NCBI GenBank assembly: GCA_019347575.1
Contig: JAHWKY010000012.1
Coordinates: 34,648-66,647, forward strand
Direction: 5' to 3'
DNA: 32,000 nucleotides
Origin: Actinomycetota bacterium
Lineage (GTDB): Bacteria > Actinomycetota > Nitriliruptoria > Nitriliruptorales > Nitriliruptoraceae
Shown here: piece after piece, positions 1 through 32,000 of the stretch
How positions within the stretch are numbered: position 1 is the first letter of the stretch
Layout of the letters: each line of letters starts with the position of its first letter
The notes under the pieces: generated by a model
What the model was told of the DNA's origin: nothing
Seen by the model: the letters and a program-made list of their open reading frames with translations, nothing else
Databases searched by the model: none
Program-made: the position numbers and the translations under genes

Positions 1-344
1 TCACGCTCAACGGTCAGTCGTTCGCCGCCATGGACAGCGCACGTGTCGACGACGCCGGGTTCAACGAGGCGATCTCGATCATGGTGGGCTGCGAGGACCA
101 GGACGAGGTCGACCGCTACTGGGACAGCCTCTCCGCGGTCCCCGAGTCCGAGCAGTGCGGCTGGCTCAAGGACCGCTACGGCCTGTCGTGGCAGATCGTG
201 CCCGACGTCATGGGCGAGATGCTCACCAGCGGCAGCGAGGAGCAGACCAGGAGGGTCACCGAGGCCTTCCTCCCGATGAAGAAGCTCGACATCGCGACGC
301 TCCAGCGCGCGTACGACGGCACGGACGATCCGATCGGAGGTTGA
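1..344 (+). CDS. VOC/glyoxalase-fold protein (PhnB-like); 5' end lies outside the window
   Basis: The frame is open from the window edge (..LNGQSFAAMDSA..). The C-terminal GWLKDRYGLSWQIVP-type sequence is typical of PhnB-like VOC proteins. Stop at 342-344. Confidence 0.6.
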   Translation, partial: TLNGQSFAAMDSARVDDAGFNEAISIMVGCEDQDEVDRYWDSLSAVPESEQCGWLKDRYGLSWQIVPDVMGEMLTSGSEEQTRRVTEAFLPMKKLDIATLQRAYDGTDDPIGG

Positions 345-368
345 TCGTGGCAGGCAAACAACGCGTAC

Positions 369-1280
369 GTGTCGCTGCGCCCGACCAGCCGCGAGAAGGC
401 GGAGCCAAGGGCGAGACGGAACCCGCCGATGGCTAGACCCGCCAGGATCGGGGCGGTCGAGCCCCCGGTCGCCCGCATCGCCCTCAGCGCCATCCACGCC
501 GAGGGCCTGGTCAAGACGTTCAGCAGCCGCGACGGCGACGTCGAGGCGGTGCGGGGCGTCGACCTCGAGGTCACGACCGGCGAGGTCTTCGGCTTCCTCG
601 GTCCCAACGGAGCCGGCAAGTCGACCACGGTGCGGATGCTGACGACGCTGATGCGCATCGACGCCGGCTCAGCGGCGGTGGCCGGGGTCGACGTGGCAGC
701 CGAGCCCGATCGCGCACGCCAGCACATCGGTGTGGCGCTGCAGGAGGCGGGGCTCGACAACCGCCAGACCGGACGCGAACTGCTGGTCCTACAGGCCCGG
801 CTGTTCTCGATGACGCCCCGCGAGGCCGCCGACCGCGCCGAGGAGCTGCTCGAGCTCGTCGAGCTCACCGACGCGGCCGACCGCCTGATCAAGGGCTACT
901 CGGGCGGCATGAAGCGACGGCTCGACCTCGCCTCGGCGCTCGTGCACGAGCCCGACGTGCTGTTCCTCGACGAGCCCACCACCGGGCTCGATCCCGCCAG
1001 CCGCCTGACGGTCTGGGACGAGGTCCGTCGCATCAACGCCCGCGGGACCACCGTGTTCCTCACGACGCAGTACCTCGAGGAGGCCGACCAGCTGTGCGAC
1101 CGGCTGGCGATCATCGACGAAGGACGGATCGTGCGGGAGGGCTCCCCGGACGAGCTGAAACGTCAGTTGCGGCAGCGGCTCGATCTCGACCGCGAGCCCA
1201 CCCTGGACGACGTGTTCCTCGATGCCACCGGCCGCACCCGCGAACGGGTTGCCGGGGCGGTCAAGGAGGTGACCGCGTGA
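369..1280 (+). CDS. ABC transporter ATP-binding protein (DrrA/ABC-2 exporter type)
   Basis: Walker A GPNGAGKST, ABC signature YSGGMKRRL and Walker B LFLDEPTTGLD. The start is ambiguous (GTG 369 or ATG 429). Confidence 0.9.
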   Translation: MSLRPTSREKAEPRARRNPPMARPARIGAVEPPVARIALSAIHAEGLVKTFSSRDGDVEAVRGVDLEVTTGEVFGFLGPNGAGKSTTVRMLTTLMRIDAGSAAVAGVDVAAEPDRARQHIGVALQEAGLDNRQTGRELLVLQARLFSMTPREAADRAEELLELVELTDAADRLIKGYSGGMKRRLDLASALVHEPDVLFLDEPTTGLDPASRLTVWDEVRRINARGTTVFLTTQYLEEADQLCDRLAIIDEGRIVREGSPDELKRQLRQRLDLDREPTLDDVFLDATGRTRERVAGAVKEVTA

Positions 1281-2032
1281 GCAGTTCCCTCGTGCTGGGT
1301 CAACGCGCGATCCGGGAAGCGCTGCGGGCGCCGGACGCCCTGCTGCCGACGCTGTTCATCCCGCTGTTCTTCCTCGTCGTGAACGTCGGCCAGGCCGGGC
1401 GCATCTTCCCGTCCAACGACACGGCGTTCCTGCACGGCCAGAGCTACGCGGCGTTCCAGCTGCCGAACTCGCTGCTGATCGCTGCGTCCTTCGGCAGCGC
1501 CGCGCTCTACCTGGTCGAGGAGATCGAGGGGGGCTACCTCGACAAGCTGCGTGCGACCCCCGTCTCCCGCGCGTCGATCGTGCTGGGCCGGCTGTTCGCC
1601 GAGTTCGTCAAGAGCCTCGTCGTCAGCACGCTCGTCGTGGTGCTCGCGCTGCCGTTCGGGGCGCGGATGGCGAGCGGGTTCGCGGGCTTCCTGGCGCTCA
1701 TCGTGTTGATGGCGCTGTGGGCGATGGTGTTCAGCGGCTTCATGCAGCTCGTCGCGCTCAAGACCCGCAGCGCTGCGGCGACGCAGTCGGCGGGCCTGGT
1801 GTTCTTCCCGCTGCTGTTCCTGACGCCGAACTTCGTCCCGCGCGAGCTGCTGACACGGCCGATGGAGATCGCGGCGACCTTCAACCCCGTGACATACATC
1901 ATGGAGGGATCGAGGTCGCTGATCCTCGAGGGCTTCGAGCTGGCCTCGGTCGCACGCGGGTTCGTGGTGGTCGCGCTGGCCGGGGCGGCGATGATCGCGC
2001 TGAGCATCCGTTCGATCAACCGCTACGACTGA
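1277..2032 (+). CDS. ABC-2 type transporter permease
   Basis: GTG 1277 overlaps the ATPase stop (GTGA) and is preceded by AAGGAGG at 1264-1270. The product is hydrophobic and multi-TM. The longer 1094 start gives an R/P-rich extension inside the ATPase gene and was rejected. Confidence 0.85.
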   Translation: MSSSLVLGQRAIREALRAPDALLPTLFIPLFFLVVNVGQAGRIFPSNDTAFLHGQSYAAFQLPNSLLIAASFGSAALYLVEEIEGGYLDKLRATPVSRASIVLGRLFAEFVKSLVVSTLVVVLALPFGARMASGFAGFLALIVLMALWAMVFSGFMQLVALKTRSAAATQSAGLVFFPLLFLTPNFVPRELLTRPMEIAATFNPVTYIMEGSRSLILEGFELASVARGFVVVALAGAAMIALSIRSINRYD

Positions 2033-2091
2033 GCGCTCTGGCGCGGCCTCACCGAACGCTTCGAACGGCTTATCGGGCCCGTCGCTGCAGG

Positions 2092-2327
2092 GTGGCGGAG
2101 CACCTGGCGGATACCGGACTGCTCGACGACCGCCGCATCCTGAGCGGTTTCCCCCATGCCTCGGGCTCCAACGCGGACCGAATCGCGTACTTCCTGGGGA
2201 GGAAGGCCGCGCGGGACCTGTCCGACAAGACGAACGCGGCCGTGATCGACGCCGCCAAAGAACGACTCAAGACAAGGTCGCGGAACTCGCTGGCTTGCGC
2301 GGGGAGGAGGACGCACCCGGCGGATGA
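2092..2327 (+). pseudogene. Possible degraded coding remnant, function unknown
   Basis: Third-codon positions are strongly G/C from GTG 2092 (VAEHLADTGLLDDRRILSGF...AAVIDAAKERLK). The coding-like signal then continues in a shifted frame (DKVAELAGLRGEEDAPGG*), which suggests a frameshift near 2268-2272. I recognise no family. Confidence 0.2.
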
Positions 2328-2402
2328 TTTGGCGGGAAACACCCAGGACTGTCCCAGCCCTCCTCTAGGGTGCGGCCAGCGGCCATCTCAACGGGGGATC
2401 AC

Positions 2403-2550
2403 GTAACCGAACGTCTGCTCACACCATCCAAGGTCACGGCCTGGCTGGACTGCAACCACCACCTGACACGCTGCGCCAGCAGGCCGACGCCGGCGAGCTC
2501 GAGGTCACCGGCACCGGCTTCGGCGCGCTCAGCACGCTCCCGTACTCGAT
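2403..2550 (+). pseudogene. 5' remnant of a RecB-family (TM0106/Cas4-like) PD-(D/E)XK nuclease gene, frameshifted and truncated
   Basis: ..ERLLTPSKVTAWLDCNHHLT.. resembles the conserved N-terminus of RecB-like nucleases. A shifted frame continues LRQQADAGELEVTGTGFGALSTL. The protein-like signal is lost by about 2550, just before the first island gene. Confidence 0.3.
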
Positions 2551-2606
2551 ACTGAACTCAACCAAGCTCGTGACCGTGACACGGTCCTCTACGACCTGGA
2601 GACGAG

Positions 2607-3506
2607 ATGGCTGACATCAAGCTGTTCCAGACGGCTGGCCCGACGCCTATCGAGCTCGACGCACGGTCGGCCGCCCTCGAGAAGTCCCTCCAGAACCTGA
2701 TCGAAAGACATCTCGACGTCTTCCTGGGCGTGCGGTTCCTCGCGAGCGAGTACTCCACCGGCCGCAAGCACCGGGGACGCATCGACACTCTCGGTCTCGA
2801 TGAGAACAACTCCCCCGTCATCATCGAGTACAAGCGCTCGACCGGCGAGAATGTCATCAACCAGGGGCTGTTCTACCTCGACTGGCTGCTGGACCATCGC
2901 GCCGAGTTCCAAGCGCTCGTTGCTCAGGTCGTCGGTGGCGATGTTGTCGTCGATTGGTCTGCCCCGCGGCTTCTGTGCATCGCCGGCGACTTCACCCGGT
3001 ACGACGAACATGCTGTGGAGCAGATCAGCCGATCCATCGAGCTCATCCGCTACCGACAATACGGCAGCGAGCTCTTGCTGTTCGAGCTGGTCAACGCCGC
3101 AGCGACCGACGCCAGCGCGCCTACCACGCCAACGAGCGGCGCTGGATCCGAGAAAACGGTCGCCGATTACCTCGCGCAGGCTCCTGCCGTGATGGTCGAT
3201 CGCTACAGGACGCTGGAGGAGTTCGCACTGTCACTCGGGGACGACGTGACGAAGAAGGAGTTGAAGAACTACTTCGCGTTCCGGCGCCTGAAGAACTTCG
3301 CCTGCATCGAGGTGCACCCAGGTGGCGGTCACCTGCTCGTATACGTGAAGGTGAATCCGGACGAAGTCGAACTCGTCGACGGCCTGTTGCGAGATGTCCG
3401 GAACATCGGACACTTCGGCACTGGTGACCTTGAGGTCCGAGTCACCGACGACGACCACCTCGATGTCGCCAAGGAAATGATCCGGCGTAGCTACGAGGTC
3501 AGCTGA
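2607..3506 (+). CDS. NucS/DUF91-like PD-(D/E)XK endonuclease with a DUF5655-like C-terminal domain
   Basis: GGAG lies 5-8 nt upstream of ATG 2607. The nuclease core is GRIDTLGLDENNSPVIIEYKR (D...E-x-K). The C-terminal half (KNYFAFRRLKNFACIEVHP...VYVKV) resembles DUF5655. Confidence 0.7.
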   Translation: MADIKLFQTAGPTPIELDARSAALEKSLQNLIERHLDVFLGVRFLASEYSTGRKHRGRIDTLGLDENNSPVIIEYKRSTGENVINQGLFYLDWLLDHRAEFQALVAQVVGGDVVVDWSAPRLLCIAGDFTRYDEHAVEQISRSIELIRYRQYGSELLLFELVNAAATDASAPTTPTSGAGSEKTVADYLAQAPAVMVDRYRTLEEFALSLGDDVTKKELKNYFAFRRLKNFACIEVHPGGGHLLVYVKVNPDEVELVDGLLRDVRNIGHFGTGDLEVRVTDDDHLDVAKEMIRRSYEVS

Positions 3507-3522
3507 CGCTCAGCACAAACGA

Positions 3523-3579
3523 TGGGGAGACCTACAGCGCACGATCCGACGGCGCGTGCGCGACCTCGGAGGCAAGTGA
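3523..3579 (+). pseudogene. Remnant of the last ~18 codons of a hipA-like gene
   Basis: Translates to W-GDLQRTIRRRVRDLGGK*. The intact hipA at 27364-27423 ends WMRDLQRTIRRRVRDLGGR*. Confidence 0.8.
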
Positions 3580-3631
3580 TCGGGATGCAGCGCCACGTGC
3601 GTGGGCACACCGGAGCGGCGAAACCCCTGAG
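3529..3631 (+). repeat. Direct repeat copy A (hipA 3' end plus ~50 nt downstream); partner at 27373-27474
   Basis: My hand alignment covers about 103 nt with about 14 differences including one 1-nt indel. Both copies share the core GGCACACCGGAGCGGCG(A/G)AACCCC. Weaker similarity may extend about 30 nt further upstream. Confidence 0.85.
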
Positions 3632-3733
3632 TAGTGTGTTTCGGCGACTCACGTACGAAGCCGTGGCCACGTGCAGACGACCTCATGGCCGCAGCAGCTC
3701 ATAACGCTCCCTCGGAGCGCGCGTCCGGGAGTG

Positions 3734-3768
3734 ACCAACTGGCGGCGATCGGCCGCCAGTAGAGTTGG
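3734..3768. terminator. Long imperfect GC-rich hairpin between convergent genes (candidate bidirectional terminator)
   Basis: ccaactggcggc-gatcg-gccgccagt(ag)agttgg. The inner stem is 9 bp (3738-3746 / 3752-3760) and the outer stem is 6 bp with a 2-nt bulge. There is no clear U-tract. Confidence 0.4.
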
Positions 3769-3926
3769 CCCGCAGATGGTACGCGCCGTCTTGGCGTGCC
3801 TCGTCTCGAGTTCCAGAGCCTTGTCGTCCTACCAGCGGACTGTCGCCTCGTCGGGCTACCGAAGTGCGTCCACAGGCTCCAGCTCACCGAAATTTCCTGC
3901 CGCAAGCGCTACTGCTACGCGCAGTG

Positions 3927-5954
3927 CTACAAAGAGTCTTGAGTGGGCTGCCCCGGGGCTAAGAGGCGGCCCTCGTATTGGTACAAGTCGTATTCGTATC
4001 CCTCCAGCATGTCCATTAGCGACTCCGTCGCCTCACTAGTAAAGACAACGACCTGGCCGTGCTCATTCGCCATCGTCGCTGCCCGCTGGAGCAAGTGTTC
4101 CAGACTGACATCATCGACGCCCTGCTGTCCTGGCTCATCGAAGAGGAGAAATCCTGGGTGGTTAGTGTCGAACCGGCGTCCCGTCGCCATTAGCCCGAGC
4201 ATGTACGACCAGATGAGTCGGATCAGGTCGCTACCCGAGAGTTCGAAGTGCAAGTCGAAGCCCTCGACAGAGGGGCGATAGCTGTCTTCGTCGAGCTCGA
4301 TTGACGTCACAGGTATCGAGCCGAGCCCGTAGTCAGAGAGTTGATCTCGGAGAAAGTCCCCGAAAGCCTGAACCTTCTCCCGATCTCGAGCTGAGAGTCG
4401 CGCCGAGCGCAACTGATCGCGCCGTTCCTCCAACTCTTCGAGCCGCGAGGACAGGGTCACCAACTCTTCCTCCAGATCGCTGAGGAGGTCAGCAGCCTCG
4501 CGTATGCTCTCTAGGCGCCTCTCTACGAACAGGCGTCTTTCAACGTCCGCTTCCGTTGGGGCGCCGGAGGGTTGGCTGAGTGACTGTCGTAGGCTGCGGA
4601 GCTGGGCCTGGACAGATGCTGCTTCGGTTCGGAGCGCGGCCAATTCCGTTTGAACGACTTCCTGATCTTCGATGGCGGCGGCGAGGAGGTAGCGAAGTGT
4701 CTCCCGCTGTTTCTCCAAGAACGTGATGCTCTCGTCGACGCTAGTGACGATGACTCCCTCTGCATCCTCCAGCAGTGCGTCGGGCAGGGGCCGCTCGCAA
4801 GTGGGGCAGTGCTCCTGTGCCATGGGACTGTGGAGTGGGGACGACCCGAAACGGCGGAGCGTGCGGACGTCTCGGTATCGGCTCAGGTCCGATTCGTTCT
4901 CCTCTAGGCGACGGTCGAGGCGGCGCGAAGCTTCCGCCGACGCATCTGCCTGGGATTGCAACGCTTGCCCACGCAGAAGCAGTTCGTCCAACGTCTCCTG
5001 GCCCTGAGCGAGTTCAGCCAGTACCGCTTCGTCCGTGTCGGACGAGGCCGAGCGGCTTCCTTGTTGCCGTAGACGGGACAGTTCTTCTTCTAGTCGCTCC
5101 TGGACCTCGGAGACTGGCTGCCAGCCGTCGGAGCCGGCCACAATCAGTTGAAGATCAAGGCTGGTCAGGCCGATACGCGGCTGGCTCGGGTACTGTGGAG
5201 CACCCAGGCCGCGAGTTCGAAGCGCTTCGCGGAAGGCAGCCACGACTGAGCGCCAGTCGGATCGCAACTGACGGATGTCGGCTTCGACTTGCTCAAGCTC
5301 TGCTTGCCAGTTTCCCGATTCAAGACTCAACAAAAACTGGATCGCCTGCTCGGCAGGCTGTCGAATCCTGAACTGGCGCGGAACCGTCGCGGAGATGTCG
5401 GACCAACCGCGCTTCTGTTCGACCACTAAGAAGGGAAAGAGGCATTCGACATACAGAGGCACAAGCGTTCCGTCGAAGCGAGGAACGTGGGGAAGGCGCC
5501 ACCCGAGAAACTGTGCGAGAAGACGGTGGAACCCAGCTTCGTTCTGCGCAGCGCCTTGGTACCTAACGAAGTAATCCCTACCTTCTGCCTCACCGCCTCG
5601 CCAAACCCGTACTAGACGGGGATCGAAATTCTGGCTCCGGCCATAGCGTTGCGTGCGTAGCCGTTCTCCCTCGCCATTCACGATGACAACCTCGACCCAA
5701 GAAGCTTCAACCGGGATCTCCTCGGGACTTACCGAATCTCGTACCGAGCCGGTCATTGCATGTTGTAGGAGTGCACCGGAAGTCGATGACACCATGTGGT
5801 CAAGACCGAGTCCGTACAGCAAGCCCTGAACTACCGTCGACTTGCCCATGGAGTTGTCCGCACGCACGATCTGCAGACCAGTCTCGAACTCCTGGAAGAA
5901 CTCAAACGTGCGACTTGCCGTGAGCGACGTGAGCCGTATCGATTCAAGATGCAT
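3927..5954 (-). CDS. SMC/Rad50-like ABC ATPase of a Lamassu / ABC-3C-type system (LmuB-like)
   Basis: Walker A DNSMGKST, a long coiled-coil middle with HCPTCERP (CxxC encoded at 4797-4808), signature-like LSGSD and Walker B FLLFDEPGQQG. The start (ATG 5954 or TTG 5957) overlaps the upstream stop. Confidence 0.8.
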   Translation of the reverse strand: MHLESIRLTSLTASRTFEFFQEFETGLQIVRADNSMGKSTVVQGLLYGLGLDHMVSSTSGALLQHAMTGSVRDSVSPEEIPVEASWVEVVIVNGEGERLRTQRYGRSQNFDPRLVRVWRGGEAEGRDYFVRYQGAAQNEAGFHRLLAQFLGWRLPHVPRFDGTLVPLYVECLFPFLVVEQKRGWSDISATVPRQFRIRQPAEQAIQFLLSLESGNWQAELEQVEADIRQLRSDWRSVVAAFREALRTRGLGAPQYPSQPRIGLTSLDLQLIVAGSDGWQPVSEVQERLEEELSRLRQQGSRSASSDTDEAVLAELAQGQETLDELLLRGQALQSQADASAEASRRLDRRLEENESDLSRYRDVRTLRRFGSSPLHSPMAQEHCPTCERPLPDALLEDAEGVIVTSVDESITFLEKQRETLRYLLAAAIEDQEVVQTELAALRTEAASVQAQLRSLRQSLSQPSGAPTEADVERRLFVERRLESIREAADLLSDLEEELVTLSSRLEELEERRDQLRSARLSARDREKVQAFGDFLRDQLSDYGLGSIPVTSIELDEDSYRPSVEGFDLHFELSGSDLIRLIWSYMLGLMATGRRFDTNHPGFLLFDEPGQQGVDDVSLEHLLQRAATMANEHGQVVVFTSEATESLMDMLEGYEYDLYQYEGRLLAPGQPTQDSL

Positions 5955-6427
5955 CAAAGGGACACCCCCTCGACGTCTGCAGAGGTCGGTAGCAGGGCCA
6001 CCACCCGGCTTTGGGTGATCGGTTGAGGGAGTTCGTTCAGCAATTGGACTACGTCGGACATCAGGCCCGCATCCAGGAGCTGCGTGAGATGTTCTCGGCC
6101 GCTATGCGTGAGGACGATCGAGCCGCTGGACTGACGATCTGCCAGTCCGCGGATGACCGCACGCGTGACTGCCTGATCCACGGCCGGGTTGAAGCGGACC
6201 CCCATCCGTCGCCAGATACTGCGCTGGGGAGTGTCCGCTGCGTAGGCAGCGACGAACTGGCTGAAGTTCTCTCTGCTCCTCGCAGCCCACACCAATGCAT
6301 GGAGTTGGGGAAGACCCGCTCGGTCGCCCCAGCAAGCATCTATGGCTAGTAGAACGACCGCGACCATCCAGTCGGGCCTCAGTTCAGGCGGGAGGTGCTG
6401 CCCACGTCGATCGAACTGGGATCTCAT
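5954..6427 (-). CDS. Small middle component of the Lamassu / ABC-3C-type system (LmuC-like)
   Basis: A ~157-aa protein wedged between the effector and the ATPase. ATG 6427 overlaps the upstream stop (ATGA) and its own stop overlaps the ATPase start. The call rests on position and size, not on a motif. Confidence 0.6.
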   Translation of the reverse strand: MRSQFDRRGQHLPPELRPDWMVAVVLLAIDACWGDRAGLPQLHALVWAARSRENFSQFVAAYAADTPQRSIWRRMGVRFNPAVDQAVTRAVIRGLADRQSSGSIVLTHSGREHLTQLLDAGLMSDVVQLLNELPQPITQSRVVALLPTSADVEGVSL

Positions 6428-7299
6428 TCCTCGACCCAGTCCAGCCGGCAATCGAGGATCCAGCTGGCCGTCGCCCCTCTGGCCAGCTTGAGTATGTCTG
6501 CAGCGGACAGCGCAGGAAGGGCGTCGCTGAACACTTCTTGGAGACGGGCGACGATGTGCTGGATGAGTTCCCTAGGCGTTCCTGAGTGGCCATCGATTTC
6601 GAATCCGATTCCCTCAACCTCAACGGCTTCCGTGCGCAACATCGCTTGATGAGCTTCCGGGAACTGCTCGAGAGCGGCTTGCGCCTCTAGGTACCGCCCA
6701 TAGAAGGCTTGAATGTCGATCACGAACCGGTCACGCCGTGTGGCGTGTTCCGGTTCCACGCTCTCCGCTTTGCGACTCAAGTTTCCTATGAATTCCGGTG
6801 GACTGGTGGCTGCAGGCGGGTTCTCCTGGTGAGGGAGGGCGACGTTGCTGGACACCAGGTTCAGTGCGGCCTCAATGTCGCCCCGCAGAGCAGCAGCGTC
6901 ACGAATGTGGATTCGAAACTGGGGGTCGATGCCGTCGAGTCCCATTTCACGAACTTCCTGAGCCTTCTTAGCTGCGTGATCGAGAAGGTGTCGACTGTCG
7001 TGCTTGGGCACGACCAGTTCCCAGACGGCGATCGGTCCCCCCAACCAATCGGTGATGGTCGAAAGGTTTTCAATTGTCGTCCGAAGATCGTCCGTGATCT
7101 TCCTCTGCTGCCTTTTCAGGCGGGTGGGGACGTCCAGGAAGGGGTCCGCGGGGCCGTAGCACTGAAAGACTCGCCGAGAGTCAGGTTCGTAGCCGTCGAT
7201 TCCGCAATCACCATCGTGCTGGGCCGGGACCGGTTGGAAGTTGGGGTACCGGTGACCGAGAGCGCGTACCGCGACGTTCTCCCAATCGTCCCCGGCCAA
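6424..7299 (-). CDS. Effector of the Lamassu / ABC-3C-type system with an Mrr-like restriction-endonuclease N-terminal domain (LmuA-like)
   Basis: The N-terminus WENVAVRALG...HDGDCGIDGYEPDSRRVFQCYG matches the Mrr-cat pattern (FE..., GDGGIDG, hQCK), but Y replaces the lysine. The C-terminal half is helical. The only start candidate is TTG 7299, so the start is uncertain. Confidence 0.6.
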   Translation of the reverse strand: MAGDDWENVAVRALGHRYPNFQPVPAQHDGDCGIDGYEPDSRRVFQCYGPADPFLDVPTRLKRQQRKITDDLRTTIENLSTITDWLGGPIAVWELVVPKHDSRHLLDHAAKKAQEVREMGLDGIDPQFRIHIRDAAALRGDIEAALNLVSSNVALPHQENPPAATSPPEFIGNLSRKAESVEPEHATRRDRFVIDIQAFYGRYLEAQAALEQFPEAHQAMLRTEAVEVEGIGFEIDGHSGTPRELIQHIVARLQEVFSDALPALSAADILKLARGATASWILDCRLDWVEE

Positions 7300-7408
7300 G
7301 TGTTCGCCGTAGATAAGTCCCCCGATCCTCGCCGAGGAACCCTAGTCGTGTACCCCACGCAAGACTAGAACCCGCCGGAATGAGGTCCTCCCTCAGCTCG
7401 GGCCCTGT

Positions 7409-7437
7409 CGGGGGCGCCAACTCTCGAGGCGCCCCCG
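7409..7437. terminator. GC-rich hairpin separating the nuclease operon from the Lamassu-like operon
   Basis: cgggggcgcc (7409-7418), a 9-nt loop, then ggcgcccccg (7428-7437), giving a perfect 10-bp stem. There is no U-tract. Confidence 0.4.
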
Positions 7438-7772
7438 GGCACCGATAGCTCCGGTGGCATCTCAACACGGACTGGACCGGCCAGAGCGCAATCTTGGGGG
7501 TGACACCGCATGGGCTACGTTCTCGGCGCGTGGCGGTTTCGAGCGGCTCGACTGGCCAACGAAGGCGCACACAGCGGGACGCTCGCGCTGGGCCCGACCT
7601 AGGGCTTGACGTCGTTGAGGGCCGTTCTCAAGGCGTGCGACCAGCGAACCAGCGGAGATGTGTTTTCGGGGCGTGTGGACGATCCGCGAGAACGAAGCGA
7701 CGCAGGGGGTGCCAGCGCCCGAAGGCGGCCCAGCATGTTAGCGCGGGTGGCAGCGACTGCTCTCGGGTGCCG

Positions 7773-8313
7773 TCATCGCCGCGCAAGCTCGTCGCGTATC
7801 TCCTCCATGACCGGGCGCAGACTTTGAAGATGATCGATAACGGCCCCGCAGTAGTCGCGCAGCTCGCGGTCGCCGGACCAGACGTCCCCGAAGGGTTCGA
7901 GCGCCCAGCCGTCACCCTCCGGGGCAGGCCGTTTTACGTACGTGTAGTGCGCGACGCGAACTCGGGCCTTCGCCGCGTCACGAGCGATCTCGGCGAAGCG
8001 CCAAGCTTCCAGCGGAGCTACAAGCGGGTCCTTCTCGTCCGCGGCCATGAGCGCCTTGATGACGCTTGAGAGGTTCGTGGTCGAGCAGCCAAGGCTCAGG
8101 GCCTTGTTCAGACCCGCCGCCACGCGGTCGCCCGCGGCGATGAACGCCTGCAGGACGCCCTCGAAAGTGAGCTTGGACGGCGACCGGAGGCACCGGACCG
8201 CGCGGCAGCTCCTCGTAGGCGCGCTCCAGCTCGATCAGGTGGTACTCAGCGATAGCGATCTTGCGCTCTGCGCCATCGAGGTACCGCTCCAGAGCCTGGT
8301 TCGCGCCATTCAC
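7773..8313 (-). pseudogene. ~180-aa helical protein of unknown function, interrupted by a 1-nt frameshift (or sequencing error); carries an R-x4-H (HEPN-like) motif
   Basis: GTG 8313 overlaps the stop of the upstream nuclease gene (GTGA). VNGANQALERYLDGAERKIAIAEYHLIELERAYEEL.. turns into R/G/P-rich junk near 8175-8203, and a second frame becomes protein-like there (SKLTFEGVLQAFIAAGD...). The 541-nt span is 3n+1. RVRVAH is encoded at 7947-7964. Confidence 0.5.
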
Positions 8314-9398
8314 GACGGCTCGTAGGGCGGGATGTCGAAGTGTTCGATGACCTTCTCGAGCGTGAACTGCTGGCGCAGCTGGCAGACCGAGTTGGGGACC
8401 GCGAACATGCCCTTCTCCCAGTAGCCGTCGGGCTCGGGCACCGCCTTGATCCACTCGACCCGGACGACGTGTTCGATGGCCTCGGGGTCGTCGAGGTGCT
8501 CATCCAGTCGCGGCGACTTCAGGGGAAGTTGCAGGAGAGGCGTACCGTTCACCTCGAAGTCCGTGATCGGCACAGCACGCTCGCGCACGATGCCGACACC
8601 GACGTACCCGTGACCTGGCGCCAAGACGAACACGCGGTCACCCAGGGCGAGGTTGAACAGCGGCTTGATCCAGCGTGGTCCACCACTCGCCGAGACGAAG
8701 CCGTACTGCCGCCCGTCCTCCCACGCGCGAACCTGGGGCGGCCCGAAGGTCACGTAGTAGTCGTGCCCGTTCCAGGGCGGCCGCCGTCCGGCGACGCGGC
8801 TGCTCTTGACCTCGACCTCGGTGGGATCGATCAGCCACGAGCGTGCCAGGTACTCAGCGCCCGTCTCGACATCGGCGAAGTAGCGGAAGAAGACGGCGTT
8901 CACGGGAACGCCGTACTCCTCGGTCAGGTACGTGACGATCCGTTCCGTGCTGGGGTCCAGCTCGCTCGCGACGATCACGAGGTGGTGTTGCTTGTTGAGG
9001 TTCTCATCGGGCGACTCGCCGAACCGCTCGTCGTAGGCGACCTCGAACTCCAGCCCCCGTCGCGGACCGTTCCGTGCCCAGATGTCGCGGATGTCCTCGT
9101 AGCTGAGGTCCTTCACCCACGAGGCGTAATCGAGGACCTGCGCCACAACGTCGCGGGGCGTCCGATCACGCTTGAGCTCGATGACGTGCAGGTCACCATC
9201 CGCATCGATGGCCAGTACATCGATGTACCCGCCGGCCGCCGTCGGGATCTGGCGACCCACGACCATGACACCGAGCCCCAGGATGTCGATGTCGTAGACG
9301 AGCAGATCCTCAAGGCGCTTCTCATCGGGCATCGACGTCGCGGCCAGGGATGTCGCCTTGTCCCCCAGTAGACGCCATACGCCGAACTCGACCGGCAT
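8310..9398 (-). CDS. NucS/DUF91-like PD-(D/E)XK nuclease fused to a C-terminal domain of unknown type (possibly PUA/EVE-like)
   Basis: The nuclease core is GGYIDVLAIDADGDLHVIELKRD followed by VVAQVLDYASW, paralogous to the 2607-3506 product. The C-terminal half (GFVSASGGPRWIKPLFNLALGDRVFVLAPGHGYVGVGIV...VRVEW) has the sequence flow of EVE/ASCH-like domains. That part is inference only. Confidence 0.65.
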   Translation of the reverse strand: MPVEFGVWRLLGDKATSLAATSMPDEKRLEDLLVYDIDILGLGVMVVGRQIPTAAGGYIDVLAIDADGDLHVIELKRDRTPRDVVAQVLDYASWVKDLSYEDIRDIWARNGPRRGLEFEVAYDERFGESPDENLNKQHHLVIVASELDPSTERIVTYLTEEYGVPVNAVFFRYFADVETGAEYLARSWLIDPTEVEVKSSRVAGRRPPWNGHDYYVTFGPPQVRAWEDGRQYGFVSASGGPRWIKPLFNLALGDRVFVLAPGHGYVGVGIVRERAVPITDFEVNGTPLLQLPLKSPRLDEHLDDPEAIEHVVRVEWIKAVPEPDGYWEKGMFAVPNSVCQLRQQFTLEKVIEHFDIPPYEPS

Positions 9399-9549
9399 GG
9401 GTGCCCTCCGTCTTCGTTAGGCACATCTTGCCTGTTACGGCCGTCCTCAGCGACCGAAGACGCCGACGAGATGGCCGGACGTGACCGCGTGGACGCGGAG
9501 AGCCGGGTCTTCCGTCACGCGTCGGCGTGCGGCCGCGCTCCTACACAGG

Positions 9550-10308
9550 TCATTGACTGACACGACCGGGCACGTCGTGCGGTGGCCACTCACCATCATC
9601 GGAGAGAGGCAAGCGGGCTAGTTCTGACCGGCGTCGCCGCCAGTCAGGCATCGCGGCGGTCAAGAGGCGCTCGAAGCGCTCGGTGTGGCCTGGCTCCACC
9701 AGATGCAGCATCTCATGAAGGATCACATACTCGAGGCACGGACGAGGCTTCTGCGCAAGCTGGAGGTTGAGCCAGATCCTCCTGGCCTCCGGGTTGCAGG
9801 TCCCCCACTTCGTTCGCATGCGACGGACGCGCCACTCGACCTGTGCGACGTCGAGCTGCTCTTCCCACTTGTTGACCAGAGCTGGCACAGCGACTTTCAA
9901 CTCGCGACGTCGCCACTCCTCCAAGATCATCGCGCGCTCATCGCGGTCTGCTGCGGTCGGGACCGTCAAGAGCAAGATTCCACGACCGGCGATCTCGACC
10001 CCCGACGTCTTCCCACCCGAGACGACCCTCAGCCGGTGTCGCTTTCCCCATACATAGTGACTCTCGCCTGTGACCATCTCCCGAACTGATTGCCGAGGCT
10101 GGGCGAGCAGCTCATCGCGCTGGTCTCGGATCCACTTCAGCCGGTCCACGACAGCCATCCGCACCGCGTCCTCGTCCATGTGCTCGGGTGCGGAAACACG
10201 GATCAGACCATCCGGTGGGTAGACCGCGATGTGCAGGTTCTCGATCTGCTTGCGGACCACGTGAACGGTGAGGTCGCTCACCGTGATGGTTAACCGCTCA
10301 GTACTCAT
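9550..10308 (-). CDS. DUF45 / M48-family (YgjP/SprT-like) zinc metallopeptidase
   Basis: HEMLH (HExxH) lies in ..EYVILHEMLHLVEPGHTERF.. ATG 10308 overlaps the hsdR stop by 11 nt. The annotated 10365 start would lie inside hsdR. Confidence 0.8.
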   Translation of the reverse strand: MSTERLTITVSDLTVHVVRKQIENLHIAVYPPDGLIRVSAPEHMDEDAVRMAVVDRLKWIRDQRDELLAQPRQSVREMVTGESHYVWGKRHRLRVVSGGKTSGVEIAGRGILLLTVPTAADRDERAMILEEWRRRELKVAVPALVNKWEEQLDVAQVEWRVRRMRTKWGTCNPEARRIWLNLQLAQKPRPCLEYVILHEMLHLVEPGHTERFERLLTAAMPDWRRRRSELARLPLSDDGEWPPHDVPGRVSQ

Positions 10309-13300
10309 CCTGGGCCTTGATGATCTCGAACAGCTCTTCGGTGTTGTACTGGGCACGCTGCTCACTGCTTAGGACTGCATCGAGCGCCCTGTGGATCTCA
10401 CGCTGCTTCATGACGCTGCTCCGCCAGCCATCGCGCTTTGTACCGCGCACGGCTTCATCGATCGCCAGGGCCAGCTGCTCGTTGCTGTCGAGGTTGTCGT
10501 ACAAGGCCCGCCTTGCAGGGCTGTCGATCGGCGCCGGATAGGAAGCGCCCCCTGGTCGAGTGACCTGGCCTGCGATTTTCTCCAGCTCCTTGAGGTACTG
10601 CCGGTAGTCGAACGCACGGCGACGGCGCTCTTCGATGACGTTGTCAAGCAGGACAGACATCCGGTCGTAGTACTTCGGATTGACAGGCCGCTCGTCAACG
10701 ATGACCCGTCTGACGTTGTTGACGATCGTTTCAGCGGAGAGGTCATCGTCGTCGCGGATGCCCTCGGGCAAGGATGCGATTGCGCCGGCCGCGCCACGCT
10801 CGACGATCAGCTGCACGAGGCCCTGCTCATCGAAGTCGGACAGGACCTGCGAGTCCTCGGCCTCGATGTAGCTGTCGAGCAGGTGCCGCATGTCGGGCTC
10901 GTAGACCTTGAGGTCGACATAGTCGCCGCTGGCGAGCTTGACCTCACGGCGGACGTTCTCGTAGTGCTTGACCTCCGCGGCTATCTCTGCCGCTTCCTGT
11001 CCGCTGTAACCGGCCTCGTCCATCTCGTTGGCCAGGTCCGCGTAGGCGCGGACGAACGCCCCCACGTGCTTGTAGAGCTTGAGTCGCTTGGGTTCGTTGG
11101 CCTTCAGCTGCTGCGCGTTGCCACTGTCTTCCGCGCAGAAGTAGTGCAAGTAGTCGCTGGTCGACGGCTGTTGACCGATAGGCTCACAGAGGGCCTTCAC
11201 GATCTCGCGTGTCTCGTCGAGTCGTTCTCGGGCCTGGTCGAGCCGGTTCTTGATGAGCCCGGCGACGTCCTCGTGGTCGTAGTCCTCGAAGGCTCCGGAC
11301 GTGTAGACGTGGACGGCAGACTCCAGGGACTTGAACAGGTCCTGGTAGTCGATGATGCAGCCGTACTCCTTGTCTTCACCGTCCAGTCGGTTGACGCGGC
11401 AGATGGCCTGAAACAGGCCGTGGTCGGCCATCGGCTTGTCGATGTACAGGTAGGTCGCTGCCGGCGCGTCGAAGCCAGTGAGGAGCTTGTCGACAACGAT
11501 CAGCAGCTTCATCTGGCCGGGCTGTTCGATGAACTTCTGCTTGACCTCGTCCTCGAAGTCCTCGACGCGACCGACCGCATCGTCTTCGCTGATGTCGAAG
11601 TAGTCGGCGACCATCTTGCGATAGGTGGCGTACTTCTCCAGCGCTTCGGTCTCGCCTTCGCCGGTCTCCTCACCCTTGATCGTGTCGGCGGTCGGTCGGT
11701 AGCTCGTGACGATCGCGCACTTGTGCTTCAGCGATGTGCGACTGAACGCCTCGTAGAACTTGCAGGCTTCGTAGATGGAGGAGCAGACCAGCAGCGCGTT
11801 CCCGCGGTCGTTCATCAGCCGGTCGCGGGTGGCCATGTCGAACATGATGTCCGCGACGATCTTGTCGAGGCGCGACTGGGCGGTCAGCACCTTCTGCAGC
11901 GTCCCCCACCGGCGCTTGAGGTCAGCCTTGGCGAGGTCAGACAACCCCTTGGTCTTGGCCTCGAACCAAGCGTCGATCTTGCCCGGCGAGGTGATCCGCT
12001 GGTCGATGTCGCGTGCTTCGTAGCGAAGGTCGAGGATGACGCCGTCCTCTACGGCTTCATCGAACTTGTAGGTGTGGATGTAGGAGCCGAACACCTCGAT
12101 GCTGCGCGCCTTGTCGTCCTTCAGCAGCGGGGTGCCGGTGAACCCGATGAACGTCGCCCCGGGCAGCAGTTCACGCATGTCGGCGTGCAGCTTGCCGGAC
12201 TGGGTGCGGTGGCACTCGTCGACGAACACGAACAGGTTCCCGCGGGCCTCGAACCCAGAAGCGATCGCACGCTCGACAGCTTTGGCGTAGTCGGCTTCGT
12301 CACCGGTGCCGACGCCGAATTTGTGCACGAGGGTGCACAGCAGCCAGTTGGCGCCATCACGTAGCTGTTTGATGAGGTCGGCACCGCTGGCGGTGCGGTA
12401 GATCTGCTCGTCGACGCCGTAGAACACCTTCTCGATCTGCTCGTCGAGCTCTTCGCGGTCGGTGACGATCAGCACGCGGGCGTCTTCGACGTTCTCCCGG
12501 ATCCACTTGGCGAGCCACACCATGCTCAGGCTCTTCCCGGAGCCCTGGGTGTGCCACAAGATCCCGCCTTCGCGGTCCTTGACGCGCTGCTGGCCGGCCT
12601 TGACGCCGAAGTACTGGTTGTGCCGAGCGATCTTCTTGGTGCCAGCGTCGAACACGATGAAGTCGTGGATCAGTTCGAGCAGCCGCGCCTGGTTGCAGAG
12701 GACAAGGGCCGCGTCCAGCGGGCTGGCGAGCTCTGACGGTTCTTTCCACTCGAGCCAGTACTTCTGCGGTGTCTCGATGACGGAGTAGCGCAGCCCTTCG
12801 GTGTCGTTGCCGGCCATGACTAGCTGGACGGTGGAGAAGAACGGCTGGATGAACTCCGGCTTCTGGTTGTCGAGCATCTGCCGGACGCCCTCGGTGACCG
12901 ACACGGTCGAGCGCTTCAGTTCGAGCACAGCGACGGCGATCCCGTTGACGTACAGCACGATGTCGGGGCGCTTGTCGTGCTTGCCGGCGACGGTGACCTC
13001 TTCGGCGAGAGCGAAGTCGTTGTTCTCAGGATCGTCCCACTCGATGAAGTTGAGGTGCTGGGCTTGCTTGCCAGCTTCGACCTGGGCGTCGTGCCCGTAG
13101 CGCAGGAGGAAGTAGACGTCGCGGTTCGCGTCGTACAAGCTGCGGCCACCGCCTACTGCCTTCGCTCGACGCAGCGCCTGGAGAGCCTGGTTGATCAGCC
13201 CGTCTTCGTAGCCCTGGCGCCGGAGCCAATCGGTGAGCCGCGGTTCGATGACGTTGCTGTTGTCGTCGGCGTCCTTGAGGTTGCCGAGGTAGGTGTAGTC

Positions 13301-13369
13301 GAGATCGTCGCCGAGCAGTTCGACGACCCGGTTCTGTACGCGGCGTTCGTGTTGGCCAACGTCGCTCAT
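10298..13369 (-). CDS. hsdR: Type I restriction enzyme R subunit
   Basis: N-terminal nuclease motif PDIVLYVNGIAVAVLELKR, helicase motif I TQGSGKS and motif II FVDECH. The product is 1023 aa. There is an ATGA overlap with hsdS. Confidence 0.95.
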   Translation of the reverse strand: MSDVGQHERRVQNRVVELLGDDLDYTYLGNLKDADDNSNVIEPRLTDWLRRQGYEDGLINQALQALRRAKAVGGGRSLYDANRDVYFLLRYGHDAQVEAGKQAQHLNFIEWDDPENNDFALAEEVTVAGKHDKRPDIVLYVNGIAVAVLELKRSTVSVTEGVRQMLDNQKPEFIQPFFSTVQLVMAGNDTEGLRYSVIETPQKYWLEWKEPSELASPLDAALVLCNQARLLELIHDFIVFDAGTKKIARHNQYFGVKAGQQRVKDREGGILWHTQGSGKSLSMVWLAKWIRENVEDARVLIVTDREELDEQIEKVFYGVDEQIYRTASGADLIKQLRDGANWLLCTLVHKFGVGTGDEADYAKAVERAIASGFEARGNLFVFVDECHRTQSGKLHADMRELLPGATFIGFTGTPLLKDDKARSIEVFGSYIHTYKFDEAVEDGVILDLRYEARDIDQRITSPGKIDAWFEAKTKGLSDLAKADLKRRWGTLQKVLTAQSRLDKIVADIMFDMATRDRLMNDRGNALLVCSSIYEACKFYEAFSRTSLKHKCAIVTSYRPTADTIKGEETGEGETEALEKYATYRKMVADYFDISEDDAVGRVEDFEDEVKQKFIEQPGQMKLLIVVDKLLTGFDAPAATYLYIDKPMADHGLFQAICRVNRLDGEDKEYGCIIDYQDLFKSLESAVHVYTSGAFEDYDHEDVAGLIKNRLDQARERLDETREIVKALCEPIGQQPSTSDYLHYFCAEDSGNAQQLKANEPKRLKLYKHVGAFVRAYADLANEMDEAGYSGQEAAEIAAEVKHYENVRREVKLASGDYVDLKVYEPDMRHLLDSYIEAEDSQVLSDFDEQGLVQLIVERGAAGAIASLPEGIRDDDDLSAETIVNNVRRVIVDERPVNPKYYDRMSVLLDNVIEERRRRAFDYRQYLKELEKIAGQVTRPGGASYPAPIDSPARRALYDNLDSNEQLALAIDEAVRGTKRDGWRSSVMKQREIHRALDAVLSSEQRAQYNTEELFEIIKAQDEY

Positions 13370-14589
13370 GCTGCTCCCTCCTCGGCCGCTAGGCGTGTGC
13401 GTCCGGTGAGGAGCTCCCGGATCATCCCTTGCTTCACGGCACGCGTCTTCTCAAGCCTCCCCCGAAGCGCCGTGATCTCATCATCCATGTCCGCGAGGAT
13501 CTCGGTGATTGCCCGCTGCTCAGCCAGCTCAGGTACGCGTAGGGCCATCACCTTGAGGTCTGATGTGCCGACCTCGTCGAAGGTCGAGCCTGACCCTAAG
13601 GCCTCGATGTCCCGGCGCCGTTGCGTCAGCAAGAAATAGACGAACGTGGGGTCTACATCCGAGCCGCAGACGAGAGACTTGAACCCCTGGTTCGTGGCGA
13701 TCGGTTGCTTCGCGAGTTTCAACTCTCCGATGGTGGCACGGGTGCAAAGGAGCAGCGCGCCCTCGGGCAGTAGACGGGCAGATGAAGCCTTCAGGCCCTT
13801 CTTGGTGATGGTTCGAGACGTAGCATCTAGGTACCGGCCATGCCCGGCTGTGATGTCAGTCGGCGTACACCACGGGATGTCACCGTCCCAGTAGGCCGCG
13901 ACACCCGTGTCCGGTGTTCCTCCGGGAACGACGTCGCATAGGTCCCGGAGGGGACGTTCACGCCAGTCCTGGCCAAACGAGGGGAGGCGCAGTGCTTCCG
14001 TCAGGAGCAACTGGCGCGTCGCTGTTAAGACCCCCTGCTTCTTGTCGATGAGGCGTTCGAGCGACTCGATCAGGTCGTCGGTATCTCCAAGAGCTCCCAC
14101 GATCCGCGCCTGCTCCGTTCGGGGCGGGGCCGGTAGCGGCACACGCTCGAACTTCTCCTTCGGCAGGTGAGCGATGCTGGTGCGGGCTGTGAACTCGTCG
14201 AGATGGTCGGTGTCCTGCCAGAAACTGAGGTAGTACATGAGCAGTTCGGGGCGATAGGAGCCTCTGCTGCGCAGACGGTGGATCGCCTTCTGGAAGTAGC
14301 ACTCATCCAGAGACGCATCCCAAATCGCGGCGCGTCCGACCTCACCTCCCTCACAGACCAGAAGGTCTCCAGGCTGGAGTCGGTAACGGGCCACGTCGTT
14401 CGCCGTGAAAGGTGCAGTTGATACCGCATCGAGGTCGATGCGGCCCCACTGGACTGCTGCGTTACCCACGTATGGTTTGTCGGTCCCGGTGCTGCGCGCG
14501 GCGTCGAGCATCTTCCCGAGTTCGAGAGTGAACTCCTCGCCGACTGTGCTCATGGTCCAGTCTGATGGAAGGTCTGTCTGGCCACTCAC
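13366..14589 (-). CDS. hsdS: Type I R-M specificity subunit with two target-recognition domains
   Basis: 407 aa with two TRD-like halves, each followed by a conserved helical spacer (..LPAPPRTEQARIV.., ..VPELAEQRAITEIL..). GTGA overlap with hsdM and ATGA overlap with hsdR. Confidence 0.9.
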   Translation of the reverse strand: MSGQTDLPSDWTMSTVGEEFTLELGKMLDAARSTGTDKPYVGNAAVQWGRIDLDAVSTAPFTANDVARYRLQPGDLLVCEGGEVGRAAIWDASLDECYFQKAIHRLRSRGSYRPELLMYYLSFWQDTDHLDEFTARTSIAHLPKEKFERVPLPAPPRTEQARIVGALGDTDDLIESLERLIDKKQGVLTATRQLLLTEALRLPSFGQDWRERPLRDLCDVVPGGTPDTGVAAYWDGDIPWCTPTDITAGHGRYLDATSRTITKKGLKASSARLLPEGALLLCTRATIGELKLAKQPIATNQGFKSLVCGSDVDPTFVYFLLTQRRRDIEALGSGSTFDEVGTSDLKVMALRVPELAEQRAITEILADMDDEITALRGRLEKTRAVKQGMIRELLTGRTRLAAEEGAA

Positions 14590-17129
14590 ACTGGCACCTC
14601 CACGCCCATCGCTTCGAGGTGCTTGGCGACACGCGCCGAGAGGTCCTCTGTCTCCGCGACGAGCTCAGGAAGCGTGGTGTCGTAGCGCTGCACGAGCTGC
14701 GCGATACGACCGGCCAGGCGAGACACAACACCGTCGATCTCCCTCGACAGCGCCGAACGGAGCGACGAGATCCACTTATCGTCCACGGTCAACCCGCGGA
14801 CCGCCGACTCGTCGAGCTCCTCGTACTTGCCCATCGCTGCCTTGATGAGGTCCGTCTCGGTCTCTCGGAGCGCAGCCTTCTCGGACGTCGCCCCGTCACT
14901 CAGCGCGAGCAACCGGTGCAGAATGTCTAGCTCGGCGAAGTAGCCCTCAGGGTCCTCGACACCGGCCTCCCACGTTCGCGTGCCGAACTTGGTCTTGGCG
15001 ATGCCTTTCGCCTGCTCGTATTCAAGGCTGTCGTCCGGGAACGCGTCGAGGATCAGATCCTTCAGCTCAGCCACGCGGTCCTGAGCGTTGCCTTTCGTCA
15101 CCCCGTTCGAGCCCTCGAGGCCGTCCAGAGCACCGCCTTCGACAGCGTGCTCCTCCTCGAACTCCGCGAGTTCAGCCTCCGCCGTTGCGACCGCTGCCGA
15201 CAGTTCGTCGAGCTGCTCCTGACGGTCAGGGAAGTAGCGGCCGATCAGCAGGCTGGGCGGCAGGAGATCAGCGACGTACTGGACCTTCTTCCGGCCCTTC
15301 TTGATCGCGAAGTCCGCGGCCTCCCTATCGCGCGCCTCCCTGAGCGAACGACCGACCTCCCAGCCCTCGGACACGATGAGGTAGACGTCGTCCTGCATGT
15401 CCGCGTCCCAGAAGTCCATGAACCGCTGGTAGACGTCGTAGCGGCTGACCAGAGGCACGTCGGCGAACCGGTCGAGCAGATCCTCAGCCAGCTCGATCCG
15501 CAACTCCTTCGGCGAGGTGTCCTCATCGATAGACCTGAGCTTCTCACGGTGGGCGTCAGCCCACTGCTCGAACCTCTGGCGGACCTCGGCGGCGAACGCT
15601 TCGAACTGCGGGTGGGACTCCACGGTCTCGCGGACGTGGTCCGCTTCGACGGCGGGTTGCACGTAGCCGTCTCGGCCGGCCGGCTCAAACAGCACCGTCC
15701 GCAGGTCGGGCATGACCTGCCAGTAATGCTCGAGTTCGTCGACGTCGCGGCGGGGGATCCCACCATGCAGGTGGGCGGTCAGGTCGTGGATGTCCTCGCG
15801 GTCGCTGGAGTCGATGTAGCGGGAGATGTTGAGGTTGAAGGCGTTCGCGTCGCTGGCTATCTCCTCGAGCGGTACGAGCCGGGAGTACCCGTCGATGTCC
15901 CGCTGGGTGCGGAAGACGTCGACGATCCTGTGGATGTCCTGCTCACGCAGCCGGTTCTTGTTGCCGTCCCTGATGTACCCGCGGCTGGCATCAATCAGGA
16001 ACACGCCGTGGCGCGTGCCGGCTTCCTTCTTGTCGACCACGACGATGCACGCGGGGATACCAGTTCCGTAGAACAGGTTGGCGGGCAGGCCGATCACGCC
16101 CTTGATCAGGCCGCGCTGCAGCAGGTTGCGGCGAATCACTGCTTCGGCGTTACCGCGGAACAGCACACCGTGGGGTAGGACGACCGCACCGGTGCCAGTG
16201 CTCTTCAGCGACTTGATGACATGAAGGAGAAAGGCATAGTCGCCGTTGCGGGTTGGCGGGACGCCGTACTCGAACCGGTTGAAGTCGTCGTTCTTCGGGT
16301 CGATGCCGTTCGACCAGGACTTCGTCGAGAACGGCGGATTGGCGACGACAAAGTTGAACGTCTTCAGTCGGCCCTTCTCGATGAACTCCGGCGCGGCAAG
16401 GGTGTTGCCTCGAGCAATGTCGTGGGTCGGCTGGCCGTGCAGGAACATGTTCATCCTCGCCAGGGCCCAAGTCGCGTTGTCAATCTCCTGTCCATACACG
16501 GTGACGTTGCCGCCAGCCTCATCGGCCGCCTTCAGCAACAGCGAGCCAGAGCCAGCGGTGGGGTCGTAAACGGTCTCGTCACGCGTGGTGTGCGGTCCGA
16601 TGCCAATAACCTGGGCGATGATCCGGGACACCTCGGCAGGGGTGTAGAACTGGCCCTTACTCTTTCCGGCCTCGCTGGCAAAGTGCCGCATGAGGTACTC
16701 ATAGGCGTCGCCGAGTAGGTCGTCGCCGGCGGCGAGGTTGTCGCTGAAGTCGAGCCGACGGTGGAAGATGTTAACTAGGGCAGACAGCCGGTCGACCTTG
16801 TCCTTGCCGCTGCCGAGCTTGGCGGAGTCGTTGAAGTCGGCCAGGTCGATGACGCCCTGCAGATCATTGGCCTCGGCCAGCCGACCGATCGCCTTGTTGA
16901 TCTTGTCGCCGATCTCCTTGTCGCCCACCAGGCTGTGGATGTAGTCGAACGAGCCCATTTCGGGCACGACGATGAGGCTGTGTGGGTCGGCGGCATGCTT
17001 GTCGGAGACGTACTTCACGAACAGCAGCGTGAGGACGTAGTCCTTGTACTGGGAGGCGTCCATGCCGCCACGGAGCTCGTCGCAGCTGTCCCAAATCGAC
17101 CGGTACAGATCGGACTTCTTGATTGCCAT
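14586..17129 (-). CDS. hsdM: Type I R-M N6-adenine DNA methyltransferase subunit with a long C-terminal extension
   Basis: N-terminal HsdM-type region, AdoMet motif VYDPTAGSGSLL and catalytic motif VVANPPFS. At 847 aa it has a helical extension of roughly 300 aa or more beyond the methylase core. Confidence 0.9.
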   Translation of the reverse strand: MAIKKSDLYRSIWDSCDELRGGMDASQYKDYVLTLLFVKYVSDKHAADPHSLIVVPEMGSFDYIHSLVGDKEIGDKINKAIGRLAEANDLQGVIDLADFNDSAKLGSGKDKVDRLSALVNIFHRRLDFSDNLAAGDDLLGDAYEYLMRHFASEAGKSKGQFYTPAEVSRIIAQVIGIGPHTTRDETVYDPTAGSGSLLLKAADEAGGNVTVYGQEIDNATWALARMNMFLHGQPTHDIARGNTLAAPEFIEKGRLKTFNFVVANPPFSTKSWSNGIDPKNDDFNRFEYGVPPTRNGDYAFLLHVIKSLKSTGTGAVVLPHGVLFRGNAEAVIRRNLLQRGLIKGVIGLPANLFYGTGIPACIVVVDKKEAGTRHGVFLIDASRGYIRDGNKNRLREQDIHRIVDVFRTQRDIDGYSRLVPLEEIASDANAFNLNISRYIDSSDREDIHDLTAHLHGGIPRRDVDELEHYWQVMPDLRTVLFEPAGRDGYVQPAVEADHVRETVESHPQFEAFAAEVRQRFEQWADAHREKLRSIDEDTSPKELRIELAEDLLDRFADVPLVSRYDVYQRFMDFWDADMQDDVYLIVSEGWEVGRSLREARDREAADFAIKKGRKKVQYVADLLPPSLLIGRYFPDRQEQLDELSAAVATAEAELAEFEEEHAVEGGALDGLEGSNGVTKGNAQDRVAELKDLILDAFPDDSLEYEQAKGIAKTKFGTRTWEAGVEDPEGYFAELDILHRLLALSDGATSEKAALRETETDLIKAAMGKYEELDESAVRGLTVDDKWISSLRSALSREIDGVVSRLAGRIAQLVQRYDTTLPELVAETEDLSARVAKHLEAMGVEVPV

Positions 17130-17372
17130 CTAGTGCACCCCCGCGATGTCAACTGGGCGATTGCGTACAAACGGGCCAATAGGCGTTACAGTCCTCGCAT
17201 CCCACCGCAGCGTGTCGCCGCTGGCGATGCGCAGGTTCACCCGGTCCCGAATTCGTTAGCCACTCGCGCGAGAAGCAGGTACCAGCGCTCCCGACCGTAG
17301 GTGGTAGCCGCAAGGCGCGGTCCCTGACGCCGGAAGTGCTCTCAGGTGCGCGTGACGCAAGTGCGAAGGTCA

Positions 17373-18008
17373 TCACCGGGGCTTCCTCCGTCCGGCTGCC
17401 GTTGTCGATGTCGGCCTCTGGATGGATCGGGATGAGCCCGGATCCGGATCGTCGACCACGGCAAGGTCAATCTCGAGCGCTCGCAGTTCGTTGACCTCAT
17501 CGGCCAGCTGTCTCAACTCGCGGTGGACACGATCAAGCTCCGACACAGCATCGTTCGTCTGATCCTGGTGGTCGAGGGAGGGCACCGGGACCTGCAACTG
17601 TGCGACGTCCCGAGCTGCAATCCGCGGTATCCCCGATCCGCTAGATCGGACCTCTACCTGACCCTGGAAGTACGACGATCGGGCCCACACGCCTAGCCAG
17701 CCAGGCGTGACCGGTCCTCCGGCGAGCGCACGCAGGACCACGCAGTCGCTACCGACCACCGCGCCGCGAAGTTCCTCGTCGACCACCCGTGCAGCCCCAG
17801 GTCTGAACGAGACCGCGAGAACAACGTCTCCAGGTTCGAGATCGTACGCCCAGCGCGCCTCGGGTTCGGGAAGGTACTGGGCCGGTGCGTCGTTGTCCGC
17901 GAGTGCCTTGGCGTTCAAGAACCTTGTCCCCGTGTCCGCCAGGTGGTCGTAATCGATCCGAACGCCGCGAGTGATGTCCGCCACGGACTGGAGCGGGACG
18001 CGTCTCAT
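17373..18008 (-). CDS. Half-size (single TRD) type I-like specificity subunit
   Basis: One TRD (LQSVADITRGVRI...) followed by the conserved VPVPSLDHQDQ...ELRQLADEVNELR helix. ATGA overlap with the upstream methyltransferase. Confidence 0.7.
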   Translation of the reverse strand: MRRVPLQSVADITRGVRIDYDHLADTGTRFLNAKALADNDAPAQYLPEPEARWAYDLEPGDVVLAVSFRPGAARVVDEELRGAVVGSDCVVLRALAGGPVTPGWLGVWARSSYFQGQVEVRSSGSGIPRIAARDVAQLQVPVPSLDHQDQTNDAVSELDRVHRELRQLADEVNELRALEIDLAVVDDPDPGSSRSIQRPTSTTAAGRRKPR

Positions 18009-19579
18009 CGCGGACCTCCCGCAATGTCCTGCAGCACGTCGAGCGCGCGACGAACCTTCGGCAGGTCCTCAGCGATACCGGCTCGGAGTACTACGGCACG
18101 CGCTCGGAGAGCATCGACGTCGAAGCCCTCCATCGGGTCTCGGTACCGGCTCGGTGTGATGACCGAGCCTTCCTCCAGGTCCTCTCGCGACAACCGGAAG
18201 GCTCGGCCTGAATGCTCCCTCGGTATCGCCGCCCCGGAGCGAGCGAGGTGCACCAACTCGACGATCAGATCGATCTCATGCTCTTCCAGCTCAGTTGCGT
18301 GGCGCCCGGCGGTTCCCAGGTCCGAGGCGTCGACGAAAAGAATCTCGTCGGTGCTCGCTTGCTTCCGGCTCGAGGACCGCAGAAGCCAGAGGGTCAACGG
18401 AATCGATGTGTTCCTTCGTAGGCGCTCCGGAAGTTGGATGACACCTTCGATGCACCCATCGTCGAGCATCCCCGCCCGGATCTCGCCTTCGCGACCTCCA
18501 GCCCAAGTCGACCTCGGCGGCTGGAGAACGACCGCGCGCCCTGTAGGGCGAAGTGCATGCAGCGCGAGCTGCAGCCACGCAAAGTCGGCAGAGCTCGGAG
18601 GGGGCGCTCCATACGTCCAGCGGTCGTCGAGGTAGAGCTCGGCGTCACCCCACTTCCCGACTCCGTAGGGCGGGTCTAGGACGACCGTGTCTGCCGCCGG
18701 CAACTCCTCGGGCGGCATCCGCAAGCTGTTGCCGACGCGCAGATTCGCGTCAACGTCGTAGATGAAGAACCACGCGCGGGCGTGCCTGATGACGTCCTCG
18801 TTGATGTCGACTCCGAAGAGGGTCGTCGGCGGCTCACTCCTCTCGGCAGCCACTGCAGCCATGAGGAGCAGACCGCCGTTGCCCGCGGCAAGGTCCGCGA
18901 CGGTCTTACCCAGCGGCTCGGCTAGCCGAACCATGAGAAGCGCGAGGTTATCGGGCGTCGAGTACTCCTGCGCGAAGCGGTCTGCTCGGTCCATACGGTC
19001 CGTGAGTTCATGGAAGAGCTCAACGTCAGCAGCTTCCTCAGACAACGCTGCTCGCAGCGCGATAAGGAGCTGGCGCACGGCGTGCCCTGGCGCCTCCGTG
19101 ACTGAGAACCCATCCACGAGTAAGCCCTGGAGTTGTGGGTTGCCCTCCTCTAGGCGACGTCCCACGGCGGCGAGCCGTTCCAACAGCTGCTCGTCCGCGA
19201 CATCTTGCACCGATCCCCACTGATCTTCGGTGGCCAGGTCGAGTCGGCCACTCGCCGCGCGCTGACATGCGACGAGGTACACGAGCGCCGAAAGCATGAA
19301 GTGTCGGAGCTCCTCGGGTGTCCAGCTTCCGCGGACCGCATCGGCGAGCCGCCAGAGGACGGCACTTGGTGGCACGGGGCCGTCGATCTTCTCGTTCTCG
19401 AGGAGCCAGCGCTCGACCTCTGCAAGCGAGAAGAGGGCCCCGCCCGCTGTCTGGAGTCGCGGGGCCGGGAAGTCTTCGTGGCGCTTCCGCCAGTTAGATA
19501 CAGCGGAAGAGCCGACGTCAGCGATCTCGGCGACGTCGCTCAGGCTGACGTAGACAGCCTCTCCGGCGTTGCGGACCAT
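18005..19579 (-). CDS. N6-adenine DNA methyltransferase with an N-terminal excisionase/MerR-type HTH
   Basis: HTH VSLSDVAEIADVGSSAVSNWRKRHEDFPAP, motif I VADLAAGNGGLL and motif IV VVLDPPYG. The start overlaps the NYN gene stop (TGATG). Confidence 0.85.
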   Translation of the reverse strand: MVRNAGEAVYVSLSDVAEIADVGSSAVSNWRKRHEDFPAPRLQTAGGALFSLAEVERWLLENEKIDGPVPPSAVLWRLADAVRGSWTPEELRHFMLSALVYLVACQRAASGRLDLATEDQWGSVQDVADEQLLERLAAVGRRLEEGNPQLQGLLVDGFSVTEAPGHAVRQLLIALRAALSEEAADVELFHELTDRMDRADRFAQEYSTPDNLALLMVRLAEPLGKTVADLAAGNGGLLLMAAVAAERSEPPTTLFGVDINEDVIRHARAWFFIYDVDANLRVGNSLRMPPEELPAADTVVLDPPYGVGKWGDAELYLDDRWTYGAPPPSSADFAWLQLALHALRPTGRAVVLQPPRSTWAGGREGEIRAGMLDDGCIEGVIQLPERLRRNTSIPLTLWLLRSSSRKQASTDEILFVDASDLGTAGRHATELEEHEIDLIVELVHLARSGAAIPREHSGRAFRLSREDLEEGSVITPSRYRDPMEGFDVDALRARAVVLRAGIAEDLPKVRRALDVLQDIAGGPR

Positions 19580-20073
19580 CAGGCGGCTCTCTGTTCCACA
19601 GCCGGAGCCCCCGGGTCACGATCGAGATGGAACGGCACAACGCGGTTCGCCGCCATCCTCAACCGCCTGGACAGGCTCTCCAGAGGAGCCACAACCGTGA
19701 CCGTCACGCCGCGACGCTGGAGGAAGCCAACCGCATCGACGAACAAGCCATCGCCTGAGGCAACCACGACGTGGCCGAAACGTGAGTCCACGCGCTCGCG
19801 CAGGGCCACTTCGGCGAGAGCGAGGTCGGCACCCGAGGTTCCGCGCCGGACGAGGAGCCTCGCAGAACGCCAACTCAGGCCCACTGACACGCCAATCGAG
19901 GGGTTGCACGCCACCACGATGTGATCGCCGTGGCGCAGGATGCGAAGGCGACGGTACGCAGTAACGCAGCGGGCGACGTCGTGGTTCGTCGGCGAGCCAG
20001 AGCCAACGAGGTTCTCGACGTCGACCAAGTGAAGGGTTCTCGGGGCAGTTGCGGTGTCCATGACGTGAACCAT
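19579..20073 (-). CDS. NYN (LabA-like, PIN-related) nuclease domain protein
   Basis: LHLVDVENL, GADLALAE and VASGDGLFVD match the NYN/LabA acidic motifs. The start is probably ATG 20073 or 20061 rather than TTG 20097. Confidence 0.7.
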   Translation of the reverse strand: MVHVMDTATAPRTLHLVDVENLVGSGSPTNHDVARCVTAYRRLRILRHGDHIVVACNPSIGVSVGLSWRSARLLVRRGTSGADLALAEVALRERVDSRFGHVVVASGDGLFVDAVGFLQRRGVTVTVVAPLESLSRRLRMAANRVVPFHLDRDPGAPAVEQRAA

Positions 20074-20085
20074 ATCGTGCCGTAT

Positions 20086-20123
20086 CTGTGAAATCAACTC
20101 ACAGCTCTGACTTCATTTCACAG
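20086..20123. promoter_or_regulatory. Inverted repeat in the AT-richer divergent promoter region (candidate operator)
   Basis: ctgtgaaat (20086-20094) and atttcacag (20115-20123) form 9-bp perfect arms. A second 6-bp inverted repeat, acacaa/ttgtgt (20157-20176), overlaps the start of the plus-strand operon. Confidence 0.4.
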
Positions 20124-20172
20124 GCGGTTCGTCCAGGGTCTCTTGCTATCCGAATAACACAACGATAATATT

Positions 20173-20613
20173 GTGTCTGTGATACCGGACTTTGGCGGGG
20201 CCAATTTGCCCCCGGGTGTACATGCGGCCTCGTGGCACGAGGTCGATCAGCGCTTCGGCTGGAACCAACGGCGGCGATCGCTACTCGAAGGGCTTCGAGA
20301 CGCGCTCGACGAGCTAGCACGGGCGGGCTGCAGGAGAGCGTGGCTCGACGGCAGCTTCGTGACCGCGAAGGAGCAGCCGGGGGACTACGACCTCGCTTGG
20401 GACCCGACCGACGTCGACCTCACTTCCCTCGATGCGGTGCTCCTTGACTTGGATCCACCGCGCGAAGGTCAGAAGGCGAAGTACAGGGGCGACCTCTTGC
20501 CGAACATCATCGAGTCCGACAGCGGCATGCCGTTGCTGGACTTCTTTCAGCAAGACGCGGTGACTGGGCGCAAGCGAGGGATTGTCGAGATCGATTTGGA
20601 GGGACTCGGATGA
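20173..20613 (+). CDS. Minimal nucleotidyltransferase (Pol-beta fold, DUF6932-like)
   Basis: WLDGSFVTAKEQPGDYDLAW fits the G-S...D-x-D NTase motif. 146 aa. The stop overlaps the next start (ATGA). The start could be GTG 20173 or GTG 20179. Confidence 0.6.
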   Translation: MSVIPDFGGANLPPGVHAASWHEVDQRFGWNQRRRSLLEGLRDALDELARAGCRRAWLDGSFVTAKEQPGDYDLAWDPTDVDLTSLDAVLLDLDPPREGQKAKYRGDLLPNIIESDSGMPLLDFFQQDAVTGRKRGIVEIDLEGLG

Positions 20614-22052
20614 TCAAGAACGACCGGCAGTTCGGGATCGTCCGCAGCAGGTCGGAGCGCCTCGAGCGCCTTCAGGATGACCTGCTGGAACGTCTTGGAC
20701 GTTCCCCCGCGGACGCGAGCAAGCTTGAGCTTGAGCTCAGAGCCACTCGTGCAGAGATCCGACGCATGCGTGGAGAGCTCGGGGACTACCAACTCCTGAA
20801 GGAAGGCAAGGCCCCCATCGGGTCGGCCCGAACCCTTGAGGACGTATCACGACTTCTCGTTCGTGCGCGCATCGCTGCAGGACTTACGCAAGCCGACCTC
20901 GCCGAACGATTGGACCTGAAGGAACAGCAGATCCAACGGTACGAGGCGACCGACTACGAGTCGGCAAGTCTCAGCCGACTCATAGAGGTGGGCGAAGCTC
21001 TCGATCTCCAGCTTTGCGCCGAGGCGGGTTCGGCGGGAGCCTCCTTCGACGCGACCGGCTGGCTTCGGAACTTGCGAGACGACGGGATCGACGAATGGTT
21101 TCTCGACCGGGGCTTCGGCGCCGTGGACGCGAACGACCCCGACTCGGTAACGAGAACGATCGCGCGCTTGTCTCACGTCTTCAGGCGCACACCTGAAGAC
21201 GTGATGGCTGGACGGGTTGTAGACCCGGGATTCGAGGCGGTTCCCGCGGCGTTCAAGCGCTCCAAGAGAGCCAGTCGTCCGCGAATCGCAGCGACCAGTG
21301 CGTACGTCGACTACCTGGTCGGCCTCATTCTCCGGGCCACACCACCCGCGGCGACAGACCTGCCGGCCAACCCTGTCGAGGTGCATCAGCGTCTGGGCGG
21401 ACTGGGGCGCCCCGTGACCTTCGAAGCGGCAGTCAACTTCTTCTGGGCGTCCGGTGTCCCCATTCTGCCCCTGAGCCTCTCAGGCGGTTTCGACGCTGCA
21501 CTGTGGCGCCGAGACCAGCGAGATGTCGTGGTCTTGAACTCCACTCGGGAGCTTGAGTCTCTGTGGTTGTTCATCCTGTTGCACGAAGGTGGCCACATCA
21601 GCGATCCAGAACTCGCGGGCACGCGCTGGCTGGAGACAGACCCTGGCCACGATCCGGACATGGCGGCTGAGCGCGAGAGACATGCAAATGAGTGGGCTTC
21701 CGCCACAATCTTCGGGGGGCGCAGCGAAGCGCTGTTCGACGAAGTGAGGCAGAAGGCCGAGAACCGGCTACCGATGATGCAACGAGCGGTCCGGTATGTA
21801 GCCCGTCACGAGAACGTCGATGTAGGACCGCTCGCTCTCAACGTCGCTTACCGTCTTGGCGAAGAAGGAGTGGACTGGTGGGGAGCCGCGATGAGCCTCC
21901 AGAGCGGAGACGGAAGGCCGTGGCAGACTGCCCGAGACGCGCTCGTTGCTCGTCTTGACATGTCAGCTCTCAAGCCGCTTGATGCCGATCTGCTTGCCCG
22001 GGCGCTTGACCTCTCACCGAGCGACGGAATTGATTCAGGAACCGAACGATGA
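20610..22052 (+). CDS. XRE-family HTH fused to an ImmA/IrrE-type HExxH metallopeptidase
   Basis: An N-terminal helical segment, then the HTH RIAAGLTQADLAERLDLKEQQIQRYE, then LFILLHEGGHISD (HExxH) in the C-terminal half. ATGA overlaps on both sides. Confidence 0.8.
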   Translation: MIKNDRQFGIVRSRSERLERLQDDLLERLGRSPADASKLELELRATRAEIRRMRGELGDYQLLKEGKAPIGSARTLEDVSRLLVRARIAAGLTQADLAERLDLKEQQIQRYEATDYESASLSRLIEVGEALDLQLCAEAGSAGASFDATGWLRNLRDDGIDEWFLDRGFGAVDANDPDSVTRTIARLSHVFRRTPEDVMAGRVVDPGFEAVPAAFKRSKRASRPRIAATSAYVDYLVGLILRATPPAATDLPANPVEVHQRLGGLGRPVTFEAAVNFFWASGVPILPLSLSGGFDAALWRRDQRDVVVLNSTRELESLWLFILLHEGGHISDPELAGTRWLETDPGHDPDMAAERERHANEWASATIFGGRSEALFDEVRQKAENRLPMMQRAVRYVARHENVDVGPLALNVAYRLGEEGVDWWGAAMSLQSGDGRPWQTARDALVARLDMSALKPLDADLLARALDLSPSDGIDSGTER

Positions 22053-23110
22053 TGATCCAGACGCCACTCAACGGAGCCGTCTGGGTGCACGCTGGCCTCA
22101 AGCCGCCAGATCACATCGGGCGGGTGGCAACCGCCGCCGGTGGTGTCGTTCTCCAAGGCCCGCCGAAGTACCGACAGGCTCGCGAGGTCCTGGAGTCCGG
22201 TATCCCCGCGATGCTGCAGCACGATGCGGATCTCGAACCAGCACCCCAGCCCACACTCTTTGGTCCCGATGAGTCCTGGTTAAGCGAACAGCACTCGTGC
22301 GTGGTCGTAAGCAGCCGCGCAGGCTGGGTGCCGCCGCCTTCTACTGAGGGACGTGAACGGCTCCGGCAGGCCGTCCTCACTTCGCGGACGAGCCACGCTC
22401 ATGCGACACGGTCGGAACCGAGTCGGCCATTCGTAGCCATGGTCGCACTGTCCCACAAGTGGTTGACGTCGCGGGAGTCCCGCAGGGAAGTGATCTCCGC
22501 GCTTCGATCCGTCGGCGCCCCGATCGGGCTGATGCTCGAGAAGGCCATGGATCCCCTCGACACCGTCCAGGCAGTGGAGGGGCTCGTCACGCTCGTGACC
22601 GAGCTTGAGAGCGTCGCTGTCTTTCGGTGTGATCACGGCGCTCTCGGAGCAATGGCGTTCGGAGCGACGGGAGGCTCTATCGGGATCGGAACCTCGACTC
22701 GCCACTTCCTCGACCCCGATGACAACTCCTGGGCCGATTTCACGGATCGCACCCCACGCGTGTTCCTTCCCTTCATCATGGGATGGTGGAAAGGCTCGCG
22801 CCTCGCGTACTACGAGGAAGACCCGATGTTTCGGTCTTGCTCATGCCCCGTCTGCCGGGGCGCCAGCCTGGCTCGCTTCCAGGACGAAGCCCTGCGGGCG
22901 GAGGCCGACGCTCACTCCGTCGCGTGTTGGGCTGATCTCGCGCGCCGGCTTCAGGACGAAGATCCCGGACACCGCGCAGACGCGTGGCTGCGACTCTGTC
23001 AGACCGCGTACGACAATCTTGATGCGATCGAAGACACGAGCGGATTGCTTCAGGCACCGTCGAGGCAGCTCAAGGCCTGGCTTCGCTTCGCCGGAGTTCC
23101 AGCGGTTTGA
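22049..23110 (+). CDS. TGT (tRNA-guanine transglycosylase) / DpdA-like protein
   Basis: CSCPVCRGASLARF (encoded from 22838) parallels the TGT zinc motif CxCxxCRxxSxA, with a His 20 residues after the third Cys. FGATGGSIGIGT parallels the TGT G-x-A-I-G-G-L-S-V-G-E strand. Similarity was judged by eye only. Confidence 0.5.
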   Translation: MMIQTPLNGAVWVHAGLKPPDHIGRVATAAGGVVLQGPPKYRQAREVLESGIPAMLQHDADLEPAPQPTLFGPDESWLSEQHSCVVVSSRAGWVPPPSTEGRERLRQAVLTSRTSHAHATRSEPSRPFVAMVALSHKWLTSRESRREVISALRSVGAPIGLMLEKAMDPLDTVQAVEGLVTLVTELESVAVFRCDHGALGAMAFGATGGSIGIGTSTRHFLDPDDNSWADFTDRTPRVFLPFIMGWWKGSRLAYYEEDPMFRSCSCPVCRGASLARFQDEALRAEADAHSVACWADLARRLQDEDPGHRADAWLRLCQTAYDNLDAIEDTSGLLQAPSRQLKAWLRFAGVPAV

Positions 23111-23712
23111 CGAAGAAGCGCCCCGTACACGATTTCGAGTAGTCGCGCCCGCCGGAGACTCGGTGAAGGAATGGCAGTGGGTTCGGCGAGTTCCTCGACC
23201 TGGTCGCCATCGAAATGCACGAGTCCTAGACCACATCGGTTTGCGACCGACACAGCCCTTGAGAGGTCTCGAGGTCGATGCCGCACCACGAGAGTCGTCG
23301 CGGCATCCCGCGCCAGTACACCAACTCGGCCGGCCGCGCGCCAGCTATCGGACAGCTTGACGATCTCGATCAATCTGAGGGGTGCCCGTAGCTCTCGGGT
23401 GATGCCCGTGGATGAGCAACTGGCTAGCCCGGGCGGTGCGCAGTCCAAGAATCCCGCCACGACAGGGTCGACCTCATCCCAGGGCACTTCGAGACCGACA
23501 GGGAGAGTCACGACCGCGTCGAGGAGCGTGTAGCTCGTGACCGCTCCGAGTTGGTGGACCGACCGACGGTCGACTTCAAACCAGTCAGGGCGCACGACGG
23601 CCGAGAAGCGCACGCCCGCCCATGAGACGTGATGAACGAACTCACCAGTCATGCCGAGTCGACCACCTATCAGTTGAGCATCCACGACGGGCTTCCGCTT
23701 GCAGGTAGACAC
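23050..23712 (-). CDS. Hypothetical protein, no recognisable domain
   Basis: The composition is protein-like (FVHHVSWAGVRFSAVVRPDWFEV..). It converges on the TGT-like gene and overlaps its 3' end by 61 nt. The start is uncertain (23712 or an internal Met). Confidence 0.45.
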   Translation of the reverse strand: MSTCKRKPVVDAQLIGGRLGMTGEFVHHVSWAGVRFSAVVRPDWFEVDRRSVHQLGAVTSYTLLDAVVTLPVGLEVPWDEVDPVVAGFLDCAPPGLASCSSTGITRELRAPLRLIEIVKLSDSWRAAGRVGVLARDAATTLVVRHRPRDLSRAVSVANRCGLGLVHFDGDQVEELAEPTAIPSPSLRRARLLEIVYGALLRQTAGTPAKRSQALSCLDGA

Positions 23713-24144
23713 GTTACCGAACGTAGGTTCGGCTCATTGGCTGACTCTAGCAACTTCAGCCACACCCTCGCAGCGTGTCCGGTAGAAGGGCGTGTACTCG
23801 GGAGGCGGAACTGCACGATCGGCGCGACGCATGCTGACGTGTGCATTGGCCTCAACACGCACGGTAACGTCCAGACCGAACCCCGACTCCCCTCTCGGTA
23901 CCGCCGCGCCCCTCAGCCCGCTCGCTACCACTCCCCGCAATCCACAGACCCCGCCCCGCCCCGAAACACAGGCGCCGCGCGAGCCTGATCCTGGGCCGGT
24001 CGACGGGTCCCGCCGCGAGTCGGAACCGAGGAACGTGGCCGACATGGCCCCGGCCGAGCTCGTGACGGCTGGGATGGGCACGCTCCGGCCACGGCCTGTG
24101 GACAGTCAGTGGCCTGAGCCATCGGTCGGAGCTACGCCTGCCCC

Positions 24145-24753
24145 GTGGACGAGGCGACAGAAGCGATCCGAGCGCAGTTGCGCGCTGCGCGGCAGCGGGC
24201 CGGCCTGACCCAGGATCAGCTCGCGGCGCGGATGGGCTGCACGCAGTCCGCGGTGTCCGACCTCGAGGGTGGGCGGACCCGGCCGCTGTACCAGACGGTC
24301 GCCCGCAACGCCGCCGCGCTCGGCGGCGAGGTCACACTCGCCCTACCCGGGGCCGATCCCCTCGCACGGGCGCGTGCCGACATCGAGCGTTCCCTCACCG
24401 AGGGGGACCCATCCCGCGCCTTCCGCGCCGTTCTCCGGATGTTGTGCGACCTCGACCGGCGGGATCGGATCGACGCATCCCGTGCCCTCCGTCTCGAACC
24501 GGCAACGACGGGATCGCCGCGGTGGGACGCACTCCTGGCCGCCGCCGTCGAGCACGCGACCGCACGGATCGGCGTCGGTCCACCGTCGTGGACCGCCGCC
24601 CCGTCGAAGTTCCTCGACCGTTGGTGGTTCCCCGTCGAGGACATGATCGGTCGCCTCCCGACCCGACTCGCGGCCTACCTCCTCGCCAACGCCCCCGGCG
24701 AGTTCGCGGCACGCGGCGTCTTCGTGGATCGCGCGAGTCTGCGGACCTGGTGA
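24145..24753 (+). CDS. XRE-family HTH protein with a C-terminal extension (antitoxin-like)
   Basis: LRAARQRAGLTQDQLAARMGCTQSAVSDLEGG. GTG start at 24145. Confidence 0.7.
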   Translation: MDEATEAIRAQLRAARQRAGLTQDQLAARMGCTQSAVSDLEGGRTRPLYQTVARNAAALGGEVTLALPGADPLARARADIERSLTEGDPSRAFRAVLRMLCDLDRRDRIDASRALRLEPATTGSPRWDALLAAAVEHATARIGVGPPSWTAAPSKFLDRWWFPVEDMIGRLPTRLAAYLLANAPGEFAARGVFVDRASLRTW

Positions 24754-24838
24754 CGTCCGCCGGCGCGAACCAGTCCGGGTCGCCCGCCAGCAACCTGCGC
24801 GCAGGCGCTGCAGGGTCGGGGGCCTGCCTCCGCCGATC

Positions 24839-25090
24839 TCAGCTCGCCCGGGCCGTCGGCTCGCTGTGGCGGTAGAGGGTCTCGGGGGAGATGTCCGATC
24901 CGTTCGGCCACACCAGCGTGCCGAGCTCCGGATCGACGCGAACCGCACGGAAGAGCTCGTCATCGGTGGCGATGTCCTCGAACGCGCGTCCCCAGAGGAA
25001 GCGGGACGACGCAGGCGTGGTGGAGTGCCTCGCGTCGGGCAACGACCCATCGACGCACGTGCCGCCCGTGACGCGGAGGCAGCGTTCCAA
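24839..25090 (-). CDS. DUF2442 family protein
   Basis: FEDIATDDELFRAVRVDPELGTLVWPNGSDISPETLY closely matches the DUF2442 C-terminal consensus. The N-terminal half is less typical. Confidence 0.6.
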   Translation of the reverse strand: MERCLRVTGGTCVDGSLPDARHSTTPASSRFLWGRAFEDIATDDELFRAVRVDPELGTLVWPNGSDISPETLYRHSEPTARAS

Positions 25091-25208
25091 CGATCACCCT
25101 CCGGGCGCGGCATCCACAGCCCAGCCACCGATGGATGCGCGGCCCTGCGTTCGAATCGGTGAACATCGGGGCCCCGACGGAGCCGACACACGAGGAGCAG
25201 AAGCGCCG

Positions 25209-25721
25209 ATGTTCGAGACCCGCGAGGCCGTGATCGATGCACTCGAGCGACTCGCGAACGCGCTCCACGATGAGCGACTCGAGGGCCGGATCTTCGTCGT
25301 CGGCGACACCGCGATGACGCTGGCCTACGGTCGTGACGATCACGCCGGAGACATCGAGGCGCTGTTCTCGCCTTCGGACATGGTCAGCGAGGTAGCGGCG
25401 CGGCTGGGGAGCGAGCACGGGTGGGGCGAGACGTGGCTGACCGACGCCGTCGTGGGAGGTGCTTTCCGGAACGAGTCGGACGCGACGACGCTGTTCGCGC
25501 GGCGAGGACTGACCGTGCAGGTCGCCTCACCCCGCTACCTCTTCGCGATGAAGGCCGTCACGGCCCGGATCGAACGCGACGCCGCTGACCTCGCCGCGCT
25601 GTACCCGCTCTGCGGCTTCGTTGACGTGGAGGCCGCCATCACGCACGTGCGCGCGACGGCGCCTGCCGGCCTGCTGCCTCCGAAGGGCGAGATGCTCATG
25701 CGGGCGGTCTTGGGCCCGTGA
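25209..25721 (+). CDS. Nucleotidyltransferase-fold protein (DUF6036/AbiEii-like, toxin-like)
   Basis: Internal ATG 25209 begins MFETREAVIDALERL... VVGDTAMTLAYGRDDHAGDIEALF resembles the G-x-x-A...D-x-D/E NTase motif. The upstream part of the 24891 ORF is S/R/P-rich and was rejected. Confidence 0.55.
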   Translation: MFETREAVIDALERLANALHDERLEGRIFVVGDTAMTLAYGRDDHAGDIEALFSPSDMVSEVAARLGSEHGWGETWLTDAVVGGAFRNESDATTLFARRGLTVQVASPRYLFAMKAVTARIERDAADLAALYPLCGFVDVEAAITHVRATAPAGLLPPKGEMLMRAVLGP

Positions 25722-25927
25722 CGTGGTCGCGTTCGCTGTTCGGGAGCGCTCTACAGCGGCAGCTTCCTCAGATCTGCCGATCGGTGCCACCGGTGAGGTT
25801 GGTCCATGTCCGTTCGCACATACGGCATCACGGGAGGGCTCATCCTGAGCGCACGAGGACCGCTTCATGTTCTATCGGTCATGCGAGGGTACTCTGGGGC
25901 GGCCCCGCATCCCGAAGGCGATGTCGC

Positions 25928-26191
25928 ATGAACGACCGGACATACGATACGGCGGCTGGGCGGTTAGGTGACCAGCTCCGCCGACGTCGGCGCGCGTTGC
26001 ACCTCACCCAGGAGGAGGTCGCCGAACTGGCCGGCACCACTCAGCGCACCGTCTCGGTGCTCGAGTCGGGCAAGCCCACCGCCCGCCTCGACGTCCTGGT
26101 CGCCGTCGCCGAGGCGCTCGGCCTGCAACTGGTGGCGCTGCCCCACGACGTGGTCGGGCGGCTGCGCGTCGACGACGAGACCCCGTCGTGA
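25928..26191 (+). CDS. hipB: HipB-like XRE HTH antitoxin
   Basis: ATG 25928. LRRRRRALHLTQEEVAELAGTTQRTVSVLESGK. The stop overlaps the hipA start (GTGA). Confidence 0.8.
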   Translation: MNDRTYDTAAGRLGDQLRRRRRALHLTQEEVAELAGTTQRTVSVLESGKPTARLDVLVAVAEALGLQLVALPHDVVGRLRVDDETPS

Positions 26192-27423
26192 CCGCGGAGG
26201 GTCGCGCCCCGATCCCCGATGATGCGCTGACACCGGTCGATGTGTACAAGGCGGGAAGCCTCGCGGCACACCTGTGGCGGCTCGGCGACACGGTCGTGTT
26301 CCGCTACCGCGCGGACTACGTCGGGTCCGGGGCGCCCCCCGTGGGGTTCAGCCTCGGCCTCACCACGCGTGAGGTGGCGACGCCGCGGATGCAGCTGCCC
26401 GCGTTCTTCGCCGGGCTGCTGCCCGAAGGCGAGTCCCGGCGACGCGACCTCCAGCGCGCGTACCACCTCGCTGAGGATGACGAGCTCGGTCTGCTCGCCG
26501 TGGTCGGGGCCGACACCGTCGGTGACGTGCAGGTCGTACCCGCCGGCGAGCAGCTGCCTGCCGACGACGTGCCCACCGAACCGCCCGCCTGGGAGACGGT
26601 GTCGTTCCGCGAGCTGTGGCGCCAGCTGCCCGGACCCCGCTCGCGGTCGGCGCTGCCCGGCGTGCAGCCGAAGATGTCCGCGCACCCGCGCGCACTCGCT
26701 GGCGGCGCCGTGGGCCCGGTGATCCTCAAGTTCGCGATCGAGGGCTGGCACGGGGCGTTGAGCAACGAGCGCTTCTTCATGGCGCACGGCCCCGACGTCG
26801 GCCTCGCGGCGCCTGAGGTCGCGGTGGTCGCCGACCGGGACGGCGAGCAGGCGCTCCAGGTCGCGCGCTTCGACCGCACCGTCGACGGCGGGGAGTTGCT
26901 GCGGCACCCACAGGAGGACGCCACCCAGGTCCTGGGGCTCCGCCCCGGCGAGAAGTACGACCCCGATGCGCGCACGGTCGTGGACGCGCTCGCCAGCCGG
27001 TGCGCGTCACCGCGGCTGGCCGCCCGTGACCTGTTCCACCAACTCGTGTACTCGTACGCGGTGGGCAACAACGACGTCCACGCCAAGAACCTGTCGATCC
27101 AGCGCGAGCCGCGTTCGGGGTTGTGGGTCGTCACGCCGATCTACGACGTCCTCCACACCTGGCCCTACGAGGGCGACCACCGCTTCCTCCCGGCCGTGCG
27201 TCCTGACGGGCCCCACGACAGCGTCACGCTGCGGTACTGGCTCGACCTGGCCGCGGACATCGACCTGCCGGACAAGGCGGCACGCCGCATCGTCGATCAG
27301 GTCACCGCAGGCGTCGGCGAGCTCCTCGATCTCGCGGCCGAGCAGATCACGCTTCCCGCCGACTGGATGCGTGACCTGCAGCGCACGATCCGACGGCGCG
27401 TGCGCGACCTCGGCGGCCGCTGA
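26188..27423 (+). CDS. hipA: HipA-family serine/threonine kinase toxin
   Basis: LPGVQPKMS and YAVGNNDVHAKNLSI motifs. 411 aa. Confidence 0.9.
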   Translation: MTAEGRAPIPDDALTPVDVYKAGSLAAHLWRLGDTVVFRYRADYVGSGAPPVGFSLGLTTREVATPRMQLPAFFAGLLPEGESRRRDLQRAYHLAEDDELGLLAVVGADTVGDVQVVPAGEQLPADDVPTEPPAWETVSFRELWRQLPGPRSRSALPGVQPKMSAHPRALAGGAVGPVILKFAIEGWHGALSNERFFMAHGPDVGLAAPEVAVVADRDGEQALQVARFDRTVDGGELLRHPQEDATQVLGLRPGEKYDPDARTVVDALASRCASPRLAARDLFHQLVYSYAVGNNDVHAKNLSIQREPRSGLWVVTPIYDVLHTWPYEGDHRFLPAVRPDGPHDSVTLRYWLDLAADIDLPDKAARRIVDQVTAGVGELLDLAAEQITLPADWMRDLQRTIRRRVRDLGGR

Positions 27424-27474
27424 CCGGCATGCACACCGCGTGCGTCGGCACACCGGAGCGGCGGAACCCCCGAG
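27373..27474 (+). repeat. Direct repeat copy B (hipA 3' end plus downstream); partner at 3529-3631
   Basis: See copy A. It is in the same orientation and about 86 percent identical by hand alignment. Confidence 0.85.
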
Positions 27475-27549
27475 CTGGCACATCGAGTTGAGAGCGGGTC
27501 ACCGAGCGAACGAACGGCCCCTCGGGCAACCTGAACCAGGATGAGCACG

Positions 27550-27578
27550 TAGTTCACTTTATGCGTTAATCTGAACTA
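27550..27578. promoter_or_regulatory. Inverted repeat in the AT-rich patch upstream of the Fic gene
   Basis: tagttca (27550-27556) and tgaacta (27572-27578) are separated by a 15-nt spacer. This is locally the most AT-rich stretch of the right half. RBS aggtgg precedes ATG 27599. Confidence 0.3.
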
Positions 27579-27598
27579 AGCCGACTAGGTGGTTCGGG

Positions 27599-28807
27599 AT
27601 GCGAGGCCGCTACGAGCGACGGACGTGGCAGCACGACCCCGCCGCGTACGCCCCGCCGCGCTACCGACGCGCCTGTGGATACGAGGTGTTCCTACCCGAA
27701 CCCCTCGCCGGGTTCGCTCCCGGGCTGTCGGCGGCCACCGTCGCGACGTTGTCCGAAGCGGAGCGGGCCCTTCAAACGGTCGGCGGAGCTTCCGAGCGCG
27801 CGCTGGCTCCGCTGGCGCGGCTGCTGCTGCGGACGGAATCGATCGCCTCATCCAAGGTCGAGGGGCTCCACGTGGATGCTCGCGACCTCGCCCGCAGCGA
27901 GGCGCGAGCCGACACCGGCGCCAAGGTCGGCCCGACCGTGGCTGAGGTGCTGGGCAACATCGACGCCATGCAGCTCGCGATCGAGGAGGCGGTGACCTCC
28001 GAACGCTTCGATCGGAGCCAGATCCTGGCCATCCACCGTCAACTGATGTCGCGAGCACCCAACCCGCGCAACGCCGGACGGATCCGGACGCAGCAGAACT
28101 GGGTCGGCGGCAACGACTTCACCCCCTGCGGTGCCGAGTTCGTCCCCCCACCCCCCGAACTCGTCGATCCGCTGCTGGAGGACCTCTGCGCGGCGATCAC
28201 CGATGACTCGATGGCGCCGCTGGTGCAAGCCGCGTTGGTCCACGCACAGTTCGAGACCATCCACCCCTTCGACGACGGCAACGGCCGGACCGGACGGACC
28301 CTCATCCACGTGGTGCTCCGGCGGCGGCGCATCACCCGCTCGTACGTGCCTCCGATCAGCGTGCTGTTCGCCCGCGGCCGTGATCGCTACATCGCCGGGC
28401 TGACCGGGTACCGGCACGAGGAGGTGGAGGCGTGGGTCGAGCAGTTCGCCGCCGCGGCGGCGCGCGCGGCGCTGCTGGCGAGCACCTACCTGGACGCCAC
28501 CGAAGCGATGCAGCGACGCTGGCAGGCCCAGCTCCGCGCCCGCTCGGATCCGCGCGCCGACGCCGCCGCCTGGTCCGTCATCGAGGCGCTTCCGGCACAC
28601 CCCGTCATCACCGCGGCCGTAGCGACAGCGGCGACGGGACGCGCGAAGGCTGCCGTCTACGCCGCACTGGAGCAGCTCGAAGACGCCGGCGTGCTGCGTC
28701 CTCTGAGCGGTGGCCGCCGCAACCGCTCCTGGGAGGCCGCCGGACTGCTCGACCTCGTCGCTCAGCTGGAGGAAGGCCAGAAGCCGCAGGCGGAACCGCA
28801 TGAGTAG
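27599..28807 (+). CDS. Fic family protein (AMPylase-type)
   Basis: Canonical Fic motif HPFDDGNGRTGR. 402 aa with a C-terminal wHTH-like tail. Confidence 0.9.
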   Translation: MRGRYERRTWQHDPAAYAPPRYRRACGYEVFLPEPLAGFAPGLSAATVATLSEAERALQTVGGASERALAPLARLLLRTESIASSKVEGLHVDARDLARSEARADTGAKVGPTVAEVLGNIDAMQLAIEEAVTSERFDRSQILAIHRQLMSRAPNPRNAGRIRTQQNWVGGNDFTPCGAEFVPPPPELVDPLLEDLCAAITDDSMAPLVQAALVHAQFETIHPFDDGNGRTGRTLIHVVLRRRRITRSYVPPISVLFARGRDRYIAGLTGYRHEEVEAWVEQFAAAAARAALLASTYLDATEAMQRRWQAQLRARSDPRADAAAWSVIEALPAHPVITAAVATAATGRAKAAVYAALEQLEDAGVLRPLSGGRRNRSWEAAGLLDLVAQLEEGQKPQAEPHE

Positions 28808-28885
28808 ATCTTGTGTCAACGTCGGGGGGGAGCGAGCCCAGGAGCGGTGCCTCGAGCCACGCGTGTTTCGCACTGCCGAGGTCGG

Positions 28886-29455
28886 TTAGTTCCGGCCGGT
28901 CAGGGAGCCGTTCTCACGCAGTAGGGCCACGAGACGTTCGAGGCGCTGGCGCTTCGCCGCTGGTTCAGCACTCATCGCAGCCGCGCGACGTGACAGCGTG
29001 ACGCCATCGAGCAGGTCGGCGTGCCACAGAGCCTCGACGAACCGATGGTCGTGGGGTCGGTCGGCGGCGAGCTTGGCGAGCGCGAGGTCGTGCACCTCCG
29101 GGAAGTAGACGTCGGTCACCTCGCCGGCGGCATCGTCCGTCTTCAGCTTCACAACGCGACCTTCCCACCCGTCCGGCAAGCTGGCCTCGTCGAGCGTCAT
29201 TCCGTCGGCGTGGTAGGTGAACTGGCGCGCGAACGGCGACATGAACCCGATGGCTCCGTCGACGCGGCTCGCGGCATCGCCGACCGGGTCATCGAGGATC
29301 ACGACGTCCGCCTCGATGGAGCGCACGACCTCGGGTGGGAGCTCCTCGACGTCGAACGAACCGTGGATCGCCTGGCTACCCAGGATCAGAACGCGACGAA
29401 CGCCGGCGACGTCAGCCGCCGCGCGCGCGACGTGGAAGACCTCGCTACGCCGCAT
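28886..29455 (-). CDS. Nucleotidyltransferase-fold protein (toxin-like partner of the upstream HTH gene)
   Basis: ATG 29455 overlaps the upstream stop by 11 nt. VLILGSQAIHGS...SIEADVVI fits the G-S...(D/E)-x-D pattern. The 29566 start gives a junk N-terminus. Confidence 0.55.
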   Translation of the reverse strand: MRRSEVFHVARAAADVAGVRRVLILGSQAIHGSFDVEELPPEVVRSIEADVVILDDPVGDAASRVDGAIGFMSPFARQFTYHADGMTLDEASLPDGWEGRVVKLKTDDAAGEVTDVYFPEVHDLALAKLAADRPHDHRFVEALWHADLLDGVTLSRRAAAMSAEPAAKRQRLERLVALLRENGSLTGRN

Positions 29456-29927
29456 AGGCCATCTCCAACACCCGGCCACGCTCGGCGTCGTCGATGTCCA
29501 CGACGAGGGCGAGCGGAGTGTCGGTCTTGAGCGGGCGCACCGCTGGATCCAACGAGGTGAGGACACCGATGACCGCCTCTGGACCGGCGTCGAGGAGCGC
29601 CTCCCACGTGTCGGTCCACGCCGATCGGCCTGCGAGGCGAGGCAGCGCGTCGCGGGCGTCCTCCAACAAGCCGGGTTCCGAGGCCACCCTGGCGGCGATG
29701 CGCTCGCAGAGCAGGTCCACGAACCGATCGTTGCGCGACCTGGCGGGCGAGACCGTCAGGTCGTGGCCGGCGGCGCGCAAGAGACGAACGAGCGTGTCGG
29801 CACGCGGGACCTTGGCCGCGGTCTCGTAGGCGGCAACGGTGGGGCCCGACGTACCAGCCCGATGAGCCAGCTCACGCTGACTGACCGCAGCACGTCGGCG
29901 CACGTCTCGCAGGAGCTCACCGACCAC
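29445..29927 (-). CDS. XRE-family HTH protein (antitoxin-like)
   Basis: GTG 29927 is preceded by GGAG. LRDVRRRAAVSQRELAHRAGTSGPTVAAYE. The longer 30230 start gives an R/P/A-rich extension. Confidence 0.7.
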   Translation of the reverse strand: MVGELLRDVRRRAAVSQRELAHRAGTSGPTVAAYETAAKVPRADTLVRLLRAAGHDLTVSPARSRNDRFVDLLCERIAARVASEPGLLEDARDALPRLAGRSAWTDTWEALLDAGPEAVIGVLTSLDPAVRPLKTDTPLALVVDIDDAERGRVLEMAYAA

Positions 29928-29944
29928 GCGACCATCTCCTCGTC

Positions 29945-29970
29945 GTTCGCTATCCAATAGGATAGCGAAC
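29945..29970. promoter_or_regulatory. Perfect inverted repeat operator between the HTH/NTase operon and the integrase gene
   Basis: gttcgctatcc-aata-ggatagcgaac has 11-bp perfect arms and a 4-nt spacer. It lies 18 nt upstream of the HTH gene start. Confidence 0.6.
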
Positions 29971-30044
29971 CCGGGGTCTCGATTTCCACAGCCGACGGAG
30001 GCACCGTCGTCGGTGCCGGCGACCCGTGGCCGCACCCTGGCGGC

Positions 30045-31341
30045 ATGTCGCGGACCTACGTCGCCGTCAACTGGCAGAACCGGTCGTGGTCGGCGGAGTG
30101 GAGCTACGGGACCCAGACCCGGCTGCTCTGTCCCCGCTGCGACTGGCGCTGCTGGGCGTTCGAGCTCGACGATCCGCCGACGTTCTGCCCGCGGTGCCGC
30201 ACCGCGCTGCGACGCGAGCGGGGCCGACACCGCCAGCGCAAGGGCGGGTTCGCGACCGTCCCCGAGGCGAAGGCCTACCTCCTCGAGAGGTTCCCGTACG
30301 AGGTCGATCGCATCGCCGCCATCGACGACGACAGGTCCCCGCCCTCGCCCCGCCCCCCGCCGCGAGCGTGAACCTCAGCCGGACCGGGGGCCGCTGGTCG
30401 GGGCGGTGCTCGAGGACTGGCTGGAGGTGCACCGCACCCAGGTGCAGCACTCGACCTGGCGCAGCTACGAGCAGGCCGTGCGCTGCTACCTCGTCCCCGG
30501 CCTACACGGCGTGTACGTGCGCGAGCTCGCCCCGGCGATGCTCACCAGGCTGTACGCGCAGCTGCTCGAGCGCGGCGGCCTGCGCGGCAAGCCGCTGTCG
30601 ATCGCCACCGTCCAGCGCATCCACCACATCCTGCGCCGCGCCCTCGACCAGCTCGTCGACGACGAGGTCATCGACCGCAACCCCGCCGCCAAGGCGACCG
30701 TGCCGCGCCGCGACCCGCGCACCGGCGCCGACCCCACCGTCCGCGAGCTGCGCACCTGGACCGCCGCGCAGGTCCGGGTCTTCCTCGCCTCCACCGTGGG
30801 TCACGAGTACGCCGACGTGTGGCGGCTGGCGATCGGGACCGGGATGCGGCGGGGCGAGCTGCTCGGGCTGCGCTGGGACGACGTCGACAGCGACGGGCGC
30901 CGCCTCGTCGTGCGCAAGTCGCTGACGGTGATCGACGGCCGCCCCGAGCTGAAGACCATCAAGTCCTCCCGCCCCCGCATCGTCACCCTCGACGCGGCCA
31001 CGTGGCAGGCGATCGAGCACCGCGCCGCGGACCGTCCGCCCCGCAACCCCCTCGACGTGGTGTTCACCGACGCGTCCGGCGACCCCATCCTCCCTGACCG
31101 CGTCACCCGGGCGTGGCGCAAGCTGATGACCGAGCTGCCCCTCCCCCGGCTGCGGTTGCACGATCTCAGGCATACGCACGCCAGTCTGCTGTTGGCCCAG
31201 GGCGTGCCGGTCAAGGTCGTCTCCGAGCGGCTCGGCCATGCCTCGGTGCAGATCACCCTCGACGTGTACGCCCACGTGCTGCCTTCGATGGACGCCGACG
31301 CCGCGGCGACGTTCGGGGCGCTGCTCGACCGTGGGTCCTGA
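30045..31341 (+). pseudogene. Tyrosine recombinase/integrase with a zinc-ribbon-containing arm-type N-terminus; apparent 1-nt frameshift
   Basis: The catalytic region is in the frame of ORF 30013 (GMRRGELLGLRW, HDLRHTHASLLL, LGHASVQITLDVYAHV). The arm-type N-terminus (CPRC...CPRC...RQRKGGFATVPEAKAYL) is in the frame of ORF 30045, which stops at 30371. The span is 3n+1. C-rich runs at 30337-30358 are the likely slip site. Confidence 0.75.
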
Positions 31342-31380
31342 CCGACCGCCGCGATGCCGGCCTGTGCAGCGGCGCGGCGC

Positions 31381-32000
31381 TCAGCGCAGGTCGAGCCAGA
31401 CCAGGCGGTGGTCCGAGCTTGGGAACGGGTAGTCGCCGACGAGCCGGAACAGCGGGTCGTCGCGGGTGGGCCAGAACACCCCACCGTCGAGCACCTCGAG
31501 GTCGGTGGAGGCGAGCACGTAGTCGGCGCGCAGGTTGCCGGGGGCGACGTCGCTGAAGTCGGCCGTGTCGAAGCGCGGGTCCCCGACGTGGTCGAGGTTG
31601 GCGCCACCCTGGACGGCCGAGGCCTCGACCGCCCCGTCGCTGGCCGGGGTCAGGGAGGTGTCCACGCGCGGGTGATCGAGCAGCTGCAGGATCGCGTCCG
31701 CGAACGAGTCGCCGTCGTGAGGGTCGGCGTTCTGGTCGCCCACGATCACGAAGGAGGCGCCCGCAGGAAGACCGCCGGGGACACCGTCGTCGTCGTAGAG
31801 GTAGCCGCTGCGGTCGGGCGTGACGTAGTCGGCCCAGAGGCGGATCTCGTCGTGGTTGCGGCGGCCGTTGCGGTCCTCCGCCCCGTCGAACACCGGCGGG
31901 GTGGGGTGGCTGGCGAGCAGGTGCACGATCCGGCCATGGAGCCGGATCGGTACGTCCCAGTGGCTCTTGGACGACAGCCGCAGGACCTCGAGCTCCTCGG
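31381..32000 (-). CDS. Endonuclease/exonuclease/phosphatase (EEP) family protein; 5' end outside the window
   Basis: ..HLLASHPTPPVFDG...NHDEIRLW...GDQNADP...SDHRLVWLDLR is typical of EEP-fold proteins. The frame stays open to the window edge. Confidence 0.7.
   Translation of the reverse strand, partial: EELEVLRLSSKSHWDVPIRLHGRIVHLLASHPTPPVFDGAEDRNGRRNHDEIRLWADYVTPDRSGYLYDDDGVPGGLPAGASFVIVGDQNADPHDGDSFADAILQLLDHPRVDTSLTPASDGAVEASAVQGGANLDHVGDPRFDTADFSDVAPGNLRADYVLASTDLEVLDGGVFWPTRDDPLFRLVGDYPFPSSDHRLVWLDLR

Follow-up and report, generated by a model that had tools for sequence, protein, structure and literature searches.

A displaced hipA 3' end in an actinobacterial defense island is probably (we estimate a probability of about 0.6) what is left of another hipBA module, divergent from the resident one, after its truncation during turnover of the island. 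The fragment forms a direct repeat with the end of an intact hipA gene farther along the same window, by which we mean the whole 32-kb stretch of DNA that was analyzed (32,000 nt). That right-hand copy would be the ordinary 3' end of the resident hipA together with a short unit after it, and the pair would not be one used by the nearby integrase.

The repeat had been noticed by eye in a sequence-only reading of the window, and computed alignments upheld it. MAFFT, a repeat finder, and sensitive self-BLAST all placed positions 3529-3631 against 27373-27474 in the same orientation. The hand count of about 14 differences was close; the computed alignment has 12 mismatches and one 1-nt indel in 103 columns (about 87% identity), and its longest exact run is 35 nt (3535-3569, identical to 27379-27413). 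In the self-BLAST of the window, a check that the sequence-only reading had proposed, the pair was the sole significant self-match in 32 kb (E = 3.7e-25), with all remaining matches at E ≥ 8e-6. As had been described, the repeat consists of the last 16 hipA codons and the stop (51 nt) followed by 51 to 52 nt of downstream sequence, and the left copy still translates to DLQRTIRRRVRDLGGK*. A tblastn search matched HipA residues 396 to 411 to this copy (E = 1.6e-4). The distance from the stop of the 2607-3506 gene was adjusted: it had been given as 17 nt, counted to a start at 3523, and the computed similarity begins 22 nt after the stop. Alignment and gene annotation also agreed with the earlier description of direct repeats around ~24 kb of defense and toxin-antitoxin genes (23.8 kb by the computed limits), and with its remark that the geometry is odd, the fragment being upstream of the intact hipA and the only integrase (30406-31341) lying outside the repeats.

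The window comes from a 134,897-bp contig of a metagenome-assembled genome of a Nitriliruptoria-like actinobacterium, and a false join in the assembly, at a short repeat common to two loci or strains, might yield such a pair. We consider this very improbable. The exact repeat, at 35 nt, is far below normal read length, and differences in the flanks distinguish the copies. Logan contigs of SRR15827330, a separate assembly, are 100% identical to the window, and all four flanks are represented among them at that identity. Their ends fall at 3564, 3540, and 27384, each 30 nt into the exact run, which is attributable to branching of a k = 31 graph at a true two-copy repeat. At k = 31, that assembly does not link the flanks in phase through the 35-nt run, which leaves some room for a mis-join, but even with swapped flanks an orphan hipA tail would remain beside either PDC-S18 or lmuB.

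To describe the copies, we compared them with three relatives of the resident hipA, found on contigs of 1 to 4 kb: L002 (Logan SRR32660073), L013 (Logan SRR32548260), and L014 (JGI 3300042195). Their hipA genes are 93 to 96% identical to the resident gene at the nucleotide level. All three carry the coding half of the repeat (H), and after the stop they have CYAAC followed by a unit of ~34 nt (N'); none has the unit that we call D (Table 1). The order of segments is therefore H-D-N in the right copy, H-N' in the relatives, and H0-D0 followed by the unrelated spacer Z in the left copy. Similarity between the two copies stops at 3631, and Z gave no match to the hipA-downstream sequences of the window or the relatives. 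N and N' are about 80% identical, with an alignment score reached by 0 of 500 shuffles. D is a diverged duplicate of N; the score of their global alignment was reached by 0 of 2,000 shuffles, and scores from gap-tolerant alignments were reached by 0 of 2,000 and 5 of 2,000. Immediately after the hipA stop, D and N thus stand as two diverged tandem copies of a ~40- to 47-nt unit (27431-27511).

Table 1. Features of the 32-kb window bearing on the repeated hipA end.
Feature	Position	Strand	Support or remark
ABC transporter	369-2032		GC 0.70
PDC-S18 candidate defense gene (NucS_C + DUF5655), intact	2607-3506	+	PADLOC 5.7e-138; Pfam DUF5655 model positions 2-108 of 109
H0, orphan end of hipA (final 16 codons with stop)	3529-3579	+	Alignment, tblastn
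D0, single D-type ~40- to 47-nt post-hipA unit	3580-3631	+	85% identical to 27424-27474
Z, unique spacer between fragment and lmuB 3' end	3632-3926	.	
Lamassu lmuA-lmuC-lmuB	3927-7299	-	PADLOC LmuB 1.9e-89, LmuC 1.4e-11, LmuA 1e-14
PDC-S11, then YgjP-like peptidase	8310-9398 (PDC-S11)		
Type I R-M system, complete	10298-17129		
S-like subunit and second, HTH-fused N6 methyltransferase	After the type I R-M system (defense block 10298-19579)		
NYN, DUF6932, and HTH genes	Between the methyltransferase and 24145		
HTH + DUF6036 nucleotidyltransferase pair	24145-25721	+	
Resident hipB-hipA, intact	25930-27423 (hipA 26188-27423)	+	Pfam HipA_C, Couple_hipA; nucleotide identity 93-95% to L002, L013, and L014
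H, intact hipA 3' end (coding half of right repeat)	27373-27423	+	Alignment
D, extra 47-nt unit after hipA stop	27431-27477	+	No counterpart in any of the three relatives
N, native post-hipA unit	27478-27511	+	Common to L002, L013, and L014 (about 80% identical)
Fic/DOC, directly right of right copy	27599-28807	+	Pfam Fic 1.7e-22, Fic_N
Second HTH + DUF6036 pair, inverted, then 108-codon ORF	28886-29927 (pair)	-	
Tyrosine recombinase, only integrase in window	30406-31341	+	Pfam Phage_integrase 4e-26; start from L005 gene call
EEP-family gene, convergent with integrase	31381-31926	-	Pfam model positions 117-225 of 225

Folding of the D unit gave z-scores of +1.3 and -0.6, which is the level of shuffled sequence, and the two copies share no common fold. 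No stable hairpin, terminal inverted repeat, terminator-like site, or Rfam match was found in it, and we rejected the idea that it is a structured RNA or a terminator. Its distribution is most simply explained if the ancestor of the relatives lost it once; ectopic exchange between the two copies is the alternative. We also dropped the idea of a recurrent breakpoint at the end of the post-hipA unit (U), as the breakpoint between the left and right copies and that between L002 and L013 differ in position within the unit.

The left copy has the properties of a gene remnant: partial homology to hipA, no start codon or gene body, and no longer open reading frame. No ORF of at least 80 aa ends at 3579, and the fragment lies outside any long ORF. 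Residues 396 to 411 were the only part of HipA that tblastn recovered, and no other hipA or hipB remnant was found in the window; searches for debris, including in the gene-free interval 2033-2606, returned noise-level matches only. The fragment is probably inert at present. Its GC content (0.70) resembles that of the resident hipBA (0.73) as against PDC-S18 (0.62), Z (0.64), and lmuB (0.60), so that a piece of host-like composition sits between low-GC defense genes, a point that we counted in favor of a relic.

The differences between the copies bear on the descent of the fragment. Within the coding half, the fragment and the resident gene differ by two synonymous third-position changes (CTA/CTG and GGA/GGC) and by AAG/CGC, a lysine-to-arginine difference. 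Over the 51 coding nucleotides on which the allele comparison rests, the fragment is 5 changes from the resident allele and 4 from the alleles of the relatives, which are themselves 3 changes from the resident. The noncoding half is 85% identical between the copies, comparable to the divergence of N and N' between genomes. Synonymous and conservative changes combined with roughly equal distances would fit descent from a separate hipBA allele that diverged while it was functional. On these comparisons over 51 nt, the fragment may be the end of a separate working hipBA allele that already had its D-type unit, and less probably a recent copy of the resident end.

Some observations count against a relic. 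If differences were spread uniformly over the alignment, a perfect run of 35 nt would have P = 0.04. This run, however, sits in a 48-nt stretch that is invariant among the hipA alleles of the window, L002, and L013, and that stretch is one of the 8 to 12 runs of at least 35 nt that occur per hipA gene pair; ordinary coding conservation accounts for the run. A purely random truncation would predict neither that the last nucleotide of the left copy coincides with that of a D unit nor that D occurs at both copies in the window and in none of the three relatives. In addition, among the contigs of 1 to 4 kb that represent the relatives, a full-length second hipBA beside Lamassu was seen in none.

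The right copy can be judged from its surroundings in related genomes. Apart from D, L013 and the window share one gene order that starts within the nucleotidyltransferase gene, at 25417, takes in hipBA, and extends to about 27545; L014 is collinear with 26687-27581, again apart from D. Given this collinearity on both sides, the right copy is not visibly a junction. As far as these alignments reach, the resident hipA block (encoding HipA MBW3663386.1) has kept its 3' end undisturbed there, with D as the exception. L002 departs from this arrangement: in its segment 1739-4383, hipBA-N' gives way to dprA and comM-like genes in convergent orientation and not to the Fic side, so that the hipBA module exists in at least two genomic contexts. 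In L014 (735-1045), hipA-downstream DNA corresponding to 27478-27581 is joined to the last ~60 integrase codons (31165-31334), and window positions 27582-31164 (3.6 kb) are missing, including Fic, the DUF6036 nucleotidyltransferase, the HTH gene, the 108-codon ORF, and most of the integrase. The L014 junction reads AAGC|GGG|CTCAGAC, and the corresponding breakpoints in the window share imperfect microhomology, CGACTAGG and CGATCTCAGG. Together, the alternative context in L002 and the deletion in L014 indicate that the neighborhood of hipBA rearranges readily. Between the right copy and Fic, the DNA is poor in GC (0.54 over 27512-27598); an AT-rich patch at 27535-27575 contains an inverted repeat, AGTTCA-N16-TGAACT, that is largely kept in L014 and is probably an operator or promoter.

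The wider window is a dense defense island that includes PDC-S18, Lamassu, PDC-S11, a type I R-M system, an extra S-like subunit, and an N6 methyltransferase. GC content is 0.59 to 0.66 between roughly 2 and 24 kb, compared with 0.69 to 0.74 elsewhere in the window. Beyond the source genome, the closest LmuB has 37% identity, and neither LmuB nor the gene upstream of hipB had a close relative outside the source sample. To the left of PDC-S18, 570 nt after the ABC-2 permease (2033-2606) contain no convincing gene; the interval could be where the island begins on the left, or a sequence in decay. Two DUF6036/HTH pairs flank hipBA-Fic in inverted orientation; their HTH proteins are about 31% identical, and the pairs look like toxin-antitoxin modules. 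At the far right, the EEP-family gene may be 5' truncated or frameshifted.

Against this map we considered whether the copies could be functional attL and attR sites of a cis-mobilizable island of 23.8 kb that is moved in trans, by the 30406-31341 recombinase or by one encoded elsewhere, with the hipA tail plus U as the site. Alignment and self-BLAST do give the pair of direct repeats that such sites require, and these repeats contain the 3' end of a gene as well as a perfect core. Moving right from the right copy, a tyrosine recombinase is reached after 2.9 kb; the two copies share the D unit that the relatives lack, and integrase-less elements of the CIME type are known (PMC5704250). We nevertheless regard this reading as rather improbable, and the site-specific insertion at a gene 3' end put forward by the sequence-only reading did not gain support from geometry, island edges, collinearity, recombinase, copy number, or allele divergence.

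When an element occupies the 3' end of a gene, the intact copy of that gene points into the element, and the fragment that was displaced marks the opposite, downstream boundary. In the window the two are placed the other way around: the fragment, on the plus strand, lies 24 kb upstream of the intact hipA on the same strand, and mirroring the map leaves the geometry wrong. The repeats also do not bracket the island. Low-GC defense DNA (PDC-S18) runs on to the left of the left copy, which therefore lies inside the island between PDC-S18 and lmuB and not at its edge, and the right-hand shift in GC, near 24 kb, precedes the right copy by 3.4 kb. Neither copy marks a junction of foreign and resident DNA, as judged by composition and by collinearity of the right copy with L013 and L014.

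Searches of all ORFs with Pfam, NCBIfam, and PADLOC found no recombinase between the copies. The sequence-only reading had implied an integrase beside the right copy, where the adjoining gene turned out to be Fic/DOC. A sensitive scan of both strands of the 32-kb window did not turn up H, D, or N a third time; no repeat copy lies beside the integrase, within the window none closes off the Fic-to-integrase stretch downstream of hipA, and searches for repeats beside the integrase or at the GC boundaries found no shared k-mer beyond chance. The integrase is a 3' stump in L014. Its best full-length relative, at 36% identity, is from Quadrisphaera and lies 500 nt after a tRNA-Leu gene; none of its relatives has hipA, Fic, or DUF6036 nearby, and at no more than 36% full-length identity they are too distant to define an att site. 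D, for its part, has no structure or inverted-repeat signature.

Other candidate sites and enzymes were examined and set aside. The integrase is not XerC/D, an idea that came from the dprA/comM synteny in L002 (59 bits versus a cutoff of 335). A short putative att core that flanks D, GCACAYCGNGT, has no other exact occurrence, and its occurrences with one mismatch (8) are about as many as expected (7.2). The ATCYAAC that follows the stop in L002 and L013 resembles the RYYYAAC of an integron attC site, but there is no GTTRRRY partner, hairpin, or IntI-type integrase; integrons are not expected in Actinobacteria. A related proposal, in our judgment distinctly improbable, is that the hipA tail and the ~40-nt U together form a cis-acting recombination site that ends a mobile cassette tipped by hipBA, the block being moved in trans by a tyrosine recombinase. 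If this were so, excision would split or reconstitute hipA and would couple the mobility of the 23.8-kb island to a persistence toxin.

It was also conceivable that the repeated sequence is a dispersed intergenic element with no particular relation to hipA, which the sequence-only reading had named as an outcome that would overturn its interpretation. No such element appeared in the collections searched, although the metagenome part of this search was insensitive, and the window itself has only the two copies. A 24-nt probe from the noncoding half matched the window twice at up to 3 mismatches, with 0 matches expected in shuffles. The D 24-mer had no exact match in GTDB species representatives, JGI metagenomes, or IMG/VR, and an H 28-mer had none in pattern scans of JGI or IMG/VR. 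The metagenome scan, however, missed the 28-mer in a sequence that contains it letter for letter, JGI contig Ga0395771_0680821 (L014), and negative scans of metagenomes are therefore weak evidence. With two copies in the window and no hairpin or terminal inverted repeats, we rejected a REP- or MITE-like repeat.

An unlikely but more serious competitor is a Campbell-type accretion, in which a circle with a complete hipBA of its own recombined, by homologous or site-specific means, within the 3' end of a resident hipA so that a full hipBA stood on either side of the cargo, the body of the left gene was later deleted, and the repeats are the borders of an acquired 24-kb segment. The direct orientation of the repeats fits, as does the abrupt beginning of similarity at the left edge of the perfect 35-nt run. 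The different contexts of hipBA in L002 as compared with L013 and the window fit as well, and accretion followed by decay has been documented for integrative elements (PMC5704250). On the other hand, accretion needs an additional, unobserved deletion that ended 22 nt after an intact PDC-S18, and the shift in GC coincides with neither repeat. The series HTH-nucleotidyltransferase-hipBA-N is conserved with the relatives as a resident-looking, high-GC block, and copies that are 12 to 13% diverged imply that the event was not recent. Of the two origins offered by the sequence-only reading, recombination or accretion between related elements is compatible with a former second hipBA, and site-specific insertion is the part that gained no support.

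We therefore favor a relic, for which the following sequence of events can be proposed. A second hipBA would once have occupied the left position, or its tail would have been brought in on the edge of neighboring DNA. Loss of its gene body would then have extended as far as codon 395 or so, and downstream nothing past the first post-hipA unit would have been kept. The setting would have been the gain or exchange of defense cassettes, PDC-S18 to one side and Lamassu to the other, through illegitimate or homologous recombination. We infer that any present activity would be passive only: with 103 nt at ~87% identity, 35 nt of them in a perfect core, RecA-type recombination between the copies could occasionally delete 23.8 kb. 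A cell with this deletion would be without Lamassu, PDC-S11, both methyltransferase systems, and hipBA, and such deletants would be disfavored through addiction because the toxin-antitoxin pair would be lost with the rest.

If the left copy is such a relic, it would be a small, clean record of turnover in an actinobacterial defense island, in which a toxin-antitoxin module was overwritten by PDC-S18 and Lamassu and in which the leftover homology can delete about 24 kb of defense genes together with the surviving hipBA. The pair also carries a caution for the calling of island boundaries, as a long direct repeat that includes a gene 3' end near an integrase can mimic a pair of att sites. The matter would be greater only if the repeats proved to be active in recombination.

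Several known systems resemble parts of this arrangement. In prophage e14 at icd of Escherichia coli, the intact gene reads into the element, the fragment is downstream at the far end, and the integrase is inside. Like e14 and other elements that supply a surrogate gene end, the window has a short direct duplicate of a gene 3' end, with an identical block that gives way to diverged homologous sequence. Unlike e14, the fragment here is 24 kb upstream, the integrase is outside, and the downstream flank of hipA is undisturbed in relatives.

Tandem accretion of CIMEs with ICEs or IMEs, as in ICESt1/ICESt3 at fda of Streptococcus thermophilus (PMC5704250), offers a second parallel: integrase-less cargo between direct repeats that include a gene 3' end, beside a block that bears an integrase. 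The history proposed for those arrays is one of decay and serial acquisition, and we counted this as a likeness. Such arrays, however, have three or more att copies, with the intact target gene at the outer end reading inward, whereas the window has two copies, the intact gene stands between the blocks, and no copy is found at the integrase end.

HipAB is known as cargo that stabilizes composite islands, as shown experimentally for GI21/CGI48 of Shewanella putrefaciens (PMC8978831), and it is also carried on SXT/R391 ICEs (PMC4489591). The resident hipBA likewise belongs to a composite island with defense and toxin-antitoxin cargo, and by analogy, loss of the segment is predicted to be counterselected here. 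In GI21/CGI48 and SXT/R391, hipAB lies away from the att sites (tRNA-Trp and yicC), and no hipA fragment serves as a repeat.

A further likeness is to the gene remnants and scars of defense islands and other variable regions, which are short in-frame fragments of host-like composition that lie between independent cassettes with no partner pieces. The fragment described here differs from the usual remnant in that a near-identical intact paralogue stands 24 kb away in the same orientation, which makes the pair a potential substrate for deletion. We conclude that the repeat represents a displaced end of hipA, plausibly left by accretion, and that it adds one more instance to a well-known type of scar.

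Follow-up and report, generated by a model that had tools for sequence, protein, structure and literature searches.

The window (the whole 32,000-nucleotide stretch of DNA that was analysed) carries three minus-strand open reading frames (19579-20097, 18005-19579, and 17373-18008) ahead of a type I restriction-modification (R-M) operon. As described in the initial annotation, the three genes overlap stop to start, with TGATG at 19581-19577 and ATGA at 18008-18005, none of them encodes an HsdR, and a complete hsdMSR operon lies directly downstream. The triad and hsdM are separated by 243 bp. The triad genes are predicted to be co-transcribed and translationally coupled. The features of the locus are listed below.

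20086..20123, minus strand: 38-nt palindrome immediately 5' of the likely NYN start; its arms measure 19 nt and are 84% complementary
19579..20073, minus strand: predicted NYN (LabA/MARF1-type PIN-like) nuclease, 164 aa (Pfam NYN, AF2 model, PDB matches)
18005..19579, minus strand: HTH-fused HsdM-like gamma-class N6-adenine methyltransferase, 524 aa (N6_Mtase, 3.7e-44)
18665..18676, minus strand: intact motif IV of this methylase, DPPY, residues 302-305
17373..18008, minus strand: half-size single-TRD HsdS-like protein (S2), 211 aa, whose tail is basic and disordered (PADLOC Specificity_I)
17130..17372, minus strand: spacer between cassette and hsdM, 243 bp
14586..17129, minus strand: HsdM, 847 aa, belonging to the complete type I system next to the triad (HsdM_N and N6_Mtase, 1.7e-99; TIGR00497 hsdM above cut-off)
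13366..14589, minus strand: full-size HsdS with two TRDs, 407 aa (Methylase_S, 1.9e-34, two stretches; TRDs swapped among close relatives)
10298..13369, minus strand: HsdR, 1023 aa (TIGR00348 hsdR, 1.2e-153; PADLOC REase_I, 1398 bits)
9550..10365, minus strand: YgjP-like metallopeptidase (Pfam YgjP-like, 4e-54), overlapping the end of hsdR

Proteins encoded by the triad and the adjacent operon

The first gene had been read as a NYN/LabA-type PIN-like nuclease, an assignment borne out by the Pfam NYN domain (PF01936; E 5.5e-7, 30.6 bits, gathering score 24.2), the PADLOC NYN model (2e-8), and structural matches. The AlphaFold (AF2) model of the protein (pLDDT 90.9) has as its best PDB matches the NYN domain of MARF1 (5yaa, 6fdl; E 7e-6, TM 0.66-0.73) and the uncharacterised LabA-like 2qip; the homolog from locus L051 matches the NYN domain with 28.7 bits. 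Residues D14, E16, N17, D46, D79, and D104 (numbering from M13) are invariant in all 38 cassette-linked NYN homologs, and the protein is predicted to be a nuclease with an intact active site. Translation more likely starts at the ATG at 20073 (164 aa, MVHVMDT...) than at the TTG at 20097, since gene calls in relatives L089 and L090 begin at the former, which alignment A2 also shows to be conserved, whereas the TTG, which gives the longest reading frame, falls within the palindrome. The GTGA/TCAC half-sites of this palindrome are unchanged across four relatives (alignment A2), its RNA fold z-score is -2.4, and it may serve as an operator or form a 5' hairpin.

The second gene was confirmed to encode a gamma-class N6-adenine methyltransferase with an N-terminal helix-turn-helix (HTH). 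In gamma-class order, motif I (DLAAGNGG, at residue 229) comes before motif IV (DPPY, residue 302), and the HTH occupies approximately residues 10-62 (window positions 19394-19552). Its match to HTH_17 (8.7e-5, 23.1 bits) is under the Pfam cut-off of 27 bits, the same region also matches PADLOC mad1 (3.8e-7), and the helix-turn-helix motif SAVSNWRKRxxDFP is present in all 39 members of the methylase family. Among solved structures, the protein is closest to type I M subunits (PacII 7vru, EcoR124 7bst, and EcoKI). Residues 75-447 align with residues 12-410 of the neighboring HsdM at 24% identity, which indicates an HTH placed ahead of an HsdM-like body that is divergent yet complete; the alternative that the methylase has no HsdM_N-type domain was ruled out, because residues 75-200 match the N-terminal region of HsdM.

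The third gene had been described as a single-TRD specificity protein, and PADLOC Specificity_I agrees (6.8e-15, residues 11-175); the match of S2 to Pfam Methylase_S is weak (E 0.0035, under the cut-off), and its homolog in L001 matches Methylase_S at 1.8e-13, spanning one full TRD. The AlphaFold model of S2, built with 10 close homologs, was unusable (pLDDT 43.9), and the assignment rests on the profile matches. The cassette is not a recent duplicate of the neighboring hsdM and hsdS, as the methylase and HsdM are 24% identical and S2 and HsdS just 21-23%.

Terminator and sigma-70 promoter scans of the coding (minus) strand found no site in the S2-hsdM spacer, and an Rfam scan of positions 16900-20700 gave no match. 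At most other loci the gap between cassette and hsdM is 9-100 nt or the genes overlap. The ygjP gene is the last of a conserved seven-gene block and is kept in L088-L090.

Distribution and divergence of the cassette

NYN relatives are encoded in 169 species genomes, and 80 species-level loci carrying one were examined. This survey for neighborhoods combining NYN, HTH-methylase, and half-size S genes had been set beforehand as a test of the initial annotation, and it found the association conserved: the HTH-methylase lies immediately downstream of NYN at 34 of the 80 loci, the stop codon of NYN and the start codon of the methylase gene overlap at 36 of 38, and a separate, co-directional type I system follows the cassette at 24 of 29 assessable loci. 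The partner systems represent at least five HsdR families with less than 35% identity between them, in the gene order M-S-R or R-S-M. Solitary cassettes, without a type I system, occur at five genome loci and in pCETAM, and the cassette of L005 adjoins BREX genes. Its hosts belong to Actinomycetota and a small number of other phyla; the cassette also occurs on plasmids of Dietzia, Mycolicibacterium, Rhodococcus, and Corynebacterium, and loci on plasmids or integrative conjugative elements (ICEs) lie beside genes for a relaxase, a T4SS coupling protein, or RepA. Judged from these neighborhoods, the cassette is a conserved, uncharacterised module found ahead of complete type I systems in many Actinobacteria and plasmids.

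At two loci (L051 and L071) the cassette is fused into a full type I system, with NYN followed by an HTH-HsdM (NPPF), a full HsdS, and HsdR. There, the HTH-HsdM is the sole M subunit of a complete type I system, and the two S proteins share 22% identity, hence shuffling is seen at these loci. Their arrangement appears to be an intermediate form with a PrrC-like layout. The remaining 46 of the 80 NYN-relative loci have neither a methylase nor a consistent partner; the genes downstream of NYN encode, among others, a PCMT-type methyltransferase, WhiB-HTH proteins, a beta-lactamase, TPP enzymes, and a 285-aa protein of unknown function, and they offered no hint of what NYN does. NYN relatives were found neither in GenBank phages nor in IMG/VR viral contigs, which we treat as neutral evidence.

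Co-divergence was assessed as the Spearman correlation of pairwise identities. Within the cassette the values are 0.68 (NYN-methylase) and 0.66 (methylase-S), and against the type I module 0.07 (NYN-HsdM) and 0.06 (methylase-HsdM), which points to a cassette that evolves as a unit, independent of the type I module. The specificity proteins behave differently as well: among four close relatives, S2 identity is 69-89% and that of the neighboring HsdS 28-53%, with 82 against 30 for the pair L016/L025 and 88 against 29 for L026/L030. These comparisons indicate that the cassette S does not exchange its TRD among close relatives, whereas the TRDs of the neighboring HsdS have been swapped.

The methylases also differ in motif IV, taken as canonical when it reads (D/N/S)PP(Y/F/W). 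It is canonical in 16/39 cassette methylases and non-canonical in 23/39 (DPPL in 14, in addition to DTPL, EPPA, HGPS, and others), with the aromatic residue missing in 17/39, in contrast to the co-resident HsdM proteins, 27/28 of which are canonical. Methylase catalysis therefore looks relaxed across the family and nuclease catalysis does not. The EPPL motif of METTL14 is catalytically inactive, and this likeness is suggestive of inactivity in the DPPL-type methylases. The window methylase may be an active enzyme, since it retains DPPY and a plausible motif I.

Comparison with known systems

A literature search on NYN together with type I R-M returned no description of the cassette, only a general related note (PMC5499597). 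Operons that combine PIN-superfamily nucleases with HsdM and HsdS have been reported, and three of them have no candidate restriction enzyme; the surveyed cases are usually not conserved between related species and are mostly of the VapC or toxin-antitoxin type (Matelska et al., 2017, PMC5499597). The NYN cassette differs from these in being conserved across dozens of species, in which its genes overlap and keep the same order. According to NCBIfam and PADLOC profiles, its HTH resembles Mad1, its methylase Mad2, and its S protein half of Mad5 of the MADS system (mad1-mad8), in which MAD6, MAD7, and MAD8 are mandatory in the authors' model (bioRxiv 10.1101/2023.03.30.534895). MADS, however, has no NYN component, and membership of the cassette was rejected because the mad1, mad2, and mad5 scores are far under the family cut-offs and no mad6-8 gene is found among the neighbors. 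Neither is the triad alone a type I system, as it has no HsdR and its S protein has a single TRD that is not exchanged.

The closest parallel in architecture is Ronin (RonA, HsdM, and HsdS) of E. coli ECOR55, experimentally shown to be a decoy abortive system (Silas et al., bioRxiv 10.1101/2023.04.06.535777). Its effector RonA, a 61-aa membrane peptide, is neutralised by HsdMS, the triggers are ArdA, Ocr, and Aop1, and methylase activity is not needed (bioRxiv 10.1101/2023.04.06.535777). In both systems a small effector gene is tightly linked to hsdM- and hsdS-like genes in a module without hsdR, and an upstream non-coding element may matter. Ronin lies beside composite R-M or BREX genes, and the cassette beside type I systems or, at L005, BREX. 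Methylase catalysis was shown to be dispensable in Ronin, and for the cassette its dispensability is suggested by the decay of motif IV. Yet the effector of the cassette, a soluble 164-aa NYN nuclease, is unrelated to RonA, its methylase bears a conserved N-terminal HTH, its S protein is half-size or fused to M, and it is found in Actinomycetota and a few other phyla and not, as Ronin is, in Enterobacteria. Triggering by anti-restriction proteins, demonstrated for Ronin, is proposed for the cassette by analogy.

PrrC, encoded within the hsd operon of EcoprrI, is an RNA-cutting effector (an anticodon nuclease composed of an ABC-ATPase and a HEPN-type nuclease) that the R-M proteins are believed to keep latent. 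L051 and L071, with NYN directly before HTH-HsdM, HsdS, and HsdR, share the EcoprrI layout, whereas most cassette NYN proteins have a dedicated M/S pair apart from the working type I enzyme. Profile searches of the window proteins revealed no ABC-ATPase with an anticodon-nuclease domain in the region. AhdI (type IIH) combines an M2S2 methyltransferase with a conventional DNA endonuclease, and its methylase is obligatorily active. As in AhdI, the type I-like M and half-size S proteins of the cassette would form dimers that recognise a palindromic bipartite site, but a conventional endonuclease and an obligate methylase do not fit the degenerate motif IV and MARF1-like nuclease fold of the cassette family.

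Possible functions of the cassette

The initial annotation offered three readings without ranking them: an abortive or otherwise non-canonical system with NYN as effector, a second specificity module sharing the neighboring HsdR, and an epigenetic regulator. The comparisons favor the first, through the conserved coupled triad, the invariant NYN residues, the often degenerate motif IV, the static TRD, and the Ronin-like architecture. They disfavor the second, because a methylase without catalysis cannot self-protect, and the absence of co-divergence with the type I genes, the unrelated HsdR families, and the two gene orders also speak against it. The third may apply chiefly to the triad of the window, whose methylase retains DPPY.

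We tentatively propose, on the basis of these gene patterns and by analogy, that the cassette is a Ronin- or PrrC-like second-line abortive 'anti-anti-restriction' module that travels with type I systems on mobile elements. The HTH-methylase and half-size S proteins would form an M2S2 complex resembling the core of a type I methyltransferase, and this look-alike would keep the NYN nuclease inactive. Binding of a phage or plasmid DNA-mimic anti-restriction protein (ArdA- or Ocr-like), or of another type I inhibitor, to the look-alike would free the nuclease, which would then cut RNA and bring the cell and its invader to a halt. The cassette would not need to methylate DNA for this role, which would explain the decayed catalytic motif of many members and the static TRD, and the HTH, together with the upstream palindrome, would probably autoregulate the operon. 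In a broader and more speculative form of the proposal, the M/S-like pair would be a sequence- or shape-reading sensor that has abandoned methylation and couples recognition of the invader to an RNA- or single-strand-cutting NYN, the signal being either an anti-restriction protein that mimics DNA or conjugative DNA that enters unmodified or single-stranded. The cassette would then be a widespread actinobacterial form of 'decoy immunity', an effector-swapped, independently evolved counterpart of Ronin guarding at least five type I families on plasmids and ICEs.

Several observations weigh on the other side. NYN toxicity, complex formation, and the trigger are presumed; the Ronin model assigns no role to an HTH, which here is universally conserved; and the fixed upstream, co-directional position also suits regulation. 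Furthermore, the 46 loci without a methylase imply that the NYN family is not obligately restrained by M/S proteins and may be non-toxic.

Regulation is the subject of one alternative, in which the cassette is a control and establishment module for the type I operon behind it: the HTH-M/S complex, bound to a fixed site such as the palindrome, acts as repressor or epigenetic switch, and the NYN RNase trims the polycistronic mRNA, delaying restriction once the mobile element reaches a new host. The upstream, co-directional position with short or overlapping gaps, the 243-bp gap of the window with no terminator detected, the conserved HTH and invariant palindrome half-sites, the static TRD, which suits a single fixed target, and the location on plasmids and ICEs near conjugation and replication genes are all in keeping with it. 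We nevertheless regard it as unlikely, because there is no type I system to control at the five solitary genome cassettes, at L005, or in pCETAM, the cassette pairs with five unrelated HsdR families in both gene orders, known C-protein controllers are far lighter than a 700-aa M-S scaffold with a nuclease, and the palindrome is documented in four close relatives only. An addiction module, with NYN as toxin and M/S as antitoxin stabilising the plasmid or ICE and the restriction genes without sensing any invader, seems very doubtful: residence on mobile elements, tight gene coupling, and an HTH on the putative antitoxin, which recalls autoregulated toxin-antitoxin systems, would be expected of it, but it leaves unexplained both why the partner must resemble a type I methyltransferase core and why type I genes adjoin 24/29 loci, and solitary NYN homologs are common.

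Two further alternatives assign the methylase a working role. The cassette could encode an active orphan or second methyltransferase (M2S2, with a palindromic m6A motif), which sets an epigenetic mark or borrows the neighboring HsdR while NYN is a passenger or minor accessory. The intact DPPY and motif I of the window methylase, its closest solved homologs, which are bona fide type I M subunits, and the HTH-HsdM of the same lineage in L051 and L071, the only M of a complete system, speak for activity; with motif IV degenerate in most of the family, no co-divergence with the type I module, five HsdR families as partners, a cassette S that, unlike a real HsdS, does not shuffle, and NYN-methylase overlaps that argue against a passenger, we consider this quite improbable. 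Restriction of the AhdI type, with M and half-size S protecting host DNA and NYN as a DNA endonuclease, appears highly improbable. Its layout of M, half-size S, and a separate small nuclease does match, DNA nucleases occur among PIN-like folds, and operons of PIN-like, HsdM, and HsdS genes with no obvious restriction enzyme are known (PMC5499597); however, a decayed methylase motif beside an invariant nuclease site would be self-lethal, the TRD does not diversify, the nearest structural relatives of NYN are RNases or LabA-like proteins, and the nuclease has merely 164 aa and no DNA-recognition module.

The most likely of these readings is a back-up suicide alarm and not a second restriction enzyme. 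To our knowledge, only a few cases of decoy or guard immunity against anti-restriction proteins are known so far, all from enterobacteria (PrrC, PARIS, Ronin, and EcoR22I). If the abortive reading is true, the decoy strategy would be a general one, with type I methyltransferase cores recruited as sensors repeatedly. In the output of annotation pipelines, the cassette genes appear as 'N-6 DNA methylase', 'hypothetical protein', and 'NYN domain-containing protein', and many of the 'methylases' so annotated probably do not methylate. The efficiency of transformation and conjugation in industrial and model strains could also be affected, since plasmids of Corynebacterium glutamicum, Rhodococcus, and Mycolicibacterium carry the cassette.

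Organization of the cassette and the surrounding region

The cassette comprises a NYN nuclease, an HTH-fused HsdM-like methylase (HTH-M) and a half-size S protein (S2) with a single target recognition domain (TRD); HsdM, HsdS and HsdR denote below the subunits of the adjoining complete type I system. The called ORFs of the triad and the final gene of the block are as follows:

19579-20097, minus strand, NYN ORF (probable start ATG 20073)
18005-19579, minus strand, HTH-methylase ORF
17373-18008, minus strand, single-TRD S ORF
9550-10365, minus strand, YgjP-like/SprT-like metallopeptidase gene, overlapping the hsdR 3' end and kept in the close relatives L088-L090

The initial annotation of this block held up on re-analysis: the three ORFs overlap stop to start through the junctions TGATG and ATGA, the first encodes a NYN protein (Pfam NYN, 30.6 bits, above the cut-off), the second a gamma-class N6-adenine methyltransferase (N6_Mtase, 3.7e-44; motif I at residue 229, DPPY at residue 302), and the third a single-TRD S protein (PADLOC match, 6.8e-15), followed after a 243-bp gap by a complete type I operon (hsdM, two-TRD hsdS, hsdR and the YgjP-like peptidase gene). 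The excisionase-type HTH placed ahead of the methylase scores below the Pfam threshold, but its signature, SAVSNWRKRxxDFP, is present in every family member. The NYN protein likely starts at ATG 20073 rather than at TTG 20097, and its AlphaFold model (pLDDT 90.9, 25-sequence alignment) is closest among solved structures to the NYN ribonuclease domain of MARF1 and to 2qip, a LabA-like protein. The window methylase can be aligned to the neighbouring HsdM across residues 75-447 (24% identity), and type I M subunits are the solved structures closest to it; it is thus an HTH joined to a divergent yet whole HsdM.

Immediately ahead of the likely NYN start is a near-perfect 38-nt palindrome (20086-20123), within which TTG 20097 falls. 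Its GTGA/TCAC half-sites are invariant in 3-4 close relatives, with variable flanks, and at the RNA level its fold is modestly better than that of shuffled sequence (z = -2.4); it may be an operator for the HTH or a 5' hairpin. CTGTGA/TCACAG half-sites are repeated at 20177-20182, and the promoter region shared with a divergent operon contains a second small inverted repeat, ACACAA/TTGTGT (20157-20176). This operon also flanks the cassette in L089:

20173-23110, plus strand, DUF6932 (PADLOC candidate PDC-M63A), a 480-aa XRE-HTH protein carrying a HEGGH metallopeptidase motif, and a 353-aa protein of no family

The GC content is 0.59-0.66 across window positions 2000-24000 vs 0.69-0.74 in the flanks, consistent with a horizontally acquired defence island, and further defence-type and toxin-type genes lie in this lower-GC stretch around the triad. 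NucS_C-type nuclease-domain proteins, one fused to DUF5655, are encoded at 2607-3506 (plus strand) and 8310-9398 (minus strand), and between them lies an operon at 3927-7299 (minus strand) whose 676-, 165- and 291-aa products match no Pfam family; all of these may be additional defence genes. Positions 24145-28807 form a toxin-antitoxin-rich stretch:

24145-24753, XRE HTH
25718-27423, HipB-like HTH and HipA kinase
27599-28807, Fic protein with HPFDDGNGRTGR motif

In L088, genes of a bacterial ubiquitin-like conjugation cluster (ThiF/E1-like, Prok-E2 and multi-ubiquitin, 4074-8369) and T4SS coupling-protein genes adjoin the cassette, and an intact NYN ORF at about 8500-9000 had been overlooked by the gene caller.

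Conservation of the cassette and its relation to type I systems

A word-indexed protein search returned 76 NYN relatives; in three of four contigs examined, the NYN gene precedes a methylase gene (S separate or fused) and then hsdM-hsdS-hsdR, and the fourth carries a solitary cassette near BREX genes. In a species-level sample (one genome per species), 169 genomes contained relatives, and 80 loci from these were retrieved and analysed by ORF calling and iterative profile searches. The HTH-methylase lies directly downstream of NYN in 34/80 loci. Actinomycetota predominate among the hosts, alongside a few Gemmatimonadota and a single member of Chloroflexia. In 36/38 non-redundant loci, the stop of NYN and the start of the methylase gene overlap (as ATGA or GTGA in 29), and the cassette S is either a separate protein of ~190-225 aa or fused to the methylase C-terminus (product ~650-740 aa). 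The same arrangement occurs on plasmids from cultured Dietzia, Mycolicibacterium and Corynebacterium glutamicum, among them C. glutamicum p48A (NZ_CP014329), its parts labelled just 'NYN domain-containing protein' and 'N-6 DNA methylase', and a Rhodococcus qingshengii plasmid encodes NYN and a fused methylase in a stretch that reaches the record start, the downstream genes falling outside it. Conservation of NYN beside HTH-M/S pairs, whose absence would have counted against the initial annotation's readings, is thus borne out by these loci and actinobacterial plasmids. Genes for a relaxase, a T4SS coupling protein, an integrase or RepA are common neighbours, and no NYN relatives were found in GenBank phages or IMG/VR viral contigs.

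Among the 34 genome cassettes, 24 have a separate type I system after them that reads in the same direction, in two (L051, L071) the cassette methylase itself supplies the M of a full type I system, five have no type I system nearby, and three lie on contigs too short for judging context. The partner systems include at least five HsdR families with <35% identity between them and M-S-R, R-S-M and double-M gene orders. Pairwise identities of NYN, methylase and S co-diverge (Spearman 0.66-0.68), whereas those of NYN and of the methylase show virtually no correlation with those of the neighbouring HsdM (0.06-0.07). Given this HsdR diversity and lack of correlation, the cassette has been repeatedly recombined in front of unrelated type I systems, which favours a generic functional tie to type I restriction and speaks against specific subunit contacts such as HsdR sharing would need. 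The earlier proposal of a second specificity module borrowing the neighbour's HsdR is therefore disfavoured.

In four loci (L006, L022, L028, L067), the partner system has two tandem hsdM genes and resembles non-canonical M1M2S (PacII-type) enzymes. In L051 (756-7459) and L071 (445-7155), NYN directly precedes the complete type I system, whose HsdM shares the N-terminal HTH and has NPPF, a canonical motif; this PrrC-like layout may be an evolutionary intermediate and looks like a PrrC-type ancestor or cousin of a dedicated decoy.

The remaining 46/80 loci have no methylase and no consistent partner, so the window's NYN family is not always restrained by M/S, a caveat on every toxin-type reading. 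More distant methylase-less homologues in L036 and L040 (10445-11731) and in L069 and L074 (10474-10899) precede a PCMT-type protein methyltransferase or overlap the gene of a WhiB-HTH protein by 1 nt, and about a dozen other such loci share a divergently transcribed 285-aa protein of no known family.

Selection signals within the cassette

NYN residues D14, E16, N17, D46, D79 and D104 are invariant in 38/38 cassette-linked proteins, and the nuclease is thus under strict constraint. The methylase's catalytic motif IV is free of such constraint: only 16/39 cassette methylases have the canonical (D/N/S)PP(Y/F/W), 14/39 have DPPL, and DTPL, EPPA, HGPS, HAPF, DAPF, DPSY and EPPF also occur; co-resident HsdM proteins have NPPF or NPPY in 27/28. 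Loss of the aromatic residue typifies non-catalytic paralogues; METTL14, for example, is inactive and has EPPL where METTL3 has DPPW. By this analogy, we infer that the DPPL cassette methylases are catalytically inactive.

Pairwise identity among the window and three relatives with methylases 84-89% identical
NYN: 82-88%
HTH-methylase: 84-89%
Cassette S (S2): 69-89%
HsdM: 81-88%
HsdR: 89-92%
YgjP-like peptidase: 79-87%
HsdS: 28-53%

The same pattern recurs in L016/L025 (S2 82% vs HsdS 30%) and L026/L030 (88% vs 29%); the TRD of the cassette S, unlike those of HsdS, is not shuffled. L051/L071, where the HTH-HsdM belongs to a full type I enzyme, serve as an internal control: their S is shuffled (22% identity at M 83%). 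The signals in the nuclease, motif IV and the TRD are clues to the selected function of the cassette.

A putative decoy and its alternatives

Because the nuclease is invariant, M and S lack R-M-type selection on catalysis and specificity, coupling is tight and the cassette travels with type I systems, the best fit, which we hold tentatively, is a type I-like M/S pair that would keep the NYN nuclease in check and, as a look-alike, would lure inhibitors of type I enzymes. The proteins would form a complex, NYN would be toxic with RNA as the presumed substrate, and such inhibitors would be the putative trigger. The initial annotation's suggestion of NYN as an abortive effector is thus favoured by the comparative evidence, namely by the conserved coupled triad, the invariant active site, the often degenerate motif IV and the unshuffled TRD.

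A role in the regulation or establishment of the downstream type I operon would suit the always upstream position, the HTH and the palindrome; weakened by the solitary cassettes and the size of the machinery, it is doubtful. For the window itself, the intact DPPY would allow an active second or orphan methyltransferase, perhaps working with the neighbour's HsdR, but family-wide data weigh against this as the conserved function, and we consider it unlikely. Plasmid addiction would leave the type I mimicry unexplained and is also unlikely, and a restriction system of the AhdI kind, in which NYN would be the endonuclease, is highly improbable, since apparently dead methylase motifs beside a live nuclease are hard to reconcile with it.

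The decoy logic has an older precedent in PrrC with EcoprrI; the cassette contains no ABC or HEPN nuclease and cannot be assigned to PrrC. It is not MADS either, as MAD6-8 are absent, and the cassette is neither a self-contained type I nor a type IIH system. In the Ronin system of E. coli ECOR55, HsdMS keeps a 61-aa toxin neutralised until ArdA, Ocr or Aop1 sets it free; the methylase need not be active, the system lies beside R-M or BREX, and an upstream non-coding region is essential for reasons unexplained (bioRxiv 10.1101/2023.04.06.535777). Ronin provides an experimental precedent for the decoy model; the present cassette has no RonA homologue and is not a member of Ronin. What is shown for the cassette is which genes it contains, how they are ordered and coupled, and how they are conserved. 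In 2017, a survey of PIN-like nucleases reported scattered PIN-like, HsdM and HsdS operons without a restriction enzyme, in arrangements usually not conserved (PMC5499597), and no description of a conserved NYN/HTH-M/half-S cassette was found in the literature on NYN and type I R-M. We put forward, as a possible reading, that the cassette may be an R-M-derived guard or decoy module with an abortive effector.

Follow-up and report, generated by a model that had tools for sequence, protein, structure and literature searches.

The window analyzed here, a stretch of 32,000 nt from an Actinomycetota bacterium (GCA_019347575.1 JAHWKY010000012.1:34648-66647), contains a four-gene cassette (g1 to g4) in which g3, encoding a protein with a TGT-superfamily fold, and the convergent g4 form the invariant core across ~25 related loci. 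The cassette matches no described defense or toxin-antitoxin (TA) system. We tentatively read it as a RosmerTA-like, protease-gated toxin or defense module, the conserved effector pair of which would be a TGT-fold nucleic-acid enzyme and g4. The original prediction had proposed a unit of three translationally coupled plus-strand genes (g1 to g3, 20173-23110), lying in a defense island between R-M and TA modules that held no Dpd genes, and of a composition seen in no described system. All three ORFs are present in the window, and the ATGA overlaps that couple them could be read directly in the sequence, as ggATGAtc between g1 and g2 and as cgATGAtg between g2 and g3. Scans of the neighboring genes confirmed the island setting, and Pfam scans of the same neighbors revealed no queuosine or Dpd genes; literature searches found no described system of this composition. 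The trio as a unit did not survive, in that the core consists of g3 and the overlooked g4, a convergent gene that extends into the 3′ end of g3 (Table 1).

Table 1. Features of the cassette and its neighbors, numbered from the first letter of the window.
Feature	Position	Strand	Basis or remark
Type I R-M	10298-17129		window neighbor
Further MTase	18005-19579		window neighbor
Palindromic operator-like element, ACACAAC-N6-(G/A)TTGTGT	20157..20176	+	conserved upstream of g1
g1, DUF6932 minimal Pol-beta-type nucleotidyltransferase, 144 aa	20179..20613	+	PF22014
g1/g2 overlap, ATGA	20610-20613		read directly
g2, XRE-HTH and ImmA/IrrE/M78 metallopeptidase fusion, 480 aa	20610..22052	+	HTH_3, HExxH
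HTH_3 match in g2, aa 85-134	20862-21011		E 1.6e-7
HEGGH of g2	21582-21596		
E356 of g2	21675-21677		
g2/g3 overlap, ATGA	22049-22052		read directly
g3, TIM barrel with C-terminal Zn subdomain, TGT-superfamily fold, 353 aa	22049..23110	+	AF2/Foldseek
Cys motif CSCPVC of g3 (C264, C266, C269)	22838-22855		
H289 of g3	22913-22915		
3′-end overlap of g3 and g4, 61 nt	23050..23110		both reading frames conserved
g4, protein without recognizable fold, convergent to g3, 220 aa	23050-23712	-	homologues in related loci
Second palindrome, CGAAC-N4-GTTCG, at g4 start	23718..23731		1 in window vs 0.07 expected
HipBA	25718-27423		window neighbor
Fic	27599-28807		window neighbor
Integrase	30013-31341		window neighbor

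The boldest of the earlier domain calls, that g3 is TGT-like, was upheld both by a fold search and by profile alignment of the zinc motif. Specifically, the AF2 model (pLDDT 90.6) comprised a (beta/alpha)8 barrel, then a hairpin, then a C-terminal zinc subdomain, and the only two PDB structures matched by Foldseek at E <1e-3 were both the bacterial TGT of Z. mobilis (6rkt and 4fsa). The better of these, 6rkt, aligned over the full length (E 2.5e-6, TM 0.57), whereas generic TIM barrels reached a TM of ~0.3, and a phage TGT was among the top structural matches in BFVD. Additionally, hhalign placed the CxCxxC...HN of g3 onto C302/C304/C307/H333 of E. coli Tgt (E 7e-4, probability 27%), and one family member in UniRef bears the name 'tRNA-guanine(15) transglycosylase-like'. 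The similarity is remote, as the TM and hhalign values indicate: g3 had no match at E <=1 to PF01702 (TGT) or to the NCBIfam Tgt and DpdA models, the Pfam and NCBIfam TGT/DpdA models matched none of the 25 + 57 family members searched, a sequence search of the PDB returned no TGT, and no Pfam, NCBIfam, PADLOC or PHROG model matched g3. The profile alignment did not back the further proposal that the GGSIGIG segment corresponds to a TGT barrel strand (GGLAVGE).

Across the g3 family the CxCxxC...H residues were conserved to differing degrees, with H289 retained in 100% and C269 in 96% of members, while the full CxCxxC was found in 75 of the 116 that could be scored (~65%) and the rest had CxxxCC or two-Cys variants. 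R193, D195, G212, R218 and H219, at the C-terminal ends of barrel strands, were 100% conserved in 57 diverse members and form the presumed active site; many polar residues of g3 were invariant, as they would be in an enzyme. In most family members, strand 3 is followed by hhhD-[PG]-x-x-Y, which resembles the TGT motif L-T-D-S-G-G-Y. The subfamily of the window has L-Q-H where the wider family has this D...Y base-pocket motif, and its chemistry may therefore differ. Of the catalytic and base-binding residues of TGT (Asp102, Tyr106, Asp156 and the nucleophile Asp280 in Z. mobilis numbering), D156 had no counterpart that was found in g3, and hhalign left the nucleophile Asp (D264 in E. coli) unplaced, with D195 and R193 on the neighboring strand; judged by strand order, the nucleophile position may be taken by G212, itself invariant.

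The partner gene, g4, is obligate across the whole g3 family. Homologues occupied the same position in 22 loci, distant versions were present on Tsukamurella and Arthrobacter plasmids and in L031, L033, L034 and L036, and the pairing was kept from 100% down to ~22% identity. Nearly all related loci showed an overlap of 26-106 nt between the two genes (in L025 the ends only touch, and in L036 there is no overlap), and no terminator-like site or inverted repeat was found between them. Because they converge with overlapping 3′ ends, transcription of either is antisense to the other. The g4 protein had no Pfam, NCBIfam, PADLOC, PHROG or PDB match, its AF2 model was of low confidence (pLDDT 44, built from 4 sequences), and the few residues that were invariant (~5: G33, R50, R188, E193 and P207) included no nuclease motif. 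In most type A loci the palindrome at the g4 start reads GAACATATGTTC and is centered on the ATG. Moreover, a small overlapping DNA-binding gene, either MazE/AbrB-like or an HTH of ~90 aa, often precedes g4, which suggests that its dose may be tightly controlled.

Upstream of this pair, the domain assignments made earlier for the first two genes, a Pol-beta nucleotidyltransferase motif in g1 and an XRE HTH fused to an HEGGH-bearing, ImmA/IrrE-type peptidase in g2, both stood. For g1, the match to PF22014 (DUF6932) was strong (E 5e-35, 121 bits; cut-off 27), the G-S...D-x-D motif (G58, S59, D69, D71) was invariant in 6 homologues, and the start is more likely the GTG at 20179 (144 aa, like the homologues) than that at 20173 (146 aa). 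It is a dispensable, swappable first-gene ('toxin') slot: a HigB-like toxin (PF05015) stood in its place in subtype B (L006, L011, L003, L002), a 237-aa protein without recognized family replaced it in L036, and it was absent from the Nocardiopsis locus (L031). In g2, a coiled-coil-like N-terminal extension precedes the HTH, and the peptidase spans ~aa 264-400, with its signature, HExxH (H325/E326/H329) and E356...AN.(F/W)A, invariant across both subtypes. Its profile matched PDB 9vzy (E 1e-5), CapP (7t5t) and IrrE (3dte/8slm), and the Nocardiopsis orthologue matched Peptidase_M78 (E 9e-20). PADLOC, proposed earlier as a check on the locus, recognized g1 through the candidate model PDC-M63A (E 4e-11) and g2 through RmrA models that covered the HTH only (best E 6e-5), and left g3 and g4 unmatched.

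The operator-like palindrome embeds a TAnnnT hexamer resembling a -10 element and is separated from the g1 start by 2-5 nt, pointing to a putative leaderless operon. When the upstream regions of 6 type A loci were compared, nothing but this palindrome was conserved. It occurred once in the window (0.01 expected), and L004, L009, L010, L012, L017 and L018 each had one exact match immediately ahead of g1. A different palindrome, TTCACC-N5-GGTGAA, was found at the equivalent position over the operon promoter in subtype B.

The order of the genes recurred in all related loci that had sufficient flanking sequence, a co-occurrence far beyond chance, with g1 replaced or absent, or g2 absent, in some. 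Co-occurrence of the trio itself, proposed earlier as a check, was seen within the type A subfamily; elsewhere the nucleotidyltransferase was replaced or absent, and g2 was sometimes missing. Neither g1 nor g2 was present in L026, L033 and L034, so that the core can exist without the protease gate. The g3 family comprised ~615 clusters at 50% identity, and its named members, all Actinomycetota and called hypothetical, include cultivable Streptomyces, Nocardiopsis and Amycolatopsis. Across loci, the neighbors of the cassette were R-M, BREX, Wadjet, CRISPR, TA, Abi, zeta, HipBA and Fic genes, alongside integrases, relaxases and Tn7-like genes. The four-gene cassette is cargo of integrative and mobile elements in Actinomycetota defense islands.

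The protease-gated module would have two layers. The first, a RosmerTA-like front end, is a putatively leaderless operon opening with a swappable toxin-type gene, here an active-looking DUF6932 nucleotidyltransferase and elsewhere a HigB-like RNase, followed by g2. A g2 dimer bound to the palindrome that overlaps the -10 and start site would repress the operon, and g2 would also neutralize g1, until its peptidase was activated by a trigger, for example phage infection or DNA damage. The peptidase would then remove or inactivate the HTH, in the way that ImmA acts on ImmR and CapP on CapH. The exchange of a nucleotidyltransferase for a HigB-like protein is in line with RosmerTA, in which a single HTH-ImmA antitoxin is as a rule combined with many different toxins, the toxin coming first in 58% of cases (PMC10440598). 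In the second layer, the conserved effector pair, g3 is the TGT-fold TIM-barrel/Zn enzyme coupled translationally to g2 and would remove or exchange a base in tRNA or DNA. That its substrate is a nucleic acid is suggested by its retention of the Zn subdomain of nucleic-acid TGTs, which the protein-directed Cap10 has lost, and by the TGT-like D-x3-Y base-pocket motif kept by most of the family. For g4, a protein with so few invariant residues and without recognizable fold, any role is a guess; it might neutralize g3 as its cognate partner or confer specificity on it. Type II TA pairs, however, are not usually arranged convergently. The net function would be phage defense by growth arrest and/or stabilization of the element. 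It is also possible, and we propose it no less tentatively, that g3 and g4 constitute the core of a new Actinomycetota immune or addiction system, in which a new TGT clade that excises or exchanges DNA or tRNA bases, as toxic effector or as an R-M-like self-mark read by g4, is wired to interchangeable regulators. The regulators meant are RmrA-like HTH-proteases with nucleotidyltransferase or HigB toxins, or small C-protein- or MazE-like repressors.

Among the alternatives, R-M-like self-marking is rather unlikely yet agrees with several of the observations. Here g3 would exchange a base in host DNA, in the manner of DpdA, drawing on preQ0 from the host or on some other free base. In this scheme g4 would restrict or read unmarked DNA, the small HTH/AbrB gene that overlaps g4 in many loci would play the C-protein role, and g1-g2 would be an attached RosmerTA-type regulator. 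A modifier gene facing a dangerous gene, with a small overlapping DNA-binding gene, was indeed found in L026, L011, L002, L001, L033 and L034, and such a convergent layout is that of C-regulated type II R-M systems, for example Esp1396I. The g3-g4 pair is obligate, and g4 is poorly conserved and has no detectable homologues, as is typical of restriction endonucleases, but it has no nuclease motif among its invariant residues. TGT homologues do mark DNA in Dpd, which relies on host queuosine genes (PMC10164549; PMC12839542); g3, however, is no DpdA by sequence, the DpdA structure 7ui4 was outside its top 50 structural matches, and a DpdB-like ATPase was absent from all loci. A modification gene placed behind a toxin and an inducible repressor-protease would also be odd for constitutive self-marking.

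Three further readings are each improbable. In an element-maintenance circuit, g2 would be an ImmR/ImmA-type switch for excision or transfer, of which ImmA/ImmR is the founding example (PMC10440598), and g3 and g4 would serve the element, for instance in entry exclusion or anti-restriction, and not host defense. An integrase directly adjoins g4 in L009, L010 and L011, and relaxase, FtsK, SSB and primase genes lie nearby in L004, L007 and L009; most loci, however, have no adjoining integrase, neighbors differ from locus to locus, only the four genes travel together, and the integrase of the window is 7 kb from the cassette, beyond HipBA and Fic. A HigB toxin in the first slot better fits a TA or defense module.

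We likewise give little weight to a non-catalytic g3, that is, a dead TGT-fold scaffold acting as a nucleic-acid or ligand sensor, with g1 and/or g4 as the real effectors. QTRT2 is a known non-catalytic TGT paralogue, and both the loss of D...Y in the subfamily of the window and the unaligned nucleophile Asp would be in keeping with such a scaffold, but the five residues fully conserved in 57 members make a pattern typical of an active site. Of similarly low probability is a Cap10-like, protein-directed g3. It would bind or transfer a nucleobase-linked protein, its substrate being g4 or g1, and would regulate that target by modifying it, as happens in type IV CBASS (deazaguanylation) or in type VII TA systems. 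The precedent is a TGT-fold protein remodeled for a protein partner beside a nucleotidyltransferase (10.1101/2025.04.06.647259), and g4, poorly conserved and lacking any evident signature of an enzyme, would suit as the partner; against this, QueC-like Cap9 is absent from all loci, g1 is no CD-NTase and is not conserved with g3, and g3 has kept the Zn site lost by Cap10. Finally, the idea that the trio itself is a 7-deazaguanine DNA-modification unit is very improbable, given that, for all the translational coupling and type A co-occurrence of its genes and the TGT fold and zinc motif of g3, the distribution data already argue against it (the nucleotidyltransferase is dispensable or replaced by HigB), it omits the invariant partner g4, the subfamily of the window has no D...Y base-pocket motif, and no locus has Dpd accessory genes.

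TGT-family enzymes were long regarded as tRNA modifiers only, and have since been found to mark DNA (Dpd) and to handle a nucleobase-protein conjugate (type IV CBASS). The g3 clade points to a third group, invisible to sequence searches, tied to one partner gene and located in defense islands. If active, it would equip bacterial immunity, or plasmid or ICE addiction, with a base chemistry on nucleic acids that is new to them, and protease switches of the RosmerTA type would gain a defined output of several genes. Testable predictions follow for the two operators, the HExxH motif, R193/D195/H219 and the dependence between g3 and g4.

Comparison with known systems placed the cassette near several of them. 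MNT-HEPN toxin-antitoxin was rejected, as no HEPN domain was detected by Pfam scans in g2, g3, g4 or the window neighbors, and of the PADLOC PDC-M63 models only PDC-M63A found a match, in g1, with g2, g3 and g4 matching none. Type IV CBASS (Cap9/Cap10) also combines a TGT-fold protein with an adjacent nucleotidyltransferase in an anti-phage context, but was set aside: g1 is a dispensable DUF6932 protein, no QueC-like Cap9 or Cap effector was present in the window and no Cap9 in related loci, and g3 retains the Zn motif that Cap10 lacks (10.1101/2025.04.06.647259). With Dpd, the cassette shares a TGT-superfamily enzyme in a defense-island context, possibly relying on a host-made base. The DpdA-type reading of g3 and Dpd membership were not supported, there being no sequence-model match and no 7ui4 among the top 50 Foldseek matches, and DpdB (ParB-like ATPase), DpdC (DUF328) and the DpdD-K helicases/nucleases being absent from the window and from the gene tables of ~15 related loci. 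The missing preQ0 genes are uninformative either way, since Dpd uses the host queuosine pathway (PMC10164549).

Bacterial Tgt (PF01702) is the best and only significant full-length structural match of g3, which shares its strand order from eight-stranded barrel through hairpin to Zn subdomain, the aligned C-x-C-x-x-C...H-N and, in most of the family, D-x3-Y after strand 3. Unlike Tgt, g3 is ~30-40 aa shorter, matches no curated sequence model, has no identifiable counterparts of D156 and D280, and belongs to a family with variable zinc ligands and, in the subfamily of the window, QH instead of D...Y. As for g2, in CapH/CapP, ImmR/ImmA and DdrO/IrrE an HTH repressor is inactivated by an M78 protease and the adjacent operon derepressed, and the g2 profile matches CapP and IrrE; here, by contrast, a single 480-aa protein contains both HTH and protease and is further extended at either terminus. 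The front end resembles RosmerTA (RmrT/RmrA), in which an XRE-HTH and M78 protein, a domain composition shared by g2, accompanies interchangeable, unrelated toxin genes, often toxin-first, in defense islands and mobile elements (PMC10440598). The toxin-first position of g1 is compatible with that order, although PADLOC RmrA models reach only the HTH of g2; RosmerTA has two genes, whereas the unit here has four, g2 being always followed by the coupled TGT-fold gene and its convergent partner, a pair that also exists without g2.

The g3 protein (353 aa) had no match in Pfam, NCBIfam, PADLOC or PHROGs, and the same was true of 82 of the 82 family members tested. Its AlphaFold model, built from a 25-sequence alignment (pLDDT 90.6, pTM 0.90), gave only two Foldseek matches to the PDB below E 1e-3, both to the tRNA-guanine transglycosylase (TGT) of Z. 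mobilis and aligned over the full length (E 2.5e-6, TM 0.57). Ordinary TIM barrels came next, at a TM of about 0.3, and a phage 'tRNA guanine transglycosylase' was in the top three in a search of viral models. Profile-profile comparison with an alignment of E. coli tgt and four relatives scored E 7e-4, with a modest 27% probability, and in this same comparison the CxCxxC...HN residues of g3 were placed exactly on Tgt C302/C304/C307/H333-N334. One family member is also labelled 'tRNA-guanine(15) transglycosylase-like domain-containing' in UniRef. Based on the Foldseek matches, the profile alignment and this label, the boldest domain call of the original prediction, that g3 is TGT-like, holds at the level of the fold and the zinc site. 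Searching PDB sequences with the g3 profile returned noise only (aspartate decarboxylase, maleylacetate reductase, E ≥ 0.1).

Among 57 diverse members of the g3 family, R193, D195, G212, R218, H219, and H289 were 100% conserved, and D168, P169, and C269 were conserved in at least 91%. The zinc ligands varied: of the 116 proteins that could be scored, 75 had CxCxxC, 18 had CxxxCC, and the remainder had two-Cys forms. Most of the family has h-h-h-D-[PG]-x-x-Y after strand 3, with the spacing of the TGT motif L-T-D-S-G-G-Y, which holds Asp102 and Tyr106, the latter stacking on the base. In the window's subfamily this position reads L-Q-H instead of the D...Y motif. The region of the TGT nucleophile Asp was left unaligned to g3 by hhalign; strand order would put this Asp at G212, which is invariant, and the adjacent strand carries the likewise invariant D195. 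Given the L-Q-H of the window's subfamily, the variable zinc ligands, and the unplaced nucleophile, g3 has a TGT-superfamily fold and is not a demonstrable member of the Tgt or DpdA (DNA-directed TGT homologue) enzyme families. DpdA-type DNA modification, as had been proposed for g3, was not sustained. Nor was the proposed equivalence of its GGSIGIG to the TGT barrel strand GGLAVGE, which hhalign pairs with ALGAMAFGA; by strand order, the counterpart of GGSIG is the last barrel strand.

An exhaustive HMM search delimited a g3 family of 615 clusters at 50% identity; a word-indexed protein search with the broad alignment A3 as query added almost nothing. Every named member was from the Actinomycetota and termed hypothetical by NCBI, the hosts being Streptomyces, Amycolatopsis, Nocardiopsis, and Acidimicrobiia, together with Tsukamurella and Arthrobacter plasmids. 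Loci of the window's type (subtype A) always had the order DUF6932 gene (g1), HTH-peptidase gene of ~480 aa (g2), g3, and a convergent gene, g4, which the original prediction had overlooked. In subtype B (about 28% identity), the first gene encodes a HigB-like RelE-family toxin (99 aa, PF05015, E 1e-12) and the second a shorter HTH-peptidase (~363 aa) sharing the LLHExxH region, followed by g3 and g4. The first gene was missing from the Nocardiopsis locus. At the distant related locus L036 it was an unrelated 237-aa protein (locus coordinates 269-982) without a Pfam match; g3 is longer there (447 aa) and is separated from the HTH-peptidase by a 62-aa ORF (2063-2251), also without a Pfam match. 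The g2 gene was absent from L033, from L034/L035, which adjoin Wadjet, and from the Tsukamurella plasmid. The trio of g1, g2, and g3 originally predicted is therefore not the unit, in that its first gene is replaced or missing and its second sometimes absent; g3 and the convergent g4 were present in all loci.

Its GC content marks the window as an island (about 0.59-0.66, versus the higher 0.69-0.74 of the flanks). It contains a type I R-M system, a second MTase with an NYN gene, NucS-like proteins, HipBA, Fic, a DUF6036 NTase, and an integrase. No tRNA gene that might serve as an attachment site and no Rfam families were found in the window. The NYN, MTase, and 211-aa genes overlap one another (17373-20097, minus strand) and may form an unusual R-M-like or MTase-NYN module. 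Also inside the island, a three-gene minus-strand operon (3927-7299; 291, 165, and 676 aa), for which Pfam gave only a weak coiled-coil match, adjoins NucS_C-like genes at 2607-3506 and 8310-9398 and may be another uncharacterised defence candidate.

Features of the window, with coordinates in nucleotides
Feature	Coordinates	Strand	Remark
YgjP-like/SprT-like metallopeptidase gene	9550-10365	-	overlaps downstream end of hsdR
hsdR	10298-13369	-	complete type I R-M system, region 9550-17129
hsdS	13366-14589	-	type I R-M
hsdM	14586-17129	-	type I R-M
211-aa protein	17373-18008	-	weak single Methylase_S half-domain
HTH_17 + N6-adenine MTase, 524 aa	18005-19579	-	
NYN-domain protein	19579-20097	-	
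g1	20173-20613	+	as ORF; ORF listing
g2	20610-22052	+	ORF listing
g3	22049-23110	+	ORF listing
g4, 220 aa	23050-23712	-	ORF listing
HTH_31 protein	24145-24753		right part of island
276-aa ORF without annotation	24891-25721		right part of island
HipB-like HTH + HipA	25718-27423		right part of island
Fic	27599-28807		right part of island
DUF6036 NTase	28886-29566	-	right part of island
Tyrosine integrase	30013-31341		right part of island

Neighbours of the related loci included BREX genes, DUF499/DUF1156, Wadjet, CRISPR, Abi_C, zeta toxin, and MmeI-like R-M, and the mobility genes nearby were integrases, TrwC relaxases, and Tn7-like genes. The cassette was the sole constant part across these loci, a pattern to be expected if it is mobile cargo serving defence or addiction.

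Direct reading of the window revealed both of the predicted ATGA stop/start overlaps joining the three co-directional genes, and comparison with homologous loci moved the start of g1 to GTG 20179, for a protein of 144 aa, as long as its homologues. The Pol-beta NTase call for g1 was matched by DUF6932 in Pfam (E 5e-35), with a further match to the PADLOC candidate PDC-M63A (E 4e-11) and coiled-coil noise only from the PDB. Since the signature G-S...D-x-D is invariant among homologues, g1 looks like an active minimal nucleotidyltransferase. The reading of g2 as an XRE HTH joined to an ImmA/IrrE peptidase was likewise confirmed: the HTH lies at aa 85-134, and an alignment including distant orthologues showed invariant H325-E326-x-x-H329 and E356 followed by AN.(F/W)A, the ImmA/IrrE (M78) signature. 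The g2 profile matched PDB 9vzy (an HTH-peptidase protein, E 1e-5), CapP, and IrrE, and the Nocardiopsis orthologue matched Peptidase_M78 at E 9e-20.

Upstream of g1, subtype A loci share a single conserved non-coding sequence, the palindrome ACACAAC-N6-GTTGTGT, which stops 2-5 nt short of the start codon and holds a TAnnnT hexamer, implying a leaderless transcript with a putative operator over the promoter. At this position subtype B carries another palindrome, TTCACC-N5-GGTGAA; between subtypes, a change of putative operator goes with a change of HTH protein. No sigma-70 consensus promoter and no useful terminator were found, as expected in a high-GC actinobacterium. A 19-nt inverted repeat (CTGTGAAATCAACTCACAG / CTCTGACTTCATTTCACAG, 84% complementary, 20086-20123) straddles the start of the NYN-domain gene, close upstream of the putative g1 operator.

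At their 3′ ends, g3 and g4 overlap by 61 nt in the window (23050-23110) with both frames conserved, the C-termini being ...QLKAWLRFAGVPAV and ...QTAGTPAKRSQALSCLDGA, respectively. The overlap was 26-106 nt in nearly all loci; at L025 the two ends only meet, and at L036 a gap of 22 nt separates them. No terminator or hairpin was found between the genes, so that transcription of either one should continue antisense through the other. A second palindrome, CGAAC-N4-GTTCG, is located on the g4 start, and because the ancestral ATG has become ACG in the window, translation there probably begins at a GTG six codons downstream. The g4 profile had no matches in the PDB or Pfam, and the protein has about five invariant residues, no detectable family, and a structure prediction from 4 sequences with a pLDDT of 44.

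A conserved small protein of ~90 aa (...ETVRxL..NP...FF.VAA.ARA.G.SLD) overlaps the g4 start at L011 (3280-3570), L002 (3796-4071), and L001 (2342-2611), all on the minus strand in locus coordinates, the L011 copy being weakly wHTH-like. The same position before g4 is held by an 87-aa, weakly HTH_3-like gene at L033 (7641-7904, minus strand), by a MazE/AbrB-like gene on the Tsukamurella plasmid, and by a small overlapping 46-aa ORF at L034/L035. This layout resembles that of R-M controller proteins or TA antitoxins. The convergent overlap and the small repressor gene often present before g4 lead us to infer that g4 is dosage-sensitive and functionally tied to g3.

Two assignments of roles to this pair were weighed. 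In the one ranked slightly higher, g3 would be a toxin and g4 its neutraliser; slightly below it stands an R-M-like logic in which g3 would protect by modification and the danger would lie in g4. Membership of the module in MNT-HEPN or type IV CBASS was rejected.

Searches of the literature on DUF6932, on TGT-like proteins with toxin-antitoxin systems, and on TGT with ImmA turned up no description of the module, and the BREX-related 'BRC' system with a TGT is a different system. Overall, the domain calls of the original prediction and its claim of an undescribed composition stood, and the trio as a unit and the DpdA-type modification did not. In RosmerTA, many unrelated toxins share an HTH-ImmA protein as their hub antitoxin, with 58% of them toxin-first (PMC10440598), and the front end of the cassette, g1-g2, fits this hub-antitoxin principle as well as the protease-triggered derepression logic of ImmR/ImmA and CapH/CapP. 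Cap10 is protein-directed and has lost the zinc subdomain (10.1101/2025.04.06.647259), whereas g3 keeps it; together with the enzyme-like invariant polar residues, this leads us to infer a nucleic-acid substrate for g3. The back end of the cassette, g3 with g4, is new, and the module would belong most naturally with the protease-gated TA/defence modules, as a new variant whose putative TGT-fold effector pair is undescribed.
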